Source: Pseudomonadota bacterium (GTDB lineage: Bacteria; Myxococcota_A; Bradymonadia; UBA4248). Taken from it: DNA of 64,000 nucleotides. Position numbers and translations under genes: made by a program. The notes under the pieces were generated by a model, which ran no database searches, had not been told where the DNA came from, and was given only the letters and a program-made list of their open reading frames with translations. Below, one piece after another: positions 1-64,000 of the stretch; the stretch's first letter is position 1, and every line of letters starts with the position of its first letter. Location: contig JAFUEE010000105.1 of NCBI GenBank assembly GCA_017464085.1, positions 7,214 to 71,213 of the forward strand, in the 5' to 3' direction.

Positions 1-244
1 CATTTCCCTGCATCTTTTCCATATATGACCTGAAGCTGAATCATCCGCGCCGCCTGTGTTCATGATACCTTTCTGAAGAGAGTTTCACTCTGATGTGCAC
101 TCTCTACTCTATGTAGGTATTAATACCACATGGGCGCGATTTATGCCCACATATTTTACGTTTTTTGCATGTGTGCGCGGCTATTGCCTTTGGCAATACG
201 CCGCGCCTGGGCGCGCCTATGCGCTGATGGCGCATACGCCGCGC

Positions 245-808
245 TCAATCGTCGTCATCATCGTCCCACCAGTGGTGTTCATCTCTGTTCTGCGCTTCCA
301 GTTCGAGCTCGTAGGCGTGATATTCGGCATCATAGTCGTGGTAATTGACATCATCGAGGCATTCGCGGTCGCACCAGTCGCCGTTCTGTTTGCGGAGATA
401 TTCGTCATCGCAGGCGTATTTGCAGGTCTTCCACCAATCGTATGAGGGAATGTAATAGGTGTAATAGATCTTTCGCCAGAAGCCTTGATAGCACATTTCC
501 ATGCCCGACACGTCTGTGAGGGGGCAGTGCATGATTTCGTCGTTCTCGTTGTATCGCCTGCAACTGTCGAATTTATGGGATGTCCAGTCGTATGTCACGG
601 GACAGATGATTTCGTCGCCATTAGGGGAGCATTCGGGGCCATAGTAGGCGGCAATGCATGCGTTGTCGCAGTTTTCGGGCAGGCCTAAATTTTCGTTCAG
701 GACGGGCATGACCAGGCCTTCGCGGAAACAGTGGTCATCCTGATAGCAGGCGGCCAGCGAGGTCAGTAATATTAATGATGTGAGAAGCGTAAGGGCGAAT
801 CGTTTCAT
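245..808 (-). CDS. Cys/Trp/Asp-rich secreted lipoprotein (hypothetical), C-terminal poly-Asp
   Basis: ORF track 245..859. The internal Met gives signal peptide MKRFALTLLTSLILLTSLAAC with a lipobox-like LAAC. 14 Cys, many W/Y/D, and the protein ends HHWWDDDDDD. No recognisable enzyme motif. Confidence 0.5.
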   Translation of the reverse strand: MKRFALTLLTSLILLTSLAACYQDDHCFREGLVMPVLNENLGLPENCDNACIAAYYGPECSPNGDEIICPVTYDWTSHKFDSCRRYNENDEIMHCPLTDVSGMEMCYQGFWRKIYYTYYIPSYDWWKTCKYACDDEYLRKQNGDWCDRECLDDVNYHDYDAEYHAYELELEAQNRDEHHWWDDDDDD

Positions 809-1150
809 GCGGAACCTCTGGTCAGATGCATTCGCTAAAAAACGAGCAGATGATAGCATTTGCGGAATATGAATGCAATGCGCTGCGTTTGCGGTGACAG
901 TTCAGCGAGACGTATGGCGCAACGCGTCATAGGGGAGCGCCGCGCTGCGTATGCCTGAAATGGCATAGCGCGCGGAAAAAAGTCAAAAAATCTCCCTGCG
1001 AATGTTGCGTCATTATTTCGTTTTGCTATGACAATATCGTGACAATGAATTGATAAACGTGTCTCAAGAGGTTACAATTGTTTCAGAAAATGAGACGGTC
1101 TGGCTCGCGGTTCTGAGGATTGGAACCTGAATGAAATTGGACGAAAAAAG

Positions 1151-2617
1151 ATGCGATATAACAGAGTTTTTGCGGTCATCGCGCTAGCCTTGTGCGTGAT
1201 CGCGTCATTGCTGATCGGTTCCCCGGAGGCTGCAGCTCAGACCCGGGAACTGTCGCTCTCGGATGCCATTGAGCTGGCGCAGAAGAATTCGCTTGCATGG
1301 GATCAGTTTGATGCGCGAGAAGAGAGCGCGAAGGCGCAGTACAAAATAGTGGAATCTCATTGGTGGCCGATACTTTCGGTCGATTCGTCGTTGCTGTTCT
1401 GGACCGATGAGTCCAAGATCGACGTGATGAATAAGGAGGATATCAAACAGAACCTGGCGACACAGATGCAGACGCTTGACGCACAGCAGCAGGCGATGAT
1501 GCAGATGTTCATGCCCGTGGTCGAGGCGATGCTTCCGGCCGTGGAAGATTCGGTCCCGGAGACGATCAAGCTCAAGGACAACATCACATTTACGATCGGG
1601 GCGACACTGAAGATGCCGCTGACACCGCTGTTCAAGGTGTATCAGGCGTCGAAGCTCGCCCAGGTCGGCATTGACAACGTTTCGGTGGAACGACGGGCAA
1701 AGCTGCTTTCGATCAATTATGAAGTGACGGAAGTCTATCTGAAGCTCGTGTATGCGCAGCTGATGCACGAGGTGGCTCAGGAGGCGCTTGAAACGATCAC
1801 GAAACACGTGGAGATGGCCGAAAAATACGAGTCTGCGGGGATTATCTCGCACTCGGATGTGCTGTCGGCAAAAGTGGAGCAGTTCAAGGCGCGCCAGAAC
1901 GTCGTGGAGGCGAAGAACGGCGCGCGTCTGGCCGGCATGAAGCTGGCGCAGGTGCTTTCGCTTGGGCGCGGTGTCGAGGTCAAGGCGCTCGACATGCCGC
2001 AGAACGCTTACCAGGTGCAGCTCGCGTCGCTCGAGTCTTATCAGGACAAGGCGCTCGAATCGCGCACTGAGCTTGAACGCATCGAGCTTGGCCGCGAAGC
2101 TGCCGCGCGCAAGGAAAAGATGGCGCTTCTGGACTATGTGCCACAGATCGCGCTCGTCGGCAGCTATCAGTACGCGAACGGCATTGATATTCTGAAACCG
2201 TCCAATCAGGGCATGATCGGCCTCCTGATGAACTGGACGGTGTTTGATGGCTTCGGACATTACTATGAGGCGCGCAAGGCGTCGCTTGAAGCGGCGGAGC
2301 TCGACAGCAAGTCCGCCGAGGCGCGCGACCTCATCCAGCTCGAAGTCGGTCAGAAATATCTCGCACTTTCGACAGCGCTTGAGCGCGTCGAATTGACTGG
2401 CCAGGCGCTTGAACTCGCGGAGGAAAATCTCCGCACGGTGACCGCTCAGTTCGCTCAGGGCGAATCCGTGAACACGGATGTCCTGACTGCCCAGACGCGT
2501 CATGCGGCTGCGCGGGCGGACGATGTCAAGGCGCGCATCGATATCCTGATCGCGCTTGCAGGGCTCAAACTCAGCCTCGGCGAAGATCCGGCTATCGGGC
2601 CGGAGGCGTTTATTTAG
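1151..2617 (+). CDS. TolC-family outer membrane efflux protein
   Basis: 488 aa with an N-terminal signal peptide. Two coiled-coil-rich halves typical of OEP/TolC repeats. Sits in an operon with TetR, an HlyD-like MFP and ABC-2 permeases. Confidence 0.75.
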   Translation: MRYNRVFAVIALALCVIASLLIGSPEAAAQTRELSLSDAIELAQKNSLAWDQFDAREESAKAQYKIVESHWWPILSVDSSLLFWTDESKIDVMNKEDIKQNLATQMQTLDAQQQAMMQMFMPVVEAMLPAVEDSVPETIKLKDNITFTIGATLKMPLTPLFKVYQASKLAQVGIDNVSVERRAKLLSINYEVTEVYLKLVYAQLMHEVAQEALETITKHVEMAEKYESAGIISHSDVLSAKVEQFKARQNVVEAKNGARLAGMKLAQVLSLGRGVEVKALDMPQNAYQVQLASLESYQDKALESRTELERIELGREAAARKEKMALLDYVPQIALVGSYQYANGIDILKPSNQGMIGLLMNWTVFDGFGHYYEARKASLEAAELDSKSAEARDLIQLEVGQKYLALSTALERVELTGQALELAEENLRTVTAQFAQGESVNTDVLTAQTRHAAARADDVKARIDILIALAGLKLSLGEDPAIGPEAFI

Positions 2618-2794
2618 GCAAAGCCTCTGCAAGCACCTCTTGCAGAGGCTTATTTTTCGTTTAGTTCCGGACGTGCCGGCATCCCGACTGGGGCGGCGCT
2701 TGGGCTCATGGGCTCGTTGCGCGCCGTGGAGGGGGGGCGTCTTGCGTCCGCGTATCACAGGCCGGTGGCCTGGTTATTATTCAAGGAGGGAAGC

Positions 2795-3424
2795 ATGGCG
2801 ACTGAAGGGCGTTTTGACAGACAGATCCTCAGAGTGTCCCGCGATGAATTTTCAAAACATGGTTACTATGGCACACGCATCGACACCGTCGCGGCAAATG
2901 CCAAGGTAAACAAGCGCATGATCTACGAGTTCTGCCATACAAAGGAAGGCCTCTATATGATCACGCTCAGCGATGTTTCTCGCGAGATGATGGGGGTGTT
3001 TGAGCAGACGCAACCGCAGTTCAGAAGCGCAGAGAGTGTGCGTGCAATCTATAGCGTCCTGCTCAACATGCTTGAGGATCAGGGCGAATTTCTACGCCTC
3101 TGGGCTTGGGAACGCATGGATCAGACGATTCACGGGCCGCGCATTCTCGAAACTGTTTCATCTATCTTCGAGCAGATCAGGACGTTCGTCGTCAAGTTGC
3201 TCAAACCGGACTTGCCTGAGTCGCTCAACAGTGGATTTGAAGCAGTCGAGGCGCTCTGTCACGGTTATATGCTGACCAGCGCCATGTATTTCCGATGTGA
3301 TCCCGAAATGGATGTCGCCGAGGCGGAAGGCGCCAGCCCCGCGCTCAGGCGGCTCAACATGTCGATGAATGCCCAGGGCATGCTGCTCGAAAGCATCGAG
3401 CGACTGCTCGTCGGGCATGTCTGA
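2795..3424 (+). CDS. TetR/AcrR-family transcriptional regulator
   Basis: N-terminal HTH (RVSRDEFSKHGYYGTRIDTVAANAKVNKRMIYEFC) is TetR-like. ATG at 2795 is preceded by AAGGAGG. The upstream part of ORF 2708.. is probably not translated. Confidence 0.7.
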   Translation: MATEGRFDRQILRVSRDEFSKHGYYGTRIDTVAANAKVNKRMIYEFCHTKEGLYMITLSDVSREMMGVFEQTQPQFRSAESVRAIYSVLLNMLEDQGEFLRLWAWERMDQTIHGPRILETVSSIFEQIRTFVVKLLKPDLPESLNSGFEAVEALCHGYMLTSAMYFRCDPEMDVAEAEGASPALRRLNMSMNAQGMLLESIERLLVGHV

Positions 3425-3490
3425 AGACTGAAACGCAGGGCGGCCTGACTGATCGCTTTGGAATTGGGAGGGGGATGACTCCCCCTGCGC

Positions 3491-3517
3491 GGCTATTTCG
3501 CGGTCGCGAAATACGCC
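3491..3517. promoter_or_regulatory. Palindrome CTATTTCGCG-gtc-GCGAAATAC between tetR and the HlyD-like gene (candidate operator)
   Basis: Perfect 10-bp inverted repeat seen in the sequence. Located 53 bp upstream of the MFP start. Part of a composite repeat that also occurs at 42438-42507. Confidence 0.3.
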
Positions 3518-3569
3518 GCTACCCCCTCGGCGATTCGCATTCAGACACGCCAAATCATCAGGAAAAATC

Positions 3570-4565
3570 ATGAGAATTTTTAGCAGATATATCGTTATGG
3601 CTATGGTGGCATTGATGCCGCTCGTCAATGCATGTGACAACCGCGATGAGGTCTATGCAAAGCTGACGACGACGAACAGAGGGTCGGATGCGCTGCAGAT
3701 CACAGGCCTGATCAATGCGACGGAAATTGATGTCGCGAGCAAGGTCCCGGGCAGAATCTCGAAAATCAACGTCGTGGAAGGACAGCAGGTCAAGGCCGGC
3801 GATGAGCTTTGCGAGCTCAACCTCGCGGAACTCGATGCCAAGCTCCTTCAAGCCAATTCCGCGATTGACGCAGCCAAGGCGCAGCTCGCGCTCGCTCGCA
3901 AGGGCGCTCGCCCGCAGGAAAAGAAAGCTGCCGCTAATCAGGTCGAGACTGCGCGCGCGCAGGTCGAGGTGACAAAAAAAATGCTCGACAGGATGCAGAA
4001 GCTCCTCGACGAAAAAGCGCTTCCGCTCGCGAAATTCGAGGAAGTCGAGTTCAAATATCAGGCATCTGTCAATCAGCTCGCGATGGCCGAAGCAAAGCTC
4101 GATGCAATCAACAAGGGCGCGCGCGATGAAGAACTGAGCGCCCTGGAGGCACTTGTCAACCGTGGCGAAAGCGCGGCCGCCGAGATTGAAATCTATAAAA
4201 GCGAGCGCGTGCAGGTCGCGCCAGTCGATGGCGAAGTCTCCAAAATTGTCGTGCACGAAGGCGAACTGACAAACACGGGATATCCGATCATCACGATCGT
4301 CAAGACTGACGATATGTGGGCAAGCTTCGCCGTCCGCGAAGATAGGCTCAAAGATATCCGCATCGGCAGCAAGGTCGAGATCGAGATTCCCGCTCTGGAC
4401 AAAAAAATCCCGATGGTCGTGTCAAACATCTCCGCGATGGCCGATTTTGCGACCTGGAGAGCGACATCTGACCGCGACCGCTTTGATCTGAAGAGCTTTG
4501 AAGTCAAACTTCGTCCGGAGTCGCCGATCGATGGCCTTCGTCCCGGGATGACCGCACGATGGTAA
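3570..4565 (+). CDS. HlyD-family membrane fusion protein (periplasmic adaptor), lipoprotein-type
   Basis: Lipobox VNAC. Biotin-lipoyl-like motif RISKINVVEGQQVKAGDELCEL, long coiled coils, second beta-barrel half. Confidence 0.8.
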   Translation: MRIFSRYIVMAMVALMPLVNACDNRDEVYAKLTTTNRGSDALQITGLINATEIDVASKVPGRISKINVVEGQQVKAGDELCELNLAELDAKLLQANSAIDAAKAQLALARKGARPQEKKAAANQVETARAQVEVTKKMLDRMQKLLDEKALPLAKFEEVEFKYQASVNQLAMAEAKLDAINKGARDEELSALEALVNRGESAAAEIEIYKSERVQVAPVDGEVSKIVVHEGELTNTGYPIITIVKTDDMWASFAVREDRLKDIRIGSKVEIEIPALDKKIPMVVSNISAMADFATWRATSDRDRFDLKSFEVKLRPESPIDGLRPGMTARW

Positions 4566-4571
4566 TGCGCG

Positions 4572-6125
4572 ATGTATCTGCTCAAGGGAATTTTAGATTT
4601 TCTGACGATCCTGTTCCGGCGGCCTAAGTTCCTGTTCATGATCGCCACGCTCGTGCTGACGGTCGTGACAGTCATGACGGTCTATGGCGTGGGCGTCGTG
4701 TCGGATGTGCCGGTCTATGTCGTGGATCACGACAACAGCACGGTCAGCCGGTCGCTTCGCCTGTTCCTCGATGCCGGGCCTGATCTGAAGGTGCTGGGGA
4801 CGCTCGATACGCTCGAAGAAGCGGAAGATGTGCTCCGAAATGGCGAGGCCGCTGCTGTCGTGTATATTCCGAATGGGGTGTCGCAGGCCGTCAAGACACA
4901 GAGCGGCGGACGCGTTTTCGCCTATCTGGATGGCTCCAACATGCTGCTCGCGCGCAATGCCGACAAGGCCATTCAGACAGTCGTCAAGACGGCATCTGTC
5001 GGCGTGAGCATGATTGCGGTCAATAAAAAGGGCATGCCCAAGCATGAGCTGATGGGCGCGCTTCAGCCGATCAGGCTCGATGTCGACAGGCCGTTCAATA
5101 CGCTGACGCTCTATAGCGAATACCTCGTGCCCGTCCTCATCTTCTTTTGCCTCAATATCTTCATCTGCCTGATGACTTGCGCGTGCTATCAGGAGCCGCT
5201 GCCCGAAGCCGTGCGCCAGCACAGCATCCGCAAGCGCTTCTTTTATTTCGGACGCCTTCTGGTCGTTTTTGTGCTCTCGCTGTTGGGCGGCCTCTGGATG
5301 TATCAATATGGCTTGCCCAGGGTCGATATCGTACTGCAGTCGATGCCCATCATGGCTCTGAGCGCGCTGCTCGTCTATGTCGCGCTCACGCAGGCGCTGT
5401 TCGCGAGCATCAATCTGCTGACTCCGAAGCCCATCGCGATGTCGCTCTCTTACCTGACCTGCATGCTCAGCGTCATGTTCTCTGGGCTGACTTGGCCGCT
5501 CGAGATGATGCCCTGGTATATCAGGGAGTTCGCGACATGGATTCCGCTCACGCCGTTTTTGCAGTCCGTGCAGGTCTTTCTGTATCACGATGCGAACTGG
5601 GGCGATCTCGCGGATTTTTACCAGATGTTCCTCAAACAGCTGGTGCTCTATGCCATTTTGATCTTCGCTGCGATGCGCATGCGGGATATCAAGCTCTTCA
5701 CGAAGTGGGTCTGGCGCAAGCTGCGCGGAAACTCGGTTGAAGATGCACCGTCTGGAAATGGCGATGCGGTGGCTGTGGGCGTAACCAGCCAGACTTCGGT
5801 CACAGACGGGGTCGCTCACGGCGTAACCAGTCAGACTTCGGTCACAGACGAGGTCGCTCACGGCGTAACCAGTCAGACTTTGGTCACAGACGGGGTCGCT
5901 CACGGCGTAACCAGTCAGACTTTGGTCACAGACGAGGTGACTCACGGCGTAACCAGCCAGACTTCGGTCACAGACGAGGTCGCTCACGGCGTAACCAGCC
6001 AGACTTCGGTCACAGACGAGGTCGCTCAAACAGTGAACGACACAAACTCGGCAGCAGGTTTGGAGGTCAAAGGCAGATCCCGGCGCAAGAAACGCGCGAA
6101 ATCCGCCAGGGAGGATCAGCCATGA
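4572..6125 (+). CDS. ABC-2 family transporter permease with C-terminal 14-aa x6 tandem-repeat tail
   Basis: N-terminal TM helix, large periplasmic loop, then 6 TM helices (YhhJ/YbhS-like). C-terminus has GVTSQTSVTD(E/G)VAH x6 encoded by 42-bp tandem repeats (5779-6030), then a basic tail RSRRKKRAKSAREDQP. No ABC ATPase domain. Confidence 0.75.
   Translation: MYLLKGILDFLTILFRRPKFLFMIATLVLTVVTVMTVYGVGVVSDVPVYVVDHDNSTVSRSLRLFLDAGPDLKVLGTLDTLEEAEDVLRNGEAAAVVYIPNGVSQAVKTQSGGRVFAYLDGSNMLLARNADKAIQTVVKTASVGVSMIAVNKKGMPKHELMGALQPIRLDVDRPFNTLTLYSEYLVPVLIFFCLNIFICLMTCACYQEPLPEAVRQHSIRKRFFYFGRLLVVFVLSLLGGLWMYQYGLPRVDIVLQSMPIMALSALLVYVALTQALFASINLLTPKPIAMSLSYLTCMLSVMFSGLTWPLEMMPWYIREFATWIPLTPFLQSVQVFLYHDANWGDLADFYQMFLKQLVLYAILIFAAMRMRDIKLFTKWVWRKLRGNSVEDAPSGNGDAVAVGVTSQTSVTDGVAHGVTSQTSVTDEVAHGVTSQTLVTDGVAHGVTSQTLVTDEVTHGVTSQTSVTDEVAHGVTSQTSVTDEVAQTVNDTNSAAGLEVKGRSRRKKRAKSAREDQP
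5779..6030 (+). repeat. 42-bp tandem repeat x6 inside the 3' end of the ABC-2 permease gene
   Basis: gtaaccagccagacttcggtcacagacgaggtcgctcacggc-like units seen directly. Encodes the GVTSQTSVTDEVAH repeats. Confidence 0.85.
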
Positions 6126-7315
6126 AACAGATCTTTAAAAAAATCCTCTCGCATCTTTGTTTTTGGCGCGAGATGAAGGATGAGGCGAAACACAGCTTTA
6201 AGTATGTGCTGCCGCTCGTCATCGCGCTCGGCGTGCCGATCATCTATCCGGGCCTGATCTCGCTGACGTATTCTAACCAGAGCGTCGTCGAGCGGACTGC
6301 AGTCGTGTTCGATCAGGATAATTCGGCGCTTTCGCGCGACCTGATGCTCTCGATAGATGCGACGCAGGGCGTGGATATCATCCGGAGAGTGAACAGCATG
6401 GAGGACGGCGTCGAAGCCGTGATGAGCCGCGAAGCGGATGTCTTTATCTTCTTTCCGGAGGATTTTTCCAGCCGCATCAAGCACTTCGAACAAGGAGAGC
6501 TGAAAGTCTATATCTACGCGACAAATATGATGATTTATGCGGCGGCTTTGGGCGGTATCTCTCAGACCGTTTTGGACAAGAATGTTCAGATTGCGGTCGA
6601 GCGCCTGGCAAATCCGAGCGGCATCACTGGCGAACGCGCTGTCGATACGATGGATCCCATCCAGTATGACAGGCACATGCTCTATTCGCCGACGCTCGCG
6701 TATGCATCCTATATCAGCCCGCTGCTGTTTGTCATCGTGTTCCATCAGATGGGGCTTCTCGTGCTCGGGTTTGGCATCGGCTATCGCCGCGAGCAGGATG
6801 AGGCATTCAGAGCGCGCAAATTATATTATATCGATTATTTCTGGCGATATTTATACTATCTCCTGTTCATCATCTTGGGGACATTCCTCGTCTATAAGGT
6901 CATCACGCCCTTCTTTGGATGGCCTTGCGACAATCCCACGGAAATGATGAAGCTTTCGACTCTGATGGTCATCTGCCAGATGCCGCTTTCAATCATGATT
7001 GCGTCGTTCTGCAATGACCGCTATTCGAGTTTTCAATATATTCTTGGGCTCTCGCTGTTTGTGTTCACGCTGAGCGGGTATGTCTGGCCGCTTTATGCCA
7101 TGCCCAACTGGGCAGTCACGGCATCAGATTACCTCGGCATACAGCCGGCTGCTTCGGCAATGCGCAAGATCACATACAAAAATATGATGCTCTCCGATTG
7201 CCCCGAAGAAGTCGCAAAACTCATTCACCTCTCGCTGATCTACTTTGTGATATCACTTGTCGCCGTTCACCGCGACCTGATCGCGCTTCCGTTTAAGAAG
7301 CTTTGTCATAAGTAG
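6122..7315 (+). CDS. ABC-2 family transporter permease (second paralog)
   Basis: Start overlaps the previous stop (ATGA), suggesting translational coupling. N-terminal TM plus periplasmic loop plus 6 TM helices. Paralogous architecture to the upstream gene. Confidence 0.75.
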   Translation: MKQIFKKILSHLCFWREMKDEAKHSFKYVLPLVIALGVPIIYPGLISLTYSNQSVVERTAVVFDQDNSALSRDLMLSIDATQGVDIIRRVNSMEDGVEAVMSREADVFIFFPEDFSSRIKHFEQGELKVYIYATNMMIYAAALGGISQTVLDKNVQIAVERLANPSGITGERAVDTMDPIQYDRHMLYSPTLAYASYISPLLFVIVFHQMGLLVLGFGIGYRREQDEAFRARKLYYIDYFWRYLYYLLFIILGTFLVYKVITPFFGWPCDNPTEMMKLSTLMVICQMPLSIMIASFCNDRYSSFQYILGLSLFVFTLSGYVWPLYAMPNWAVTASDYLGIQPAASAMRKITYKNMMLSDCPEEVAKLIHLSLIYFVISLVAVHRDLIALPFKKLCHK

Positions 7316-7341
7316 ATTTGAGTTTTTTTGAGGGTTTTTGT

Positions 7342-7386
7342 GGGGGGAACCCTTTCTTTTGTGCCAAAAGAAAGAGGTTCCCCCCA
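7342..7386. repeat. 45-bp near-perfect palindrome (REP/terminator-like), copy 1
   Basis: ggggggaaccctttcttttgtgcc/aaaagaaagaggttcccccc. A ~20-bp stem immediately after the permease stop. Homologous copy at 52996-53039. Confidence 0.8.
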
Positions 7387-7422
7387 CACCCCCTTCCCAA
7401 AGAAAGGCAGTGTTTGTTTTTG

Positions 7423-7615
7423 GGGGGATGTTTTTTGTGGGTGATGCTTGGTTTGTGTGTGGGGGATGTTTTTTGTGGGTGATGCTTGGTTTGTGTGTGG
7501 GGGGATGTTTTTTGTGGGTGATGCTTGGTTTGTGTGTGGGGGATGTTTTTTGTGGGTGATGCTTGGTTTGTGTGTGGGGGGGTGTTTTTTTGTGGGTGAT
7601 GCTTGGTTTTTTGGG
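7423..7615 (+). repeat. G/T-rich ~38-40-bp tandem repeat x5
   Basis: ggggatgttttttgtgggtgatgcttggtttgtgtgtg units with G5 tracts every ~38 bp. The track ORFs here on both strands are repeat artefacts. Confidence 0.8.
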
Positions 7616-7791
7616 GGGTGATGTTTGTTTTTGCCTCTAACGCACGCTGAAGGCGTGCCAGAGTATAGCCCGGGGTAAGCCCGAATGGGCGCAACCCCGG
7701 GTAAATGTGCAGGAGGCCGTATGCGCGTCAGCGCATAGGCCGACTGGGACGGCGTATCGGCGGAACGCCGATAGCCGGCCTTTTCCACAGG

Positions 7792-7893
7792 CCACGTTCG
7801 CATCATTCGGCAATAGAGCCAGGCAATACATTTGAAATCAAAGCCAGAATCTTTATCATGCTCACTACTGCCTGTTGCCTGCTGCCTGTTGCC
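7792..7893 (-). repeat. ~100-bp dispersed intergenic element, copy 1 (inverted relative to copy 2)
   Basis: The reverse complement is ~90% identical to 51628-51729. Element ends GGCAATAG...CTATTGCC (terminal inverted repeats), with an internal ggcaa(c/t)aggcag x2. Confidence 0.6.
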
Positions 7894-8049
7894 TGCACAC
7901 GAAACCCTTATTCTTCTGCCAGACCATAAGGGGCTGAAGAGTTACCCCTAGTGTAATCGATTTGTTCCGAAACTTTAAAATTGCGAATGCGTATGCTAGG
8001 TTACGATGTGGCGTTGTATGTGCGCCATTGGCTTTTTGAGGAGTTTTAG

Positions 8050-11000
8050 ATGAATCGTTCGAAATATTATCTGACCACGTTATTTGCACTTATTTTGGCT
8101 CAGGCCTGCGGTTCGGAAGCTCCGAAAGATGAAGAAAAGCCTGATCCGGAGGGGCCGGAATGCACTTATGACTCTGCCTGCGAGTCGGGAATCTGCCTTG
8201 AAACGGGAAAATGCGCGCCGCTTGTGTCGCTCGGAGAGGCTTGTGGGGCGGAGGCTGCATGCAAGAAACCCTATATCTGCAAGGATGGGACGTGCGCGGT
8301 GGATCCGACATACGGCCTGAAATTGTGCACATCGGACAGCGCTTGTCACGATTCGCACAAATGCTTGCCTTCCGGCTATTGCGCGGTGATGGTGGAGCTT
8401 GGCGGAAACTGCGATGAATACCGCATCTGCGTGGGCAGCAATGAGTGCCGTGACGGCCGCTGCGCGCGCAAGACTTGCGAGACACAGGAGGATTGCCCGG
8501 ATGGGACGCTCTGTGAGCTTTCGCAGTGCATCGAAGTGACGGTGCTCGAGGCTGGGCAGGCGTGCGATCCGGGAAGCCGGACGGCGGTCTGCGCGGAAGG
8601 CCTGACGTGCATGAGCAATGTCTGCTCGGACGGGATCGATATCAAAGGGTGCGAAAGCGACGACGATTGCGCCGAAGAACCCCAGCACAAGCAATGCCTG
8701 AGCACCGGCGTGTGCGGCACGATCGTTCAGCTCGGGGAGTTTTGCGATTCGCGGTATGTCTGCGCGGATGGCCTGGACTGCAATATCTTCTGCCAGAAGA
8801 CGAAGCAGGAGAATGAGACGTGTTCCGACGAAGTGTATGAGATGTGCGGGGATGGGCTCGTATGTATCGAAGGGACTTGCCGCAAATACGAGCATCAGCT
8901 GGGGCTTGGGGAGGAATGCAACGATTTCTATCGCTTCTGCGATGACAAATATGAGTGCCGAAGCGGCAAATGCAGCCAGTTCGTCGGGGAAAATGAGACA
9001 TGTGGCGAAGATAAATCGCTGTACTGCAAGAGCGGTTTTCAGTGCATCAGTTCGATCTGCACGCATGCGACCGTGGAATGCACGCAGACTTCGGATTGCC
9101 AGGAGCGCGACTCGTTCTGCTGCCTGGGGGATGACTGCGGCGCACAGAACAAGTGCGTGCCGTACAATGAGACGATCACGCATGATTCTCAGTGCCGCCT
9201 TGAGACGAAACCGGGCATCTTTGAAGCGCAGATCCAGTGCCGATGGCAGCCGACAGGCATGGAGGTCGGCTCGAAAAATGTCGAGCTTCCGCCGCTTGTC
9301 GGGCATTTCGGGAACAAGCTCGGGCTCAAGACCGTCATCGCGGTGTGGTCGTATGACCCGACAGTGCTGCGCTTCATCCATCCAGAGACATGCGAGACGA
9401 TCGAGTCGCTGAAATATGCGATGAATGACCGCTGGTACAACTCGCTGGCGGCCGTGGACCTTGACGGCGACGGGCTGCTGGAGCTCATCGCGGTCGATGC
9501 GAAGAAGCGCCCGGTGGCGTTCAAATACAATGCGGCGGCGAAGAAGCATGAAGTGATGTGGAATGCCGATCTCGAGGGCGCGGGATCGATCCTGTCTGTC
9601 TATGATGTCAATGGCGACGGCAAGCCCGAAATCGTGCTCGGAGAGGCCGTGCTCAATGCCGAGACCGGGGAGACGATCTATGCGGGCGCCAATAAATATG
9701 ATTATCAGACCGCGGCGATCGGCAATTTTGACAAGAATGCCGAGGGCATGGCGACGCTTGCGATCGCTAACCATGTGTATAAATGGGATGACGCGAACAA
9801 GACCTGGAAGCAGATCGCCGAGCTGCCGACGGGATCGGCCAAGCAGTATTATCACTTGGCGTATGCGGACTTCGGAACGTCGGCTGACTCGTCCTCGCGG
9901 TTTGACTTTACGAAGCTCGACGGCGTTCCGGAACTCGTGGCGACAGGCGACAGCAAGCTGTTCATTATCGAGCTCGTGCCGAAGACAGGCGCGCCCGGCA
10001 AATATAAGGCTAACAAGATCATGGAGGTCAGCGGCTTTGAAGTGGGCGGCCCGATCACGATCGGCGACTTCAACAACGACGGACTCCCCGAAATCGGCAT
10101 GGCCTCGAAAGGGCAGTTCGGCGTGTATGACCCCAAATGCAAAGGCTATGAGGAAGGCAAATGCGCCGACAAGAATATCCTCTGGGAACGCTGGAGCCAG
10201 GATGCTTCCTCGGGCACGACCGGGTCGTCGCTCTTTGACTTTGACGGCGACGGGCAGGCGGAAGCCGTCTATGCTGATGAATGCTTCACGCGCGTGTATG
10301 ATGGCAAGACAGGGCGAATCCTGTTCAGCGCGAAGCGCTCCTCCGATACGTCGATCGAAGGCCCCGTCGTCGCGGATATCGACGGGGACGGCAGCGCGGA
10401 AATCCTGATGGGTTCCGACATTCCGATGAATTGCTATGATGATACGAACAAGCTCGTCTCCGGCGGCGTCGATCCGATTCACGAAGGCATACGCTGCATC
10501 GATGACGAAGACTGTCCGTCCGGGAAGAATTGCAACCAGGAAATCGGCCTCTGCACCTGCACGACGGATGACGAATGCAATTCGCAATATATCAAGAACA
10601 AGCTCGTGACGCAGTACACCTGCACGGATCCGATCCATCCCGAAGTCGGGCTGATGCGCAATGCTGACAACGGCGCTTCCCGCTCAATGGTCAAAGCGAT
10701 CGGCACGCGCCCGGATGGCTGGAAATCCGGCGATTACAAAGTCTGCCGCGCGACGCGCAAGACCTCGGATATCGGCATCGGCGATCTCATGATCTATAAG
10801 GACAGGCTCGACCGCTGGGTGTCCTCTCGCTCGCTGTGGAACCAGCATGCCTATAATATCATTAATATAGAGGATGACGGCAAGCTGCCGACCGTCGAAC
10901 AGTGGCTCAAGCTCTGGCTCGAAAAGAACTACAAGCTCACGATCGAAGGCTCGGATGCGCCGCGCATGGTCCACAACAATTACCGCATGAACCGCCAGGG

Positions 11001-11421
11001 CGAATATGGCGCCGGGCTGGCGCCCGATATCACGGGCCGATTCATCAGCGGGTCGATCTGCGGCACGACCGAAGACGGACGCCGCGTCATCAGCGGCAAG
11101 CTCTGCAACCGTGGCACGAAACCTGTGTCGATGAACCTCCCCGCGAGCTTCTTCTTCTATGACGAAGCTTCGGACAATCACCTCGGGGAGAAAATCTGCA
11201 CGTCTTATACGAATGCGAATGTCGGCGTTGGGGAATGCGCTCAGGTTGGCTGCGAGGTCAGCGAACAGCAGCTCAAGGAATTTGAAGGCAAAAAGGTCAT
11301 TATGGTCTCCAACCTGGATGAGTACGGTTTTGCAAGCACCATCGAATGCAACTCAGAAAATAATATCGATACGATCACAATCGATAAGTGTGAAAAAGAC
11401 CCGATCGATATCGTGAACTGA
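8050..11421 (+). CDS. Large secreted Cys-rich protein with FG-GAP/VCBS (integrin-alpha-like beta-propeller) repeats, paralog 1
   Basis: 1123 aa with a signal peptide. ~7 N-terminal ~45-aa Cys-rich modules (C..DS.C.SG.C...G.C). FG-GAP Ca-binding loops DLDGDGLLE, DVNGDGKPE, DFNNDGLPE, DFDGDGQAE, DIDGDGSAE. 62% alike to the paralog at 15744-19172 over the C-terminal 700 aa. Confidence 0.8.
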   Translation: MNRSKYYLTTLFALILAQACGSEAPKDEEKPDPEGPECTYDSACESGICLETGKCAPLVSLGEACGAEAACKKPYICKDGTCAVDPTYGLKLCTSDSACHDSHKCLPSGYCAVMVELGGNCDEYRICVGSNECRDGRCARKTCETQEDCPDGTLCELSQCIEVTVLEAGQACDPGSRTAVCAEGLTCMSNVCSDGIDIKGCESDDDCAEEPQHKQCLSTGVCGTIVQLGEFCDSRYVCADGLDCNIFCQKTKQENETCSDEVYEMCGDGLVCIEGTCRKYEHQLGLGEECNDFYRFCDDKYECRSGKCSQFVGENETCGEDKSLYCKSGFQCISSICTHATVECTQTSDCQERDSFCCLGDDCGAQNKCVPYNETITHDSQCRLETKPGIFEAQIQCRWQPTGMEVGSKNVELPPLVGHFGNKLGLKTVIAVWSYDPTVLRFIHPETCETIESLKYAMNDRWYNSLAAVDLDGDGLLELIAVDAKKRPVAFKYNAAAKKHEVMWNADLEGAGSILSVYDVNGDGKPEIVLGEAVLNAETGETIYAGANKYDYQTAAIGNFDKNAEGMATLAIANHVYKWDDANKTWKQIAELPTGSAKQYYHLAYADFGTSADSSSRFDFTKLDGVPELVATGDSKLFIIELVPKTGAPGKYKANKIMEVSGFEVGGPITIGDFNNDGLPEIGMASKGQFGVYDPKCKGYEEGKCADKNILWERWSQDASSGTTGSSLFDFDGDGQAEAVYADECFTRVYDGKTGRILFSAKRSSDTSIEGPVVADIDGDGSAEILMGSDIPMNCYDDTNKLVSGGVDPIHEGIRCIDDEDCPSGKNCNQEIGLCTCTTDDECNSQYIKNKLVTQYTCTDPIHPEVGLMRNADNGASRSMVKAIGTRPDGWKSGDYKVCRATRKTSDIGIGDLMIYKDRLDRWVSSRSLWNQHAYNIINIEDDGKLPTVEQWLKLWLEKNYKLTIEGSDAPRMVHNNYRMNRQGEYGAGLAPDITGRFISGSICGTTEDGRRVISGKLCNRGTKPVSMNLPASFFFYDEASDNHLGEKICTSYTNANVGVGECAQVGCEVSEQQLKEFEGKKVIMVSNLDEYGFASTIECNSENNIDTITIDKCEKDPIDIVN

Positions 11422-11511
11422 TATCGGATCGCGCGGATGTCCTCGGGCATTCGCGCTTTTTGTTTACTGGCATGGCCTGTTGAGGGGACTTTGATATGGG
11501 GAGTGTGTATG

Positions 11512-13626
11512 CGAATCATGGAGATGAAAAAAGCATTATATGTGGGGATTGTTTGCGCGGTTTTGAGTTTTCAGGCTTGTGAAACGGATAGTCGCGCGTT
11601 GCTCGTTGATCCGGATATTTATGAACCCGGAGATATCGTTGACCCTGACCAGCCTGAGCAACCCGACCAGCCGGATCAACCAGACCAGCCCGACCAGCCG
11701 GATCAACCTGACCAGCCGGATCAACCAGACCAGCCAGATCAACCAGACCAGCCGGATCAACCAGACCAACCCGACCAACCAGACCAACCAGACCAGCCAG
11801 ATCAACCCGACCAACCCGACCAGCCAGATCAACCCGACCAGCCAGATCAACCTGAGCAACCTGACCAGCCGGATCAACCCGACCAGCCGGATCAACCAGA
11901 CCAGCCCGACCAGCCTGAGCAGCCGGATCAACCAGACCAGCCCGACCAGCCTGAGCAGCCCGACCAGCCTGAACCGCTTGTGGGGTGCGCAGACCCTGCA
12001 AATGATGGCAAACCCTGCGATAATGGGGAGTCGCGGCCTTGCGCAGTGTCTGTATGCAAGTCGTTGAGCTGTGTGTCTGTGGCGGTGACGGATCAGCGCG
12101 TGTGCAGGCCATCTGCGGGCGTATGCGACGTCGAGGAGCGTTGCGACGGAAGCGCGCTGGACTGCCCTGCGGACAAGTTTGCGCCTTCGTCGACGGTGTG
12201 CCGCGCGTCTGCGGGCGTATGCGATGTGGCAGAAAATTGCACGGGGAGTTCGGCATCTTGCCCTGCGGACAAGTTTGCGCCTTCGTCGACGGTGTGCCGT
12301 GCATCTGCCGGGGCATGCGATGCGGCAGAGAACTGCACGGGGAGTTCGGCATCTTGCCCTGCGGACAAGTTTGCGCCTTCATCGACGGTGTGCCGCGCTT
12401 CGAGCGGCGGATGCGATGCGCCCGAAAAATGCACGGGATCGAGCGTGTCCTGTCCTGCGGACGGATTTAATTCGAGCTGCACTTGCCCGAATGGCAGCGG
12501 CAAAGACAATTATGTGACAAAGATTTCGTCTCCGAATTACGTGCTTCAAGACAAGAACCAATGGGATAAATATACAAAAATTATCGATTCGCTTGGTTTG
12601 AAACAGATTTCACCGCATGAGCTCAATTTCAATCGGACGATGCAGAACATGGGCTCGCGGACGTGGACAGGCTATAAGAAAGGCTGGTTTTGGGAGAGCG
12701 GCGATTGTTCTGTATCCTATTGGATACCGCAGGGGCTTGCAGGCGGCGGCAGCGGCGGCCTGACCATCCGTGTCGTCGGCTGGCATTATGATGAAGAAAA
12801 AGTTTCTGCAGACAGCAACCCTGCCGCTGATGAAAGCAATAAAGATAAAGGTGTGCGGATATCATTTATAGATTCGACAGATACATCACAGGCGCTGAAA
12901 TATCGCCATGTCTTGCTCGTGGAACCGGACAGCGGCGACCGCGGCTTCAAACCTGTAAAGAATCATGTCGGCGGCCTTGTCTGGTTGTGGCCATATCTCT
13001 ATGTGGCAGATACGAACAAGGGCATGCGCGTCTTTGACCTCCGCAAGATATTAAAAGTCGATACATCTGATTGTGACCGTTATGCCGGCAGACATAATAA
13101 TAAATATTGCGCGTATGGCTATGGGTATGTTTTGCCTCAGGTGAATGCGTATTTCTATCCGGGAGAAATGAATGATTCCTGCAAGCCTAAGTTTTCATTT
13201 ATCGGGCTTGAAAATGTGAATGGCAAGAAATCTATTCTTTCTGGCGAATATATAAAGAATGGCAATAATGGCCGTCTTGTGCGCTGGCCTGTCGGGGATG
13301 GCGGAAAGCTTCAGACAGATGATAGAAATATCGTGCAAGCGAGTCATGCGTGGTATGCAGGCAGCCCGAATCTTCAGGGCGGCCTGACATATACAAATGG
13401 AAAGACATATTTTCTGCTCAATTCTACAAAAGGATCTGGAACATTATATGTCGGTGTGGAGGGCACGAAGACGAAATCATATATTTCTACAAGCGGACAG
13501 TGGGCATATATGCCGGAAGGGATGTATCTGACATCCTCAGATAACATCTGGGTATCGACAGAAGGACATACATTGCTCAAACGCGGTGTATTTTATGCGA
13601 GCGTGAAGAAGATATTAAATTTGTGA
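11512..13626 (+). CDS. Secreted lipoprotein: (DQP)n linker + 4 disintegrin-like Cys-rich repeats + C-terminal beta-rich domain
   Basis: Signal/lipobox VLSFQAC. About 50 D-Q-P tripeptides. Four ~40-aa repeats CRASAGVCDVAENCTGSSASCPADKFAPSSTV resemble the ADAM/disintegrin motif (ECD...C.G.S..CP.D.F). The C-terminal ~400 aa is lower GC with an LVIVD-like stretch (LYVADTNKGMRVFDL). Confidence 0.7.
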   Translation, partial: RIMEMKKALYVGIVCAVLSFQACETDSRALLVDPDIYEPGDIVDPDQPEQPDQPDQPDQPDQPDQPDQPDQPDQPDQPDQPDQPDQPDQPDQPDQPDQPDQPDQPDQPDQPDQPEQPDQPDQPDQPDQPDQPDQPEQPDQPDQPDQPEQPDQPEPLVGCADPANDGKPCDNGESRPCAVSVCKSLSCVSVAVTDQRVCRPSAGVCDVEERCDGSALDCPADKFAPSSTVCRASAGVCDVAENCTGSSASCPADKFAPSSTVCRASAGACDAAENCTGSSASCPADKFAPSSTVCRASSGGCDAPEKCTGSSVSCPADGFNSSCTCPNGSGKDNYVTKISSPNYVLQDKNQWDKYTKIIDSLGLKQISPHELNFNRTMQNMGSRTWTGYKKGWFWESGDCSVSYWIPQGLAGGGSGGLTIRVVGWHYDEEKVSADSNPAADESNKDKGVRISFIDSTDTSQALKYRHVLLVEPDSGDRGFKPVKNHVGGLVWLWPYLYVADTNKGMRVFDLRKILKVDTSDCDRYAGRHNNKYCAYGYGYVLPQVNAYFYPGEMNDSCKPKFSFIGLENVNGKKSILSGEYIKNGNNGRLVRWPVGDGGKLQTDDRNIVQASHAWYAGSPNLQGGLTYTNGKTYFLLNSTKGSGTLYVGVEGTKTKSYISTSGQWAYMPEGMYLTSSDNIWVSTEGHTLLKRGVFYASVKKILNL
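11640..11985 (+). repeat. 9-bp (gaycarccn) tandem array, ~38 copies, encoding DQP repeats
   Basis: Seen directly. The opposite-strand and off-frame ORFs (11516..12382, 11536..11931, 11579..12067) are artefacts of this array. Confidence 0.9.
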
Positions 13627-13735
13627 TGATTTATATATAGAAAGGCGCTATCCCGTTGGGATACGCGCCTTTTGTGCGCGTCCTATTTCGCATTCGCTCA
13701 ATACGGCCGCGCAACTTTTTAAAAGGAGATGCGCC

Positions 13736-14545
13736 GTGCGTCATAGATTTGGATATATCGTTTGTGTTTCGCTTTTCTTGTGCGGCTGCGGCACAGATGA
13801 GGATGGAGCGAAGTGTTCGCCGGCATGTGCCGCTGGGCTGGTCTGTCAGGACGGGCAATGTGTGCCGCAGAGCTCGCCAGGCTCTCCTACAGACCCGACG
13901 CCCGGCACGCCCACAGACCCGACGCCTGGCACGCCCACAGACCCGACTCCTGGCCCGGGATCATCCTGTGGGGCATCGGCCTGCGTGGCTGGGGAGCTTT
14001 GCCTGAACGGCCAGTGCGTCCAGCGAGATAACAAGGCGGTGTCTGGACAGCCGTGCAATGCGCAGACGTTTGTCGAGTCGTGTGACGGCAATCAGCTCGT
14101 CTATTGTTACTGCGATGAATCCGGGACTTGCCAGACCGAAGTGGCGGCGTGCGGCGCCAGCGAGACATGCGCCCTGATGGCGGATAAAAACCTCGGGATG
14201 TGCGCGATTGCGGATGCGAAGTGCGCGCAGCCCGGGACATTCACGCGGTGTTTTGACCTCGAGGGCGGTGTATCGTATGTCGAGTATTACACATGCGTGC
14301 AGGCGGTGGACGGCAAGTATTATCCGTTCCGCGACGGCATTCGGACGGCGGACTGCATCGGGGCATGCGTGGACAGCTATCGGTGCAACCTGAATGACGA
14401 GGATTGCGGCAGCGATTTTAGCGAGACCTGCGAGGGGGATATCGTGACCTATTGCTCGGAGGGCAAGGTCTTTCGGATGAACTGCGGGGATTATGGCACG
14501 ACTTGCGTGATGTCTGGCGGCAAGGCGGACTGTGCCTGGGAGTGA
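13736..14545 (+). CDS. Cys-rich secreted lipoprotein with PTDPTPG linker
   Basis: GTG start at 13736 after AAAAGGAG. Lipobox LCGC. PTDPTPGTPTDPTPGTPTDPTPG repeat, then ~18 Cys in C.G..C..G.C modules. Confidence 0.6.
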   Translation: MRHRFGYIVCVSLFLCGCGTDEDGAKCSPACAAGLVCQDGQCVPQSSPGSPTDPTPGTPTDPTPGTPTDPTPGPGSSCGASACVAGELCLNGQCVQRDNKAVSGQPCNAQTFVESCDGNQLVYCYCDESGTCQTEVAACGASETCALMADKNLGMCAIADAKCAQPGTFTRCFDLEGGVSYVEYYTCVQAVDGKYYPFRDGIRTADCIGACVDSYRCNLNDEDCGSDFSETCEGDIVTYCSEGKVFRMNCGDYGTTCVMSGGKADCAWE

Positions 14546-14822
14546 TGACGCCGCGTGTATGTATCGTGGGCGTCCGCTGAGCGTATAGGTTATTCATACG
14601 GCGCTTTCTTGGCGCCCCCCTATGCGCCTGCAGCGTGCGCGGGCGTTTTCTCATTTTTCAATCCGCACGGCACAGACCTTGGCAAAGAATGCAATATCGA
14701 CCTGCAAAACCGTCTCGTAGCCTTCAGAGAGCAGTTCCTCGACATAATGTCTGTTGTGAATCTGTTGCATGGCGAGTTCGGCATCGCGTTTGATCTGGGC
14801 AAACGAATCAGAATATTTGAAT

Positions 14823-14921
14823 TCAAAACAGCGCGGCGACTTTTGCCTCGGCTTCCTCGCGCTTCATGTTTTTTAATTTGCCAGTGAATAAGAATGTTTT
14901 GTTCTCAAAAATGTTTGCCAT
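14823..14921 (-). other. 32-aa ORF with BRCT-like motif (possible gene remnant or small protein)
   Basis: MANIFENKTFLFTGKLKNMKREEAEAKVAALF resembles the start of a LigA-type BRCT domain (K.FV.TG.L..M.R.EA....LG). AAGGTG sits 7 nt upstream. Lies inside a 1.2-kb non-coding, lower-GC island. Confidence 0.25.
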
Positions 14922-15743
14922 GGTTGAACACCTTATATTTTGAAGCGCCTATTACCATACCAGAATATGATTGGCGATAAACATGTGCATAAAAACTATA
15001 TATCACTGCTGTCATTGACAAAGCTGACGAATGTCAGCTTTTCTCTCTGGTCTTGAGTCAAATTGATTTGCCAGCGATTCTGCATGAAGTCGAGCAGATG
15101 CAAACTGCGTTGATAGATGCGCTGTCCATCCCATACATCTTCTCTGGCAACCTCGACTTCGGAATTGGAACCATTCGAGTAGCCTCGTTCTCTCCGACTG
15201 GTTCTACTCTTTTATCGTCGAAGCTGTCGTTCTGATGGCTCGAATTGGTGTTCTGAGCCAGCGGCAATAGATTGCCCAAGGCGCCGATCAAAGCAGTCAT
15301 TTCATTTTCGTTTTGGATGTATGTGGAGAAATGGGTTTGCTAATACGAGTTTGAAGGGGATTGTGGGAGAATATGTTCAATGGAAACTTTAGCAGGGGCT
15401 TCCTGCGACTATGTTTCTGGCGGCTTTCGCTTTCAAGCTGTTGGATATGCGTGGGGAGCATGCGCTGCGTATGGCTTTGCCATAGCAGCGCGGCGGAGGC
15501 GTATTTGCGCCAGCAAAAAGCCGGAGCCACCCACAAGGCAGAGAGATGCAGTGTATCTGGAATTTAGGCGTTTAATTGTTACGTGTGGGATTGCGCGGCG
15601 ATTCGGCGAGTGAGCTTGGGGCTGCGTGAGCGGCCGGCGGAAATGTAGCGCATGGTGGATACAAAAGTGTATCATCTGTTTTGATTGGCGCATAAATATG
15701 CTATACAGGGAAGGTGTTTTTAGGCTTGCTTGAGGAGCGTATC

Positions 15744-18700
15744 ATGAACAAATATTTTAAGATTTTATTGGCTGGCGTAGCCGTGTCATTTTTTGGCTGC
15801 GACGATGCGTCGGATGAACAGCAGAAGCCGGAAGAGCCCAAATATGAGTGCTTGAACAGCTCGGAGTGCGATTCCGGCATCTGCGTGGAAGGCAAATGCG
15901 CGAAATATGTGGGGCTGGGGGATGCGTGCGACAGCGTGCATCTGTGCAATGAGCCTTATGAATGCGTGGAAGGGGCGTGCGCGGAGCATGTGGTGGATGA
16001 GCCTGAAAAGCCTGAGTGTACGAAGGATGCTGAGTGTGATTCCGGGAAGTGCCAGGCGGACGGCACATGCGCGTCCGTGCCCAAGGGCAATGGCAAAGAG
16101 GGAGATTCTTGCGGGGACGATGCCCCGTGTGATTTCCCGCTGACGTGTGACGGCACATGCAAGGCGATCGAATGCACGGAGGAAGACCAGGGCGACTGCC
16201 CGTCCGGGACGATCTGCGAGAACGACAGATGCGAAGCAATCGTGTATCTGAAGGCGGGGGAGGCCTGTGTGGCGGATTCGTCCGTGAGGGTGTGCGAGGG
16301 CGAATTGTCCTGCATCAAGGGCGTTTGCGGCGAAATCGTGAAAGACGGTACGTGCGAGACCGCGAGCGACTGCACGGATGCGGAGACGCCTGTATGCCTG
16401 CCGTCCGGCAAATGCGGGGCGGTCGTGGAGCCCGGCGGATTTTGCAATGAGCAGTATGTGTGCCCGGAGGGGTTTGTGTGCGAGATTTTCTGCAAGCATA
16501 TCCGCCAGAAAGGGGAGTCATGCGATGAAGAGGCATACGACTTTTGCGAAGAGTCCCTGGCTTGCAAGCACAATGTTTGCGTGGCGTTTGAGTATGATCT
16601 GCCGCGCGGAGCTGAGTGCAACGATGAATATAAGTTCTGCGAGAAATCGCTGGAATGCGTGGAAGGTGCGTGCGCGGAGTATGTCGGGGAGGATGCGTCG
16701 TGCAATGCTTCTGAGCACATCCTTTGCAAGGCCGGCCTGGAATGCATCAAGGATGTGTGCACGCCGGTAGGCGGAGGCTGCTCGAAGTCGTCGGATTGCC
16801 TTGAGAAGGACTCGTTCTGCTGCCAGAGTGATTCCTGTGGCGCGAAGAATAAGTGCGTGCCGTATAATGAAGAGATCACGTATGACGAAGCCTGCCGTTT
16901 CACGACGAAGCCGGGGATATTTGAGGCGCAGGTGCAGTGCCGCTGGCAGCCGCCTGCGGATGCCTATCCGAAGTCGAGCAAGGTGGAGATGCCGCCTTTG
17001 GTCGGGCATTTCGGGAACAAGGACGGGCTTGAGACGGTTGTCGCATTTTTCTCGTACTTTACGCGTGCATCTGAGCCGACAAGCGACCAGCTGCTCGGCG
17101 TGATCCGCTTTATCAATCCGGATACGTGCGAGACGCTTGAGTCGGTGCGCTATAATCTGATGCGCCACGGCAAGAACTGGCCTGCGGCGGCTGATATGGA
17201 TGGCGACGGCCTGCTCGAGTTCCTGACATTTGATGCGTCAGGTCATATCTTGGCGTTCAAGTGGAATGCGACGAACAAGCGCCACGAGAAGCTCTGGCAG
17301 AGCAAAGTCGCGAACAAGGGCTATTATATCAACGTGTTCGATGTGGATGGCAATGGGCAGCCCGAGGTCGTTGTCGGCACGACCGTGCTTGATGGCAGGA
17401 CAGGCAAGACGATATATGAAGGCGGGGCGCTTGGAGGCTACAATGTCGCCATCGGCATTTTTGACAATGACCCGACCGGTCAGGCGATGCTCGTGAGCCA
17501 GAAGGATGTCCTGAAATGGAACAAGGCGAAGAAGGACTGGACCACGGTTGCGACGCTTCCCTCCAGCCTTGCATATAAGGCTTATGCAGATTTCGGGACG
17601 CCGGGGGCCACTGCGGAGGATTTCGACTATACGAAGCTTGACGGATTTCCCGAGATTGTTGCGGGCGGCAGCAGCAAGCTGCATCTGTACGCGCTCGTGA
17701 GCAATGGGGACGGCACTTATGGCGTTCAGACGCTGATGAGTGTTGACGGATTTACGACAGGCGGCCCGATCACAATCGGCGATTTCGACAGCGATGGGCT
17801 TCCCGAAATCGGCGTGGCCTCGAAGGGCTTGTTCGGCGTTTATGATCCGCGTTGCAAAGGTTATGAGGCCGGGAAATGCGCGGACAAGAATGTGCTGTGG
17901 GAGCGCTGGAGCCAGGATGCGTCTTCTGGCGCGACGGGGTCATCGCTTTTCGACTTTGACGGCGACGGGCAGGCCGAGGCCGTGTATGCAGATGAATGCT
18001 TTACGCGCGTCTATGAAGGCAAGTCCGGGCGCGTGCTTTTCAGCGCCAAGCGCTCTTCTGGCACGACGTATGAAGCGCCGGTCGTTGCGGATATCGATGG
18101 CGACGGCAGCGCGGAGATCCTGATGGGGTCGGATAACAACAAAACTTGCGCGGATGATACCGGGGAGCTGATCAATCCCAACAGTCCGGGAAAATCGAAC
18201 TGCGTGGATCCGATTCACGAGGGCATCCGCTGCCTGGATGACGAAGACTGCCCGACAGGCAAGGGGTGCAACAAGGAAATCGGCCTGTGCATCTGCACGT
18301 CTGATGCGGACTGCAATACGCAGATCGCCCCGGGCAAGGATACGATTCTGCAGCAGTATGTCTGCGCGCCGCCGATTCATCCCGAAGTCGGCATCATGAC
18401 GAACGAAAAAGCCGCTAAAGCGCGCACGATGAAGCAGCCGATCGGCACACGCCCGGATGGCTGGAAGAAAGGCGATTATCAAGTCTGTCGCGCCACTCGC
18501 TTGACAAAAGATATCGGCGTGGGCGACCTGATGATTTTCAAGGATCGCCTCGACCGCTGGGTGTCTTCGCGTCCGCTCTGGAATCAGCATTCTTACAATA
18601 TCATCAATATCGAGGATAATGGCCGCACGCCTACGCCGACGCAGTGGATCTGGAACTGGCTGCTCAAGAATCCGAAGCAGACGATTGTGGGGACGAATTA

Positions 18701-19172
18701 TCAGCGCCCTGTGTATAACAATTACCGCCTGAACAAGCAGGGCCAGTATGGTGCCGGTGTGGTGCCCGATATTACCGGGCGCTTTATTGCCGGCTCGATC
18801 TGCGGTCAGACCGAAGATGGCCGTCACGTCATCAGCGGCAAGCTCTGCAACCGGGGCACGAAGCCTGTTTCGATGAATCTGCCCGCCACATTCTTCTATT
18901 ATGAAGAAGAAGCTCCGGATCATCGCGGCCAGAAGATCTGCACCTCTTACACCAAGTCGAATGTCGGCGTTGGGGAGTGTGCGCAGGTCGGCTGCGAGAT
19001 CACGGCGGATGAGCTCAAGGCGCTTGAAGGCAAGACTGTTCTGATGGTTTCCAACTTGGACGAAAACGGCTATCCGAGCACAGTCGAATGCAATGCCGAC
19101 AACAACATCGATATGACGACAATCGACAAGTGCGCGTCTGAGGAAGATGCGCCGATCGTGATCGTCAACTGA
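15744..19172 (+). CDS. Large secreted Cys-rich protein with FG-GAP/VCBS repeats, paralog 2
   Basis: ATG at 15744 after GAGGAG. Same architecture as 8050-11421: Cys-rich modules, FG-GAP loops DMDGDGLLE, DVDGNGQPE, DFDSDGLPE, DFDGDGQAE, DIDGDGSAE. The C-terminal ~600 aa is nearly collinear with paralog 1. Confidence 0.8.
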   Translation: MNKYFKILLAGVAVSFFGCDDASDEQQKPEEPKYECLNSSECDSGICVEGKCAKYVGLGDACDSVHLCNEPYECVEGACAEHVVDEPEKPECTKDAECDSGKCQADGTCASVPKGNGKEGDSCGDDAPCDFPLTCDGTCKAIECTEEDQGDCPSGTICENDRCEAIVYLKAGEACVADSSVRVCEGELSCIKGVCGEIVKDGTCETASDCTDAETPVCLPSGKCGAVVEPGGFCNEQYVCPEGFVCEIFCKHIRQKGESCDEEAYDFCEESLACKHNVCVAFEYDLPRGAECNDEYKFCEKSLECVEGACAEYVGEDASCNASEHILCKAGLECIKDVCTPVGGGCSKSSDCLEKDSFCCQSDSCGAKNKCVPYNEEITYDEACRFTTKPGIFEAQVQCRWQPPADAYPKSSKVEMPPLVGHFGNKDGLETVVAFFSYFTRASEPTSDQLLGVIRFINPDTCETLESVRYNLMRHGKNWPAAADMDGDGLLEFLTFDASGHILAFKWNATNKRHEKLWQSKVANKGYYINVFDVDGNGQPEVVVGTTVLDGRTGKTIYEGGALGGYNVAIGIFDNDPTGQAMLVSQKDVLKWNKAKKDWTTVATLPSSLAYKAYADFGTPGATAEDFDYTKLDGFPEIVAGGSSKLHLYALVSNGDGTYGVQTLMSVDGFTTGGPITIGDFDSDGLPEIGVASKGLFGVYDPRCKGYEAGKCADKNVLWERWSQDASSGATGSSLFDFDGDGQAEAVYADECFTRVYEGKSGRVLFSAKRSSGTTYEAPVVADIDGDGSAEILMGSDNNKTCADDTGELINPNSPGKSNCVDPIHEGIRCLDDEDCPTGKGCNKEIGLCICTSDADCNTQIAPGKDTILQQYVCAPPIHPEVGIMTNEKAAKARTMKQPIGTRPDGWKKGDYQVCRATRLTKDIGVGDLMIFKDRLDRWVSSRPLWNQHSYNIINIEDNGRTPTPTQWIWNWLLKNPKQTIVGTNYQRPVYNNYRLNKQGQYGAGVVPDITGRFIAGSICGQTEDGRHVISGKLCNRGTKPVSMNLPATFFYYEEEAPDHRGQKICTSYTKSNVGVGECAQVGCEITADELKALEGKTVLMVSNLDENGYPSTVECNADNNIDMTTIDKCASEEDAPIVIVN

Positions 19173-19207
19173 GCAAGTATCCAGTTCATCCATTAAAACA
19201 TGAATCG

Positions 19208-19248
19208 ACGAACGGCTGTGAGAGAGATTTCACAGCCGTTCGTGTTTT
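19208..19248 (+). terminator. Rho-independent terminator after the FG-GAP paralog 2 gene
   Basis: acgaacggctgtga-gagagat-ttcacagccgttcgt gives a 15-bp perfect stem followed by gtttt. Confidence 0.7.
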
Positions 19249-19263
19249 GGCTGTCATATATGT

Positions 19264-19293
19264 TTGGCTAAGCCAAAGAAAATGCAGTATAAT
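19264..19293 (+). promoter_or_regulatory. sigma70-like promoter (TTGGCT-18-TATAAT) upstream of the small lipoprotein gene
   Basis: Consensus-like -10 TATAAT seen directly. Spacing to the -35 is 18 bp. 65 bp upstream of the ATG at 19358. Confidence 0.4.
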
Positions 19294-19357
19294 ATCAATG
19301 TCTTGGACGGTTTTTACCGCTCATTTTTTGATCGCAAGGATTGGAAGGATAGCTCGT

Positions 19358-19603
19358 ATGAAAAAATTATTGTTCGTAGCGGTTGCGGCCGTATGTCTGG
19401 TGGGGTGCAATGAAGTCGTGGATTCCTGTGACGGCCAGGCGGATGGCGTTCCATTTTGTCTTGGTAAAAGCATTGTGACCTGTCAGGCCGGTGCGGTCAG
19501 TTCAGAAAGCGTTTTGTGTGAAAACGGTTGCAAGGATGGCGAATGCGTCAAGGCAGTGGCTGACACGACAGATACGACAAGCGAAACAACACCTGCTGAA
19601 TAA
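19358..19603 (+). CDS. Small Cys-rich secreted lipoprotein
   Basis: MKKLLFVAVAAVCLVGC signal with lipobox. 81 aa with 8 Cys. Shares the C..G....C..G.C module with the other Cys-rich lipoproteins in the window. Confidence 0.55.
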   Translation: MKKLLFVAVAAVCLVGCNEVVDSCDGQADGVPFCLGKSIVTCQAGAVSSESVLCENGCKDGECVKAVADTTDTTSETTPAE

Positions 19604-19702
19604 TAAAAATTGCCTGTGCCAGTGTGTTTGTGAGTGCTGGCGCAGGCCTCAAAAAAGACTCCCGACGACCAGATCGCGCATGATCAGAAAGGAAATACGC
19701 GA

Positions 19703-20170
19703 ATGATCCGAATCTTGTTTGTTTGCCATGGGAATATCTGCCGGAGCCCGATGGCTGAGTTTGTCATGAAGGATATGGTCGAAAAAGCCGGCCTGTCACA
19801 TCTTTTTGAAATCGCTTCGGCAGCCACGAGTACGGAGGAAATCGGCAATCCCGTCTATCCTCCGGTGCGCCGTCTTCTCAATGCTCACCAGATCGACTGC
19901 AGCGGCAAGACCGCTCGTCAGATACGCAAAAGCGACTACAGCGCTTATGATCTGCTCATCGGTATGGATGATGCGAATATCCGGAATATGCAGCGCGCCT
20001 TCGGCGGCGATCCGGAGCGCAAGATTCATCTGTTGCTCGCGTATGGCCGACAGTGCAGAAGCGTCGCCGACCCTTGGTACACGCGTGATTTTGAAGCGAC
20101 GTGGAGCGATGTCTGCGAAGGCTGTCATGGCATTCTGGAAATGCTCAAGGCTCAGGGTAAAATTTTGTAA
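19703..20170 (+). CDS. Low-molecular-weight protein-tyrosine phosphatase (LMW-PTP/ArsC superfamily)
   Basis: P-loop ILFVCHGNICRSPMAE (CX5R). DPWY-like motif ADPWYTRD. ~155 aa. Confidence 0.85.
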   Translation: MIRILFVCHGNICRSPMAEFVMKDMVEKAGLSHLFEIASAATSTEEIGNPVYPPVRRLLNAHQIDCSGKTARQIRKSDYSAYDLLIGMDDANIRNMQRAFGGDPERKIHLLLAYGRQCRSVADPWYTRDFEATWSDVCEGCHGILEMLKAQGKIL

Positions 20171-20267
20171 TCGCGATAGTGATTAACGAAATTTTAATAT
20201 TGGCATTCATATTGCTTATAAACACACTTGTCACATGAAGTGGCCCAACGCCATAATGGAGGTCTCT

Positions 20268-20870
20268 ATGAAATGCTTCAAGCTTAATGCACTTCTCTTT
20301 TCGGCATTCGCCCTGTTCTGTTTTGCTGGCAATGCCAATGCGAAACCGCCGCATCACCACAATCAATCCTCTGCGCATCATCAGGACAAAGACAGATGTG
20401 AGTGCCGTGGAAAACCAGGTTGCAAATGCGATGATCGCAAGCATGGCTCGCATTCAGCGCCTGCCCCCAAGCCTGCGCCCGTGCCGCCGCCTCCCGTGAA
20501 GCCTGCGCCTGTGCCGCCGCCTCCCGTGCATCCCGGGCCTGCGCCCATGCATCCCGGCATGCCCGGCGTTGGCAATGCAGTCGTGGTCATGAACCCGGGG
20601 CATTTTTCATCCCTGATCCGCCAGATTCAGAATGAGCCTTGGACGGGCGACAAGATGAACCTCATCCGCCGTGAAGCGCGTGGCAATTACTTCTCGTGCG
20701 AACAGGTCGCCGCATTGATCAGGCGCATCAATCACGACTCGAACCGCGTTCAGATGGCTGCGGAACTCTATGACCGCACCGTGGACAAGGCGAATTGGAA
20801 TCAGGTCAGGAATGCTCTGGAATATGACAGAAGTCGTCACGAGCTCGACAGGCAGCTTCATCATCGCTGA
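20268..20870 (+). CDS. Secreted His-rich / Pro-rich protein with C-terminal globular domain (hypothetical)
   Basis: Signal MKCFKLNALLFSAFALFCFAGNANA after GGAGG. HHHNQSSAHHQDKDRCECRGKPGCKCDDRKHGSH looks like a possible metal-binding stretch. (APVPPPPV)x2. C-terminal ~100 aa of unknown function. Confidence 0.55.
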   Translation: MKCFKLNALLFSAFALFCFAGNANAKPPHHHNQSSAHHQDKDRCECRGKPGCKCDDRKHGSHSAPAPKPAPVPPPPVKPAPVPPPPVHPGPAPMHPGMPGVGNAVVVMNPGHFSSLIRQIQNEPWTGDKMNLIRREARGNYFSCEQVAALIRRINHDSNRVQMAAELYDRTVDKANWNQVRNALEYDRSRHELDRQLHHR

Positions 20871-21193
20871 TCTTTGATATTCTGAACGCATCGTAGGCCG
20901 CCGGAGCTCAGCTTCGGCGGCTTTAGTTTATGGCTGCAGGAAATATAGCAAATGCAGAGCCTTGTTTGATGCGCTCTGGGCCATTGTATGATGATAATTG
21001 TATCAAATGTGTGGCGTGATAAATGTATGAATGTTGATAATATAGTGGTTGTTTATAATATTATTATATTTGTAAATTATGAATGATGTGTGAGGTTCTG
21101 TATATCAATGATGATATAAATAAAAGAGGCCGTATGCGCAACGCGCATAGGCCGAAACACGCGCGTATCGTCAGATAGCGCGTGCGCATCAAA

Positions 21194-22447
21194 TCATTGT
21201 CTGAAGTAAGTGCCCATGGCTCTTGCGGCAACGTGGCTGCCTTTGATCCACCATTTGTCGGTGTTGACGACGAGCGCGCTGACCGCCAGCGAGCCTTTGG
21301 AATCGTCGCCCCAGCCGATGAACCAGTTAAATGTGTAGAACGGGCGTTTGTTGGAAAGCGTGCCTGTTTTTCCTCCGACACGGACATTTTTGCGCCAGCC
21401 TTTGCGCGCGGCGAACATCTTTCGTGCGGTGCCTTCGCGCGTTGTGTTTTCGCCCATGCGCGCGAGCGTGTCGGCGTTCGCCTGGGACATGGTGACCAGC
21501 CAGGGGCGCGGCTTGGCTTTGTAAACAGACTGCCCGGAGGCGTTGGTGATCTCGTCGATGATTGTCGGGGTCATCATGATGCCGTGATTTTCGATTGCGG
21601 CAGCGATCAGCGCGCCGTGCATGGGGCTGAGGTTGACATGCCAGAAGCCTGCGGCGCTTTTTGCGCGCTCGATGTCGTCGTCCACAAATTCTGCGGTGCT
21701 GACATCTGTGAGGAATTCTGTGGGGATTTCGCGGTTAAAAGCGAACTTGAGCGCGATTTTTTCGAGGTCTTCCTTGCCGAGATGCTGGTAGGCCAGGCGC
21801 GCCATGACGGCGTTGATCGAATGTCCGATTGCCTGCTCGAGGGTTGCGCAAGTGTTGTCAGTCTGCGGATTTCCGCGAACATCCGATTCTGTGAGCATGC
21901 TTGCGCCGCCGGAATAGCAAACGCGCGCCTGGGTGTCGACGCTGCCTTTTTCGAGCAGGGCAGCGGCCGTCACGACTTTGAAGACCGAAGCCGAGGGCGC
22001 GAGCGCTTTCGTCGCGTAATTCTCGACATGCGGTCGGTCGTTGGAAGCAGAGGCGATCGCGAGGATTCGCCCGGTATTCGGCTCGATTGCGACAGCGCCG
22101 CCATGCGGGACTGGATGCTCGTAGAGGCTGTTTTCGATTGTGGCCTGGATTTCGCGGTCAAGCGAGAGGCGCGCGCGGCGGCCATCTGGCAGCGCGACAT
22201 AGGCTGTATTGCCTTCCCAGGTGATATCCTTGAGATCGAAGCGCACGCCGGAATCGATATGCGTGGAAGTGCCCTGCGGCTCTGGTGCGGTCTCGGGGGC
22301 TTCTGCATATGCGAGCGTGCGGGGCAGGAACTTGTCCTGACGTTCAAGAATACCTGTCGTCTGGCAGATGGCCCAGGCTGTGACGATCGACAAGAATGCG
22401 ATTGCCGTGATCCATTTTCTCTGTGTGGCGTGAGTGATTCTGCGCAT
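21194..22447 (-). CDS. Penicillin-binding protein, transpeptidase domain (class-B-like, short N-terminus)
   Basis: SxxK (SVFK), SxN (SIN), KTG(T) motifs in order. N-terminal TM anchor. Start ATG at 22447 after AGGAGG. The upstream part of track ORF 21194..22714 is unlikely to be translated. Confidence 0.8.
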   Translation of the reverse strand: MRRITHATQRKWITAIAFLSIVTAWAICQTTGILERQDKFLPRTLAYAEAPETAPEPQGTSTHIDSGVRFDLKDITWEGNTAYVALPDGRRARLSLDREIQATIENSLYEHPVPHGGAVAIEPNTGRILAIASASNDRPHVENYATKALAPSASVFKVVTAAALLEKGSVDTQARVCYSGGASMLTESDVRGNPQTDNTCATLEQAIGHSINAVMARLAYQHLGKEDLEKIALKFAFNREIPTEFLTDVSTAEFVDDDIERAKSAAGFWHVNLSPMHGALIAAAIENHGIMMTPTIIDEITNASGQSVYKAKPRPWLVTMSQANADTLARMGENTTREGTARKMFAARKGWRKNVRVGGKTGTLSNKRPFYTFNWFIGWGDDSKGSLAVSALVVNTDKWWIKGSHVAARAMGTYFRQ

Positions 22448-22740
22448 GCAACCTCCTGGGGAGCGCTTTTGTCGGGCAGGAAAATTAAGCCAGATCGCCA
22501 TTATGGGCAAATTTATGGGGACGCGTGCGTGCGCGCTGCGCGCGCTATGCCCGCGTGCTCGGCTATGTACTCGCGGCCTGACGGCCGCTGCGTGCATACG
22601 CCTCGCTTGTTTGCGGATGCTGGCCGAAAGGAAATGCGCGCAAATGCGCGAAAAAAAAAGCCGCGCTCCTTTGGGGATGACGCGGCTGATGCACGGGGTG
22701 AGCCGCGCATTCAAGGGGAATGGCGGCTTTGAGAGAAGCG

Positions 22741-24285
22741 CTATTTCTTGACCTGGGCGTTTGCGGGCGCTGCTGCGGCAGGTTTCGCGGCGTTTGCGGG
22801 CGCTGCTGCGGCAGGTTTCGCGGCGTTTGCGGGCGCTGCAGCGGCAGGGTTCGCGGCGTCAGCTTTGGGGGTGGAGGGCTGTGCGGCGGCTTTGGCGTTT
22901 GCCAGCCGTTTTTCAAGCAGAGCGCTCGAATAGTTCGCGAGCTCCCCTAAGTTGGGCACCTGCATGCCCCAGCTTGTGACATCGGTCTTGTCGTTGGCAA
23001 AGCTTGCGAGCAGCTGGACATCGCTGTCTGTGCCGAGCGTGGAGAGGCAGGCCATAGAGAGCATGCGCGACATCGTCGAGCCTTTGGCCGCGAGCTGTCT
23101 GAAGACATCGAGCGGGACCTGGTTGTTCAGGTTCTGCGGGAGGTGGGCGCAATAGACGCGCAGAGAGTTCCAGAATGTGAGCGACGGCTGTTCAAGGATT
23201 GCGGGATGATCCGCAGGAATCTTGAGCAGTTCATAGTCGGACGGCAGGGACTGGATGAGTGTTGCGAAGTTTTCGCGACCTTTTTCGATGGTGAGCAGTT
23301 CGAGGCAGTCCCAGCGGAGATACCCCGTGCGGTCTGACTGTAGAAGCGTCGTGCAGATTTCAACGCCGGCCTTCTTCTGAACCTTGCGATAGTATGTCGC
23401 CATCATGACGTCTTTATAATAATTGAGCGTCGGATTATTGTAATCGGGATCCTTGATGATGCGTTCCGCGACAGGCAGAAGTTTTTCCGAGGTGTTTGTG
23501 GAAAACGGCAGGACGAGAGCGCGCGGCATGTTCGGATATTTTTCGTTGATGCGCGTGATGAAGAGCTGTGCGACCATATCGTGCGCGCCCGGGAGCTTGA
23601 GCGCTTCGAGCCCAGCGAGCGTGTTGGAGAGCTTTGTGGTGATGCGGTCGCTCGGTCGCGTGATGACTTTGTATTTTTTGCCTTCCGCGATGAGCTCTTT
23701 TTCCTTGGCAGCTTCTTTTTCGAGTGCTTCGTCAAGCTCTTTGAGGACTTTTTCGATTGCTTTTTTGTAGAGGGGGATTGATTCAGTCCCGAGAAGTTCG
23801 AAGAGTCTCTGCTGTTCGACGCGTCCTGCTTTTTCGATTGAGAGGAAGAAATTGTCGCTGTCGAGCCATCGGCGGATGAGGTCCATCAGTCCGGCGCGGT
23901 TGTCATCATTCACTTCGAGCGTGAGGATGTAGTAAGCGGCGTCCTTGACGCGTGTTTCCATGGCCGGGGTCTGTTCGATGAGGGCGTTCATGCGCTGGAT
24001 GACGCCGGCGACCACCCGGTCGAGCTCATCGGTTTTCAGCGAGCCGAGCGCCTGAGGGATTTCAACGCAATTACCGCGTTCGGTGAGGACCATGATGGCT
24101 TCGATTTTTGAATCGAGGCCGATGCGTGGGTTCTGAACGAATTCCTGCATCTTGACGGGGGCGCGTTTGTCCCGTATCCAGGCGCGGATACCCTCAGGGT
24201 CTGTGGGGGAGCAGGCCGCCGTTGCATAGGCGATGAGCAGGAGGCAAAGGCAGAGAAGCGGTCGGATGAAGTTATGGCGGATCAT
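22741..24285 (-). CDS. Lipoprotein (hypothetical) with C-terminal PAAAAPANAAK x3 repeat
   Basis: Internal Met gives signal LLCLCLLLIAYATAAC (lipobox). C-terminus is encoded by 33-bp tandem repeats at ~22757-22860. No recognised catalytic motif. Confidence 0.55.
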   Translation of the reverse strand: MIRHNFIRPLLCLCLLLIAYATAACSPTDPEGIRAWIRDKRAPVKMQEFVQNPRIGLDSKIEAIMVLTERGNCVEIPQALGSLKTDELDRVVAGVIQRMNALIEQTPAMETRVKDAAYYILTLEVNDDNRAGLMDLIRRWLDSDNFFLSIEKAGRVEQQRLFELLGTESIPLYKKAIEKVLKELDEALEKEAAKEKELIAEGKKYKVITRPSDRITTKLSNTLAGLEALKLPGAHDMVAQLFITRINEKYPNMPRALVLPFSTNTSEKLLPVAERIIKDPDYNNPTLNYYKDVMMATYYRKVQKKAGVEICTTLLQSDRTGYLRWDCLELLTIEKGRENFATLIQSLPSDYELLKIPADHPAILEQPSLTFWNSLRVYCAHLPQNLNNQVPLDVFRQLAAKGSTMSRMLSMACLSTLGTDSDVQLLASFANDKTDVTSWGMQVPNLGELANYSSALLEKRLANAKAAAQPSTPKADAANPAAAAPANAAKPAAAAPANAAKPAAAAPANAQVKK

Positions 24286-24292
24286 GAGTGTA

Positions 24293-26815
24293 TTAATTCC
24301 TTTTTTTCGGTTTTGCCTTTGTTTCAGCGGAAGCGTTGTTTTGGACGCTCTCGGCATCATCAGTGCCTGCCTGAAGGGCGGCGTTTTTTACCGAGGATTT
24401 TGGGGTAAATAAAACATTTTTTGGCAGGTTTGCGGGATCGAGGACACATCTTTTTTTGAAGACGAAGTTGAAGACGTCCTTGTAATGATCGACGAAGAAG
24501 AAGGTGAGTTCTTCTTTGATATGTGCAGCGAGTTCATCGACATCGCGTCTGTTTTTGGAACACATGACGAGCGTTCTTGCGCCTGCGCGTTTGGCGGCAA
24601 TGACTTTTTCCTTGATGCCGCCGACGGGGAGGACATTCCCGGTGAGTGTGATTTCGCCGGTCATTGCGAGGCGTTCGGGGATGGGCTGTCCGAGGAGCAG
24701 GGAGAGGATGCTCGTGGTGATGGTGATGCCGGCGCTCGGGCCGTCCTTGGGGATTGCGCCTGCCGGGAAGTGGACGTGGAAGTCGAATTTTGGGAACATG
24801 TCTTCGGTGACATGAAAGATATTCATGTTCGCGCGGATGAAGCTGAAAGCGATCTGTACGGATTCGCTCATGACTTCGCCGAGCTGTCCAGTGAGTTTGA
24901 GCTGTCCGACGCCCGGCATTTTGGTCGTCTCGATGAAGAGGATTTCGCCCCCGAATTGAGTCCATGCAAGGCCGACAGCGACGCCTGGCTGTAGGCCGCG
25001 GCTGATGACTTCGTCGGTATAGATCGGGGAGCCGAGGAAATCGGAGACATTGTCCTGCGTGATTTTTGTGACGGGATCCTGTCCGCTGGCGATGCGCTTG
25101 GCATTTTTGCGGCAGACCTTGGCGATCATGCGTTCGAGTTCGCGGACGCCGGCTTCGCGCGTGTAGCTGCGGATGACTTTCTTGAGGCCGGTGGGGGTGA
25201 ACTGCATCTGTTCGGCGGTCATGCCGTGCTCGGCGATTTCTTTGGGGACGATATGTCTGCGTGCGATCTGGAATTTCTCTTCGTCGATATAGCCGGAGAG
25301 CTCGATGATTTCCATGCGGTCGAGCAGCGGCCTTGGGATCGTGGAGGCATCGTTTGCCGTCGCGATGAACATGACATCGGAGAGGTCGAAGGACACGTCG
25401 AGGTAGTGGTCGTTAAAGGCCATATTCTGGGACGGGTCGAGGACTTCGAGCATGGCGCTGGAGGGATCGCCGTGCCAGTCGCTTCCGAGCTTGTCGATTT
25501 CATCGAGGACGAAGACGGGGTTTCGGACGCCGACGCGCTTGAGCCCCTGGATGATCTTGCCGGGCATTGCGCCGACATAGGTCCTGCGATGACCTCGGAT
25601 CTCGGCTTCGTCTTTGAGTCCGCCGAGAGAGAAGCCGAAGAATTTGCGTTTGAGCGCGCGGTTGATGGAGCGCGCGAGGCTGGTCTTTCCGACGCCCGGA
25701 GGGCCGAGGAAGCAGATGATCTGCCCTTGATGATCAGGCTTGAGCTTGCGCACGGCGAGGAATTCGAGGATGCGCTGCTTGATGTCGTCGAGACCGAAGT
25801 GATCCTGTTCGAGGACTTTTTCGGCGTATTTGAGGTCGAGGACATCTTCTGTAGTCTTTTTCCACGGGAGGTCGCAGAGCCAGTCGAGGTAGGTGCGGAT
25901 GATGTTTGTCTCGCTTGATTCCGGCGTGAGGACGCTCAGCCGCTTGAGTTCTTCCTGTGCTTTAGCTTCTGCTTCTTCGCTCATGCCGGAGGCGGCGATG
26001 CGTTCTTTGTAATTCTGGACGCTCAGGGCGATTTCGTCTTTTTCGTCTCCGAGTTCTTTCCGGATGGCGCGCAGCTGTTCGCGGAGGAAGAATTCGCGCT
26101 GGCTGGCTTCGATGCGCTCGCGGATGGTGTCGTGAATTTTCTGCCCGAGCGCCGCGAGGTCGAGTTCCTTGACGAGGATTTCGTAAGCGGCGGCGAGGCG
26201 TTTTTCGACGTCGAGTTCGGCGAGCATCTCCTGGCGTTTGAGATTTGGGACGTCGAAGTGCGAGGCGATCATGTCGGCGATTTTAGAGGGGTCGTCGATG
26301 GCGGTCATGCTGGAGAGCAGTTCTCTGGGCATATTGACCTGTTCCATTTCGGAGAGCTTTGTGAGCGCGCTCTGAATGTTCCGGCAGTAGGCCTTTGTCT
26401 GTTCATTTTCGACGTATTTGTCCTCCAGGTATTCGACTTCGGCGATGAGCCGGTCGCTTTTGAGGAAGGAGACGGCGCGCATTCTGCTGATGCTGTGAAT
26501 GAGCATCGTGAAGGAGCCGTCGGGCATACGTCCCATGCGTATGATGCGAGCGACGCAGCCGACTTTTGAGAGCTTGTCGGCAGTGAGGGTCGTCGGGTCA
26601 TCGCCTTCGCCCCAGAGGAAGCCCAGGTAATCGCTGTGTGTCTTGGCGCGTTTGACGAGCTCGAGCATGGGGCCGGGCGTGACGACGATCGGCATCATGA
26701 CGTCCGGGAAGATGACGTTTTCTGTCTGCGGGAAGATAAAGAGTTTTTCCGGAAGGTCATCTGGAATGGTGTTTTTCACGGATTCAAGAAGATCGTCTAA
26801 GATGTTGTCGCTCAC
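24293..26815 (-). CDS. lon: ATP-dependent Lon protease
   Basis: 840 aa. N-terminal LON domain, Walker [10 protein letters not shown], Walker B VLDEIDK, catalytic-Ser region [10 protein letters not shown]. Confidence 0.95.
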
Positions 26816-27177
26816 TTGTTCCTCCTGGTCGCGAATGAAATTCTGGCATCTAAGCGAATGCCATCCGCGTCAGCATATCACATTTTAAGGTGTATAGAGA
26901 AATGGTTTGTGTATGGGATGCCGGGGGAAAGTGGGGCGGCGCGTATCGCCGGAGGCGAAAGCGTCCGCCAGGCCGGCGTATGCCGCAGGCATAGCCGGCG
27001 GAAAGCGATGAGAAAGGGGGGGGATTGTGCGGGGAATGAGAAAAATAAAGTTGCGCGCTTGCGTAATGTGTCTGAAATTATTATAATGTTGCGCCATAAT
27101 TTTATGGCCGTCCTGGTCGGGGGAGGGCGGCCTCTGGATATTGGGTCATAGCGAACATTTTAATATTGAGGACACAC

Positions 27178-30100
27178 ATGAATAAGAAACTCGCATTTAT
27201 GCTTGCTGCGCTGGCCATGGCGCCAGCGACTGCGCATGCGCAGGATATCAAGCCGATTTTCTCGGAGACGATGGCCGGCAAGATGGTCGTGACCGGCAAC
27301 ACGCTCGGCCTGAGCGGCCCGTCGTCGAACTGTCAGGGGACAACGGACGGCATCGGGACATTTATCTCGATGGATCCGAACTCGCGCGATCTCAGCCCGG
27401 CCTGCACGAGCGGCACGGCCTGGGGGCTTGGCACGACGAGCGAATGGCTGAGCAACGGCTCGGAAGCGGTGCTCGACCTGCCGAAAGATGCGGTCGTCAA
27501 GCGCGCGGAGCTGATCTGGGCTGCGAACTATCAGTACAATGCGAATGATGTGAGCGCCTATTACAAGACGCGCGCCGTGAAGCTTGTCGCGCTCGACAAG
27601 AACAACAAGACCATGAGCGTCTCCCCGGCTGACTCGAAGAAAGTCGATTATTCGGACTGGGCGCATTATTATGTCAATCATGCGGACGTGACCTCGTTCA
27701 TCAACAGCAATGGCGGCGGGCGTTATGCGGTGGGCGGCGTGCCCGCGCTCCAGATCGGCTATAACTCGATCGGCGCCGGCTGGACGCTTGCCGTCGTGTA
27801 TGAGTCGGACGACACGACGATGCGCAACATCACGCTTTATGTCGGCGACCGCTTCGTGCCTGAAGAAGCGACGATGGATTACAGCGTGACAGGCTTCTGC
27901 GCGCCTGATTCCGGCACCGTGAAAGGCAATATGTTCGTGAGCGCGCTTGAAGGCGATGCGCGTTCGGACAGCAATTATATCGGCGACTCGTTCCTGGTCG
28001 GCAGTAATGCGGGCGACCTCAAGACCGTGAGCGGCCCGAATAACGCGCCCAACAACTTCTTCGCATCGCAGATCAACGGCTCGGACGGCACGCTCGATAT
28101 CCGCGGCTCTTTCGGCACATCCAACCATTATGTGAACCCGAGCAGCGGCGTCGCGACGTTGCGCGCCGGCGCACGCCAGGGCTGGGATATCACGACGCTC
28201 CCGCTCAGCGGGGAGATCACGCACGGGATGTCCAGAGCCCTGCTCCGCGTCAATTCAAAGAAAGACTCGCTCGTCCCGACGCTCGTCGGCTTCGAGATCA
28301 ACGTCAACGCGCCGAACTTCAACGGCAGCACGATCTCGCTCTCGAACGGCATGCCCCTGCCCGGGCAGAGCTTCAAGGCCAACCTCAACCTTACGAACAA
28401 GGACGGCTCGGCGGATGCCGTCAATACAACCGCGACGTTCTATCTGTCCAATGAGATCGAGGTCCGGTCGAACGGCATCTATTGTCAGGCGGATGCCAAT
28501 TACGATTATCTGAAGAAATGCACGGTCTCGATCGGCAAGATCGCTTATGGCGACAGCCGCAAGCAGTCGATCGACCTCTATCTGCCCGAAGATGCCGTCA
28601 ATGCGTCGAATCACGGCTATTTCCTGATTTATGCCGATATCGATTATGATTATTCGAGCTGCTCCGGCGGGGAAGTCCTTTCCGGCGGTTTTATCAGCGA
28701 TGCCGGCATGCGCTGGGACTGGGCTTATCCCGACATCTCGACGGCGATCAGCAAGGAAGATCTCGGCGACGGGCGCACCGAATATACGGTCACGATCACG
28801 AATAACGGCAAGGGCGATGCCGAAGGCCTGACGTTCGACCTCGACTTCGACACCTCGAAGGTGAATTACGTCCCCGGCAGCCTGAAGATTGACGGCCAGA
28901 ACCAGAACGACAATTCCGGCAACTCCAAGTTCTTCAATGAAGCGAAGATTAACGGCGGCCTGCTCGAATCCGGCGACAATCTTGTCATCACGTTCGTACT
29001 CGAGACTGTCGTCACGCCTTCGAACGTCAATGACGAGATCGTCATCAATGTCTCCGCGACGGCAGATCCGGACGGAAGCACGAGCCCGCTTCCCGGCTCG
29101 ACGGCGTCGATCAGCACGAGCGTCGGCTCCTGCGGCAACAGGAGAGTCGATCAGGGCGAAGGCTGCGACGACGGCAACCTCGCGAATGGCGACGGCTGCG
29201 ATGCGCACTGCCAGGTCGAGTCCGGCTGGGCATGCGTCGAGGTCGACTCGAATAACAACAGAATCTGCGCCGATCTCCAGGGCAACAAGCAGAACTGCAT
29301 CACGATTCCCGAATACCATGGCTGCGGGGAGGATCGCGACGGCGACACGATTCCCGATGATCTTGAGCCCCAGATCTGCATCACGAATAACAACTGCCTC
29401 GATCCTCGCAATCCCGACACGGATGGCGACGGCCTCAAGGACGGCACCGAGGTCTTTGGCGACAACCCGACGAATCCGCTCGATCCCGATTCCGATGGCG
29501 ACGGCCTCTGCGACGGCTCCAAGACTGTCGGCAACGAATGCAAGTCCGGCGAAGACAAGAACGACAACGGCCGCATCGATCCGGGCGAAACTGACCCGAC
29601 AGACTGGGATACGGACAAGGGCACGGTCGGCGATGGCGTGGAAGTCCTCGACCAGCACACGAATCCGCTCGATCCTTCGGACGATGTCAACAAAGATACG
29701 GACGGCGACACGATTCCCGATGAAGTCGAGATCCAGATCGGCACCGATCCTCAGAAATGGGATACGGACGGCGACGGCCTCTGCGACGGTTCTGTCGCGA
29801 TCAAGGACTGCGTGGGCGGGGAGACCGAGCACGGCACGGATCCGCTCAATGGCGATACGGATGGCGACGGCATCCTCGACGGCACCGAAGTTGCCGGCGA
29901 AAATCCGACCAAGCCGCTCAATCCCGATACGGACGGCGATGGCCTCTGCGACGGTTCCAACACGGTCCAGGGCGTCTGCATCGCTGGCGAAGACAAGAAT
30001 AACAACGGCGCGCTCGATCCTGGGGAGACTGACCCGAACGAGCGCGACACGGATCACGGCGGCGTAGACGACGGCACCGAGGTCAAACGCGGCACGGATC

Positions 30101-30747
30101 CGCTCGATCCGAGTGACGACTATGCGCGCGATACCGACGGCGATACGATTCCCGATGATACCGAGAACAAGAACGGCACGGATCCCAACAAGATCGACTC
30201 CGATGGCGACGGCCTCTGCGACGGCTCGGTCACGATTCCGCCGTGCGTGGGCAACGAAAATCAGTACGGCACGGATCCCCACAATCCCGATACGGATGGC
30301 GACGGCATCAGTGACGGCACCGAAGTGTCCGGCCAGAACCCGACCAACCCGACCAATCCCGACACGGATGGCGACGGCCTCTGCGACGGCGCCAATACTG
30401 TGGCTGACCACTGCATCGCCGGGGAGGACAAGAACAACAATGGCCGCGTCGATGAGGGCGAAACCGACCCGAACAAAGCCGATACGGACGGCGGCGGCAT
30501 GTGGGACGGCGCTGAGGTCATGCAGGGCAAAGATCCTCTGCGCGCCTGCGATGATACGGGCGTCTGCGAAGGCGATGACAACGGCAATGGCGGCCATCGC
30601 GGTGCCAACGAATATGCGGACGACGACTGCGCCTGCCAGTCGGTCATGTCACAGAAACGCTCGCACTTCCCGGCTCTTGCTTCGCTCTTTGCGATGATCG
30701 GCGCCGCGTTCCTCGGCCTGCGCCGCAGACGCGACGACCGCGGTTAA
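27178..30747 (+). CDS. Large secreted protein: N-terminal beta-rich domain, Myxococcus cysteine-rich repeat, ~23 thrombospondin type-3 repeats, MYXO-CTERM-like tail
   Basis: ATG at 27178 after GAGGA (the track ORF starts at an upstream TTG). CGNRRVDQGEGCDDGNLANGDGCDAHCQVE matches the TIGR02232-type repeat. Many D.DGDG(L/I)(C/K/S)DG.E loops. The C-terminus has a Cys pair, a hydrophobic helix and RRRRDDRG, which is MYXO-CTERM-like. Confidence 0.75.
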   Translation: MNKKLAFMLAALAMAPATAHAQDIKPIFSETMAGKMVVTGNTLGLSGPSSNCQGTTDGIGTFISMDPNSRDLSPACTSGTAWGLGTTSEWLSNGSEAVLDLPKDAVVKRAELIWAANYQYNANDVSAYYKTRAVKLVALDKNNKTMSVSPADSKKVDYSDWAHYYVNHADVTSFINSNGGGRYAVGGVPALQIGYNSIGAGWTLAVVYESDDTTMRNITLYVGDRFVPEEATMDYSVTGFCAPDSGTVKGNMFVSALEGDARSDSNYIGDSFLVGSNAGDLKTVSGPNNAPNNFFASQINGSDGTLDIRGSFGTSNHYVNPSSGVATLRAGARQGWDITTLPLSGEITHGMSRALLRVNSKKDSLVPTLVGFEINVNAPNFNGSTISLSNGMPLPGQSFKANLNLTNKDGSADAVNTTATFYLSNEIEVRSNGIYCQADANYDYLKKCTVSIGKIAYGDSRKQSIDLYLPEDAVNASNHGYFLIYADIDYDYSSCSGGEVLSGGFISDAGMRWDWAYPDISTAISKEDLGDGRTEYTVTITNNGKGDAEGLTFDLDFDTSKVNYVPGSLKIDGQNQNDNSGNSKFFNEAKINGGLLESGDNLVITFVLETVVTPSNVNDEIVINVSATADPDGSTSPLPGSTASISTSVGSCGNRRVDQGEGCDDGNLANGDGCDAHCQVESGWACVEVDSNNNRICADLQGNKQNCITIPEYHGCGEDRDGDTIPDDLEPQICITNNNCLDPRNPDTDGDGLKDGTEVFGDNPTNPLDPDSDGDGLCDGSKTVGNECKSGEDKNDNGRIDPGETDPTDWDTDKGTVGDGVEVLDQHTNPLDPSDDVNKDTDGDTIPDEVEIQIGTDPQKWDTDGDGLCDGSVAIKDCVGGETEHGTDPLNGDTDGDGILDGTEVAGENPTKPLNPDTDGDGLCDGSNTVQGVCIAGEDKNNNGALDPGETDPNERDTDHGGVDDGTEVKRGTDPLDPSDDYARDTDGDTIPDDTENKNGTDPNKIDSDGDGLCDGSVTIPPCVGNENQYGTDPHNPDTDGDGISDGTEVSGQNPTNPTNPDTDGDGLCDGANTVADHCIAGEDKNNNGRVDEGETDPNKADTDGGGMWDGAEVMQGKDPLRACDDTGVCEGDDNGNGGHRGANEYADDDCACQSVMSQKRSHFPALASLFAMIGAAFLGLRRRRDDRG

Positions 30748-30798
30748 TTGCTTCTTCCGGATGCCGGGCTTTGCGCTTCGCGCATGCGCCCGGCCTGA

Positions 30799-30837
30799 AC
30801 GCCGCTATGGCCTCTGGCCATACGCGGCGTTTTTTTA
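30799..30837 (+). terminator. Rho-independent terminator
   Basis: cgccgctatggcc-tct-ggccatacgcggcg followed by ttttttt, seen directly. Confidence 0.75.
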
Positions 30838-30934
30838 TTCCTGTGCCTATAGGGATTGCGGAAACTGCTGATTTTGTCTAATATAAGCGACCGGTTATGT
30901 TCGAAAATCTTTGGTAATATTGGCATCGGAGGAA

Positions 30935-33900
30935 ATGATGAAAAAGCCGGTCTTTATTTTTCCGCTTCTTTTGGCCTGGGCTTCTGGATGTGCGCTGGAT
31001 ACGGTGAATCGTCCGGAGCTCCTCATCAGTCCGATCGATGACGAGGACCCTTCGGGGCTGTCTGCTGTCTTGCTGGAAGACGATGTCGCGCATGAACGGA
31101 GTTTCAGCTTTTCATTGTATCTGACCAGAAAGCCGTCCTCGGACGTGACGGTTCGCATATCTTCAGATATATCCGGCGAAGTCTCCATCCTGGACGAAGT
31201 GCGCGTGTTTACGCCTGAAAATTACGATATGATTCAGAGCGTGCGCGTCGCAGGCATGATGGACAGCCGTGTGGATGGGGACTGCTCGGTCAGGATCTTG
31301 TTTGATATGAGCTCTGAGGATGCCGTATACGATGGCAGGCGTCTGGAACGAAAAGTGTCGGTCACGGATATTGATAAGGTCGGCATCGAGCTGAGCCATG
31401 ACAGCCTTGAGACAGATGAAAATGGCAAGTCCGTGAATGTTCGCGCGCGCCTGGCCTCTATCCCGTATGCAAGCGTGACCGTGCCGCTGATGCTGAGTGA
31501 TCCGGATGAGGCGGTTCTGTCAGTGGAGCGCCTCGTCATTGAGCCTGAAGCATGGCAGGCTGAGCAGATTGTCACGATCAAGGGCTTGCCGGACAATCGG
31601 AAGGACGGGAATAAGAAGTATCTGCTGGAATTTGGCGCGGCGGAGTCTGAGGATGAGCATTATAGCGGCTTTCAGCTTGATGCTCTGGAATTGACGAATA
31701 TGGATGTGAATCGCGCTGGTGTCGAGGTGACCGCTGAACACTCGCTGGCGACGACAGAGGCGGGCGGGAGCGCCAGCGTGGAAGTGAGCCTTGCATCAGA
31801 GCCGTCTTCGGATGTCACGATGCTCGTGAGCGTCAGCGATGATACAGAGGCGGAGGTGTCTCCCACGGAGATCGTGTTTACGCCGGATAACTGGTATGAG
31901 CGGCAGAAAATCACAGTGACTGGGCGTGATGACAGCGAATCCGACGGCGATCAGTCATTTATGCTCGTGTTCTCCCCGCTGGCATCCCTGGATTTGAATT
32001 ATGGCGGCATCGTGCCGGATCCAATTGAGATGAAGAATATCGACAATGATAAGGCTGGCATTGATATCAGACCTGTGCCGCTGAGCTGCGAGGAAGGCGC
32101 GATGCTCAGGGTCAGCGCGCAGCTTAGGACAATGCCCCAGAATCCCGTCACGCTACGGCCGGTGATTACGGATAGCGATGGCCGAGAGACGGATGAGGCC
32201 TCCATTGCCGGCGATGCTGTCGAGCTTTCCTATGCCCAGGCGGATTATAATCAGCCTCAGGAATTTGATATTCAATGCTTGACCGATGATGTCGTGGATG
32301 GCGATCAGGTCTGGCGTCTGAGCTTCGCTGTCACTTCGGATGGGGCCGATTATAGTGATCCAGACCAGAATTTCTCGGTTGAGGGCAGGACGGTGGATGT
32401 GGATAAAGGCGGATTTGAGGTGCAGTGCGACAGGTACGATATCCAGGAAGGGGAGGAGATATCTTGTCAGGTCGTGCTGAACTCGAAGCCGCAGAACGCT
32501 GTCACGATTCATGTCGAATCATCAGACCAGGAATATGGCGTTCAGGTCAGCGGGGCTCCGGGCATCGTCTTTGAGGCGAATGATCCGGAATGGAATAGCG
32601 GGAAAACGTTTTCATTTATCGGCTCGACAGATGATGTCGTGGATGGCACAAAGAACGTCAGGCTGTCATTTACAAGCGATTCAGAAGACAGCAATTTCTT
32701 AATCGATTCCGAGAATGGCAGAGTGATTGATGTGACTGTGACGGATATCAATGATAATAAAATCGTGATCATGGATGGTTATGATCTGGTTTTGAATGAG
32801 AAAGATATAAGTTTGCATGAGATCAGGCTCAAGCTGCTTGGAAAGCCGGATAAAGATGTGTTTGTGAAGGCAGTTCTTTCGGGGAATGATATAAAAATGT
32901 CAGAACAGATCATGACAATTCATCCGGAAGACTGGAATAAGGAGACTGTGTTTAAATATTCAACAGTAGATAATAGCGTCGCAGATAATGATAGAACGGC
33001 TACGATTGTGTTCGAGACATTATCAAATGACCCGAAATTTAATAATTTAACAGCTAAAAGTGAATTGATTTCAATTATAGATGATGAGACCTCAAATTTG
33101 AAGATGACGGTAAAGAGCTCTATATATAAGGTATCGTGTAAATACAATAACGGGGGAAACAGTAACGGTCCGGTTGGTGAATTGAAGCTCACGCTGAACG
33201 CGCAGCCTAAGAAGGATGTTAAATTTGTGCTGACGCTTCGCGATAAAGATGGCAATGTGCTCACAAAAAATAAAGATGATGTTTCGCTTGGCGATGCAGG
33301 TCGGGCCGTGTTTACGACCAAAAACTGGAACACAGGCATTTCTGTATCAATTTATGCGCCCAATGAATTGTCTAAGCCTGATAAGGCATATTATGAAAAT
33401 GTATATGTGACGGCAGATGTGCTGGATGCCTCAGGCACGGGGTATGAAAATTTTAAATTTGGAAACAGCCAGAGAGTATTTGCATTGCAGGCATTCTGCG
33501 ATCCCAAAGGCTTTGTGTATCAAGGCAAAGCCTCTGAAGTCAGTCTGCCGCGCGGTTATTATGAAATGGAAGTGAAAGGGGCAGGCGGCGGTTCGTACGA
33601 TACGGGGGGGAGCAGCTATTATTCGTATGGCGGCGTCGGCGCGCGGGCGCATGCGGTGTTTGCGCTCAAGCTGGCGCAGAAAGTCTATGTGACTGTCGGC
33701 GGAAAGGGCAGCACGTGTTATAATGGGCGAAGCGGCGGCGGCTATAATGGCGGCTCGTGCGGCAGCTGCGGCCTGACGTTCTGGGGGTATGGCGGCGGCG
33801 GCGCAACCGATATCCGCATCGGGGCGAACAGTTATGCCAGCCGCGTGATCGTGGGCGGCGGCGGCGGCGGCGGCCTTTATATCGATCTGGCAAAATACAA

Positions 33901-34288
33901 GAATACTTCAGGCGCGGGAGCTGGCGGGCAGTATTCTGGAGGCAGCGGCAGGAAAGGCACGGATGCGCACAGCGCGACTTCTGGCGGCAGCCTTAACAGC
34001 TGCAATAATGGCAAGGGCGGATGTGGCTTTGGGGAGCCGTCTGCCAAGGCGGATGGCGTCCGGAGAGGCGGCGGCGGCGGCGGCTGGTTTTCAGGGCTTG
34101 CAGGACAGGATACGAATGTCTCCGGCGCGGGAGGATCCAGCTATATCCATGGCTATACGACCTCGAGCAGCAGGTGTCAGCTCAAGGATACGGTGATCAA
34201 GTATTATACCAACGGAAACTATGGAATCGGGGCCGCGAGGGATACTGACGGTTCCGCGAGCATCAAGGTGTATCCGAAAGAGATATAA
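30935..34288 (+). CDS. Giant lipoprotein with ~8 tandem ~110-aa beta-sandwich repeat domains and Gly-rich C-terminal domain
   Basis: Lipobox WASGC. Repeats share ..V.F.P.NW...Q.I.V.G.DD...DGD... signatures (Calx-beta/cadherin-like). C-terminal ~350 aa is Gly/Ser/Tyr-rich with GGGGGGG runs. The internal segment ~32700-33500 is markedly AT-richer. Confidence 0.65.
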   Translation: MMKKPVFIFPLLLAWASGCALDTVNRPELLISPIDDEDPSGLSAVLLEDDVAHERSFSFSLYLTRKPSSDVTVRISSDISGEVSILDEVRVFTPENYDMIQSVRVAGMMDSRVDGDCSVRILFDMSSEDAVYDGRRLERKVSVTDIDKVGIELSHDSLETDENGKSVNVRARLASIPYASVTVPLMLSDPDEAVLSVERLVIEPEAWQAEQIVTIKGLPDNRKDGNKKYLLEFGAAESEDEHYSGFQLDALELTNMDVNRAGVEVTAEHSLATTEAGGSASVEVSLASEPSSDVTMLVSVSDDTEAEVSPTEIVFTPDNWYERQKITVTGRDDSESDGDQSFMLVFSPLASLDLNYGGIVPDPIEMKNIDNDKAGIDIRPVPLSCEEGAMLRVSAQLRTMPQNPVTLRPVITDSDGRETDEASIAGDAVELSYAQADYNQPQEFDIQCLTDDVVDGDQVWRLSFAVTSDGADYSDPDQNFSVEGRTVDVDKGGFEVQCDRYDIQEGEEISCQVVLNSKPQNAVTIHVESSDQEYGVQVSGAPGIVFEANDPEWNSGKTFSFIGSTDDVVDGTKNVRLSFTSDSEDSNFLIDSENGRVIDVTVTDINDNKIVIMDGYDLVLNEKDISLHEIRLKLLGKPDKDVFVKAVLSGNDIKMSEQIMTIHPEDWNKETVFKYSTVDNSVADNDRTATIVFETLSNDPKFNNLTAKSELISIIDDETSNLKMTVKSSIYKVSCKYNNGGNSNGPVGELKLTLNAQPKKDVKFVLTLRDKDGNVLTKNKDDVSLGDAGRAVFTTKNWNTGISVSIYAPNELSKPDKAYYENVYVTADVLDASGTGYENFKFGNSQRVFALQAFCDPKGFVYQGKASEVSLPRGYYEMEVKGAGGGSYDTGGSSYYSYGGVGARAHAVFALKLAQKVYVTVGGKGSTCYNGRSGGGYNGGSCGSCGLTFWGYGGGGATDIRIGANSYASRVIVGGGGGGGLYIDLAKYKNTSGAGAGGQYSGGSGRKGTDAHSATSGGSLNSCNNGKGGCGFGEPSAKADGVRRGGGGGGWFSGLAGQDTNVSGAGGSSYIHGYTTSSSRCQLKDTVIKYYTNGNYGIGAARDTDGSASIKVYPKEI

Positions 34289-34545
34289 CGACGGGCGTAT
34301 CGCCGAAAGGCGATAGCACGGCGCTGGCGGCGCGTATCGGCCGAAAGGGCGATAGCGCCGCGCTCGAAATGAAATATATATATGTATTAAAATGTAAAAT
34401 TCTGTGTTGTTTTGAAATAAATGATAATATTTAAACGCTTTAAAAAATTATTTTTTTATAAGTGCCCCGACATTTTGCATCTTGCGCGATTTGGGAATAA
34501 CAAGCAAAAATAAGGATGTCTGCAGAAGTGCCGGCGTCTTAGGTA

Positions 34546-35679
34546 TTGTTCCATGGTCCATTTCATTCGGATAGTTTACCACAGATGACAGTCAGCAAAA
34601 TTGTGCGTCTTCCGGCGCATGTCAAAAGCGCTTATGAAGCGATCAGCGCGCCATTTGATTCGTGTTTTGTGCCCAGGGGGTTCCTTTTTCCGGAGTCCCG
34701 TGAGGATCTTGCGCCGTATCGGGAGTTTCCGCTTTCGGAGCCGTTTTATATCTCCCCGCAGAAGCCTTCGGATCAGTCGGTGGACGACATCTTCAAGGTC
34801 AGAACGGATGAGTCGGAGGATGATTCGGACTCGAACTGTTTTGACTCGACGATCTTGCATATCAGCGAGCTCGACGAGCTTCTGCTTGACGTGCAGGCGA
34901 TGGGGATGCAGTACACGATGCATACGCAGATGAGCCTTCGCCGTGACCTGACGTATGATTTTCCGAAGACCTGGGACAAGACGCAGGCGCTTCTGACGGA
35001 TATTCCCGTGTTTTCGGAAGAGCTCTGCCAGTGGCATTACCCGATTTCGACGATGGGGTACAACATCGCGAACACGGATCCGCCGATCGACATCGACACG
35101 TCGCACAATTACCCGAAGCTGTTCGGGTATCTGCCGAACGGCGATATTGCGGTGTACTGGGAGATTGCGGAGATTTTGGTCCGCGAGTTCGGCATCGAGG
35201 TGGACACGATGCTCGCGCGTGTGGACGGGACGCTGATCCTGATGCCCGGTGCTGCGGAGCAGATCAAGGAGATGGCGCCGTGCGACTGCGTGGTGGACAC
35301 GGGGATCGCGGTCGATCCCGGGGATGATGCAGAGCCCGCGATTGCGTTTGCTCGCCAGTGGCTCCAGAAAGAACCGGTCGTGCTCAGGCATGCGACATAT
35401 CCATTTTACAGGCTGATTCTTCCGGTGATACACTGCGAGCTTGACTTCAACCCATACGCCGAGGCAACCTGGGGGGCGTTCGGCTATTCTTCGCCAAGGC
35501 TTTCGGGTTATGAGTTCAAGATTGTCAACAACCCGTTCACGCGCGACGTGCCGATTTTCGCGACGGAGCGCGGCAATGTGGTCGTGTCGCTGAAATTCTA
35601 TGAGCGGCTGAGCGCGCTCTTGAGGCAGTTCGGCATGCCGTTCGATGCGCAGCTGTTCCCCATCCAGCGCATTCCGTGA
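34546..35679 (+). CDS. Hypothetical cytoplasmic protein (first gene of 4-gene operon)
   Basis: 377 aa with no signal peptide and no recognisable motif. Stop overlaps the start of the next gene. An AT-rich (~80% AT) promoter-like tract at 34370-34470 lies upstream. Confidence 0.5.
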   Translation: MFHGPFHSDSLPQMTVSKIVRLPAHVKSAYEAISAPFDSCFVPRGFLFPESREDLAPYREFPLSEPFYISPQKPSDQSVDDIFKVRTDESEDDSDSNCFDSTILHISELDELLLDVQAMGMQYTMHTQMSLRRDLTYDFPKTWDKTQALLTDIPVFSEELCQWHYPISTMGYNIANTDPPIDIDTSHNYPKLFGYLPNGDIAVYWEIAEILVREFGIEVDTMLARVDGTLILMPGAAEQIKEMAPCDCVVDTGIAVDPGDDAEPAIAFARQWLQKEPVVLRHATYPFYRLILPVIHCELDFNPYAEATWGAFGYSSPRLSGYEFKIVNNPFTRDVPIFATERGNVVVSLKFYERLSALLRQFGMPFDAQLFPIQRIP

Positions 35680-35747
35680 CGGGGAGCCGTGTTTCAGTGC
35701 GGCGCGCACGGGGGGCGCCTGAAGACAACAAAAATTCGGAGAGATAC

Positions 35748-37088
35748 ATGTACAGATGCTTAGCAGCCGCACTGATGTTGGTCGCGGGCTTGATGTCCGG
35801 GTGCGGCAATAGCCAGGAAAGTGGCGCGTCACAGAAAGCAGATGCGAAGCCGGAGGCGCAGCAGAAGGCCGAGGTTTTGGCGCAGAAGCCTGAAGAACAG
35901 AAGGCAGCCGATGATGCGCGGAAAGACGAAAAATCTGCCCAGAACGAAGGCGAGGCGCCCGATGAGGCGGCGGAAGCATTTAAGGATGCAGTCCGCGAAG
36001 GCGTTGAGGCTGGCGTGAATGATGTGCTCAATGGCGTGGCGGCGCCTGTCGTGGCCGTGAAGTCGCTTGAGCTCGACGAGAGCGTCGTGAAGGATATCGC
36101 GCGCGTCGGTGTCGCGGAAAAGGCCGATGACCCGAACGTCAATGCGCACCGGATCGATTCGCTCGACTCGCTGAGCGATGCTCAGGCAAAGCTGCTGGAT
36201 TCGATCACCTGGGATGTCGATCCCGAGGTGCTGAATGCCGTGCTCCAGGAAAATGAAGGGCAGCACTTCATGTACAGCGACGAGCTTCACCCGGAGCTTT
36301 TCTACGACACGATCAAGGATATGGGCGGGACGTATATCGGCATCGGCTCTGACCAGGGGTATCTGTTCACGGGGTGGCAGCATCCGACGCTTGCTTTCCT
36401 CGTCGACTACGATCCGTGGATTGTCGTCCAGCACAAGGTATATATGGCATTCTGGCGGTCATGCGAGGACAGCGCGTGCCTTCTGCGCCTGTTTGACGAC
36501 CGCGAAGCCGGGCTGGCGTTCCTGACCGGCGAAGCCGGCATCGCAGCCGGCCTCAGCGACAAGGACACGCAGAAAATCTATCGCGCCGGCCGCATGAGCG
36601 TGGCGAAACGCCTTCGGGCGATACGGAAAATGCCGCAGCCGACGTTCATGAATGACCCGGAGATGTTCGGCTATATCAAAAATCTGATCGAAACCGGACG
36701 CCTGCGCACTTTTCAGGCAAATCTTTTGGGCGATCTTGCGTTTAAATCTGTTGCGGACACGCTCAATGCCTTGGGCGCGAAAGTGACGACGCTGTATCTG
36801 TCGAATGCGGAGCAGTACTGGCCATATTCGAAGCAGTTCAAGGCAAACATGCTCGGTCTTCCGGCGGCGGAGAATGCGCTGATCATGCGGACGAGCGCCT
36901 CGAAGCCGATCAACGAGGATTATCGGTACAGCGTTCAGCCGATGCACGTGTTCAAATCCTGGCTGGAGCATCCCAAGGGCAATAACGTGCGCGCGGTCAC
37001 GAAGCGCGTCCGCGTCAAGGATGCGGAGGATTTCCCGTTTACAGTCGATGACGTGATGCCGCCTGCTGGGGAGGAGGATAAGAAATGA
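35748..37088 (+). CDS. Lipoprotein with charged low-complexity N-terminus and alpha/beta C-terminal domain (hypothetical; weak SAM-MTase-like G-x-G-x-x-x-G)
   Basis: Lipobox LMSGC after GGAGAG. KPEAQQKAEVLAQKPEEQKAADD linker. YIGIGSDQG...AFLVDYD is only weakly methyltransferase-like, so treat as unknown. Confidence 0.5.
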   Translation: MYRCLAAALMLVAGLMSGCGNSQESGASQKADAKPEAQQKAEVLAQKPEEQKAADDARKDEKSAQNEGEAPDEAAEAFKDAVREGVEAGVNDVLNGVAAPVVAVKSLELDESVVKDIARVGVAEKADDPNVNAHRIDSLDSLSDAQAKLLDSITWDVDPEVLNAVLQENEGQHFMYSDELHPELFYDTIKDMGGTYIGIGSDQGYLFTGWQHPTLAFLVDYDPWIVVQHKVYMAFWRSCEDSACLLRLFDDREAGLAFLTGEAGIAAGLSDKDTQKIYRAGRMSVAKRLRAIRKMPQPTFMNDPEMFGYIKNLIETGRLRTFQANLLGDLAFKSVADTLNALGAKVTTLYLSNAEQYWPYSKQFKANMLGLPAAENALIMRTSASKPINEDYRYSVQPMHVFKSWLEHPKGNNVRAVTKRVRVKDAEDFPFTVDDVMPPAGEEDKK

Positions 37089-37981
37089 GACGTGTCGCAT
37101 GGATGATCGGTCTGATGATGATGTTTTCGGGGCTGGCATTTGCACAGGAGCCGTGCCCGTCCGAAGCGCCTGAAATCCAGAAGCCCGCTGACCCGAATGA
37201 GAAGTGCAGGCCGGACCTGACGAATGACGCGCCGGTGCTCTTCGTGTTCCCTGAGGACGACAAGAAGCCCGCAGAAGATGCCGGCAGGAAGCCCGCAGAA
37301 GACAGAAATCCCGATGGCGCGAAGCAAGTCCGCGCATCACAGACGCCTGCGGATGCCGTGCGGAAGCTGCCCGAGACATGCACCTATAAGGCGTATGCCT
37401 GGGACACTAAAAAAAAACGCTCGACCGATCATTTTACCGTTTCCAAGCCCTATCGCGACGTGACCGATGACGAGCGCGACCCGAATGCGCCGCAGTGCAC
37501 GATCTGCAGTGAGGATCAGGTCACGATTGATCCCGCTGAGTTCGGGGTAAAGGCAGATGTGATCCGCATCTGCCATGTGTATGCGCCGCAGGTGCGTCAA
37601 GCGCTCGAGGCGATTGCAAAGTCAGGGGCGTTCGATATCGAAAAGCTCGAGGGATACAGGCCCGGCAGGACGCGCGGAAAAATCGACAAGAACGGCCTGC
37701 GCACAGAGTGGAGCAACCACAGCTTTGGCGCGGCGATCGACATCAATGCGCATCGGAACGCGATATACAGCAGCTGTCCCGATAAAATTGTCGGCCATGC
37801 CTCGGATGTCAAGAACTGCAAAAAAGGGATCGGCGGCGCCTATATGCCGGAAAAACAGCCGCGCGTCTCGATCACCAGGGACAGCGTCGTCTACCGGGAG
37901 ATGACGAAGTTCTGGAAGTGGGGCGGGGAAATCGAGGGGACGACGAAAGACATCATGCATTTTTCGATCACGGGGTATTAG
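37085..37981 (+). CDS. Secreted peptidase M15 family (VanY/D-Ala-D-Ala carboxypeptidase-like)
   Basis: Signal peptide present. Zn-binding motifs SNHSFGAAIDIN (H..G.A.D) and DIMHFS. Start overlaps the upstream stop (ATGA). Confidence 0.65.
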   Translation: MRRVAWMIGLMMMFSGLAFAQEPCPSEAPEIQKPADPNEKCRPDLTNDAPVLFVFPEDDKKPAEDAGRKPAEDRNPDGAKQVRASQTPADAVRKLPETCTYKAYAWDTKKKRSTDHFTVSKPYRDVTDDERDPNAPQCTICSEDQVTIDPAEFGVKADVIRICHVYAPQVRQALEAIAKSGAFDIEKLEGYRPGRTRGKIDKNGLRTEWSNHSFGAAIDINAHRNAIYSSCPDKIVGHASDVKNCKKGIGGAYMPEKQPRVSITRDSVVYREMTKFWKWGGEIEGTTKDIMHFSITGY

Positions 37982-37984
37982 GGG

Positions 37985-38374
37985 ATGTATGTTTCCATAT
38001 TGGCCCTGCCGTTTGTGATGGCTGGCATGAGCGTCGTCAATCTCGCTTTTGGGCCTGCAAGGACGCGGGATATGACGCATCGGGTGGCTGATGTTCTGCG
38101 CGCGTGCGTGCCAGCTCGCGATATCGGGCTTGAGCCTGACGATATGCGTTGCGAGCTGCGCCTGATCGAGCGCTGCAAACGCCCTCCGAGAATTGCCTGC
38201 TTTGAAACGGCGTGCGCATTCGACTTGTGGCTGGCGGCGCACGGGCAGAAAGCTGAGGTCTGTATCGGCAAGCGCATGGTGGGCGGACGGATCCGGATGC
38301 ATGCGTGGGTGGCGACTGATCCGGTGCCTTTTTTTTATGACGGACGTTTCGAAGAGGTCTGGAAAAACCACTGA
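37985..38374 (+). CDS. Transglutaminase-like superfamily small protein (PF13471 / lasso-peptide B2-like fold)
   Basis: 129 aa. RIACFETACAFDLWLAAHGQKAEVCIGKRMVGGRIRMHAWVATDPVPFFYD matches the C...riGv...HAWVe...D pattern of microcin J25 McjB/B2-like Cys proteases. No B1, C or precursor genes nearby. Confidence 0.55.
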   Translation: MYVSILALPFVMAGMSVVNLAFGPARTRDMTHRVADVLRACVPARDIGLEPDDMRCELRLIERCKRPPRIACFETACAFDLWLAAHGQKAEVCIGKRMVGGRIRMHAWVATDPVPFFYDGRFEEVWKNH

Positions 38375-38544
38375 TGCGGCGCCTTTCTTGCGCCTGGGCT
38401 GTATTTGATGCGTACAGAAGGGCTCTCGGGCGGTAAAAAAAATATAAAAGTTGTGTTATCTGAAAATGATGCCTATAAATAGCGCAAGTCAAGCAATGGC
38501 GCGGATTTTAACGCGTTGCGTCATTTCTAGGATGGAGTTTGAAG

Positions 38545-40551
38545 ATGACATTGAATAAGACAGCCGCCGTATTTGCAGCAGCTTGTTTGTTGGCGCTTGG
38601 ATGTGCCGAAGTGAGAGACGCAGATGGTTCGAGCAGCCCGGTGCTCGATCAGGACCAGACGATTCACAAGCCCGGGGAAGGGACTGATCCCGGGCTGACG
38701 CCTTCGAAGCCGGGCAATGACCCGCTCGTGCCAAATCAGCCCACTGACCCGGCACCTTCGGATCCGGTCGAACCGGAAGATCCTGCGCCCGTCGGCCCCA
38801 CGGATCCTGTCGATCCCGATGGCCCCACGGATCCTGTCGATCCCGAGGACCCCACGGATCCTGAAGATCCCGAAGACCCGGTAGACCCTGTCGATCCGGT
38901 CCCCGGCGATGGCGATCCGATCAACCGCGAAGTTGACGGCTATCCCGTCCTTCCGCTGACGTATGCGCCCTATACGACGCTTCAGATCGCGCACAAGCCG
39001 ACAATCGGCACGTCGATTCACCCGGTCGATTATGTCCTGGAGCTGATCTGGAATCGCGACCTGAAGGCCACGCAGAAGGACAAGTATGCGTATTATGGTC
39101 TTGGATATAAGGATGCGGAAGCCGAGCCTTGGATCCTCCGCGAGGAACTGCTTCGCATCTCCGATCCGAATTTCAGTCACAAGGGCAAAAGCCTCGCGTA
39201 TTTTTGGCAAGTCTCTGACCCGCAGCTCATCGACGAGGAGAGCCCCTGCCGCATGGAAGGCGTGACCATCGCGCCGTTTGTCGTCGCCAGCGCTTATCGC
39301 CCGCAGGGCATTTATTCGACGCACATGTTCGACCTGCACGTCCAGAGCGCGCGCCGGATTTCCGATATCAGCACGCGGCCGTTCGATTTCGCGCTCGTGA
39401 CCGGCGATATCGCAGACAATGCCCAGAAAAATGAGCATGCGTGGTTCCGCCGAATGATGGGCGGCGGAGTCCTCAATCCCGACAGCGGCAAGGATGACGA
39501 TCCCGTTCCCGGGCCCGGCAATGATTTCAACGATCCGTTCTATTCTCCGGGAATCGGCGATATTCCCTGGTATCCGGCAATCGGCAACCACGATCACCTC
39601 TATATGGGGTTCATGCCGTTCAACGACGTGATCCAGAATGCGTGCATGGGGTCGGAAGTCGTGGATCTGTTTGAGTTCATACCTATTCTTGCGTCACATG
39701 GCTATCGCGAGGGGTATCGCAACGGTTTCCAGGACGGCTCGAAGCCCGATGCGGACGTGGATGTGACGGGCCCGACTGTCGCGGATGCTGACCGCATGCT
39801 TCTGGACAAGGCTGCGACGCTCCAGCAGTTTTATGAGGCGGAAGGCCTTCCTAAAGGGCATGGCCTGGACCCCGAGCGCATCAAGACGGGGTGGGGGTAT
39901 TATTCGGTGCATCCGATTCCCGGCAAGCCGATCCGCCTCATCACGCTCGACACGAACAGCGGGACTTGGTCCGAGGCCAATATGACGCGCGAGCAGCTTG
40001 ACTGGCTCTCCGGGGAGATCGATGAAGCGCGCGCAAAGAAAGAGCTCGTCATACTTCAGTCTCACCACGGCACGGACATGTTTGGCGGCGCCGTGACGCA
40101 GAACGATTTCCAGAAGCTTCTCGCGTCATATTCCGGCGTGATCGTCCACATCACCGGCCATGGGCATAATAACGATTCCCATGTCTATATTGACGGCACC
40201 AAGGGGTATTGGGAAGTCATGCTCGCGTCTGTCGTCGATTTCCCGTCGCAGTCGCGCATCTTTGAAATCGTGCACGAGGGAAAGGGCTATATCGCGATCT
40301 ATATCACGAACATCGATCCGAACGCGCCCAAGGGGACATTCGTGGACACGGCGCTGCACTATGCGGCGGCGCGCAAATATTTCGCAACATCCAAAGATCC
40401 GGCAGCCGACTGGGAGGCCGAAAAAGCTCATCGGAACCTGATCCTTCGCACGCGAGTTTCTGAGGATATCTATAAAAATCTCGAAAAATATGAGTGGTCA
40501 GACACAATCGAATCAGAGGAGGTGCTCAAGAATTTGAAGTTTGCGCCGTGA
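38545..40551 (+). CDS. Calcineurin-like metallophosphoesterase lipoprotein with P/D-rich linker
   Basis: ATG 38545 (the track starts at an upstream TTG). Lipobox ALGC. PTDPVDPDGPTDPVDPEDPTDPEDPEDP linker. Phosphoesterase motifs GDIADN, GNHD, GHGH. Confidence 0.75.
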   Translation: MTLNKTAAVFAAACLLALGCAEVRDADGSSSPVLDQDQTIHKPGEGTDPGLTPSKPGNDPLVPNQPTDPAPSDPVEPEDPAPVGPTDPVDPDGPTDPVDPEDPTDPEDPEDPVDPVDPVPGDGDPINREVDGYPVLPLTYAPYTTLQIAHKPTIGTSIHPVDYVLELIWNRDLKATQKDKYAYYGLGYKDAEAEPWILREELLRISDPNFSHKGKSLAYFWQVSDPQLIDEESPCRMEGVTIAPFVVASAYRPQGIYSTHMFDLHVQSARRISDISTRPFDFALVTGDIADNAQKNEHAWFRRMMGGGVLNPDSGKDDDPVPGPGNDFNDPFYSPGIGDIPWYPAIGNHDHLYMGFMPFNDVIQNACMGSEVVDLFEFIPILASHGYREGYRNGFQDGSKPDADVDVTGPTVADADRMLLDKAATLQQFYEAEGLPKGHGLDPERIKTGWGYYSVHPIPGKPIRLITLDTNSGTWSEANMTREQLDWLSGEIDEARAKKELVILQSHHGTDMFGGAVTQNDFQKLLASYSGVIVHITGHGHNNDSHVYIDGTKGYWEVMLASVVDFPSQSRIFEIVHEGKGYIAIYITNIDPNAPKGTFVDTALHYAAARKYFATSKDPAADWEAEKAHRNLILRTRVSEDIYKNLEKYEWSDTIESEEVLKNLKFAP

Positions 40552-40884
40552 GTCTGTTGTGTGGGCAAGCGCTATCGGCCGCTGGCCGATACGCGCTGCT
40601 GATGTCATCGCTATCGGCCGCTGGCCGATACGCGCTGACCAGGATATTTTGGGGGGCTGCGCAGATATCGCCGGGCTGCGTCATCTCGCTGGGCCGTCGT
40701 GCTTGTATCCTGCCAATTTCTCAAAACATCTGTTTCTTAAAAATGGCCATCTGTCAAGGCAGAGGGCTTTGCGCACGCTGCTGGAATGCTTCAGGTAGTA
40801 CTTTGGCGTGATTGGTGAAAAAATACTTTAAACCTGCTTTAATTCCAACTAGAGTACACAAGGGCTCTTTTGGCGGAGGTCTTT

Positions 40885-42339
40885 ATGAGAAAAATAGGAT
40901 TCCTGCTTCTTTCAGCATTCGCGGTCATGAGTCTTGGATGCGATGACAAGGGCATGACCATTGGTTCTGGAGAATGTCTGAGCAGTAAGGATTGTCCGCA
41001 TCCGACGCTGTATAAGTGCGTGCACACGCTGGGTGTTTGCGTGGAAGCCAACCCCGGCCACTGCTTTGACTATGTCCAGAACGAGGACGAGACAGATGTG
41101 GATTGCGGCGGCGTGTCATGCGAGGCCTGCGCGGAAGGAGCGATGTGCGGTTCGAATGGGGATTGTGTCTCCGGGCTTTGCGAGGAGGGCCAGTGTGTGT
41201 CCGTGGCGTGCGATTCAGACGACAAGTGCGCGGAGAGCGGCGGCCACAGCTGCAACCTGGATACGCATACCTGCAATACGTGCAAAGACGGGACGATGAA
41301 TGGCGCGGAGACCGCAAGAGATTGCGGCGGTCCGTGTGACAAATGCGGTCCCGGCCTCGGGTGCAGGGCGGATTCGGACTGCCTCTCTGGATCATGTGAA
41401 AGCGGGGTCTGCGGCGATTCGATGTGCCACAGCGACGGGGAGTGCCCCGACCGCTATATGTGTGATCCGGGCGGCATCTGCATCGCGTGTATCGACAACA
41501 TCAAGAATGGCACTGAGACCGATACGGACTGCGGCGGAAGCAGCTGTCCTGCATGCGCGGAAGGCAAGGCTTGTGCCGGAAACAGCGACTGCCAGACGGG
41601 CAATTGTGAAAGCGGCATCTGCAAGCCGAAAGTCGATCTGTGCAAGAACGGCGCGCAGGATCCCGGGGAGTCCGATGTGGATTGCGGCGGCCCTTGCGAG
41701 CAGTGCGGCGTGGGCAAGAAATGCGGCTCGGAAAAAGACTGCACCTCCTGGATGTGCCAGGAGGGCACTTGCCAGGGCGTGGCCTGCGAGACGGTGATCG
41801 CGAACGAGGTCCTGATCAATGAAGTGTTCACGAATCCGGACACAGGGGCTGCGATGCACCATTCGAGCAGCAAGCAGATGAAGTATATTGAACTCTATAA
41901 TTCGAGCGCGAAGCGCGCGAACATTGGGGAGCTTCACATTGCGGTCAGGAAAGCTGATGGAAGCACCGGCCGTATCTCGCTGGCAGGCTGTCTGGATGCC
42001 AAACGCTATCTGATCCTTTATCCGCAGGGCGAAAAGCTCGAAGCGCTTGATCTGGATGCCATTTCGGTAGCTTCTGCGGAAATTTCGAGTGCGATTGACA
42101 GCGCGGCGGCCTTTAAGGTCGAGCTCGTCAACACGCGCAGCAGCGTGGCCGTTCACAAGGTTCAGCTGCCTGATATGAGCGCGAAGAAGGGCATTTCGGC
42201 GGCTCGCCCGGCAGCGCCGGCAGTCAACGAGGGGGCTGAGGTCTTTGTCGAGCACAGTGCGATCAAGGCGGATGACGGCACGAGCGAGAATCCGTACAGT
42301 CCGGGGCTTTCCAACAGCATTGGCGTGCCGATGGGATAA
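40885..42339 (+). CDS. Cys-rich lipoprotein (6x DCGG..C..C..G..C..N.DC.SG.C..G.C repeats) with C-terminal Lamin-tail domain (LTD)
   Basis: Lipobox SLGC after GGAGG. Six ~40-aa Cys repeats. C-terminus VLINEVFTNPD....MKYIELYNSS matches the LTD consensus (INEV...D..EFIELYN). Confidence 0.7.
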   Translation: MRKIGFLLLSAFAVMSLGCDDKGMTIGSGECLSSKDCPHPTLYKCVHTLGVCVEANPGHCFDYVQNEDETDVDCGGVSCEACAEGAMCGSNGDCVSGLCEEGQCVSVACDSDDKCAESGGHSCNLDTHTCNTCKDGTMNGAETARDCGGPCDKCGPGLGCRADSDCLSGSCESGVCGDSMCHSDGECPDRYMCDPGGICIACIDNIKNGTETDTDCGGSSCPACAEGKACAGNSDCQTGNCESGICKPKVDLCKNGAQDPGESDVDCGGPCEQCGVGKKCGSEKDCTSWMCQEGTCQGVACETVIANEVLINEVFTNPDTGAAMHHSSSKQMKYIELYNSSAKRANIGELHIAVRKADGSTGRISLAGCLDAKRYLILYPQGEKLEALDLDAISVASAEISSAIDSAAAFKVELVNTRSSVAVHKVQLPDMSAKKGISAARPAAPAVNEGAEVFVEHSAIKADDGTSENPYSPGLSNSIGVPMG

Positions 42340-42441
42340 TCGTCTGATAGCAAGCGGGCCTGAAACTTGGCGTTCAGGCCGTTTCTCTGATAGTTTTTGC
42401 AGGCTCATCCGGGCCTGCTTCTTTGTGATTCGAAGAGGGGG

Positions 42442-42507
42442 TAGCTGCGTATTTTCCGGCAAGCGGAATGGCCGCTTGCCGGAAAATAGCCGCGCAGGGG
42501 GAGTCTT
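42442..42507. repeat. Composite hairpin repeat (15-bp perfect stem + GGGGGA-gtct-TCCCCC), copy 2 of the element at 3467-3517
   Basis: ttttccggcaagcgg-aatggc-ccgcttgccggaaaa then atagccgcgcagggggagtcttccccctccc. The reverse complement of 3467-3491 matches 42483-42507 with 1 mismatch. Confidence 0.6.
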
Positions 42508-42568
42508 CCCCCTCCCATAAAAATGCCATTCGGGCATTTCTTTCAGAAACGGTGTGGTGATATCATTC

Positions 42569-42754
42569 ATGAAAAGATGTTTTCTTCTTTTGTTTGTGTT
42601 GTTTGCGGGCGTGTCGGCGTGCAGTGATGACACGGAGACGGTGACGATGTGTGACTGCCGTGAGGATGAATATTGTCGTGACGACAAATGTTACGAGACG
42701 GATGCCGATATCGCGCCGGCTCCCGATGAGGGTGAAACGCAAAATGACAATTGA
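42569..42754 (+). CDS. Small secreted lipoprotein (61 aa, hypothetical)
   Basis: MKRCFLLLFVLFAGVSAC signal with lipobox. Cys-rich acidic mature peptide. Overlaps the coaD start by ~11 nt. Confidence 0.4.
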   Translation: MKRCFLLLFVLFAGVSACSDDTETVTMCDCREDEYCRDDKCYETDADIAPAPDEGETQNDN

Positions 42755-43271
42755 CACGGGGGCGTCAGAGGCTTTTGGGCGGCAGGATGACCGTCTGGCG
42801 GTGTATGCTGGCACGTTTGATCCGCCGACGTTCGGCCATATCGATCTGATCCGTCGCGCATCGAGGTCGTTTGGGCATGTCATCGCCGCGATCGGCGTCA
42901 ATCCGGGCAAGAAAGTGATGTTCTCGACGGATGAACGGCTGGGGTTTCTTCGGACGGCGCTTGCCGATCTTCCGAATGTGTCATGCAGTGCGTATTCGGG
43001 GCTTCTCGTCGATTACTGCCGCCAGGTCAATGCGCGTGTCATCATTCGCGGCCTCAGGGCGGTCGCGGACTTTGAATATGAATTTCAGATGGCGCTTGCA
43101 AACCGAGATCTGGCGCCAGAGATTGAGACAGTTTTTCTGATCGCGGCGACGGACAAGCTCTTTCTGTCGAGCTCTGTGGTCAAAGAAATCGCGTCATACG
43201 GGAGAGATGTTTCGCAGTATGTGCCCCCGTGTGTCGCAGAGGCGATTCATAATTATTATCATAAGGAATGA
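42744..43271 (+). CDS. coaD: Phosphopantetheine adenylyltransferase
   Basis: AVYAGTFDPPTFGHIDLI (T/HxGH nucleotidyltransferase motif). ~175 aa. The ATG at 42744 is chosen over upstream in-frame Mets. Confidence 0.85.
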   Translation: MTIDTGASEAFGRQDDRLAVYAGTFDPPTFGHIDLIRRASRSFGHVIAAIGVNPGKKVMFSTDERLGFLRTALADLPNVSCSAYSGLLVDYCRQVNARVIIRGLRAVADFEYEFQMALANRDLAPEIETVFLIAATDKLFLSSSVVKEIASYGRDVSQYVPPCVAEAIHNYYHKE

Positions 43272-43274
43272 GCG

Positions 43275-45335
43275 ATGAATGCAGCGCAGTACCTCGAGAA
43301 GCGATACGGTCTACTTTGTGAGCTATGCGATCAGGCGGCATCCGGCGCGCCAGGTGCTGCGGGGCGATATCTGGAAGGCGTTGCCGCGCTTGACGGGGCT
43401 TGTGATGGCGCGGTGCCGTTCCGGCAGGTCGTTGCGGACTTTCGGCTGACTGCGTTCGAGGCTGATGTGGTGTTCCTTTCGCTTGCGCCGTCTTTGGATG
43501 CGAACTTTCGCCAGAAGATTGCGAAACTTCGCCAGAATTTTGCGTTTTCTCAGCCCGATGTCGGTCTGGCGCTTGAGCTGTTCAGCCCGGATTTTGCGTC
43601 AAAGATTGAGAATCGTCAGGCATTTGCGCCTGCCGGCGCGCTGATCGCGCATCATCTGATCGAGCTCATGCCGAAATTTGGCGCGGAGACGCAGCTTCAG
43701 GATATGGTGCTGGTGCTGCCGTCGCGCGTGGAGTGTCATCTTCTCGGCATCGCGGCTGACCTCAATCTGGACGGCTTCAGCCGGCTGTTCTACCCCAGGA
43801 CGACAGTCGATCAGGTCATGATGGGGGAGAAGTACAAAAAGCAGATCATGACGCTCGTGACGCAGTACGAGAATTGTCTGAAGCTCAAGGATGCGTGTCA
43901 TTTTGAGGAGATCGGCGGCGGCGGCCGCAACCTGATTTTGCTGTTCAGCGGGCCATCCGGGACGGGCAAGACCTTGATGAGCCAGGCGGTGGCCAATGCG
44001 CTTGGTCGCCCGCTGCTGCTCGTGGATGCGCATGAGCTTGAGGCGAAGCGCAGTCTTGAGGACAATCTTGACCTTTTGATGCGCGAGGCACGGCTTCAGC
44101 GCGCGGTGCTCCTGTTTGATGACTGCGAGCTGATCTTTGCGTCGAGGACGCAGGGCAACCGGGATCTGCCGCTGCTGCTTGCGGCGCTTGATGCATACGA
44201 AGGAATCGTCATATTGACGACGAATCTGCCCGGGGCGCTCGATCCTGCGCTCGACAGGCGCGTGACGCTGCAGATTGATTTTGAAATTCTCCCCGTCCGG
44301 CTTCGCGAACAGATCTGGCGGCTGCATCTGCCTCAGAATGTCAGGCTCTCTGAAGATGTCGATCTGCACAGGCTTGCGGACAAGTATGAGTTTTCCGGCG
44401 GGACGATCCGGAACTCGGTGGCTGTGGCGCTCAATCGCGCGCTCGCGGAATGTGACGGCGGCGAACTCGTCCTGACCATGCACACGCTTGAGGAGGCGGC
44501 CAAAACACAGATCAGGAACAAGATAAGGAAGCTGGCGGACAAGACGCTGACGACGCTGACGCTGGATGACCTGATTCTGCCCAAAAAAGTCAAGCATCAG
44601 ATCAACAGTCTGATTGCATCTGTGCGCAATCGCCGCACGATCTTTGAGGAATGGGGATTTGGGGAAAAGATCACCAAAGGGCGCGGCATCTGCGCGCTGT
44701 TTCGCGGTGATTCAGGCACGGGCAAGACTTTGTCGGCGGAGATCATTGCGAACGAGCTCGGCATGACGCTTTATCGCGTGCGCATTCCGGCGATTGTCTC
44801 TAAATATGTGGGGGAGACGGAGAAGAATCTTGAAAAGTGTTTTCGTGAAGCAGCCGCAAGCGGCGCGCTTCTGCTCTTTGACGAGGCGGATTCGATTTTT
44901 TCCAAGCGCACCGAAGTCAAGGATTCGAACGACAGATATTCCAACATGGAGGTCAATCTGCTCTTGCAGGAAGTCGAGCGTTTTGAAGGTGTCGTGATTT
45001 TGACGACAAATCTGGATGCGGCGATTGATGATGCATTTGAGCGCCGATTAAATCACAAGATCGATTTCCCGTTCCCAGAGGCGAGATATCGCGCCAAGAT
45101 CTGGAAGAGCCTGCTGCCGGCGACCGCCCCGCTTGCGGAGGGGATAGATTTCGAGACGCTCGGCCGGGATCTGGAGCTTTCTGGCGGCTGTATCAAGAAC
45201 TCGGTGGTTCGGGCGGCGTATCGCGCTGCGGAGCGCAATATTCCGATAGACATGGATCTGCTCGAGGCAGCCGGCATTCAGGAATACCGTGAGATGGGCA
45301 AGCTTGTTCCCAATCGGAACAATCCGTGGGACTGA
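43275..45335 (+). CDS. Tandem AAA+ ATPase (two classic-clade AAA domains) with ~220-aa N-terminal domain
   Basis: Walker A GPSGTGKT and GDSGTGKT. Walker B LLFDDCE and LLFDEAD. Both domains followed by TTNL...DPALDRR / DDAFERR arginine-finger regions. 686 aa. Confidence 0.8.
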   Translation: MNAAQYLEKRYGLLCELCDQAASGAPGAAGRYLEGVAALDGACDGAVPFRQVVADFRLTAFEADVVFLSLAPSLDANFRQKIAKLRQNFAFSQPDVGLALELFSPDFASKIENRQAFAPAGALIAHHLIELMPKFGAETQLQDMVLVLPSRVECHLLGIAADLNLDGFSRLFYPRTTVDQVMMGEKYKKQIMTLVTQYENCLKLKDACHFEEIGGGGRNLILLFSGPSGTGKTLMSQAVANALGRPLLLVDAHELEAKRSLEDNLDLLMREARLQRAVLLFDDCELIFASRTQGNRDLPLLLAALDAYEGIVILTTNLPGALDPALDRRVTLQIDFEILPVRLREQIWRLHLPQNVRLSEDVDLHRLADKYEFSGGTIRNSVAVALNRALAECDGGELVLTMHTLEEAAKTQIRNKIRKLADKTLTTLTLDDLILPKKVKHQINSLIASVRNRRTIFEEWGFGEKITKGRGICALFRGDSGTGKTLSAEIIANELGMTLYRVRIPAIVSKYVGETEKNLEKCFREAAASGALLLFDEADSIFSKRTEVKDSNDRYSNMEVNLLLQEVERFEGVVILTTNLDAAIDDAFERRLNHKIDFPFPEARYRAKIWKSLLPATAPLAEGIDFETLGRDLELSGGCIKNSVVRAAYRAAERNIPIDMDLLEAAGIQEYREMGKLVPNRNNPWD

Positions 45336-45336
45336 G

Positions 45337-46389
45337 ATGCTGTATGCGCTTTTAAACAGGCTGATCCGATATGCTGTGAATCATGGCGTGCCGCCAGAGC
45401 GGATCTTGTCGCGCGCGCGCGCGTGCGGCATCTTGCCTTATCTGTATGCAGGGATTCGTCAGAATCATATCTTGTGTTCGGAGATGGGCTTGCCGGAAGC
45501 CTTGTTGAATCGCCAGATTTCGGCATTTCGGATAGAGCAGACGGCTCGTTTGGGGCTTTGGTATTATTCGCTCGGGGAGATTGTCCGTGCGATCGGGGAA
45601 GAGCATATCGTGCTCAAGGGCGCGCCATTGGGGCAGGTGCTGATGTCGGATGCGCTTTGGCGCGGCACTTCGGATATCGACATTTGGGTGCCGTATGACC
45701 AGCGCGAGCATGTGCAGAAATGCTGTCAGTCTCTCGGGTATGAAGTGGGGGCCGAGCCGCATCTCTGGGCGACGAATCAGATGATTCTCAAGCACAAAAG
45801 GCTTGTGCCCGTTGAGATACATTGGGCGCTTGCGCCGCAGCCCTGGATTTCTCCGTCATTTGAGGAAGCCTTTGCGCGTTCGCGAATGATTGATTCCGCG
45901 CGCGGGCAGGCCGTTCGGATCTTGGGCGATGCGGATCTTTACTTGAATCTTCTCGTGCATGCGCATCAGCATTATTTTTCGCTCAAGACACTGTGCGATC
46001 TCGCGATTGCCCAGGAAAAGCTTGATAAGCCCGAAGCGCTTCTCGCGGCATGTCATCTTCGGAAGCTTGACAGATTTGTCGTGGATCTGTTCGGCGCGCT
46101 TCTTTCGGAAGGGGGAGGGGCGAAGTCGTATCTGGCGCATCTCTGGTTTGATTCGCTTCTGTCGGATACCCGTCGCGGGACAATGGTGTTTGCCGAAGGG
46201 GATGCGCGCTATGCCGCGCCAGGCGTTGCGCTTCGCGCGATATCCATGTGTCTGCTGGATGGGACTGCGATTTCGGCGGATGCAGCGCTTCAGGTCATCT
46301 TTTGCGGTCCGCATTCCGTGGGGCGGATCTGCCATGCGCCCTATCGCGCGTTGCGTCGGGTGTGCGGGCCGGTCATCGGCATTGAATGA
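45337..46389 (+). CDS. Nucleotidyltransferase-fold protein (PF14907-like uncharacterised NTase)
   Basis: HIVLKGAPLGQVLMSDALWRGTSDIDIWVPYDQ...LGYEV...VEIHWAL fits the G-S...D.D / h.H pattern of the minimal NTase fold. Start is 2 nt after the AAA+ stop. Confidence 0.6.
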   Translation: MLYALLNRLIRYAVNHGVPPERILSRARACGILPYLYAGIRQNHILCSEMGLPEALLNRQISAFRIEQTARLGLWYYSLGEIVRAIGEEHIVLKGAPLGQVLMSDALWRGTSDIDIWVPYDQREHVQKCCQSLGYEVGAEPHLWATNQMILKHKRLVPVEIHWALAPQPWISPSFEEAFARSRMIDSARGQAVRILGDADLYLNLLVHAHQHYFSLKTLCDLAIAQEKLDKPEALLAACHLRKLDRFVVDLFGALLSEGGGAKSYLAHLWFDSLLSDTRRGTMVFAEGDARYAAPGVALRAISMCLLDGTAISADAALQVIFCGPHSVGRICHAPYRALRRVCGPVIGIE

Positions 46390-46496
46390 GGGGATTTACC
46401 CCGGACGGCTCTTAGAAAAATTGGCATTCTGTAGGGAAATGTGTTATTATTTTAATCTCGCATGTGCGAGTGGGATAAGAACTTTAGGAGGAAAAC

Positions 46497-46916
46497 GTGG
46501 ATAAGCTTCAGGTGCTTCAAGACGCAGAAAAAAAAGGTGGCAAAGCGCGACGTGATGCCATCGAAAAACTGATGATTTTTGCCCGTGAAAAAGGGTGCAA
46601 TATCGAAGCTGGTGGCGGTCGCATCGGCGGTATCAATTTCCGCTATGGCGGTATCGGTTATGCCATTATGGATATCAGTACGGAAGGTGATGTCAAGCTC
46701 TATGCGCAGCCTCATCCGAACAAAACTGCCCCGGAAGCGCTTAGTAACACGATCAACAAATATCTGGCCGATAACGATGAAAAGCTCAAACTGAAGAGTC
46801 ATCCGATTAACTGTCACGGCCTGCTCAACCAGAAAGTTGAGGAGATTGAGCGCTCTGAGTTGATCAGTTTCTTTGAAGTCGCGCTCAAGGCGATCAAGGA
46901 TACGTATTATTCCTGA
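46497..46916 (+). CDS. Hypothetical small protein (139 aa), lower-GC
   Basis: GTG start after TAGGAGGAAAAC. Gly-rich loop GGGRIGGINFRYGGIGYA. Followed by terminator hairpin 46937-46964. Confidence 0.5.
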   Translation: MDKLQVLQDAEKKGGKARRDAIEKLMIFAREKGCNIEAGGGRIGGINFRYGGIGYAIMDISTEGDVKLYAQPHPNKTAPEALSNTINKYLADNDEKLKLKSHPINCHGLLNQKVEEIERSELISFFEVALKAIKDTYYS

Positions 46917-46936
46917 TATTTCAGGATTTACATTTT

Positions 46937-46964
46937 AAAGCCTCTCGCAAGAGAGGCTTTTTTT
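46937..46964 (+). terminator. Rho-independent terminator
   Basis: aagcctctc-gcaa-gagaggct followed by tttttttt. Confidence 0.75.
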
Positions 46965-47194
46965 TGGCTCTGTTGGCTTCAGACGGGCGAATATGGGGTA
47001 ATCCTCCCCGCGTGCGCCTTCGCGGCTTTCCCCGGGCTGTGTTCGCTGTCGCCCTTTCAGGGCGATTGATATACAAGTCGCTCAGCTTTCCCGCCGCGAC
47101 ACGATGCAATGCCGCGCCTATTTTGCCCACTTTCAGGGCGATTGATATACAAGTTGCCAGCATTGCTTTCCCATATCCATGTTGGCGACAGAGC

Positions 47195-47228
47195 CAAAAA
47201 AAAGCCGCCCAATGGGCGGCTTTTAGAA
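47195..47228 (-). terminator. Rho-independent terminator for the ompA-family gene (bidirectional A8/T4 flanks)
   Basis: aaaaaaaagccgcccaatgggcggctttt. On the minus strand it reads hairpin then T8. Confidence 0.75.
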
Positions 47229-47242
47229 CTGATCAGTTCTGA

Positions 47243-49108
47243 TTATTTTTTCTTGTTTTCGGCTTCTGCGGCTTTGGCTGATTCTTCTTTGCTCAGAACT
47301 TTGACATCATCGCGGGTATAGCCGGCCTCTTTGGCTTCGCGAATGGTCATGGTCTTTTTGACCTCATCCTGCTCAAGGATGTTGAAGACGACGCGGCGGT
47401 TCTTGGCTGCCTGTTCGGCCGTCTCTTTCTTCTGGCCCGGCTGCAACGGCTCGACCGGCTGGGTCATGCCATAACCTTTGTAGGTCATGCGATCTTTTTC
47501 GACGCCGAGTTTGATGAGGCGGTCATAGACGGATTTGGCGCGGTCATTCGAGAGCTTGAGGTTCTTCTTGGCATTGCCGCTGAGGTCTGTGTGGCCCTGG
47601 ATCTCGACTTTCTTGATCTGGGGGTTGTTCTTGAAGACGCCAGCGATTTCTTCGAGGAGGCTGTCAGAAGATTTCTGAATGGTGGCCTTGTTGAGACCGA
47701 AGTTGATGGCTTCGTTGATTTCGATCTTGTCAGCGGTGACTTCGACGCGGCGTTTGATGCAGCCCTTGGCGTCATCGCCTTTTTCGTTCGGGCAGACATC
47801 TTTGCCTTTGCACTGCGGGAAGACAGACGCGAGGTCGTTGTCATAGACCCAGGCATCGCAGAAGCCGTCCTCATCGGGATCGGGATTCTCGCAGCCCTTG
47901 AACTTGTCAGAGGCATGATAGTTCGGGCAATAGTCGATGTCTTTGCAGACGCTGGCATATTTGCTGGAGAGACCTTTCGCGGAGACCCAGGGATCGCGGA
48001 GGCCGTCGCCATCGTTATCGGGATCGGGGCAGCCGTCATCATCGATATTGCCGTCGAGATCTTCGGCTTCGCCGGCGCATTTGTCAGAGCCCTTGCATAC
48101 GCTGGCATATTTGTCCGCAAGACCTTTCTCGGAGACCCAAGGATCGCACACGCCGTCGCCGTCGTTATCGGGATCGGGGCAGCCATCTTCATCTTCAAAG
48201 CCATCGACATCTTCGGCTTCGCCGGTGCATTTGTCAACGCCCTTGCAGGTGCTGGCGAACTGATCGCTGAGGCCTTTTTCGGAAACCCAGGGATCGCAGT
48301 AGCCGTCGCCGTCGCTGTCAGGATTCGGGCAGCCGTTGAATTCTTTGCTGCCTGATTCGTCTTTGCAGTCATCTACGTCATCAAGGACGCCGTCGCCATC
48401 GCTGTCGCCGATATGAACGACCGGGGTTTCATAGTTGCCGAAACGGATACCGACGGCGATGTTCGGACCGGCATACGAAAGCTTGTCGGTGTCGATCTGA
48501 TTGTCGGTGTCGCGCGCTTTGGCATAATCAGACGGCTCAAGGCCGAACTCTTTATAGTAACCGAATGCGATGCGGAGATAAATCGCAAAGATGTCTGCCG
48601 GATAAAATCTCGCTTCGACGAACGGACGGACCAAAAGACCGTGGCCTTCCATTTTCGCATTGTCGTTGTCCAGCCAGGTCTTGCCATAGCCCAGGCCGAT
48701 ACCGACTGCAAATTCATAGAATGAACGGCGGACGCTGAATGCAGGCTCGATACCGCCATAGCCATAGTTGAAGCCTGTGTTCGAAATGTACAGAGACTGG
48801 AAGCCGCCGAATGCGCTCAAACGGAAACCTTCGACCGGCGTCACTTCGACGTACAGCTCATGTTCGGCGACGAAATTCGCATCAAAATAATTCTGTTTCG
48901 CAGGAATCAGAAGATAGTCATTCCAATTCTGCATATCAGTAAAGGTCAGGCCATACTGGAGACCGATACCCCACGATGGCTTGAATGCATAGGAGCCATC
49001 TGCACTTGTGCGCGCTTTCGCATCACTGCTGGAATCTTCAGCGACTGCATTCGTTGAAAAGAGCATCAACAGCGCGGCAGCCATCAAAAAGCGAAATTTT
49101 TTAGCCAT
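47243..49108 (-). CDS. OmpA-family outer membrane protein with thrombospondin type-3 repeats
   Basis: Signal peptide, N-terminal beta-strand-rich region, D.DGDG..D repeats (DSDGDGVLDDVDDC, DPDNDGDGVCDP ...). C-terminal OmpA-like domain GHTDLSGNAKKNLKLSNDRAKSV. Confidence 0.85.
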   Translation of the reverse strand: MAKKFRFLMAAALLMLFSTNAVAEDSSSDAKARTSADGSYAFKPSWGIGLQYGLTFTDMQNWNDYLLIPAKQNYFDANFVAEHELYVEVTPVEGFRLSAFGGFQSLYISNTGFNYGYGGIEPAFSVRRSFYEFAVGIGLGYGKTWLDNDNAKMEGHGLLVRPFVEARFYPADIFAIYLRIAFGYYKEFGLEPSDYAKARDTDNQIDTDKLSYAGPNIAVGIRFGNYETPVVHIGDSDGDGVLDDVDDCKDESGSKEFNGCPNPDSDGDGYCDPWVSEKGLSDQFASTCKGVDKCTGEAEDVDGFEDEDGCPDPDNDGDGVCDPWVSEKGLADKYASVCKGSDKCAGEAEDLDGNIDDDGCPDPDNDGDGLRDPWVSAKGLSSKYASVCKDIDYCPNYHASDKFKGCENPDPDEDGFCDAWVYDNDLASVFPQCKGKDVCPNEKGDDAKGCIKRRVEVTADKIEINEAINFGLNKATIQKSSDSLLEEIAGVFKNNPQIKKVEIQGHTDLSGNAKKNLKLSNDRAKSVYDRLIKLGVEKDRMTYKGYGMTQPVEPLQPGQKKETAEQAAKNRRVVFNILEQDEVKKTMTIREAKEAGYTRDDVKVLSKEESAKAAEAENKKK

Positions 49109-49537
49109 AATACATCCTAAGTTAGGCCCTTCTCTCAGGGCGTTGAAAGCTATGTTCGTTTACGGTCCGCCAATAAAATCTAACATTTTCGCAGGTTTCC
49201 GGCCAAAATCGGCACAAGGCGAGCCAACATGGTTGGCTTATTTACTATCTTTTAGGGGATTTAACAAGTATCAGACCTATTATTTTATGCATGCGATGCC
49301 CCAAAATGCGACATCCCGGCATGCTTTTGGGAGACGGCTTCAAATTTGTCTGCATCATGGATGGCGCGCGGATTTGTGGGGCGACGGCTCTGACTGCGTC
49401 ATACGCCTGCGCGCCGTCTGCTTTGACTGCGTCATACGCAGACGGTTTGCGGGCTATCGGCCTGCGTCCGATACGCCCGCAATGCTGCAATCTTTGGCGT
49501 GTGCGCTTGAGGCTTGTGGTTGAGCCGGCAAGGCATG

Positions 49538-51463
49538 TCACTCGAATTGTGACATCGCTTCATCGAGTTCTGCCTGGGCTGTCATCCAGGCTTCAAAAGC
49601 CGTCTCAAGCTGGGTTTCCAGTTCGGATTTGCGCGTCGTCAGCTCACGGATTTTGCCGCTGTCTTTGTATGTCTCGGGATCTGCGAGCTGCGCGTCCACT
49701 TGCTTGATCGCGTCTTCGAGCGCGCCGGTTTCGGCTTCGAGCTTTTTGACGCGCTCGCTCAGATGTTTGGTGGCCTTCCGGATGGCATCCCGCTGTTGCG
49801 CGGCTTCGATGCGCTTCTGCTTCTTCGCGTTCGGATTTTCGGGCTCAGGCTGTGCGGCCTGGGTTTCTGCGGCTTGCGCGGCCATGAAGGCTTCATGCTC
49901 GCTGTAAGTGCCCTCGAAGATGTCGATCCTGCCGTGGTCGATGGAGGCGATCTTGTTGCATACCTTGTCAATGAACCAGCGGTCATGCGAGATCACGACG
50001 ATTGTTCCCGGATAATCCATCAGGGCGCGTTCGAGCGCTTCGCGGCTGTCCAGATCGAGGTGGTTTGTCGGCTCATCGAGCAGCAGCAGGTTCGGGGCGC
50101 GCAATAGAATCTTCGCCAGCGCCAGCTTATTCTTCTCCCCGCCGGACAGCACGGACACCGGCTTGTCCACGTCCTCATTCGTGAACAGGAATGCGCCGAG
50201 CGCCGCTCGGAGCATCGTCATCGTGATCGTGTTCGGCAGGTCTGCGCCAGCTTCTTCAAGCAGCGTCTTGCTGAAATCGAGCGCGTCCACCTGATGCTGG
50301 GCAAAATGCGCGAGGTGGACGCGGTCCGCGAGCAGACGCTCGCCTTCGAACGGTATGATGTTCGCCAGAATCTTGATCAGCGTCGATTTGCCTGCGCCGT
50401 TCGGCGCGACGAGCGCGAGCTTGTCGCCTCGATAAATCCTGAAATCCAGGTTCCGATAGACGACATTGTCGCCGTAAGATTTGGAGACGTTGCGAAGCTC
50501 GAGCAGCACTTGGGGCGGGCGCTCTGGCTGCGGGAAATGAAAGCGGATCTTCTTGCGGTTCTGGAGCAGCTGGACACTCTCCATTTTTTCGAGCTGTTTG
50601 ACACGGCTCTGGACCTGCTTTGCCTTCGTCGCCTTGTAGCGGAATTTTTCGATGAACGCTTGCTTTTCGGCAATCTCGTGTCGTTGCGCTTCGGCCGTCT
50701 TTTCGAGCTGCTCTTCGAGCGCTTCGCGCATCTCCAGATAGTGATCATAATTGCCCGGAAACTGGAGCAGGCCGTTTTCGTCCAGCGAGCACACACCGTC
50801 GATCACGTGGTTCAGGAATGCCCTGTCGTGGCTCACGATCAGCAAAATGCCCGGATAGCCCGCCAGGAAGGACTCTAGCCATGCGAGCGATTCGATATCC
50901 AGATGGTTTGTCGGTTCGTCCAAGAGCAGAAGGTCGGGCTTTGACAAAAGCAGGCGAGCAAGCAGAATGCGCATCTGCCAGCCGCCTGAAAATTCTGTCG
51001 TCAGCTTGTGGAGCTCGTCATTGCGAAACCCCAGTGATGCCATGATCGACTGCGCTTCGGCGCGCAGTCTGTAACCGCCTTCGGTCTCAAAGATATGCTG
51101 TTTTTCGCCAAACTGGGCAATCAGCTCCGGAGTCGGCGACGCCTCCACCTGCGCCTGAAGAACCTCAAGTTCCGCTTCGATGTCCAGCAGATATTGCTTG
51201 CCTGAAAGCACCAGATCGATCGCCGGCTTCGTGTCCATCGACGTGATTTCTTGCGGCAGATATCCGAGCGTCATATTTTTCGGGATCATGACGCTACCGC
51301 CATCTGCATCCAGTTCTCCGGCGATAATCTTTAAAATAGTCGATTTTCCCGCACCATTGTGGCCGACGAGCGCCGTTCTCTGAAAACGGTCGATCTGCCA
51401 GGTCACATCCTCGAAGAGTTTCTGGGGGCCGAAATATTTTGTCAGTCCTGATACCTGAATCAT
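49538..51463 (-). CDS. ABC-F family ATPase (Uup/EttA-like, two NBDs + C-terminal coiled coil)
   Basis: Walker A GHNGAGKST and APNGAGKST. Signatures FSGGWQMR and LSGGEKNK. No TM domain. ATG at 51463. Confidence 0.9.
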   Translation of the reverse strand: MIQVSGLTKYFGPQKLFEDVTWQIDRFQRTALVGHNGAGKSTILKIIAGELDADGGSVMIPKNMTLGYLPQEITSMDTKPAIDLVLSGKQYLLDIEAELEVLQAQVEASPTPELIAQFGEKQHIFETEGGYRLRAEAQSIMASLGFRNDELHKLTTEFSGGWQMRILLARLLLSKPDLLLLDEPTNHLDIESLAWLESFLAGYPGILLIVSHDRAFLNHVIDGVCSLDENGLLQFPGNYDHYLEMREALEEQLEKTAEAQRHEIAEKQAFIEKFRYKATKAKQVQSRVKQLEKMESVQLLQNRKKIRFHFPQPERPPQVLLELRNVSKSYGDNVVYRNLDFRIYRGDKLALVAPNGAGKSTLIKILANIIPFEGERLLADRVHLAHFAQHQVDALDFSKTLLEEAGADLPNTITMTMLRAALGAFLFTNEDVDKPVSVLSGGEKNKLALAKILLRAPNLLLLDEPTNHLDLDSREALERALMDYPGTIVVISHDRWFIDKVCNKIASIDHGRIDIFEGTYSEHEAFMAAQAAETQAAQPEPENPNAKKQKRIEAAQQRDAIRKATKHLSERVKKLEAETGALEDAIKQVDAQLADPETYKDSGKIRELTTRKSELETQLETAFEAWMTAQAELDEAMSQFE

Positions 51464-51627
51464 TTGTCTGTCTTTTGATACAAGATTGAGTTCTGAATGG
51501 CGCATGCTTGCGCGCTCGCCCTATAACGGCATTTGCGCAAAAGCTCAATTTGCTTTTTGCCAAAGTGTTATTCACAGTAACTGTTCAGCCCTTATGAGCT
51601 GTCTGAAGAATAAGGGGGGGGCATCCA

Positions 51628-51729
51628 GGCAATAGGCAGCAGGCAATAGGCAGTAGTGAGCATGATAAAGCTTCTAGCTTTGATTTCAAATGCATGGCGT
51701 GGCTCTATTGCCGAATGATGTGAACGTGG
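51628..51729 (+). repeat. ~100-bp dispersed intergenic element, copy 2; flanked by a further inverted repeat (51566-51585 / 51753-51772)
   Basis: ~90% identical to the reverse complement of 7792-7893. GGCAATAG...CTATTGCC termini. Outer flanks cagtaactgttcagcc / ggctgaacagtaact. Confidence 0.6.
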
Positions 51730-51945
51730 TCTATAGCGGCTGAATGAGCTGCTACAGGCTGAACAGTAACTTCACACCGGAAATACAGGACTTTTTGGGG
51801 GGAATATGTTTTGAGGGGGCAGGAGGCTGGTTAGTGCATGGGGGCTGTGGAGAATATTCAGTCTTCTTTTGACGCAAGCCGTTTTGTGAACTATGAAAAG
51901 CTGCCGCCGCTTTTGGCGGGCATAAATTCTGTTTGAATGCCGGAT

Positions 51946-52284
51946 ATGAAGAGAATTTTGTTGCCAGTATGTGTCGTGTGCTGTCTGTGCGTTTGCGGAT
52001 GCCGTTCGCAGGCGGACAAGATGGCTGAGTTCTGCCTTGGGTTCGACGAGGCGGTGCAGGGGAGCAGCGAATGTGCAGAGATGGCCAAAAAACTCACGGA
52101 ACATCTGGATGCGGTCCAGCCGAAGCTCAACGATCACGATCTGTGCACGGAGACCACGGCATGTCTGCCTTGCCGCAAAGGCGTGCGCGATATGTTGACG
52201 CGCTGCGGTCATGATCCGGCGTTGCGGCCGGTGTTCGACAGATTGCATTTTTCAAAAACACTGCGTGCAGTGGCGGAGGACTAG
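51946..52284 (+). CDS. Small Cys-rich lipoprotein (hypothetical)
   Basis: MKRILLPVCVVCCLCVCGC signal with lipobox. ~110 aa, helical, several Cys. Confidence 0.45.
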   Translation: MKRILLPVCVVCCLCVCGCRSQADKMAEFCLGFDEAVQGSSECAEMAKKLTEHLDAVQPKLNDHDLCTETTACLPCRKGVRDMLTRCGHDPALRPVFDRLHFSKTLRAVAED

Positions 52285-52286
52285 GG

Positions 52287-52976
52287 ATGGTGCGGCCTGT
52301 ATGTGCAGTGATTGCGTGCCTGCTCGCGCTTTTGGTCAGCACAGCGTGTCTTGCTCAGGAAAAGCAGTCCGGCGCGCTTGATTTCGGCATTGATTTTCAT
52401 CGGAGCATGGGCGGCCGCAATGTGCTGGGCGTTCATGCGCGTGCGATGGCTGTAGACCGTGTGCCGGGGACGCTTGTCGGGCGTTATGGTGAAGCCTGGG
52501 CATCGCTCGGCATCGGCCTGTCAGGGGAGCTCGTGCAGTATTCGATCGGCATGAAGCTCGGCGTAGGGCTGGGGACGGATTATCTCGTCGTGTTTCTGGC
52601 ATCTGGCCTCATGAGCGATTCTTATTACAGCATCAAGGAAGAGTCGAAATCGGATCACGTCGGGCCAGGCCTTGGGCTGCCGCTGATGCTGGGCATCTGG
52701 ATCGATCCGATGCCGGGGCTTTATATCTACTTGATGGCGGAGCCGAGCTGGTCATTCTGGGGCGGCGACCGCAAGACAACGCCGTTCATTCCGTTCAACT
52801 GGGCCTGGGAGCTTCGGCTGCGCGGCGGCATCGGTTTCGATATCTCCGCCATCCATATCCGCATCGAATATACGTTCCATCAGGTCGACCCGTACAGCTG
52901 GCATGTGATCTCCATCGGGTTCGGCCAGTCGAGCAAAGCCATGTCGGAACTCGGCAGACAGCCCGTAAGGGAGTGA
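52287..52976 (+). CDS. Secreted protein, probable outer-membrane beta-barrel (hypothetical)
   Basis: Signal peptide. Alternating hydrophobic beta-strand pattern with Gly/aromatic-rich segments. No motif match. Confidence 0.45.
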   Translation: MVRPVCAVIACLLALLVSTACLAQEKQSGALDFGIDFHRSMGGRNVLGVHARAMAVDRVPGTLVGRYGEAWASLGIGLSGELVQYSIGMKLGVGLGTDYLVVFLASGLMSDSYYSIKEESKSDHVGPGLGLPLMLGIWIDPMPGLYIYLMAEPSWSFWGGDRKTTPFIPFNWAWELRLRGGIGFDISAIHIRIEYTFHQVDPYSWHVISIGFGQSSKAMSELGRQPVRE

Positions 52977-52995
52977 TTGTGTGGGGATGTTTAGT

Positions 52996-53039
52996 GGGGG
53001 AACCTCTTTCTTTGGTGCCCAAAGAAAGGAGGTTCCCCC
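52996..53039. repeat. 45-bp palindrome (REP/terminator-like), copy 2
   Basis: gggggaacctctttctttggtgcc/caaagaaaggaggttccccc, 20 bp after the stop at 52976. Flanks homologous to 7336-7415 over ~90 bp. Confidence 0.8.
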
Positions 53040-53083
53040 ATACCCCCTCCAGAAAGAAAGGCAATGGGGAGGGGGGAGGCTAT

Positions 53084-53155
53084 GATGGTACGCGCACGGC
53101 GTGCGGGAGGCATCGACACACCGTTGATGGTACGCGCACGGCGTGCGGGAGGCAT
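53084..53155. repeat. 30-bp direct repeat x2 (gatggtacgcgcacggcgtgcgggaggcat) with 12-bp spacer
   Basis: Seen directly. Only two copies, so not a CRISPR array. Confidence 0.7.
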
Positions 53156-53275
53156 AAACAAAAAAAAGCCGCGTATGACCAAAGGTCATAGCGGCTTGGG
53201 GAGCTGTAGCGCCGCAGGCGGCGCAAAGCGAGCATCCGGGCCGTATGCCGTCAGGCATAGGCCGGATATTGGAAA

Positions 53276-54688
53276 TTAGTCTTTGAAGCCTTCCGACATC
53301 TCGGTGAAGTAATCGATCGTGGTCGGATCGAAGCAGCCCTTGCGGCTGATGGCCGTTTCGCCTTCTTCGGGGACTTCGGCAGGAATGTCGATGCATTTGT
53401 AACCTTCGCGGCAGTCGCTGTCATTCGCGCAGGCCTTGAGGCACATATCGAAACCGACGGCGATGTTCGCGTATGCTGATTCGACGCCCGTGGTGTAGGA
53501 GTATTTCTGGCCGCCGGCGGGGCATGCAGCCGACTGGGCTTTGCTGTGGTCGCCGGTGTTTATCTTGTTGACCGGGCTGTTGGGGTCAGATTTTTTGATC
53601 GTGGTGATGCCCAGAGTGTCAAGCATGCCGCCCTGGCCGTCGATGTCGATGGCAGCGGTCAGGCAATAGCCGTCTTTGGACTTGAATTCGATGCCGCTGG
53701 CGACGGTGTCTTTGACGTATTTTTCGAGCTCGGCGTCGATGAGCGTGGGATCGATGCCCTTGACGATGCCGAGGATGGCATTGAGGAGTTCGTCAGCGCC
53801 GGTGACGGTGATTTTGGCATCGCGGAGGCAGCCGACGGTCATGCCGGCAGGAGCGGTCACGGCTTCACAGCCCTTGTTCGACTTCGAGAAGAAGTTCGGG
53901 GCGGTGATGATGAAGCTGTCGCTGTTGAGCTTGTCGAGGAGGCCTTTGAAGTCGATGTCCTTGAGCTCTGCGAGGTCGGCGGGGATGAGCGAGGAGATCA
54001 TCGGGATCATCGAGGGGGCCGTGCCGAGAGAGGTGACGATCTCTTTGCCGGTGATCGTGAAGGAGCAGTCAGCGCCCGTGCAGGAGCAGGCAACGCCGAG
54101 GACGGAGTCGGCCTTGACTTCTGCTTTGGGGTTGCAGTAACCGCCGGAGCATTCTTCGTTGGCACCGCAGTTCTGAACGGCGCTCCAGGCTTTGCCGTCG
54201 TCATTGCAGACCTTGTAGGAGGTATCGCCGGCGCATCTGCGCGCTTTGGGCTGGCAGAAGTTGACGCATGCGCCAGCGCGGCAGACTTTGCCGTTGGCGC
54301 CGCAGTCTTCTGTGGAGACCACGAAGCCGTCCGCGCCGCAGGTGATGATTTTGGTGCCGGTGCTGTCGCAGCCCGAAGTCGTGCAGGGCACTTTGTCTGT
54401 GGGCTCGTTGGGATTGGGCTTGTTGGGATCGATCTGGTCGCCGGAGCCATAGCACGCGCCGTTGATGCAGCTCTTGCCGCTCTGTGCGCAGTCCGTGCCG
54501 GCGACGAGGTTGCCGCTGGCATCGCAGGTCATCGGGATGGTGCCGTTGCAGGTGGCCTTGCAGGTGGTTGTCGGCTCGGAGGGCTCTGACGGGGTATTGG
54601 TGTCATTGGAATCGTCATCACAGGCGACGAGGCTCAGCGAAAGTGCTGCCATGGCAGCGAGCGCGAAGAAATTACGTTTCATTTTCAT
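53276..54688 (-). CDS. Cys-rich secreted lipoprotein (470 aa)
   Basis: Lipobox LVAC followed by DDD. ~30 Cys. The N-terminal module TCKATCNGTIPMTCDASGNLVAGTDC is paralogous to 54822-55676. Confidence 0.6.
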   Translation of the reverse strand: MKMKRNFFALAAMAALSLSLVACDDDSNDTNTPSEPSEPTTTCKATCNGTIPMTCDASGNLVAGTDCAQSGKSCINGACYGSGDQIDPNKPNPNEPTDKVPCTTSGCDSTGTKIITCGADGFVVSTEDCGANGKVCRAGACVNFCQPKARRCAGDTSYKVCNDDGKAWSAVQNCGANEECSGGYCNPKAEVKADSVLGVACSCTGADCSFTITGKEIVTSLGTAPSMIPMISSLIPADLAELKDIDFKGLLDKLNSDSFIITAPNFFSKSNKGCEAVTAPAGMTVGCLRDAKITVTGADELLNAILGIVKGIDPTLIDAELEKYVKDTVASGIEFKSKDGYCLTAAIDIDGQGGMLDTLGITTIKKSDPNSPVNKINTGDHSKAQSAACPAGGQKYSYTTGVESAYANIAVGFDMCLKACANDSDCREGYKCIDIPAEVPEEGETAISRKGCFDPTTIDYFTEMSEGFKD

Positions 54689-54821
54689 GTTCATATCCTT
54701 GAGTATCAGTTCGGAATGGCTTTGCACACCTTGTGCAAAGCCCGTGTTCCGGGCGTTCAAAAGCGGGCGCGTCCATAGCCCTTTATGGTTTAAAATTCAA
54801 GCATTGGGGCTAGATGGGCGA

Positions 54822-55676
54822 TTAAAATTGAGTGAAAGTGATATTGTTTCCCAAAAATTCAAAGTTGGCCTCGTTATAACAGAATTTGAGGCCTTCGCGT
54901 TCGATGCAGTAGACTTCGCCTTCGGGGTTGCAGTCGCTGTCATCTCGGCAGGATTTTGCGCAAACTCTGTCTTCGATTTTGGAGGGTTCGTTCATGATCG
55001 GGTAGTCGAACGGCGCGACGAGCATGACGGTGCCTTTGGGGCAGGAAGTCATGGCCTTGACATCGCCGAATGCGGCAGTGCCGCAGAATGTGCTGCCTTC
55101 GCAGCCGACAGCAGCCACGGCGCAGTAGCCTTGTGGGAAATAGACAGGCGGCGCCATCGTGGCGGCGTCTTTGTCGATCGTGCGCAGGCAGACGACTTTC
55201 GCGCCGGGAATATCGCTGGCATCGACGTTTTCGCACCCCTTGATGCTGCCTGAGATGCCATCGCCCTCGATGGGCACGGGGAGCGGGATGGTGCCGACGA
55301 CACAGCCGTTGGCCAGCTCCGGGTCATCCGGGGTGCATTCGCAGGGGGCGCCGATCCATTTGTCAAGCGTGACGATCTCGACGGGGTCGCTCGGGGTTGT
55401 TGAACCTTTTGCTTTGCAGGTGCCGTTTTCGCAGATCTGGTCGCTCAGCGCGCAGTCTGTGCCTTTGACGAGGTCGCCTGCGCTGTTGCAGACCAGGGGG
55501 ACTGTGCCGTCACATGTCGAGATGCAGGATTTCTGAGGGGGGACGTAGTCGCAGGTATCGAACTCTTCGCAGTCATATTCGGCCACATGGTTGCCCGCAT
55601 TGTCGCAGGCAAAGAGGCCGGTCAAAGCAACGCCCGCGATGCAGCAGAGCGAAAGTCGTTTCAAAAATGAAGTCAT
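54822..55676 (-). CDS. Cys-rich secreted lipoprotein (284 aa), paralog of the upstream gene's N-terminal module
   Basis: Lipobox LFAC followed by DN. SCISTCDGTVPLVCNSAGDLVKGTDC module. ~24 Cys. Confidence 0.6.
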   Translation of the reverse strand: MTSFLKRLSLCCIAGVALTGLFACDNAGNHVAEYDCEEFDTCDYVPPQKSCISTCDGTVPLVCNSAGDLVKGTDCALSDQICENGTCKAKGSTTPSDPVEIVTLDKWIGAPCECTPDDPELANGCVVGTIPLPVPIEGDGISGSIKGCENVDASDIPGAKVVCLRTIDKDAATMAPPVYFPQGYCAVAAVGCEGSTFCGTAAFGDVKAMTSCPKGTVMLVAPFDYPIMNEPSKIEDRVCAKSCRDDSDCNPEGEVYCIEREGLKFCYNEANFEFLGNNITFTQF

Positions 55677-55805
55677 ACAAAACCTAATCAAATGATCTGT
55701 CCATAAGCCAGGTCCGCAAGAATTGCGTGCCGTCAAACGGTGCGGATAAACGCGGCTGTGCAGATTTCATTCAAATAAAAAATGGCTGTGCTTTGGGGCA
55801 GCCGG

Positions 55806-57404
55806 TCACTGCCTGGGGATGGTGATGGCGACTTTGAGGTGCTGGCTCTGGTCGAGCGCAGGCTCGCTGGGCAGCGATCCGAAGACCTTGAGGATGCAAG
55901 TCGTCGCGCTCTGAGAGAGCGAGGAGATCTTGTTGTCTTCGTTGCCGATTTCGCGCAGCGACCCGGTGATTTCGCGTCCAAAGCCGGTGCCGTTGAGCGG
56001 CTGGCTGACGAGCAGGAGCGCGCCGTGAGGCGCGTCGCCTTTGGCGATGCATTTGCGGAGGTCTGGAAGTTTCGCGGTGACGGCGGCTTTCCACGCGGAA
56101 TGCGCGTCTTCGGGGACGTTTTTGAAGCGGAATGGGCCGATCGTGAGTTCGTCCATGCGGCTTTTGGTGCGAATCTCTGCGGCTGCGGTTTTGAATGCGG
56201 CTGGTGTCAGGCTGTCGAATTTCCTGAACCACGCGCCGAGATGCGCATGCGCGAGCGCGCTTCGGTGCACGCGGTCGTAGTGTATCGCGCCGAGGAGGCG
56301 GATGAGCTGCTTGGTGTAATCTTCGGCCGAGAGGATCTTGTCAAAGAGATCCGAGAGCGCGCTTGCGTCGTCGGGCTGCGCGCTTGCGCTGAACGGAAGC
56401 CAGGTGAGATTTTTGAGCGCGCCTTTGATCGGCATGCCGTAATGCGCCAGGACGGCTTCCTGAATATCCGTTCTGAGGTTTGTGTACAGGCTTGCCAGGC
56501 GATACATCTGGTCGGCCTGCTCGATTTTCCACAGGTCTGCAGAAAGGTCGTTCTGCGTCTCGTCCATAAAAGCGAGTATCTTTTGATGCGTGTCGTTGCT
56601 CTTGGGATTGGAGAGACGGCTCAGATAGACGAGCTGTTTTTCGATATCCCGGCCGGCGTCGCCCGATTTCCAGAGCAGCCGGAGCGCGGAGATGCATGAT
56701 TTCTGGGAATCCGAAACTTTGGCTGCTTCAAGCGGGGAGCCGGGCGCATCGCCGTAAGTTTTATGGATGTCGCCGAAACAGGCTTCGGCTGCAATCTGCC
56801 AGTCAGCTTTTTCGTCCGAAGTGACGATGAACGGATAGAACGCGGTGACTTCGTCCGCGACATGGGCGCGGAAAAGCGTTTCGTCATGCAGGACATAGAA
56901 GCCGGGTTCAAGCGGTGCATCGAGCGTGATTTCCGAGAAGCCGGCTTCCGGATCCAGCGACCGCACCTTGGCCGAAAGCGATTTGCCGGGAAGCCAGGCA
57001 GTGTTGGTATTGTCCACTCGGGCATAAGGCTCAGTGGTCGCCGTGGCGATGCCCCGGAACTGGGTGATCTGAAGCTGTTCGGCGTGCAGCGCTTCGCTGA
57101 GCACGGAAAATTCAGACGATCCGGCAGGCAGTTTTGTGCCCGCAGGCTTGGCAAAGCCAAACCCGCGTTCCGCATTCGTGGGCATCAGCAATCCAGTATC
57201 GCCGCGCTCGATATGGACAAATTCCCCATTCGAGCAGAGGTAGGCATCCGGGGCTGGCGGCAGGCCGTGCACGGAGGATTCGACGGCGGCTTCGGCTTCT
57301 GTTTCGGCAGGCTGAGCCTGTTCTGGGTGATCCGAAATCGTCCGCGAGCAGGCGAATGCAAGGAGCACGGTGCACAGGATTGGAAAGAATGGCTTGAAAC
57401 TCAT
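55806..57404 (-). CDS. Lipoprotein (hypothetical, 532 aa)
   Basis: Lipobox AFAC. No recognised motif. Start overlaps the stop of the upstream L,D-transpeptidase gene (operon). Confidence 0.5.
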   Translation of the reverse strand: MSFKPFFPILCTVLLAFACSRTISDHPEQAQPAETEAEAAVESSVHGLPPAPDAYLCSNGEFVHIERGDTGLLMPTNAERGFGFAKPAGTKLPAGSSEFSVLSEALHAEQLQITQFRGIATATTEPYARVDNTNTAWLPGKSLSAKVRSLDPEAGFSEITLDAPLEPGFYVLHDETLFRAHVADEVTAFYPFIVTSDEKADWQIAAEACFGDIHKTYGDAPGSPLEAAKVSDSQKSCISALRLLWKSGDAGRDIEKQLVYLSRLSNPKSNDTHQKILAFMDETQNDLSADLWKIEQADQMYRLASLYTNLRTDIQEAVLAHYGMPIKGALKNLTWLPFSASAQPDDASALSDLFDKILSAEDYTKQLIRLLGAIHYDRVHRSALAHAHLGAWFRKFDSLTPAAFKTAAAEIRTKSRMDELTIGPFRFKNVPEDAHSAWKAAVTAKLPDLRKCIAKGDAPHGALLLVSQPLNGTGFGREITGSLREIGNEDNKISSLSQSATTCILKVFGSLPSEPALDQSQHLKVAITIPRQ

Positions 57405-59611
57405 GGTGTTGGCTCGTCTGCGCCGGGATCGGCAGCAGCAGGCTTGCGCGCGACCCAGGCTTTGGGATTGGGCTTGCAGGAAAGCTCTTTTGCCTTCGGC
57501 GGCTCAAGCGCATATTTGACATAGCGGTACGGATCCGCAAGGAAATTGACGATGCCGTCGTCATCCACGCGGACGGTGAAGTAATCGATGAACACGTCAA
57601 AGCGGTTTTTTAGGATAAACCTGCGCGGCTGGAGGTCTTCGATTTCCGTTTCGATCTTGTCTTTCCACTGGCCGTCATACTGCAGCAGCAGTTTCGCGAG
57701 CTTGAGCGGCTCCCACACGCGCATGCACCCGTGGCTGAATGCGCGGATCGGATATTTGAAAAGCCCCTTTTTCGGGCTGTCGTGCAAAAATGTGCTGTGC
57801 GGGTTCGGGAAAATAAACTTCACTCTCCCGAGCGCATTATTTTCGGAAGGCAGCTGGCGCAGAACGGTATGGCCGCCTTCTGTGTAATACTCAAAGCCGT
57901 GCGTCTCCAGCCAGGTCGGGTCGGAATTGATCTTCTCGATATAGTCTTCCTGCTCGATGCGCGGCGGCACGATCCAATACGGGTTGTATTCGATATACAG
58001 CATGCGCGCATGCTGAAGCGGTGTCGCGTTGATGAGCTTCCACTGCTTTGTCTGCGGATCGCACGCTTTGCCCGCGTTGCCCACCACCACCGGGAATCTG
58101 TAAGCCCTCTGACCGTCCCTCCAGACTTCGCCATGAAAATCCGGGACGTTGATGAGGATGTAATATGGCGACGGTATGATCTGTGTCTTGTGCCAGCGCC
58201 TCAGATTTTCGTCAATCTGTTCGAGGCGCTTGGCTCTCGGGGTGTTGATGCTTTCCCAGAATGCTTTTGCGATGCCTTTCTGTTCGTCATACGCGAGCTG
58301 ATGCGTCTCGTGGTAGAGCTGCACGGCGGCGCGCAGGTCGTTGTCATAGACTTCGGCTTCCGGCGCGCTGAGCGCGGCTTCGGAAATGTCTCCGTGATAA
58401 TAGCCTTCGGCTGCGAGTCGCTTGCGCAGCAGAGGCATATTTTTGTGCGAGCGCCCGGCTTTGAGGGGGATGGACGGGATTTCTTTCCAGTCTTCGAGCG
58501 CGGCATACCTGTCGTGGGCTTCCATGAGCTGTTTGTATGCCGGATGCGGCGGATAGAGCGCTTCGACGAGATCGGCGACGCTTGTGGCGTTGTGCAGCCT
58601 TGTTTTCTGGGCATTCGCGGCTTCGATTTCGGCCTTGTGCGCGTCTTTGGCTTCGTCGAGTTTCGAGTCATCTATTTCGACGACTTCGGTTTCTTCCGGT
58701 TCGGGGGCGGCCTCGGTCTCTGCCTCTGCATCCGCTTTGCCCTTTGAGCCCAGCGAGTCAGCCACGCGCACGAGCTCGTCAAACCAGGCTTTCGTGCGCT
58801 TCTGCGCGATCGCCTTGTACTTGGCATCCGTTGGGGTCTTGCCGAGCGAGGCGGTTTCTTCGTCGGTCAGATGCGTCATGTTTTCAAACGCCATCGCGCG
58901 CGCGAAGCGCATGGCCTGATCTGCCGCAAACACTTCCGTGAGCGCCTCTTTCTTTGCGGTCGCGGCGGCGTTCATCGCGCGCTCATGCACCGTCTGATAC
59001 AGTCGCGGCAGCGTATTTTCGTCGCGGACCAGGTCTGAAATCAGGTTACGGACCGCCTCGTGGCTGGTCACATCGACTTTTCGGTCGCGGATTGTGTCCG
59101 CCAGGATTTTTTGTTCCTCTTCTGTGAAGACGAATTTCTCCGGCTGCTCATGATCCTTTCCGAGCGCCTCGAGCGCTTCATTCAAGGCTGTGGCCGGTTT
59201 CAGTCCGTGCCTTTCCATCTGGCCGAACTCATCCGTCAGCGGCTTGAAATCGTCCGAAATCGCGCCGTTGCTCACAAAAATCGGCGCATATTGCCTGGCC
59301 TCATAGACCGACTTCAGGTCATCCGGCTGCAGAAAAGCCTTGTTTTTCTTAAACAATTCGTCGTCGAGCGCAGCCTTGATTTCTTTGGGCAGATCGCTTG
59401 CGTTTGCGAAGCGCATCGCGAAGTTCGCAAGGCGTTCCGCGTTGTTCCGGACATAAATATCTATGGGGTCTTCTTTTTTGACTTCTTCTTGCGCCACGGC
59501 TTCGGTTTCGCCAGTGCCGTCGGCGGCTTTGGGGTCATCGGTCGTCTTGGGCGCGCCGCTGCATGCGGTGAGCAGACCTGCCAGCACCAGGGGGAACATC
59601 CATGGTCTCAT
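57401..59611 (-). CDS. L,D-transpeptidase (YkuD-domain, LdtD/YcbB-like) lipoprotein
   Basis: Catalytic motif HGFEYY...SHGCMRV (H...S/HGC(M/I)R). Lipobox LTAC. ~736 aa, comparable to E. coli YcbB. Confidence 0.75.
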   Translation of the reverse strand: MRPWMFPLVLAGLLTACSGAPKTTDDPKAADGTGETEAVAQEEVKKEDPIDIYVRNNAERLANFAMRFANASDLPKEIKAALDDELFKKNKAFLQPDDLKSVYEARQYAPIFVSNGAISDDFKPLTDEFGQMERHGLKPATALNEALEALGKDHEQPEKFVFTEEEQKILADTIRDRKVDVTSHEAVRNLISDLVRDENTLPRLYQTVHERAMNAAATAKKEALTEVFAADQAMRFARAMAFENMTHLTDEETASLGKTPTDAKYKAIAQKRTKAWFDELVRVADSLGSKGKADAEAETEAAPEPEETEVVEIDDSKLDEAKDAHKAEIEAANAQKTRLHNATSVADLVEALYPPHPAYKQLMEAHDRYAALEDWKEIPSIPLKAGRSHKNMPLLRKRLAAEGYYHGDISEAALSAPEAEVYDNDLRAAVQLYHETHQLAYDEQKGIAKAFWESINTPRAKRLEQIDENLRRWHKTQIIPSPYYILINVPDFHGEVWRDGQRAYRFPVVVGNAGKACDPQTKQWKLINATPLQHARMLYIEYNPYWIVPPRIEQEDYIEKINSDPTWLETHGFEYYTEGGHTVLRQLPSENNALGRVKFIFPNPHSTFLHDSPKKGLFKYPIRAFSHGCMRVWEPLKLAKLLLQYDGQWKDKIETEIEDLQPRRFILKNRFDVFIDYFTVRVDDDGIVNFLADPYRYVKYALEPPKAKELSCKPNPKAWVARKPAAADPGADEPTP

Positions 59612-59805
59612 AGCTTGTGTGGGCCTCCATGCCTCAAATGGTGCCGAAATGGCACGGGCAGAGTATGGCGTGCTGGGAAGAAAAGGCAAATTTGCGGGCT
59701 CGCAGGACGCTTCGCGTGCCTGTTCGCGGCGGCGCTATGTTCATACGCGCCGCCCAGCGCCGCTATGACCGCCCTTCGGGCGCTGCATACGCGGCGCTTT
59801 TTCTG

Positions 59806-61218
59806 TCACATCCGGTAATTGCACGGCCGTTTCCAGCGGATTCGGCCATTCCCGAGGTCGTAGGTCGTCGCAAGGCATCCCAGCGGCCCATATTTGATGA
59901 CGGGGTAGGGCGATTCCACAAGGCCGGCATCGACATCGGCTTCGCCTGTGTTGCAGATTTCCGACATCTGTGTTTCATCGAGCTCGATGGTGTTTCGCGT
60001 GATCTTTTCGTTCATGCGCTGGATCATCGAATGGCTGAGACGCCAGATGCCGCCGCGCTTTTTGGCCAGGCAGATGCCTGCGCGCTGATATCCCGTGCTG
60101 ATTGATTCCCAGTGCGAATCGAGGCAGTAGAGCGCGCGGCCGTTGCACAGGAACCTGAAATGGCTGAAGTGCTGGGGAGCGATGCCATAATAGCGTTCGA
60201 TATTTTCGAGGATTGAGGCGATTTCTGGGTCGTCCATCGTGCGCGTGAGCGTCTGCGGCGCTTCGGGATCTGTGTGGCGGTGGCGCTCGTCGAATTCATC
60301 GGTCTTTTCGAGCACGGCGACATAAAAGCCCTGCGTGTCGTTCTCCCATGGGGTGACGCGCAGTGTTTTCGCGAGATCTGGGGAGAATGAGCGGCCGTCG
60401 TATTGCGTGATGCCGGGGCGGAAATGTATGCCGGAGATCGGGGGCGTGTCGGCAATTTTCATGAACGGATATCGCGAGATGAGCTCGTCGACGACGGACT
60501 CGTTTTCGTCCGGATTGAGCGAGCATGTGGAATAGACGATTTTTCCGCCGACTTTGAGCAGCCGGCATCCGGTCATGAGTATCCTGTACTGGAGCTGGTA
60601 CTGCGAGGCCGGATTTTTCGCTGTTTCGTAGCGCCATCTGCTTTCGTCGAGCGTGTCGTTGTGCCCGAGCCCCGAGCAGGGCACGTCCGCGAGCACGCGG
60701 TCGAAGACCGGGGGGAGTACGTGCGGGAGGCGTTCGGCGGCCATGTTGTAGAGCACGGCATGCGAGACGAGCATCGCGTCCAGGCGTGCCGCGAGCGGGG
60801 TCATGCGCTTGCCCGCAAGGTCGTTTGCATAGAGGCAGCCCTGGTTGCGCATGGCTGTGGCGATTTGGCTGGTCTTTGAGCCGGGGGCGGCGCACAGGTC
60901 GATGATGTTCTGCCCGGGGCGCGCGTCGAGGAAACGCACCGGAAGCTGTGAGCTGAGGCTCTGTTTGACGAACCAGCCGGCGAAGTGGAAGAGGCTTTGA
61001 GTCGGGTCATAGGGCATGCTGAGGATGCGGAGCGCGTCATCCAGGCCAGACACGCGTTCGAGTTCGAACCCGCGCCTTGAAAGCTCGCGAATCACGTCGT
61101 CTGCATTTGCGCGCAGCGTGTTGACGCGGATGAATTCGCCGACTGGGGCGTGGCGGAGGTATTTGTCGAGCTCTGGGCCAAAAATCTTCTGGAGGTGTTC
61201 GTCAAACGTGAGTTTCAT
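59806..61218 (-). CDS. RsmB/RsmF (NOL1/NOP2/Sun) family rRNA m5C methyltransferase
   Basis: SAM motif DLCAAPGSKTSQIA. Catalytic-Cys motifs DVPCSGLG and TCSLNP. ATG at 61218. Confidence 0.8.
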   Translation of the reverse strand: MKLTFDEHLQKIFGPELDKYLRHAPVGEFIRVNTLRANADDVIRELSRRGFELERVSGLDDALRILSMPYDPTQSLFHFAGWFVKQSLSSQLPVRFLDARPGQNIIDLCAAPGSKTSQIATAMRNQGCLYANDLAGKRMTPLAARLDAMLVSHAVLYNMAAERLPHVLPPVFDRVLADVPCSGLGHNDTLDESRWRYETAKNPASQYQLQYRILMTGCRLLKVGGKIVYSTCSLNPDENESVVDELISRYPFMKIADTPPISGIHFRPGITQYDGRSFSPDLAKTLRVTPWENDTQGFYVAVLEKTDEFDERHRHTDPEAPQTLTRTMDDPEIASILENIERYYGIAPQHFSHFRFLCNGRALYCLDSHWESISTGYQRAGICLAKKRGGIWRLSHSMIQRMNEKITRNTIELDETQMSEICNTGEADVDAGLVESPYPVIKYGPLGCLATTYDLGNGRIRWKRPCNYRM

Positions 61219-61322
61219 GTGTTGTCTTCGGGGCTGTGGGGAAAAAATATCTGCCGCGTATGCGCAGCATAGCGGCAGGGCGCCAGCGTATGCGCAGCAT
61301 AGCGGGCGCGCAGGCAAAATAC

Positions 61323-63308
61323 CTAGGCATTTTTGCGGATGGTTTCCGCATCCTGTGATGTGGTGCGCATTTGCGCGTATTCTTCTTCGGAGACGATGAG
61401 GATGTCGTCGAGCATGCCGGCATCGGGATCTTCCTTTTCGTCTGAAGTGGCGTACATCTTTTCGTATTCGTCGTCGGAGATGTTCTTGAGCCCCGCGAGT
61501 ATGTCTGCCGCATCGGGCGCATCGCTGAGGTCGGGCGCGTCGCTGGCGGTCGCGATCATCGAGGGGGCGTGATGGTCCGTTTCGTCCTTTTCGTCTGAAG
61601 TGGCGTACATCTTCTCGTATTCGTCGTCGGAGATGTTTTTGAGGCTGTCGAGGAAATTGGGCACGGCGCGGCTGGCGTCTTCCGGGTCGAACGCGAGCAG
61701 GTCTTTGTCTGGCGCATGGCTGTCGGGGCGCGTGCGGCTGTTTTCAGGCGCATTGCCGGATGTATGCGCTGTCTGGCGTGTTTCGAGTGGCTTGGTGTCT
61801 GTTGTCAGGCCGAGTTTTTTGTCGAAATCTCGCATGGCGTTCGAGTGGTCGAGCTCGCTTTGTTCGTCGCTGTCTGTGGAGAATGCGACATTTCCGAATG
61901 CTTGTTTGTCGAGTGCGCGTTTTTCGCGTTCCTGGGCGACTTCTGTCGTCTTTTGGAAGAACGACCGGAAGTTGAAGTAGGCATGTTCTTCGACATCGCG
62001 TTCGGCATCGAATTCGTGAGAGATTTCGTTGAGCGCCTGGTAAACTTCGTCCATATATGGCGCGGGAAAATTGGCGTGCTTGAAGCTTGTGGCGACGTTA
62101 TTGAACGCCTGTTTGAGCGTGAATCTTGGCGCGGCCAGTGTTGGGGAGAATACGCTGGGGAGCAAGGCTTTTCGTATGGCGCGTTCGCGCCTGATTTTGT
62201 TGATGCGGCGGTTATTGGGTAGGCGGCAGAGCGGGGCGATGAAGATGAGGAGGCTGAATGCGAACGGTATGCTGCCTAGCCAGAGCGATACGGGCTGATA
62301 GGCTTCGACGGCCGCATGGAAGTTCTGGCCGTACTGCGTTGTCATCAGCGTGACGAGCAAGGCGATGATCCATGGCCCTGCCTTGATGAATATGAGGGAC
62401 ATGATGAGATTGATGGCGTTGAACACGCACACGGAGCCGCTTTGGGAGCCGCAGAGCGGAATGGGCGCATCGAGATTGAGCCATGCATTTTGTGGCGGTT
62501 TGCTGTCGTTTGGCTGGGATGCATCGCATTTTGAGGATTTCATGAGGTCTTCAAAGCAGTAGCAGAGCGTGCCATTTTCGAGGATCTCGACGGTGCCGTT
62601 GAATTCTGCGGTGAAGCGCGCGAGGTCATTTTCGCAATCCTTGAGCGGTTTGCCCGTGACCATGAGCCAGTCGTAAGCCGTGATGATGCCGCGTTTTGCG
62701 CGGATGAGCTGTGCGCAGCGCGTTCGGTCTTCGAGCGGGTCGGTGTCTTCGCGTTCCGTGCCGAACACGAACTGATAGAAGCGCTCGTAGATCGGAATAT
62801 TTTTTTCGCCGTTCCAGCGCGCTTCATAGCTTTGTCCGCCCACGCCCCAGAAGAACCAGATCAGGCCGGCGAAGCCAGTGGGGTAAGCGGTTTGTCCGAA
62901 GAGGCCGTCACTTCGCTGTCTGTCGCCAAGTCTGGCGAAAAAGCATGCCGCGATGAGCATGTAGATCACGAAGTAGATGATGAGCACGGCGGCCAGGACG
63001 ACTTTGAACGACAGCTTGAGGAGCTTGAAGACGGCCTCTTTGTTTCGCGTCCACCAGGAGCGTTCGTCGCGCAGGGTGCATCCGTCAGTGAACTGATAAG
63101 CGAGCTCCCCTGTGTCGCTGACATGCATGGTGCCTTCATGCGTGGCCATGAGCGCGGTGAGTGCGGCGCGGGCGTCATCGTGGTTGAGGCCGGTTTCGGC
63201 GATGATGTCGCCGACGGTGACGGAGCAGTTTCGCCGGAGGACAGCCTGACGGACGCGTTCGAGCAACTCAAAATCATTCAGATATTTGTTCTGCATGGCT
63301 TGATACAC
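61323..63308 (-). CDS. Polytopic membrane protein (hypothetical) with C-terminal LKNISDDEYEKMYATSDEK repeats
   Basis: Several TM helices. The C-terminal cytoplasmic tail has two near-identical 22-aa repeats (DNA direct repeats ~61434-61494 and 61575-61635) plus a degenerate third. Confidence 0.55.
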   Translation of the reverse strand: MYQAMQNKYLNDFELLERVRQAVLRRNCSVTVGDIIAETGLNHDDARAALTALMATHEGTMHVSDTGELAYQFTDGCTLRDERSWWTRNKEAVFKLLKLSFKVVLAAVLIIYFVIYMLIAACFFARLGDRQRSDGLFGQTAYPTGFAGLIWFFWGVGGQSYEARWNGEKNIPIYERFYQFVFGTEREDTDPLEDRTRCAQLIRAKRGIITAYDWLMVTGKPLKDCENDLARFTAEFNGTVEILENGTLCYCFEDLMKSSKCDASQPNDSKPPQNAWLNLDAPIPLCGSQSGSVCVFNAINLIMSLIFIKAGPWIIALLVTLMTTQYGQNFHAAVEAYQPVSLWLGSIPFAFSLLIFIAPLCRLPNNRRINKIRRERAIRKALLPSVFSPTLAAPRFTLKQAFNNVATSFKHANFPAPYMDEVYQALNEISHEFDAERDVEEHAYFNFRSFFQKTTEVAQEREKRALDKQAFGNVAFSTDSDEQSELDHSNAMRDFDKKLGLTTDTKPLETRQTAHTSGNAPENSRTRPDSHAPDKDLLAFDPEDASRAVPNFLDSLKNISDDEYEKMYATSDEKDETDHHAPSMIATASDAPDLSDAPDAADILAGLKNISDDEYEKMYATSDEKEDPDAGMLDDILIVSEEEYAQMRTTSQDAETIRKNA

Positions 63309-63395
63309 GCTGGCAGGGGCGGTTTTGTGCTATCTGTTTTTTCTGTGCCTGGATACAAAAAAAGCATCCTGCGCGAGGATGCCTTTGAAACGGAA

Positions 63396-63468
63396 TGGAG
63401 CTTAACGGGTTCGAACCGATGACCTCTTGACTGCCAGTCAAGCGCTCTCCCAACTGAGCTAAAGCCCC
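63396..63468 (-). tRNA. tRNA-Ala (anticodon GGC), copy 1
   Basis: Cloverleaf folds by hand. Acceptor GGGGCUU with the G3:U70 Ala identity pair. Anticodon loop CU-GGC-AG. T-loop GGTTCGAAC. CCA not encoded. Confidence 0.85.
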
Positions 63469-63481
63469 GGAAAGGGTAACA

Positions 63482-63554
63482 TGGAGCTTAACGGGTTCGA
63501 ACCGATGACCTCTTGACTGCCAGTCAAGCGCTCTCCCAACTGAGCTAAAGCCCC
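63482..63554 (-). tRNA. tRNA-Ala (anticodon GGC), copy 2 (identical)
   Basis: Identical 73-nt sequence 13 bp from copy 1. Confidence 0.85.
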
Positions 63555-63590
63555 ATGGCGTATTGCGAAAGAGTTTCGCAACGGCGGCGG

Positions 63591-63619
63591 CTTATATAGA
63601 GCTTTGCAAAGTTCTGCAA
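63591..63619 (-). promoter_or_regulatory. sigma70-like promoter for the tRNA-Ala pair (TTGCAG-17-TATAAG)
   Basis: Read on the minus strand: cTTGCAGaactttgcaaagctctaTATAAGc, ~35 bp upstream of the first tRNA 5' end. Confidence 0.45.
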
Positions 63620-63720
63620 GCACTTTTTTATTTTTTTTTAATATGGTAGCAATAAGCGAAGTGAGGCCATGCAGATTTGAGCCGTTTGGAGCTGAAGATT
63701 TGCGCACAGTTCATGTGAAT

Positions 63721-64000
63721 ATGATAAGATTTTACTTCGATTACTCAGATTACCGTTCCTATTTGATGATGCATTCCCTGGGCGTGCTGGAAGACCTTCC
63801 GGTGTCGGTGCAATGGATTGCGGTGGATGCGTATTCATTGCGCGCGCTGAGCGGTCATGCGGACAGCGCAGAGATGCCGCTGGTTCAGGAGTTTCGGCGT
63901 CGAGAGGCGCTTCGTTTCTGCAGCCGTGAGCATCTGGAGTTTGTGTGGCAGCCGGAGCGGATTTATATCGGTTCGGCACTGCACATGGGAATCTGGCTGA
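63721..64000 (+). CDS. DsbA-like thioredoxin-fold protein (2-hydroxychromene-2-carboxylate isomerase family-like), 5' partial at window edge
   Basis: MIRFYFDYSDYRSYLMMHSL resembles the HCCA isomerase/DsbA N-terminus (FYFDFSSPYSYL). It lacks the CxxC. Runs off the end of the window. Confidence 0.4.
   Translation, partial: MIRFYFDYSDYRSYLMMHSLGVLEDLPVSVQWIAVDAYSLRALSGHADSAEMPLVQEFRRREALRFCSREHLEFVWQPERIYIGSALHMGIWL

Follow-up and report, generated by a model that had tools for sequence, protein, structure and literature searches.

The gene that ends at position 13,626 of the window (the whole stretch of 64,000 nucleotides that was analysed) raises the question of whether its AT-rich 3′ part was recently grafted onto a resident repeat stalk or was inherited together with the rest of the gene. 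A preliminary description of this locus recorded a tripeptide array, disintegrin-like Cys repeats, an AT-rich last ~1.1 kb and a beta-propeller stretch. All four features were found at about the coordinates given there, with several details (copy number, repeat length) in need of correction, and the proposed modular design of a secreted protein, with a distinct domain carried on a repeat stalk, was borne out by its anatomy.

The gene lies on the + strand, from an ATG at 11518 or 11524 to 13626, and stands alone with a hairpin terminator on either side (Table 1). The upstream hairpin (−22 kcal/mol, z = −3.6) was matched in stability by none of 200 shuffled sequences, and the downstream one (−26.7 kcal/mol, z = −3.1) was likewise equalled by 0 of 200. 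The gene was thus taken as a monocistronic unit, and an ORF start at 11437 was excluded because the transcription unit is delimited on its 5′ side by the hairpin at 11431–11456. The reading frame assigned earlier was correct, but 11512, given as its first position, holds no start codon; ATGs lie at 11518 and 11524, and the latter corresponds to the start used in orthologue P0002, which begins MKKALYILIACAFLGLQAC. The putative signal MKKALYVGIVCAVLSFQA, followed by the putative lipidated Cys (codon 11578–11580), has n- and h-regions and, as read by eye, a non-canonical lipobox with F at −3 and Q at −2. The xQAC motif is also present in the orthologue, and xQAC or xGC occur in neighbouring genes. 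In public assemblies the gene was split by the gene callers, and the full-length protein is therefore absent from protein databases.

Table 1. Features of the gene and its boundaries (window coordinates).
Feature	Position	Strand	Basis or remark
Terminator-like hairpin	11431–11456	+	11-bp stem and U-tract; closes the upstream FG-GAP gene
Start codon and lipoprotein-type signal peptide, M(E)MKKALYVGIVCAVLSFQA followed by C	11518–11580	+	Read from sequence
Acidic pre-array segment (ETDSRALLVDPDIYEPGDIVDP)	11581–11646	+	
[D/E]QP array, 36 tripeptide units	11647–11970	+	32 DQP and 4 EQP; 324 nt
Conserved Cys-rich lead, GCADPANxGxxC...C...C...C	11971–12102	+	Alignment of 16 architecture-sharing homologues
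Four tandem 32-aa disintegrin-like units	12103–12477	+	Pfam PF00200; TRF 96-bp period
Disintegrin-like unit 1	12103–12198	+	
Disintegrin-like unit 2	12199–12294	+	
Disintegrin-like unit 3	12295–12390	+	
Disintegrin-like unit 4	12391–12477	+	
C-terminal 382-aa module, from the conserved CxCP motif	12478–13623	+	All-beta propeller-type domain; GC 0.46, GC3 0.49
Stop codon TGA	13624–13626	+	
Terminator-like hairpin directly 3′ of the gene	13640–13673	+	

The AF2 model of the C-terminal module (the head) contained 27 beta strands, with a pLDDT of 96.1 and a pTM of 0.95. All significant Foldseek matches of this model in the PDB were propellers (WD40, sialidase, NHL, DFPase), the resemblance being generic (TM ≤ 0.38, rmsd 8–16 Å). 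On this model the head can be predicted with confidence to be a beta-propeller-type all-beta domain, possibly of six or seven blades. No Pfam, NCBIfam or PDB sequence relative of the head was returned by sequence and profile searches. Of the "LVIVD-like beta-propeller stretch" recorded before, the propeller fold was thus recovered but not an LVIVD match, since the window protein matched 0 families at E ≤ 1. Among relatives, weak LVIVD (PF08309) matches were obtained in 24 of 53 (best 8e-4), and the more distant member P0139 scored 21.1 bits against a cutoff of 20.2.

The checks suggested in the preliminary description, sliding GC and GC3 calculation and a fold search, revealed neither a uniform GC3 across the gene nor a housekeeping fold. 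The GC3 of the head is 0.49, that of flanking genes 0.68–0.74 (about 0.71), and no 382-codon window with GC3 below 0.61 was found in the other genes of the window, gene 30911–34288 excepted. When the expected GC3 was computed from each segment's own amino acids and the codon usage of the window, the head showed a z of −10.0, and the signal/pre-array segment, the array and the disintegrin region −5.1, −4.3 and −3.0, respectively. The AT-richness of the last ~1.1 kb was therefore confirmed for both GC and GC3, but not its restriction to the C-terminus, the whole gene being depressed. By segment, GC3 drops near the domain boundary from 0.62–0.68 in the disintegrin-like units to the head value, and inside the head it is uneven (0.38–0.72). 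The amino acids of the head are also AT-skewed (FYMINK 0.30, GARP 0.23), like those of homologues from low-GC contexts and unlike those of homologues from GC-rich hosts, and the contig that carries the nearest relative has a GC of 0.46. The GC3 of the head module is host-typical in five other lineages and equal to that of its neighbours there, so the fold has no intrinsic need for a low GC3.

A low GC3 was also seen in the C-terminal half of gene 30911–34288, a large secreted lipoprotein gene of the window; a common origin of this half with the gene studied here was considered and rejected, as they share no sequence similarity. GC3 is normal in further lipoprotein genes of the window.

The fall in GC3 near the domain boundary, the low-GC3 C-terminal half of this second gene, and a head family patchily distributed over bacterial phyla and fungi on several different stalks would all fit a C-terminal 1.1 kb that is a recent effector or toxin cassette from a low-GC donor, grafted on a resident repeat stalk. 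The comparison with relatives contradicted this view of a horizontally acquired or swapped toxin on four grounds: architecture, conservation, synonymous divergence and the host-typical GC3 of the module in five other lineages. The order of lead, disintegrin-like units, CxCP motif and propeller is kept in the closest 15 relatives with Disintegrin matches, and the combination of head and disintegrin-like units is retained down to about 37% identity; within the subfamily, variation is confined to the linker sequence and the count of disintegrin-like units (1–4). The head is the best-conserved part of the protein, with 82.7% amino acid identity to the sister lineage (L003), as against 73.4% for the stalk and 58.9% for signal and linker. 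In L003 the gene is also syntenic with its FG-GAP neighbour, and the identity at 4-fold sites is 0.497 ± 0.08 for the head and 0.478 ± 0.05 for this neighbour. Since these values are equal, the head was co-inherited with the FG-GAP gene. Across relatives, the identities of the N-terminal part and of the C-terminal module to the window protein were rank-correlated (rho 0.72; 0.90 without two outliers).

A recent cassette is further contradicted by the extension of the low GC3 to signal peptide and linker. The C-terminal domain gave no toxin-family match in Pfam, NCBIfam or the PDB, and no conserved immunity-like neighbour was found, the downstream genes differing at every locus examined and the gene having its own terminator. 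The upstream FG-GAP propeller lipoprotein was also considered as an integrin/disintegrin partner and was rejected, being adjacent only in L003 and not at five other loci. Polymorphic toxins (Rhs, CDI) share with this protein a long repetitive N-terminal part, a distinct C-terminal domain and a compositional break near the junction; in them, however, the N-terminal part is conserved and the C-terminal domains diverge, which is the reverse of what was found here, and in actinomycetes and fungi, moreover, the head makes up an ordinary secreted protein by itself. We consider a recent cassette very improbable. Head and stalk have been inherited together with the FG-GAP neighbour ever since the nearest known lineage branched off, and their combination is an old, inherited one and no fresh toxin swap.

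The low GC3 affects the gene throughout, most of all in the head, and is older than the split from the sister lineage; a recent C-terminal swap is not its cause. Most likely it reflects either an old acquisition of the whole gene or, for a secreted accessory gene, a codon bias that has long been weak. Horizontal transfer of the entire gene, signal peptide through stop codon, from a donor of lower GC to the common ancestor of the window and L003 lineages, with amelioration still incomplete, would account for the depression of all four segments (z = −3 to −10), for the self-contained unit flanked by two terminators, for the AT-skewed amino acids of the head and for the low GC of the contig carrying the nearest relative. 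The behaviour of the head since the split is harder to reconcile with it: with divergence at the 4-fold sites near 50%, a rise in the GC3 of the head would be expected from simple amelioration if mutation pressure alone set it, but this has stayed at 0.49, with the FG-GAP neighbour at 0.73, and shows no shift in the direction of the host. In the neighbour gene a GC3 difference of 0.14 between the lineages has arisen during that time. No flanking mobile-element genes or tRNA were detected in the ORF and Pfam context either, and an old transfer is thus a tentative explanation.

The persistence of the anomaly in both sister lineages through heavy synonymous turnover is what would be expected if the low GC3 were endogenous, arising with no transfer, either from codon selection that is weak or of another kind in a little-expressed accessory secreted gene or from selection for slow translation of the propeller. 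The same pattern in the other large secreted lipoprotein gene and the uneven values within the head, which form no clean block, point the same way. This explanation is opposed by the normal GC3 of the other lipoprotein genes in the window and by the agreement of the module with its neighbours in five other lineages, and it was regarded as possible but doubtful to the same degree as the old transfer.

The tripeptide array encodes 108 residues with a Pro at every third position and a net charge of about −36. Its 9-bp period agrees with the preliminary description, and its size does not, 36 units having been counted in place of about 50 tripeptides or 38 DNA copies. It was also suspected of varying in length by slipped-strand mispairing. 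The array proved identical in three near-clonal assemblies, with the same DQP copy number and no indel in L001 or L002 compared with the window, although these assemblies carry SNPs relative to one another outside the array. A 97%-perfect 33-bp repeat at 22756–22859 served as a control and differed by one copy between L001 and the window. Scans of metagenomes for further strains, with the DNA flank and with the protein, gave no match.

An in-frame 9-bp period in 36 copies is what a contingency-type hypervariable repeat would show, in which slipped-strand mispairing alters the spacer length between cells or strains, and the linker does differ in sequence and length between species, pointing to repeated local expansion over evolutionary time: wholly different PGDITDPEQP / ENPEQPDNP repeats occupy this place in P0002 and DPGDP repeats in P0038. 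Synonymous changes have, however, scrambled the units at the DNA level (13 different 9-mers, runs of identical 9-mers of at most two, longest exact self-match 41 nt), and the array is invariant across assemblies in which the nearly perfect 33-bp repeat is not. Such a contingency function is accordingly unlikely. With the XPZ region of Bac (the group B streptococcal beta antigen) and the Pro-rich rod of TonB the array shares a Pro at every third residue, charged residues and a location as a spacer between anchor and functional domains, but it is purely acidic, while those spacers alternate in charge. A weak compositional match to NF038253 fell exactly over the array, at 20 bits against a family cutoff of 1700. 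The resemblance to the XPZ and TonB spacers is therefore one of analogy and not of homology.

The four Cys repeats that follow were correctly described as four and as disintegrin-like, but their period is 32 and not 40 residues; TRF returned a 96-bp period with 2.9 copies and 88% match. Each unit contains four Cys and conforms to the consensus CRxSxGxCDxxExCxGSSxxCPADxFxPSSTV. The Pfam Disintegrin profile (PF00200) matched in four stretches with 83.4 bits (gathering cutoff 35.1, E = 2e-23), the best stretch covering profile positions 44–75 of 75, short of full-domain coverage; in the relative P0177 the stretch extends over positions 7–75. A phmmer search of the PDB retrieved disintegrin-like domains of P-III snake-venom metalloproteinases (3dsl_A, 1.4e-5; 3hdb_A, 2.1e-5; 2dw0_A, 2.3e-5), the alignments spanning the D-loop segment only. 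In the comparison with bothropasin and catrocollastatin, a 34-residue stretch of a unit aligned to 'KFAPSSTVCRASAGACDAAENCTGSSASCPADKF' (E = 1.4e-5).

The units share with the D domain of ADAMs and P-III SVMPs (bothropasin 3DSL, catrocollastatin/VAP2B 2DW0) the D-loop "arm" CRxxxxxCDxxExCxGxSxxCPxDxF with the same Cys spacing, and differ from it in representing the C-terminal half only, in being repeated four times in tandem and in having a bacterial host. The D, E and D positions, present in all four units, are those we take to be the Ca2+ ligands of the ADAM arm segment. The integrin-recognition motifs RGD, KGD and ECD are absent from the loops, which read PSAGV, ASAGV, ASAGA and ASSGG before CD, and no reprolysin metalloprotease or ADAM Cys-rich domain was found by Pfam (E ≤ 0.1) in the 704-aa product. 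The AF2 model of 11971–12495 had a mean pLDDT of 50.9 (lead 57–88, repeats 31–43), too poor for a fold search. A search with the stalk only, which returned proteins of less than 300 aa, without the known longer homologues, and was used qualitatively, showed the module to be widespread in proteins of Polyangiales, Sandaracinaceae and "Deltaproteobacteria". The literature on bacterial or myxobacterial disintegrins yielded a passing Pfam mention and nothing more.

The head belongs to a far larger family, with 151 homologues at E ≤ 1e-3 in a single-sequence search and 2,328, 1,296 and 778 clusters (50% identity) in a profile search at E ≤ 1e-3, 1e-10 and 1e-30, respectively. Its members are found in Myxococcota, actinomycetes and fungi (ascomycetes and basidiomycetes) and include one or more T9SS-bearing proteins of Bacteroidota-like type. 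Actinomycete and fungal members consist of the head alone behind a signal peptide; elsewhere the head is combined with varied Cys-rich stalks (Disintegrin, Dicty_CTDC, MopE, DUF4215, and Laminin_G with a T9SS tail). Modular recombination in general was therefore rightly invoked for this protein, the head having been joined to different Cys-rich stalks over deep evolutionary time. A single-protein genome scan matched Myxococcales bacterium UBA1203 only. Across myxococcotal, actinomycete and fungal members, 17 columns of the head are invariant and 30 nearly invariant; the invariant polar residues are Q85, R127, Y142, R143, H144, H163, D178, R184, D187, E257, Y258, R266, R269, Q300, E347, E362 and R369, and the family motifs are YWIPQG, YRHVLLVEP, GEY, RWP, QGA and TEGH. 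The one actinomycete neighbourhood read gave no hint of function, and a literature search by locus tags of family members retrieved nothing relevant.

Among the nearest known analogues are the archaeal and bacterial surface propellers with LVIVD repeats (PF08309; Adindla et al. 2004, PMC2447325), which are likewise secreted or surface-exposed and of the all-beta propeller type, and whose repeat is resembled by the YLYVADTxxGxRVFD blade motif of the head family. Unlike them, the head family has at most one detected repeat per protein, at a borderline score, and has its own motifs and no curated model. A secreted LVIVD-repeat effector of ~450 aa, Pf2826, has been reported in Pseudozyma flocculosa, with its closest relative in a Teloschistaceae lichen (PMC10210494), and the head family also has members in at least 10 Teloschistaceae lichens. 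No P. flocculosa protein was present among the best 120 matches of the lichen member P0120, and the primer-derived termini of Pf2826 (MKGFKLS... and ...VKPTFN) occurred in none of the fetched proteins. Pf2826 probably belongs to an LVIVD family other than the head family.

Taken together, we think it probable that the gene, an inherited monocistronic unit of a bacterium that is Myxococcota-like by the names of its nearest homologues, encodes a modular surface lipoprotein consisting of signal and Cys, the 108-residue array, the lead with four disintegrin-like units, and the 382-aa propeller head. The Cys of the putative lipobox would anchor the protein to lipid, and the polyanionic array, with its regularly spaced Pro, would form an extended non-collapsing spacer, which could reach about 30 nm in a polyproline-II-like conformation. 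The disintegrin-like units, disulfide-bonded and with the Ca2+-ligand positions kept, as judged from the alignment and from ADAM structures, may form a rigid stalk, and anchor, spacer and stalk would jointly keep the propeller at a distance from the cell. The invariant polar residues, known from sequence conservation, suggest a candidate ligand-binding or catalytic site for an extracellular substrate. More speculatively, the large secreted propeller family may represent a new extracellular enzyme or lectin, for example glycan-active, marked by the invariant Arg, His, Tyr, Asp, Glu and Gln, which Myxococcota mount on ADAM-type arm units.

A sharp break in GC3 within a gene is insufficient for calling a domain swap, as here architecture and synonymous divergence relative to a syntenic neighbour argue otherwise. 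Tandem ADAM-type disintegrin-like half-domains are documented as a common stalk element in Myxococcota and, if the proposed picture is true, would represent a bacterial re-use of the disintegrin arm module, whose other known occurrences are in animal ADAMs and snake venoms. The head defines a large secreted propeller family of bacteria and fungi, without a Pfam or NCBIfam model or a solved structure, which is directly testable through its confident AF2 model and its invariant polar residues.

The ATG at 11437, with which the mechanical reading frame of the target gene opens, is overlapped by a terminator-like hairpin at the end of the upstream FG-GAP gene; the true start is therefore ATG 11518 (MEMKK...) or ATG 11524 (MKK...). 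The 82%-identical orthologue P0002 has the N-terminus MKKALY. With a second hairpin after the stop codon, the target gene therefore forms a transcription unit of its own. The near-clonal public assemblies L001 and L002 match the window at 99.94-99.98% identity, without any difference in the target gene. Despite identical DNA and a fully open frame, public gene callers split the gene in both, giving a spurious ORF of 148 aa that crosses the DQP array out of frame (L001 9177-9623, L002 4134-4580; window 11621-12067) and the 393-aa C-terminal fragment P0001 (L001 10001-11182, L002 4958-6139; window 12445-13626). The full-length protein is therefore missing from the protein collection.

Table. Features of the target gene and of the control repeat (window coordinates).
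Feature	Position	Strand	Description	GC3 z-score
Terminator-like hairpin, end of FG-GAP gene	11431-11456		11-bp stem and U-tract; -22 kcal/mol, z = -3.6	
Mechanical ORF	11437-13626	+	729 aa	
Signal peptide (pre-array segment)	Cys codon 11578-11580		M(E)MKKALYVGIVCAVLSFQA/C, read from sequence	-5.1
[D/E]QP array	11647-11970		32 DQP and 4 EQP; preceded by short acidic segment	-4.3
Cys-rich lead, conserved			GCADPANDGKPC...; precedes the disintegrin-like units	
Disintegrin-like repeats	end 12477		four units, 96-bp period, 4 Cys per unit	-3.0 (disintegrin region)
C-terminal head	12478-13623		382 aa; begins at conserved CxCP motif	-10.0
Second hairpin, 3' of stop codon	13640-13673		-26.7 kcal/mol, z = -3.1	
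33-bp tandem repeat	22756-22859		in 3' end of - strand ORF 22741-24360; 3.2 copies, 97% matches	

We read the N-terminus as a putative lipoprotein signal, whose xQAC ending is shared by the orthologue and by neighbouring genes. The array that follows had been described as about 50 DQP repeats (about 38 DNA copies) and as likely length-variable by strand slippage. It holds 36 [D/E]QP units, encoded by 13 different 9-mers, with an identical unit at most twice in succession and a longest exact self-match of 41 nt. Comparison of copy number between strains, the check proposed for slippage, gave the same array in the three assemblies compared (the window, L001 and L002), which differ by SNPs elsewhere. 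The 33-bp repeat served as internal control and showed a true length polymorphism, L001 having exactly one copy fewer and L002 equalling the window; these assemblies thus do reveal differences in copy number where there are any. The present array is synonymously scrambled and, in these three assemblies, without sign of current instability. Linkers are wholly different between species: P0002 has PGDITDPEQP and ENPEQPDNP repeats, the homologous protein P0038 has DPGDP repeats, and E/D/G-rich tracts occur elsewhere. The spacer has been rebuilt in the course of evolution.

The source genome seems to favour short, Pro-rich tandem linkers: the 269-aa Cys-rich lipoprotein encoded downstream (13736-14545, +; no Pfam or NCBIfam match) carries PTDPTPGT x3 (13875-13954, 24-bp period, 3.3 copies, 89% matches). 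Within ABC2_membrane_3 (4572-6125), a membrane-transporter gene, BLAST self-matches at multiples of 42 nt (5778-6028, 93-97% identity) indicate a putative tandem repeat with a 42-bp (14-aa) unit and about six copies.

The four near-identical Cys repeats of the preliminary description were recovered, with a unit of 32 aa and not 40. Pfam Disintegrin matched the protein in four stretches (83.4 bits against a cutoff of 35.1), each spanning only profile positions 44-75. In phmmer searches of PDB sequences the units matched P-III snake-venom metalloproteinases in their D-loop segment (for example bothropasin 3DSL, E = 1.4e-5; alignment against KFAPSSTVCRASAGACDAAENCTGSSASCPADKF). RGD, KGD and ECD motifs are absent from the four loops, and a protease domain from the protein. 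The AlphaFold2 model of the Cys-rich/disintegrin region was unreliable (pLDDT 51). Such units are common in short proteins of Polyangiales, Sandaracinaceae and 'Deltaproteobacteria'.

The head gave no match in Pfam or NCBIfam and no PDB sequence match by single-sequence or profile search. Its AlphaFold2 model, from a 53-sequence alignment, was all-beta (pLDDT 96.1, pTM 0.95), with 27 strands that would be consistent with six or seven blades. Foldseek against the PDB returned generic propellers only (WD40, sialidase, NHL, DFPase, henipavirus G head; TM <= 0.38), so that the predicted fold class is clearly that of a propeller, without a specific relative among solved structures. Of the LVIVD-like beta-propeller stretch reported earlier, the propeller fold agrees with the model, and the motif YLYVADTNKGMRVFD is similar to the LVIVD repeat. 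The window protein itself has no LVIVD match; weak matches occur in 24 of the 53 relatives, and one more distant member lies barely above the cutoff.

Profile search placed 2,328 clusters (50% identity) in the head family at E<=1e-3, 1,296 at 1e-10 and 778 at 1e-30. Named members belong to Myxococcota, many actinomycetes (Streptomyces, Promicromonospora, Actinoalloteichus, Amycolatopsis) and fungi (Teloschistaceae lichens, Tuber, Blastomyces/Emergomyces, Aspergillus, Mycena). The majority stand alone, at 370-430 aa, and most have no annotation beyond 'secreted protein' or 'hypothetical protein'. In longer members this head sits on other Cys-rich stalks, namely Disintegrin (up to 11 stretches), Dicty_CTDC, MopE, DUF4215, and Laminin_G with a T9SS tail. 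The alignment across Myxococcota, actinomycetes and fungi has 17 invariant and 30 nearly invariant columns, with Arg, His, Tyr, Asp, Glu or Gln at many of these positions; from them we infer a putative conserved binding or catalytic site. Bacterial and fungal members share 30-40% identity (P0085, P0120, P0260-P0266, P0279-P0282, P0287, P0319, P0354 and others). The patchy distribution between bacteria and fungi suggests inter-kingdom transfer at some point. The only LVIVD-type secreted protein with an experimental study found in the literature was Pf2826 of Pseudozyma flocculosa (PMC10210494), which was not among the best 120 matches of a lichen member.

The window has a GC of 0.559, and its confident genes a GC3 of 0.70 +/- 0.08 (100-codon windows). 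The head has a GC of 0.46 and a GC3 of 0.49, against 0.68-0.74 in the flanking genes; 382-codon windows of other genes never fell below 0.61, 30911-34288 excepted. The C-terminus is AT-rich as first described, but the depression, strongest in the head, also extends to the rest of the gene: with codons resampled from the window's own usage and the amino acids of each segment kept, z was negative in all four segments, and the whole gene is therefore atypical. The GC-rich middle is partly due to Cys, Ala, Pro and Gly codons (GC2 up to 0.78).

The sole other strong low-GC3 region, 30911-34288 (+), encodes a 1,125-aa lipoprotein unrelated in sequence to the target, with a C-terminal ALK/LTK glycine-rich domain (PF12810, E = 6e-28, residues 876-1120); its C-terminal half has z = -8.9, with 100-codon windows down to a GC3 of 0.38, and a homologous ALK_LTK_GRD gene on L003, a contig of the sister lineage, has a GC3 of ~0.35. 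A ~1.1-kb stretch (14600-15700) separating the 269-aa gene from the second FG-GAP gene has a GC of 0.39-0.50 and short ORFs only.

The composition had been taken as the mark of a horizontally acquired or swapped C-terminal effector or toxin. A recent swap is not supported, since the order of lead, disintegrin units (1-4), CxCP and head is retained in 15/15 Disintegrin-positive relatives; across these, the N-terminal part and the head are rank-correlated in their identity to the window protein (rho 0.72; 0.90 minus two outliers). L003 offers a syntenic comparison, the FG-GAP gene lying upstream in the sister lineage too. Head, stalk and signal plus linker have amino acid identities to it of 82.7%, 73.4% and 58.9%, respectively, which makes the head the conserved part. 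At 4-fold degenerate sites, identity reaches 0.497 +/- 0.08 in the head and 0.478 +/- 0.05 in the FG-GAP neighbour; the two have diverged over the same time. In addition, head and neighbouring genes have equal GC3 in five other lineages (locus GC 0.48-0.71), and the toxin reading is without any support. The low GC3 recurs in L003 (0.46) and is therefore older than the split between the two lineages. Old transfer of the whole gene with little amelioration and weak codon bias of long standing are both candidate explanations; heavy synonymous turnover has not brought GC3 closer to the host value.

No gene was consistently next to homologues in the other lineages examined. The lipoprotein genes 8050-11421 and 15714-19172 (both +; ~1,130-1,150 aa) are paralogues on either side of the locus, with Cys-rich N-terminal repeats and FG-GAP/FG-GAP_3 (integrin-alpha-like) propeller repeats. 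The former is syntenic with the target in L003 (85.6% aa identity) and not in more distant lineages. An integrin/disintegrin pairing was dropped, since the adjacency is confined to the sister lineage. Lipoproteins bearing extracellular domains of eukaryote-like type abound in the window (FG-GAP, bacterial TSP3 repeats, lamin tail, ALK/LTK glycine-rich domain); the predicted secreted products of 27166-30747, 40870-42339 and 20235-20870 carry eukaryote-like or otherwise unusual domains, namely bacterial TSP3 repeats (E = 2.5e-21), a sub-threshold lamin tail (28.9 against 34.3 bits) and DUF4476.

Taken as a whole, the preliminary description named real features whose numbers needed correction, and its 'swapped effector' and 'slippage-variable' readings found no support. 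The product is most likely a lipid-anchored surface protein that keeps its propeller head distant from the cell. Its polyanionic array, in which each third residue is Pro, would form an extended spacer, by analogy with XPZ or TonB-type proline-rich rods; a weak NF038253 match is compositional. The disintegrin-like units, presumably disulfide-bonded, would provide a stiff stalk, and they keep the D/E/D positions that bind Ca2+ in the 'arm' segment of VAP1 and ADAM structures. The head would bind or modify a ligand outside the cell. Of remaining interest are the persistent, unexplained codon-composition anomaly, the tandem use of ADAM-type disintegrin half-domains by a bacterium, and a large secreted propeller family without a curated model.

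Follow-up and report, generated by a model that had tools for sequence, protein, structure and literature searches.

A bradymonadian operon that may combine an exported DUF7790-M15 pair with a lasso B2-like protease and its orphan partner

The four-gene operon analysed here, from an uncultured gut bacterium of the Bradymonadia related to predatory myxobacteria, is probably a composite of two modules, an envelope module made up of a DUF7790 lipoprotein and an M15 peptidase, and a cytoplasmic module made up of an orphan protein (G1) and a stand-alone B2-like cysteine protease (B2). As judged from sequence and gene order, comparison of related loci shows the DUF7790 and M15 proteins to be an exported, translationally coupled and independent pair that is widespread in Myxococcota, and G1 and B2 to be the local remainder of a four-gene set, G1-PqqD-HPr-kinase-like-B2, which is seen complete in relatives. 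The operon is not a lasso-peptide pathway; its predicted products make it a variant of the split-B lasso machinery without a cyclase and with an orphan partner.

All four genes (G1, lipoprotein, M15 peptidase and the PF13471 protease B2) are on the + strand of the window, the whole 64,000-nt stretch of DNA analysed, and the set described in the initial annotation was confirmed, also by the same four ORF calls on three independent public contigs that encode an identical B2 protein. Upstream of G1 lies an AT-rich intergenic tract (positions 34370..34470), with an AT content of 81% compared to 44% across the whole window and one of two 100-nt tracts this AT-rich in the 64 kb. The composition previously reported for it (about 80% AT over about 100 bp) thus holds, but its naming as a promoter has to be softened, as a sigma-70 consensus scan did not rise above shuffled sequence (2 found versus 2.4 expected), which leaves composition and position as the grounds for calling the tract a candidate promoter. 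The tight coupling by overlapping stop and start codons was retained at two of the junctions: the DUF7790 and M15 genes share an ATGA overlap (37085-37088), and the ATG of B2 (37985) is found 3 nt past the M15 stop, so that B2 and M15 are co-transcribed and the last gene indeed shares an operon with a secreted M15 peptidase and a lipoprotein. It was lost at the G1/DUF7790 junction, where an overlap requires a GTG start at 35676; on the public contigs the gene starts at ATG 35748, which is preceded by GGAGAG and is where the lipoprotein signal MYRCLAAALMLVAGLMSGC begins, giving a 68-nt gap after G1.

The division into two modules comes from about 90 related loci, with the DUF7790-M15 count made over 59 loci from Myxococcota/Bradymonadia genomes. 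In 35 of the 59, the gene that follows DUF7790 immediately was M15, often with overlapping stop and start codons, and only about 10 of these 35 also hold B2 or G1. Conversely, three loci (L071, L072 and L090; type C) carry a tight G1-PqqD-kinase-like-B2 operon without DUF7790 or M15. In a further group (L009/L010/L019/L088, L020, L026, L074 and L089; type B) the PqqD and kinase-like genes adjoin G1 and B2 in varying gene order, DUF7790 and/or M15 being there too wherever the contig extends far enough, and in L074 the B2 start overlaps the G1 stop. The window and its closest counterparts (L011-L015, L017, L077 and L079; type A) hold only G1, DUF7790, M15 and B2, with G1 and B2 flanking the DUF7790-M15 pair and PqqD and the kinase locally absent. 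Apart from the type C relatives, at least four MAGs have both modules at one locus. The four-gene set as first described is conserved among the type A loci. Similarly, the protease is in an operon with M15 and two other proteins as had been stated, but M15 is not its primary partner, given the independence of the DUF7790-M15 pair.

The lipoprotein (35748..37088, + strand) matched PF25046 (DUF7790) with 207.5 bits (cut-off 23), but its 146.6 bits against NF047518 fell short of the 350 required of an equivalog, and it belongs therefore to the same superfamily as, but is not the equivalog of, the Leptospira protein LipL40 (LIC_10091). Its N-terminus has a signal peptide, a lipobox (LMSGC) and a low-complexity linker, and its AF2 model (pLDDT 76) resembled PDB 6ULO (Foldseek E 3e-21, TM 0.75-0.83 on target), with a weak resemblance also to the methyltransferase fold. 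The next gene (37085..37981, + strand), whose start overlaps the lipoprotein stop, encodes a predicted secreted LAS-type zinc peptidase with a Sec-type signal, MRRVAWMIGLMMMFSGLAFA. Its match to PF13539 (36.7 bits, cut-off 25) and its His/Asp/His zinc ligands place it in the M15_4 (VanY-like) subfamily; the zinc-ligand motifs S210-x-H212-x-x-G-x-A-x-D219 and D289-x-M-H292-F-S are at least 90% conserved in 37 homologs, in which six cysteines are also conserved, and the dN/dS of the gene is 0.046. VanY-like (Peptidase_M15_4) LAS peptidases are D,D-carboxypeptidases and L-Ala-D-Glu endopeptidases that act on peptidoglycan. Presumably the pair acts on the peptide stems of peptidoglycan in the envelope, where the lipoprotein would be the membrane-anchored partner of M15 and might regulate it, serve as its scaffold or provide self-protection.

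Could the four proteins instead form one module for peptidoglycan or peptide processing, in which B2 processes M15 or the lipoprotein (cutting, for example, the long low-complexity stretches at their N-termini) or else a peptide released from peptidoglycan, with G1 as an accessory? We regard this as rather unlikely, although the gene order offers some support: B2 follows M15 by 3 nt, the order DUF7790-M15-B2 is preserved in at least nine type A loci and is found without G1 in another locus (L016), and in type B loci the PqqD, kinase, B2 and G1 genes still adjoin DUF7790-M15. The type A loci have long-range synteny in common, so that their shared gene order partly reflects shared ancestry and is not independent evidence of linkage. 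Against a single module, the majority of the DUF7790-M15 pairs are without B2, and the type C loci do without the pair altogether. In addition, B2 has neither a signal peptide nor a transmembrane helix that is conserved, the N-terminal hydrophobic stretch of its homologs holding polar and charged residues, which places the putative exported substrates in another compartment unless they are cut before export. The peptidoglycan-processing role once suggested for B2 accordingly found no direct support, as M15 and the lipoprotein are exported and B2 has no signal peptide.

The partner that recurs beside B2 is G1 (34585..35679, + strand), an orphan of 364 aa without a signal peptide, the ATG at 34585 being placed as its start by alignment with homologs. 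It had no matches in Pfam, NCBIfam or PADLOC. The PADLOC models of known anti-phage defence systems, searched at E <= 0.01, also matched none of the other three window proteins and none of the PqqD, kinase and B2 proteins of the relatives. The G1 family comprises only 8 clusters among 1.84 billion representative proteins, and a PDB fold search with the AF2 model of G1 (pLDDT 57) returned no match. Across the type A relatives G1 is the best conserved of the four proteins (69-90% identity) and B2 the fastest evolving (35-61%). Conservation along all of its ~360 residues and above that of B2 is unlike RiPP precursors, and an enzyme or a structural protein fits G1 better than a substrate. G1 adjoins B2 in three different arrangements; the partnership seems frequent but not obligatory, since G1 occurs with no B2 inside 10 kb at L070, L075/76, L078 and L080-L085, and L016 has B2 without G1.

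B2 itself (37985..38374, + strand; 129 aa) is a predicted transglutaminase-fold cysteine protease of MEROPS C96, consisting of the protease domain without a fused RRE. It passed PF13471 (Transglut_core3; 38.6 bits, cut-off 26), the match on which the initial annotation had staked its reading, but stayed slightly below the cut-off of the NCBI lasso B2 model NF033537 (30.7 versus 33 bits). The signature noticed earlier is present as C...IGKR...HAWV...D, and C72, E74, H106, A107, W108 and F117 are invariant among 15 homologs, whereas the acidic residue 12-13 positions past the histidine occurs in most of them but not all; the assignment to C96/PF13471 is hence by the Pfam threshold and the Cys-His set, with the Asp variable. 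A dN/dS of 0.26, against a relative of 88% identity, indicates purifying selection.

The company of B2 in relatives might suggest that the gene has been displaced from an ordinary pathway for a lasso peptide or another RiPP, so that B2 serves a distant cyclase, PqqD, kinase and precursor in trans and its place after M15 is accidental. Consistent with this, the B2 ortholog of a type B relative (L009) passes NF033537 with 38.8 bits, the modules shift relative to each other between genomes, and the relatives' B2 genes have a PqqD of lasso type and a homolog of HPr kinase beside them, an arrangement known from paeninodin-type clusters (PMC8498205). The relatives' PqqD scored 40-42 bits with PF05402 and reached E 3e-10 with the lasso PqqD model, and their kinase-like protein, with weak matches to HprK_rel_A, Hpr_kinase_C and ScmC, has a GTGKST P-loop; by family resemblance these two and B2 are the trio that such clusters use for leader recognition, as a kinase and as a leader peptidase. 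We nevertheless consider a displaced pathway improbable. Neither a cyclase nor a short precursor was found within +/-10 kb of about 15 distinct loci holding B2, PqqD and kinase, the compact type C loci included, and the first-gene position in these loci is always that of G1. The annotated flanks of related loci (+/-10 kb) contained no PF00733 (the cyclase), and neither it nor PF05402 was found among the window proteins scanned or precomputed. No small intergenic ORF was conserved from one locus to the next, a search that a very short or highly divergent precursor could escape, and in type B and C loci no ORF shorter than 110 aa other than PqqD is conserved. The earlier statement that this is no canonical lasso cluster is therefore upheld for the 64 kb and for the surroundings of the related loci. 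The claimed absence of PqqD was borne out within the 64 kb, where tblastn with the relatives' PqqD (best E 0.2) and kinase gave no match, but not for the system, because PqqD beside G1 and B2 in relatives makes its absence a trait of the locus in this subclade. That B2, and perhaps G1, is a decaying, functionless passenger left after the loss of PqqD and the kinase is very improbable, as the fast evolution of B2, with a dN/dS about five times that of M15, its score just under the NCBIfam cut-off and its variable third catalytic residue are outweighed by an ORF that is intact at all type A loci examined, an invariant Cys72 and His106-Ala-Trp motif and the purifying selection.

In the composite reading that we favour, B2 would be an active Cys/His endopeptidase of the cytoplasm that either acts on G1 or works together with it. 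G1 would accordingly be a protein substrate cut by B2, or else a new enzyme or scaffold that partners B2 in place of the cyclase. In the window subclade G1 and B2 would function although the locus encodes neither PqqD nor the kinase, and the two modules, behind one candidate promoter, would be co-expressed. A possible tie between them is that a product derived from G1 hits the cell wall while M15 and the lipoprotein confer self-protection. Several observations speak against the composite: besides the high conservation of G1, its occurrence without B2 and the shared synteny of the type A loci, the third catalytic residue of B2 (Asp) varies, and the lasso B2 proteases known so far rely on an RRE, C96 proteases requiring this recognition element for efficient cleavage (PMC10885120), and none is found in the window. 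PqqD and the kinase may, however, lie in another part of this genome. More tentatively, G1-PqqD-HPr-kinase-like-B2 could be an undescribed protein- or peptide-maturation system of Bradymonadia that reuses the trio without a cyclase, on or with G1, and that in gut lineages has been wired into an envelope peptidase operon, independent of RRE and kinase.

To our knowledge, nearly all work on C96 (B2) proteases, PqqD-type recognition elements and HPr-kinase homologs has dealt with them as lasso-peptide enzymes. The Bradymonadia, represented here by uncultured gut and rumen members, are related to predatory bacteria and have received little study. If the proposed system is real, it would be a second use for the leader-peptidase machinery, without a cyclase or a short precursor and led by a conserved orphan, and a defined four-gene system would be available for laboratory reconstitution. 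The window B2, under purifying selection without a local RRE, bears on whether C96 proteases can act independently of an RRE. In addition, the pairing of DUF7790 with M15 provides an initial hint, from gene order, of what the LipL40 family may do, namely serve as an envelope partner of a peptidoglycan peptidase.

Of the known systems, the closest are the split-B lasso clusters of the paeninodin/pseudomycoidin type, which contain A, B1 (PqqD), B2 (the C96 protease), C, D, K and sometimes N, and in which the roles of B1, B2 and K have been described (PMC8498205). The window B2 is likewise in PF13471/C96 with Cys and His conserved, and the relatives' loci carry the B1/B2/K trio with a PqqD whose top-scoring model is that of lasso PqqD (PMC8498205, PMC10885120). 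They differ in that here the cyclase C, ABC exporter, isopeptidase and short precursor are missing and a ~360-aa G1 leads; the window is also without B1 and K, its B2 is under the lasso B2 cut-off and sits among exported envelope proteins. The pairing of a PqqD-family protein with an HPr-kinase-like one away from any canonical lasso cluster also recalls the HPr-rel-A system of NCBIfam/TIGRFAMs, which pairs HprK-related kinase A (TIGR04352) with PqqD_rel_X (TIGR04353) and for which we know of no characterised function. TIGR04352 is the best NCBIfam match of the relatives' kinase-like protein, but membership was rejected (35.4 bits versus 200 for the kinase and 14.5 versus 35 for PqqD); moreover, HPr-rel-A has no G1 and no DUF7790-M15 linkage, and neither of its genes is in the window. 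With VanY-like peptidases the window M15 shares the PF13539 family, the SxHxxGxAxD and C-terminal His motifs and a Sec signal, and is set apart by an extra conserved N-terminal region of about 100 residues with a C...CxxC...C pattern and by its obligate coupling to a DUF7790 lipoprotein gene. For the LipL40 family a structure has been solved, and we know of no role assigned to it. LipL40 (LIC10091) is a lipoprotein of Leptospira interrogans (PMC2935396, PMC2889836), with which the window lipoprotein has in common the Pfam family, the lipoprotein signal and the fold of 6ULO, whereas the myxobacterial proteins stand out by their long linker of low complexity and by their coupling with an M15 peptidase.

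Four genes lie on the plus strand, with identical calls on three public metagenome contigs encoding the same 129-aa protein: G1, a 364-aa orphan (34585-35679); a DUF7790 lipoprotein of the LipL40 family (35748-37088; PF25046 at 207.5 bits); a secreted M15 zinc peptidase (37085-37981; PF13539, Peptidase_M15_4, 36.7 bits against a cut-off of 25); and B2, a lasso-B2-like protease of MEROPS family C96 (37985-38374). The 129-aa protein is B2, and it belongs to PF13471 as had been proposed (38.6 bits against a cut-off of 26). The operon observed in the initial annotation was confirmed. The tight coupling claimed for it holds at the lipoprotein/M15 junction (ATGA overlap) and the M15/B2 junction (3-nt gap), but not at the first one, as an overlap between G1 and the lipoprotein requires a GTG start. 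On the public contigs the lipoprotein starts at the ATG at 35748, which is preceded by GGAGAG and is where the signal peptide begins, and with this start the gap after G1 is 68 nt. The AT-rich tract ahead of G1 (34370-34470) has the composition ascribed to it, being 81% AT compared to 44% in the window and one of two such tracts in the 64 kb, but its reading as a promoter gained nothing from the consensus promoter scan; this and the terminator scan gave no excess over shuffled sequence. No riboswitch or sRNA family of Rfam matched in the leader or the region. The stretch that separates the AT tract from the stop codon of the preceding gene (34290-34364) carries two similar GC-rich, hairpin-forming copies of the tatcgcc-gaaa-ggcgata type (direct repeats D1/D2, inverted repeat I2); they are without a T-run and may serve either as a terminator or in protein binding.

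Comparison with related loci shows that the operon joins two separable modules. About 90 loci were obtained from look-ups of identical proteins, from scanning a genome collection with a profile of DUF7790 and from scanning metagenomes with one of G1, and were annotated with profiles built iteratively from the proteins of the window and of one relative. The closest come from MAGs of uncultured bacteria of the gut, rumen and termite gut, under the labels Proteobacteria, Myxococcota or Bradymonadia, which places the window in an uncultured member of Bradymonadia (Myxococcota) associated with the gut. The M15 gene is immediately downstream of DUF7790 in 35 of the 59 genome loci, often with a stop/start overlap, and most DUF7790-M15 loci have neither B2 nor G1, so that the widespread unit is DUF7790-M15. 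Among the loci gathered, G1 and B2 are restricted to the clade nearest the window, where three layouts occur. Type A (the window, L011-L015, L017, L077 and L079) has G1, DUF7790, M15 and B2, with G1 co-directional or divergent. In type B (L009/L010/L019/L088, L020, L026, L074 and L089) a PqqD gene, encoding a B1-type recognition element (RRE), and an HPr-kinase-like gene adjoin G1 and B2 in several orders, and DUF7790 and/or M15 are also there wherever the contig is long enough; in L074 the B2 start overlaps the G1 stop. Type C (L071, L072 and L090) is a compact G1-PqqD-kinase-like-B2 operon without DUF7790 or M15. The four genes without PqqD and the kinase-like gene are the set of the type A loci, and L016 of the type A group has B2 without G1. 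Because the type A loci also have flanking synteny in common (PfkB, two BrxC/D-like ATPases, TrpRS and EamA), common descent accounts in part for their agreement; the telling observation is that G1 and B2 have remained together despite the rearrangements that set types A, B and C apart. The initial annotation had partnered B2 with the M15 peptidase and two unknown proteins. M15 as its primary partner is not upheld, since DUF7790-M15 mostly occurs without B2 while B2 stays with G1 across all three types, and of the proposed novel module using a B2-like protease outside lasso biosynthesis the non-lasso context stands, with G1 in place of M15.

Some loci depart from these layouts. At L080 (3237-6325) DUF7790 on the minus strand adjoins a divergent G1 on the plus strand; the other 3.2 kb contain neither M15 nor B2, so that in this additional variant the lipoprotein and G1 have stayed together in the absence of both peptidases. 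In L009 and L010, of type B, the kinase-like gene is separated from B2 by three inserted genes (L009 13603-16341). One encodes a 443-aa protein that has an HExxH motif and whose N-terminus is acidic, and the other two encode paralogous lipoproteins, called at 226 and 160 aa; the insert was not found in other type B loci. G1 is alone at L070, L078 and L075/L076 and its lineage. In L075/L076 (2962-11077) the G1 homolog P0063, with 66% identity and an entry in 189 collection blocks, comes directly after a set of phage-tail-like baseplate genes (GPW_gp25, Baseplate_J, Tail_P2_I) with three ORFs that lack annotation, and B2, PqqD and the kinase gene are all absent nearby. From this context G1 may have an independent role, perhaps in a contractile tail-like apparatus, as its cargo or an accessory to it.

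The absence of other lasso genes described in the initial annotation was borne out. In the 64-kb window, tblastn with the PqqD and kinase-like proteins of a relative gave no match, and neither PF00733 (asparagine-synthetase-like C) nor PF05402 (PqqD-like B1) was present in Pfam scans of the large ORFs or in the precomputed annotation of the contig; with these and an HPr-kinase-like gene absent, a canonical lasso cluster in the window was ruled out. When small ORFs (12-110 aa) were clustered across 11 and then 6 related loci, the families that seemed conserved turned out to be either other reading frames of conserved neighbouring genes or PqqD, which in type B and C loci is the only conserved ORF below 110 aa. 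As no cyclase, RRE or precursor was found, the locus is not a member of a lasso cluster. B2 proteases of Firmicutes lasso clusters are accompanied by nucleotidyltransferases, in some cases as a fusion with B2. A PF14907 nucleotidyltransferase (NTP_transf_5, 45289-46389, 94 bits) lies 7 kb downstream of B2 here, but it was set aside as a lasso 'N'-type partner because it belongs to a separate operon and no relative has it close to the cluster. Its apparent operon (42651-46916) also encodes CoaD, a double-AAA ATPase (CDC48/IteA-like) and a 139-aa orphan. A reading as a known defence system was rejected, as PADLOC gave no match.

The lipoprotein is related to the LIC_10091 family of NCBIfam, under the equivalog cut-off. 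Its AF2 model (pLDDT 76 overall, exceeding 90 in most of the conserved domain) matches an uncharacterised Leptospira protein (PDB 6ULO, E 3e-21) and weakly resembles Rossmann-type methyltransferases. LIC10091, or LipL40, is putatively an outer-membrane lipoprotein and has served in adhesion assays as a control that does not bind (PMC2935396, PMC2889836); a description of DUF7790 was not found in the searchable literature. The M15 protein carries a Sec signal peptide, and 37 homologs share its zinc-ligand motifs (SxHxxGxAxD and D.MHFS) and six cysteines. Against solved structures its sequence gave chance matches only. We infer that DUF7790 and M15 are an exported pair acting on peptidoglycan peptide stems.

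The surroundings (8050-19172 and 57401-59689) are rich in large exported proteins, including two FG-GAP-repeat lipoproteins of about 1100 aa each, a 762-aa YkuD L,D-transpeptidase and a protein with four disintegrin-domain stretches (PF00200), which fits a surface-active, possibly predatory lifestyle. Upstream (30911-34288), a 1125-aa lipoprotein gene is an insertion between a TSP3-repeat protein and G1 compared to the close relative L011. The last 245 residues of the protein correspond to the glycine-rich domain of ALK/LTK (PF12810, 98.9 bits), which is familiar mainly from receptor kinases of animals. After B2 (38539-40551) there is a 670-aa lipoprotein with a Pro/Asp-rich linker, related to TIGR03768/TIGR03767 metallophosphoesterases (175 bits, under cut-off), in whose position type A relatives have the PfkB-to-EamA genes instead. 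A recurring short motif after B2 in these relatives is not a tRNA.

B2 is slightly below the cut-off of the NCBIfam lasso B2 model (30.7 bits against 33), and searches of solved structures with its sequence and profile gave chance matches only. The Cys/His/Asp signature reported for it is present. C72, E74, H106, A107, W108 and F117 are invariant among 15 homologs, but an acidic residue at the expected place behind the His is frequent without being universal. Compared to an 88%-identical relative its dN/dS is 0.26, against 0.046 for the adjacent M15 segment, and therefore the gene is maintained yet fast-evolving; across type A loci identity is 35-61% for B2 and 69-90% for G1. Most likely, B2 cleaves G1 or works together with it. 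That G1 is the substrate is suggested by its operon position, by the lack of any small precursor and by its orphan status: no match was found with Pfam (17 members, E <= 10), NCBIfam or PADLOC, and a profile search of 1.84 billion proteins gave only 8 clusters at 50% identity. The AF2 model of G1 is poor (pLDDT 57; moderate confidence in the C-terminal half only, at about residues 190-364 with a low-confidence stretch around 290-309), with no Foldseek match in the PDB below E 0.19. G1 was not found on viral contigs. Alternatively, G1 may be an enzyme or scaffold, as argued by its occurrence without B2 and its high conservation over the full length in all three locus types. A comparison of G1 from loci with and without PqqD and the kinase gene revealed no region of relaxed conservation. 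The connection of B2 with the M15 module goes no further than predicted co-transcription, and self-protection or a product-target relationship is speculation.

The PqqD of the relatives is above the PF05402 threshold, and its highest score is with the lasso PqqD model. Their kinase-like protein has a P-loop and weak sub-threshold matches to HprK_rel_A, Hpr_kinase_C and ScmC; HPr-rel-A membership was ruled out by scores far under the cut-off. G1 and B2 of the window would be the locally retained half of this cytoplasmic G1-PqqD-kinase-B2 set, and no description of such a cyclase-less PqqD/HPr-kinase/B2 set was found in the searchable literature. In paeninodin-type lasso clusters, the leader is bound by PqqD and cut off by the C96 protease, for which efficient cleavage requires the recognition element, and the precursor is phosphorylated by a homolog of HPr kinase (PMC8498205, PMC10885120). 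The G1-PqqD-kinase-B2 set reproduces their B1/K/B2 trio, but it has no cyclase, exporter or short precursor, and G1 is in the first-gene position. The locus would work most like the leader-processing half of a split-B lasso pathway.

Follow-up and report, generated by a model that had tools for sequence, protein, structure and literature searches.

To our knowledge, ATPases of the Pvc15/Afp15 type are known solely as loaders of contractile injection systems (CIS), and PsmN is the sole experimental data point for the nucleotidyltransferase (NTase) family PF14907. Pvc15/Afp15-type ATPases are under engineering for protein delivery, and in PVC clusters the payload genes occupy the position directly downstream of the Pvc15-type ATPase gene. 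Pvc15 is built of N, D1 and D2 domains, serves in effector loading (PMC11495950); the signal peptide that it recognises is disordered (PMC12210884). Hexose modification of phosphorylated pseudomycoidin depends on PsmN, which loses its activity when the DxD motif is mutated (PMC6993621; PMC8498205), and NTases of lasso-peptide clusters have been reviewed as fused to the B2 protein (PMC8498205).

The locus described here lies in a window of 64,000 nucleotides, which is the whole stretch of DNA that was analysed. On our best reading, coaD and the AAA and NTase genes form one operon (coaD-AAA-NTase), chromosomal and vertically inherited, in a gut-associated, Bradymonadales-like lineage of Myxococcota. 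The features of the operon and its downstream neighbour are as follows.

42783..43271, + strand: coaD, encoding pantetheine-phosphate adenylyltransferase (TIGR01510), the first gene of the operon in the gut lineage
43275-45335, + strand: AAA+ ATPase of 686 aa (PF22977 and two PF00004 stretches)
43275..43919, + strand: N-domain of the ATPase, aa 1-215, with the winged-helix variant at aa 47-161 (PF22977)
43920..44549, + strand: D1 of the ATPase, about aa 216-425 (invariant columns of alignment A4)
44550..45335, + strand: D2 of the ATPase, about aa 426-686 (alignment motifs; carries the IetA, TRIP13 and Cdc48 matches)
45337-46389, + strand: PF14907 (NTP_transf_5) NTase of 350 aa (Pfam, 94.5 bits)
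46421-46450, + strand: promoter-like sequence, sigma-70-like, TTGGCA-18-TATTAT, upstream of the 139-aa ORF
46497-46916, + strand: 139-aa ORF with a GTG start, in a separate transcription unit (46421..46960)
46937-46960, + strand: terminator downstream of the 139-aa ORF

The three open reading frames picked out by an earlier, sequence-only reading of the locus are real and their domain calls are correct, including the two AAA domains of the 686-aa protein, whereas the distance between the AAA and NTase genes, given there as 2 nt, is in fact 1 nt from stop codon to ATG. The coaD product scores 190.8 bits against TIGR01510 (cutoff 103.3); its mechanical ORF begins at 42651, with the likely start at about 42783, and its end lies 3 nt from the AAA start. 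The gene upstream of AAA is coaD in the gut-lineage loci L003, L004, L008, L010, L011 and L017-L019, but in L012 it encodes a 362-aa protein instead. The surroundings are core chromosome (coaD, an OmpA-family gene, ABC-F, Lon and RsmB), syntenic across all close relatives. No integrase or adjoining tRNA gene was found at the locus, the only tRNA genes of the window (63396-63555) being some 16 kb away from the pair, and the GC content of the AAA and NTase genes equals that of the genome, being lower only in the small gene. A mobile defence island was considered and rejected, given the core synteny, the lack of mobility genes and the absence of a compositional break over the two genes.

By its sequence, the 686-aa protein is classed as a stand-alone relative of the Pvc15/Afp15/Cis15 ATPases that is encoded outside any injection-system cluster. 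Its BLASTP alignments to the CIS ATPases of Serratia pELP1.10 and of a Streptomyces plasmid run end to end, with 31-34% of residues identical (E 5e-73 and 1e-79), and Pfam finds in these two proteins the same order of PF22977 winged-helix N-domain, D1 and D2. The N-terminal domain, previously described as of unknown function, proves to be a member of a named family: Pfam assigns residues 47-161 to PF22977, 'winged helix domain, variant' (E 1e-18). It has no match among PDB sequences and, by analogy with Pvc15, is presumed to bind a substrate or an adaptor. Within D1, the Walker A motif is G226-PSGTGKT-233 and Walker B F281-DDCE-285, with sensor-1 at N317 and Arg fingers at R328/R329; GPSGTGKT, D[DE]CE, the sensor-1 Asn and the Arg fingers are invariant among orthologues (alignment A4), and the D1 nucleotide site is intact, although no aromatic pore-loop motif was found in this domain. 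D2, the most conserved portion of the protein, carries Walker A G478-DSGTGKT-485, the pore loop K510-YVGE-514, Walker B D536-E537, sensor-1 N579, Arg fingers R590/R591 and a conserved C-terminal tail, GKLxPxxRxPWD; in having a DEAD-type Walker B, a pore loop, a sensor-1 and a pair of Arg fingers, this domain agrees with what is described for Pvc15 (PMC11495950).

The likeness to CIS ATPases has clear limits. Their D1 Walker A is degenerate in both the Serratia and the Streptomyces protein, whereas here it is canonical, and D2 is reported to be the sole active ATPase domain of Pvc15, whereas here the D1 motifs are also intact. CIS ATPases are cluster-encoded, the Serratia gene sitting between a tape-measure gene and pvc16 and the Streptomyces gene between DUF4255 and sheath genes, but the ATPase studied here lies in no CIS cluster, either at this locus or in eight orthologous contexts: a scan of the large ORFs in the 64-kb window turned up no CIS genes, and there are none around the AAA orthologues at loci L012-L015, L036, L039 and L040. 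Where CIS ATPases are accompanied by Pvc16 and payload genes, this ATPase has in one lineage a PF14907 NTase partner instead. Comparison with Cdc48/p97/VAT gave a similar mixture. These are likewise type II, classic-clade AAA+ proteins with two rings, and Cdc48/p97 provides the best PDB sequence matches (E 2e-37, over D1-D2), but their N-domain is a double-psi barrel in place of a winged helix, the D1 studied here differs in having no pore-loop aromatic residue, and the score against the Cdc48-type model TIGR01243 is 131 bits for a cutoff of 803. Myxococcota and Bradymonadales MAGs carry orthologues of the ATPase (40-93% identity), on which purifying selection is very strong (dN/dS 0.02-0.05); it is an old, phylum-wide ATPase conserved like a housekeeping gene. 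The orthologues at 63, 60, 58, 57 and 47-49% identity have no NTase, and in most of the phylum the ATPase functions without it.

The NTase, deposited at NCBI as MBQ9243230.1, 'nucleotidyltransferase family protein', scores 94.5 bits against PF14907 (gathering score 31.2) over positions 5-238 of the 249-position model, which bears out its earlier assignment as PF14907-like; no housekeeping family matched. Since other family members score 140-250 bits, the low score places it in a divergent PF14907 branch. PF14907 is a large family; the profile of this subfamily picks up about 16,000 cluster representatives within E 1e-3. The motifs K94-G95, D113-x-D115 and E160-x-H162 are invariant among relatives (alignments A1 and A2), and H208-AHQH-212, K217, D221 and the C-terminal R300/S303/M304/D308 are further conserved positions. 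Both the Pol-beta motifs (G-rich loop, DxD and third carboxylate) and the NTase fold are present, with D113, D115 and E160 as the catalytic residues by motif; the invariant D-x-D and E, together with a dN/dS of about 0.21, indicate that the predicted NTase is functional. Its AlphaFold2 model (pLDDT 89) begins with a helix bundle that has pLDDT >90 from residue 1. The best PDB folds in Foldseek were ANT(2'')-Ia, LnuA, MenT1 and TM1012. Matches to the toxin and antibiotic NTases have E 8e-5 to 8e-4, a target-normalised TM-score of ~0.6 and 12-16% identity; those to ANT(2'')-Ia and LnuA are weak, with a query-normalised TM-score of ~0.33 over a core of roughly 170 residues only, beyond which the NTase has additional conserved N- and C-terminal helical domains. 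It therefore shares a Pol-beta-type NTase core with MenT/AbiEii and ANT(2'')/Lnu enzymes, but these belong to other Pfam families and have neither its extra helical domains nor its genomic setting, in which no antitoxin or resistance context is seen.

Other PF14907 members occur in peptide-tailoring or polysaccharide contexts, in the latter for example fused to Wzy_C or next to it, which makes a non-protein substrate possible; an AAA neighbour was seen at none of the other PF14907 loci examined. The comparison with PsmN-type NTases is an indirect one, as membership of the lasso-cluster enzymes in PF14907 is taken from B2-PF14907 fusion proteins (P0232 and P0242) and the review statement (PMC8498205), not from PsmN's own sequence. 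PsmN and the NTase have the DxD catalytic pair in common, and their nearest solved folds are alike, the ANT(2'') structures 5cfs and 4xje (PMC6993621). Residues 91-330 of the NTase, including the C-terminal helical domain, align with a B2-fused member at 29% identity (E 3e-17). A B2-like protein is also encoded in the window.

37985..38374, + strand: stand-alone lasso-B2-like transglutaminase-core protein, 7 kb upstream (PF13471, E 1e-9)

This protein scores 30.7 bits against NF033537, just under the cutoff of 33, and the fusions P0232 and P0242 align to it at E 6e-9, so it is a possible functional relative of the NTase. No Asn_synthase, PqqD or kinase gene was found among the scanned ORFs of the window, and beside the NTase there is no gene for a lasso cyclase, a precursor, PqqD/B1, an HprK-type kinase or an exporter; PsmN-type enzymes have lasso-cluster neighbours, while this one has an AAA+ ATPase.

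We analyzed the neighbourhood of the two genes across relatives and found a consistent arrangement: all informative loci (L001-L012 and L017-L021; AAA identities of 64-93%) have a member of this NTase subfamily directly 3' of AAA, and none has one away from it. The gap is 1-11 nt in most loci, across deep divergence, and the pair is kept tight in about a dozen distinct relatives despite different flanks, the downstream side holding the 139-aa gene and OmpA, a Ser/Thr kinase, or other genes. The pairing singled out by the sequence-only reading is thus real and uncharacterised; it is lineage-restricted, sits in the core chromosome and is not a mobile defence system. In the sub-lineage of L010, L017 and L018, a spacer of 221-332 nt with GC-rich hairpins separates the two genes, and co-translation is therefore not obligatory. 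Rates of evolution differ sharply within the pair. The NTase has a dN/dS of about 0.21 in unsaturated pairs and evolves 3-7 times faster than the ATPase, and its deep 'types' stand at about 40% identity where the ATPases are still at 75-80%, yet a dN/dS of 0.2 indicates no overall positive selection.

The 139-aa gene has the strong ribosome-binding site, the terminator and the lower GC content noted earlier: an AGGAGG Shine-Dalgarno sequence lies 6 nt 5' of its start, and its GC is 47.6% (GC3 53%) against 55-60% in neighbouring genes (GC3 61-75%). The same GC offset is present in relatives and hence gives no sign of recent transfer. Members of the family share 42-100% identity among Bradymonadales-like MAGs, and the model of the protein (pLDDT 93) has no significant match among PDB folds. 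Its proposed place in a triad with the AAA and NTase genes is not supported, as homologues elsewhere in Bradymonadales stand alone in unrelated contexts, beside dnaB/rpoBC or an amidohydrolase, and four loci (L012, L017, L018 and L010) have the pair without this gene next to it. We conclude that it is an unrelated neighbour of the pair.

The reading that we tentatively favour, at somewhat less than even confidence, is that the unfoldase and a polypeptide-modifying NTase, encoded in the vertically inherited coaD-AAA-NTase operon, cooperate; we infer this coupling, and with it a single polypeptide substrate on which both proteins act. The winged-helix N-domain would bind a client or adaptor, D1 would form a nucleotide-binding ring without a translocating pore loop, and D2, with its canonical KYVGE pore loop, would thread or remodel the polypeptide. 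A divergent PF14907 NTase would have been inserted directly 3' of AAA in one sub-lineage, the genes staying together ever since. In the likeliest mechanism, the unfoldase would expose or deliver a polypeptide segment, and the NTase would attach to it a group of nucleotidyl or sugar-phosphate type, by analogy with PsmN, the only studied relative, which is needed for such a step on a peptide phospho-serine; alternatively, the NTase might mark clients for the ATPase. More specifically, the pair may be a modification-coupled unfoldase, in which the AAA N-domain recognises nucleotidyl or phospho-sugar tags that the NTase places on proteins or peptides, in the manner of McsB-ClpC phospho-arginine or Pup-Mpa tagging, or the NTase receives unfolded polypeptide from the ATPase; this version we regard as improbable. 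The B2-like protease encoded nearby may be part of that pathway too. Several observations weigh against cooperation: PsmN-type pathway genes (kinase, PqqD-like, precursor peptide) are absent beside the pair, the solved structures closest in fold belong to small-molecule NTases and a tRNA-modifying toxin, and PF14907 also occurs in polysaccharide contexts. Moreover, vertical inheritance of the two genes in a single lineage could alone preserve their adjacency without a functional tie. A possible, though on balance unlikely, alternative is that the NTase is a functionally independent, lineage-specific accessory enzyme held behind AAA by shared transcription and low rearrangement. It accords with an ancestral ATPase that works without the NTase in most relatives, with the equally tight upstream coupling of the unrelated housekeeping gene coaD, with the structured spacer in one sub-lineage and with the completely uncoupled rates of the two proteins, but it sits poorly with a pair that has outlasted changes on both flanks, with an NTase subfamily never met away from AAA in informative loci and with stop-start distances of a few nucleotides kept across deep divergence.

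Resemblance to a conflict or defence module, suggested from the sequence alone, did not hold up, as neither a defence model nor any sign of an island or of mobility came to light, and we consider it very unlikely that the pair is an anti-phage module with an AAA+ sensor or regulator and an NTase effector like IetAS, CBASS-TRIP13 or MenT/AbiE. The PADLOC models for IetA and TRIP13 do match (E 3.5e-46 and 1e-20), the NTase evolves fast into deep 'types', and its fold resembles the MenT1 toxin (E 5e-4). These model matches are, however, confined to the generic D2 AAA core: IetA resembles D2 alone (PADLOC, residues 404-648; NF042959, E 9e-41), has one AAA domain without winged-helix N-domain or D1, and the NCBIfam IteA model (NF042959) gives 140 bits for a cutoff of 510. 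PADLOC is silent on both the NTase and the small protein, and IetS protease, HORMA, CD-NTase and antitoxin genes are all missing, the neighbours being coaD and the PF14907 NTase in a syntenic core genome without an island or mobility genes. With regard to CBASS, the NTase has no PADLOC match at E 0.1 or better and matches PF14907 only, and no HORMA or effector gene lies in the neighbourhood; with regard to MenT/AbiE, it matches neither PF08843 nor AbiEii, and no antitoxin-like gene is present. Strong constraint on a phylum-wide ATPase, and an NTase without overall positive selection, also speak against defence. Fast evolution would also suit an NTase that is cargo, unfolded and loaded by the stand-alone ATPase into an injection or secretion device whose genes lie elsewhere, to be used in predation or in dealings with a host. 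Its position directly 3' of a Pvc15-type ATPase and its place in a largely predatory group, as judged from MAG titles, agree with this. Yet Pvc15 wants a disordered signal (PMC12210884) where the NTase N-terminus is folded from its first residue, CIS structural genes are absent from the window and the orthologous loci, and ATPases that lack an NTase are equally conserved, which together make this proposal highly improbable. An antibiotic-type, small-molecule enzyme like ANT(2'')-Ia or LnuA, unrelated to the ATPase, is more remote still: these are the best PDB folds and also weak profile matches, and the organism dwells in the gut, but the fold similarity is low and confined to the core, the NTase has its extra conserved helical domains, the documented links of PF14907 are to peptide and polysaccharide pathways, and resistance-gene context is absent.

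While the practical value of these findings is modest until an activity is demonstrated, the AAA-NTase pair offers a defined two-gene system for finding the substrate of a PF14907 NTase, and an NTase clade locked to an unfoldase suggests that this substrate is a protein or peptide. If the modification-coupled reading is true, the pair would represent a cytoplasmic use of a CIS loader ATPase, independent of injection systems. A conserved, stand-alone chromosomal clade with an intact D1 would mean that ATPases of this type also serve the cell apart from injection systems, and it could also hint at the ancestral function of the type.

Three open reading frames lie on one strand directly downstream of coaD (TIGR01510, 190.8 bits), whose stop codon is 3 nt from the start of the first:

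43275–45335 (+): tandem-AAA+ ATPase (AAA), 686 aa
45337–46389 (+): PF14907 nucleotidyltransferase (NTase), 350 aa
46497–46916 (+): small ORF, 139 aa

The AAA stop codon and the NTase ATG are separated by 1 nt, and the 107-nt spacer between the NTase gene and the small ORF carries a sigma-70-like TTGGCA-18-TATTAT site and an AGGAGG ribosome-binding site; a terminator (hairpin and T-run, 46937–46960) lies 3' of the small ORF. The sequence-only reading described these three frames correctly overall, including the small ORF's own ribosome-binding site and terminator, and erred on the first gap, which it gave as 2 nt. The compositional shift it reported is present as well, with a GC content of 47.6% (GC3 53%) in the small ORF versus 55–60% (GC3 61–75%) in its neighbours, but four relatives share the offset, which is thus intrinsic to the gene and provides no evidence of recent transfer. 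An Rfam scan of 42000–49500 gave only sub-threshold leader-like matches, located on a terminator. The spacer between two convergent terminators contains an exact 23-nt direct repeat, TTCAGGGCGATTGATATACAAGT, at 47056–47078 and 47132–47154 (76 nt apart), with no further copy in the window and a chance expectation of none.

The ATPase and NTase genes proved to be conserved as neighbours, with protein, genome and metagenome searches yielding about a dozen distinct loci that keep the pair while the flanking genes vary. The MAGs that contain these loci, gut MAGs among them, have the titles Proteobacteria, Myxococcota, Myxococcales UBA4248 and Bradymonadales, and at every locus whose contig extends that far the AAA gene (64–93% identity) is found upstream of the NTase gene, the distance from AAA stop to NTase start being 1–11 nt in most loci and 32 nt in one. 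The sub-lineage of loci L010, L017 and L018 has a spacer of 221–332 nt full of GC-rich hairpins and inverted repeats (L017 5645–5976), possibly a regulatory structure or the result of a repeat-element insertion. Upstream, the pair is flanked by coaD in the gut clade and by a gene for a 362-aa family-less protein in the Bradymonadales locus L012; downstream, some loci have the 139-aa gene together with one of the OmpA family, L012 has a Ser/Thr kinase gene, and L017 and L018 carry yet other genes. MAGs with the labels Myxococcota, Bradymonadales, Deltaproteobacteria or 'Proteobacteria' contain many AAA orthologues of 40–93% identity, and no NTase was found beside those at 63, 60, 58, 57, 49 and 47% identity. 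The pair is thus conserved within one lineage, and the simplest history is that of an old, phylum-wide ATPase behind which the NTase was inserted once, in one sub-lineage, with the linkage kept since.

The 139-aa gene is independent of the pair, and the triad proposed from the sequence is an accident of gut-clade synteny. The family is also found at L034 7001–7420 and L035 7001–7417. The gene does not accompany the pair in L012, L017, L018 and L010. Its homologues in other Bradymonadales lie beside dnaB/rpoBC, or beside an amidohydrolase gene and an EI24-family gene, with no AAA or NTase gene nearby in either context. This orphan family of Bradymonadales-like bacteria shows good conservation, with 67 cluster representatives at 42–100% identity and a G-rich AGGGRIGGINFRYG core; GGGxxGGINxRxG is invariant within that core, the C-terminus carries YY, and the GC content of the gene is consistently about 9 points below that of neighbouring genes. 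The structural model is of an alpha/beta protein (pLDDT 93), for which a Foldseek search against the PDB gave no significant match (best E 0.03, TM-score about 0.4).

The ATPase (NCBI record MBQ9243229.1, 'AAA family ATPase') has two PF00004 domains, D1 and D2, and its N-domain, which had been taken as one of unknown function, contains a PF22977 'winged helix domain, variant' at residues 47–161. A PDB sequence search with the N-domain gave no significant match, and the literature on PF22977, PF14907 and NTP_transf_5 yielded one incidental mention only. In a tblastn search against plasmids, the N-domain matched 'ATP-binding proteins' of two contractile injection system (CIS) clusters, one on Serratia marcescens pELP1.10, where the gene is flanked by the CIS tape-measure gene and a Pvc16-family gene, and the other on a Streptomyces plasmid, with DUF4255 and tail-sheath genes as the neighbours on either side. 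The alignments extend over nearly the whole length of the AAA protein, with 31% identity (E 5e-73) to the Serratia and 34% (E 1e-79) to the Streptomyces protein, each of which has PF22977 and a single AAA domain detectable by Pfam. The motifs of D2 in the window protein are GDSGTGKT, a pore loop of sequence KYVGE, DEAD, an Asn at sensor-1 and a pair of Arg fingers. D1 lacks the aromatic pore loop but keeps GPSGTGKT intact, along with D[DE]CE, the sensor-1 Asn and its Arg fingers; the whole set is invariant in an alignment of twelve orthologues. The D1 Walker A, intact here, is lost in both CIS ATPases compared. In the CIS loader Pvc15, the member of this class that has been studied, the domains are N (1–205), D1 and D2; D2 is the sole active ATPase, and effector loading via the effectors' N-terminal signal peptides requires all three domains (PMC11495950). 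No CIS component was found among the ORFs of at least 150 aa picked for Pfam in the 64-kb window, the content of which includes Lon, RsmB, ABC-F, L,D-transpeptidase, an efflux system and many large secreted proteins. The extreme C-terminus of the ATPase (45270–45335) carries GKLxPxxRxPW[DE], kept in orthologues down to 45% identity and reminiscent of the motifs by which proteasomal AAA+ ATPases dock through their C-termini.

The NTase matches PF14907 with 94.5 bits (gathering score 31.2) and has no match in NCBIfam or PADLOC. Among 1.84 billion cluster representatives, a profile search returned 15,902 relatives at E ≤1e-3 and only 31 at E ≤1e-30, so its subfamily is small. Invariant or nearly invariant positions are K94-G95, D113-x-D115, E160-x-H162, H208/H212, K217 and D221, together with a C-terminal cluster, R300-S303-M304-D308. 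The AlphaFold2 model (pLDDT 89, pTM 0.89) shows a Pol-beta-type core flanked by helical N- and C-terminal domains; the N-terminal helices were considered as a docking module of the AAA-linked subfamily, an idea dropped since the alignments of distant PF14907 members likewise start at about residue 10–25. PDB searches by single sequence and by profile gave no significant match, while Foldseek placed ANT(2'')-Ia, LnuA, the MenT1 toxin and TM1012 as the nearest folds (E 8e-5 to 6e-3, 12–16% identity). The ANT(2'') structures 5cfs and 4xje are nearest folds common to this protein and PsmN, for which its authors also found them (PMC6993621). Functional data for NTases of this kind come from PsmN only, a lasso-cluster enzyme that we take, on indirect evidence, to be a PF14907 member. 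In pseudomycoidin, a lasso peptide, the attachment of one or two hexoses to the C-terminal phosphoserine depends on PsmN, whose D134A/D136A mutant is inactive (PMC6993621).

In two of the longer profile matches (P0232 and P0242), PF14907 is fused to a lasso-B2-type transglutaminase core, and in another to Wzy_C; a B2-fused protein can be aligned with residues 91–330 of the window NTase (E 3e-17), and lasso-cluster NTases are sometimes fused to B2 according to a review (PMC8498205). The neighbours in the distant PF14907 loci fetched are radical-SAM/Wzy_C, HlyD or asparagine-synthase genes, and tblastn with the window AAA detected no copy in these loci. Within the window, a tight four-gene operon (34546–38374, junctions overlapping or 3 nt), preceded by an AT-rich stretch at about 34370–34480, encodes a 377-aa family-less protein, a DUF7790/LIC_10091-like protein, a Peptidase_M15_4 protein and a lasso-B2-like Transglut_core3 protein. 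The last of these (37985–38374; NF033537, 30.7 bits, cutoff 33) is located 7 kb upstream of the NTase, and the window has no lasso cyclase. The existence of the fusions gives a Rosetta-stone hint that this stand-alone B2-like protease may be functionally tied to the NTase. The window also encodes unusually many large secreted or surface proteins with eukaryote-like domains (30911–34288, 11437–13626, 27166–30747, 8050–11421, 15714–19172 and 40870–42339), among them the ALK/LTK glycine-rich domain (PF12810, E 6e-28), repeats of the disintegrin, bacterial TSP3 and FG-GAP types, and a lamin-tail domain accompanied by Cys-rich repeats.

Across the same loci, the identity to the window is 28–63% for the NTase, 64–93% for AAA, 73–88% for coaD, 68–84% for the 139-aa protein and 72–87% for OmpA, so that NTase divergence far exceeds that of all surrounding genes. 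Several deep NTase types, about 37–44% identical to one another, occur in genomes whose AAA proteins are 75–80% identical, and two additional types stand at about 27%. We calculated dN/dS with our own Nei-Gojobori script; most pairs were synonymously saturated, and the three usable pairs gave 0.02–0.05 for AAA, about 0.08 for coaD and about 0.21 for the NTase. The ratio of NTase dN to AAA dN was 3–7 in nearly every comparison, and 23 in the closest pair, L018–L010, where AAA dN is only 0.002. These values indicate a functional NTase with a constrained catalytic core, the rest being loosely constrained or diversifying; averaged dN/dS gave no evidence of overall positive selection.

Some ATPases without an NTase have other neighbours. 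In L036 (9304–10089) and L040 (8063–8860), the gene directly downstream encodes a helix-rich protein of 261–265 aa with a charged C-terminal tail and no Pfam family; the two proteins share 39% identity (E 2e-61), form a conserved family of their own and may be an alternative ATPase partner. Degenerate NTases they are not (hhalign probability <1%), and a comparison of the upstream genes of L012 and L036 as possible homologues was negative. In two independent genomes of more distant Myxococcota (L014 2076–5099, L015 4844–7867), the AAA orthologue forms a divergent pair with genes for a 1007-aa PDZ/Peptidase_S41 protein and a PEGA-domain protein, an arrangement that may mark a functional neighbour of the ancestral ATPase.

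Concerning function, the pair recognized in the sequence-only reading is real, while the conflict or defence role attached to it is not supported. PADLOC and NCBIfam gave generic AAA-core matches only, below curated cutoffs: the defence models matched were the IetA and TRIP13 profiles, both on the generic D2 core, and NCBIfam IteA reached 140 bits where its cutoff is 510. The locus, which is core and syntenic, has no IetS, HORMA, CD-NTase or antitoxin, and the ATPase is among the most conserved genes of the neighbourhood. We consider a defence role highly improbable, give similarly little credence to the NTase as cargo, and judge an antibiotic nucleotidyltransferase very unlikely.

The main rival is the simple co-location of the two genes, which the orthologues lacking an NTase neighbour would allow and which has to be set against a linkage kept where the flanks vary; we regard it as rather unlikely. 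Our tentative preference is for an ATPase and an NTase that would cooperate on a polypeptide substrate, because the only known activity of the PF14907 family and its domain fusions point to peptide substrates. The combination is undescribed: an unfoldase of the CIS-loader type, used away from any CIS, stands beside a divergent NTase-family member. The family of each protein is known, but not this arrangement, in which a Pvc15-type ATPase with an intact D1 exists without an injection system and has a locked PF14907 partner.
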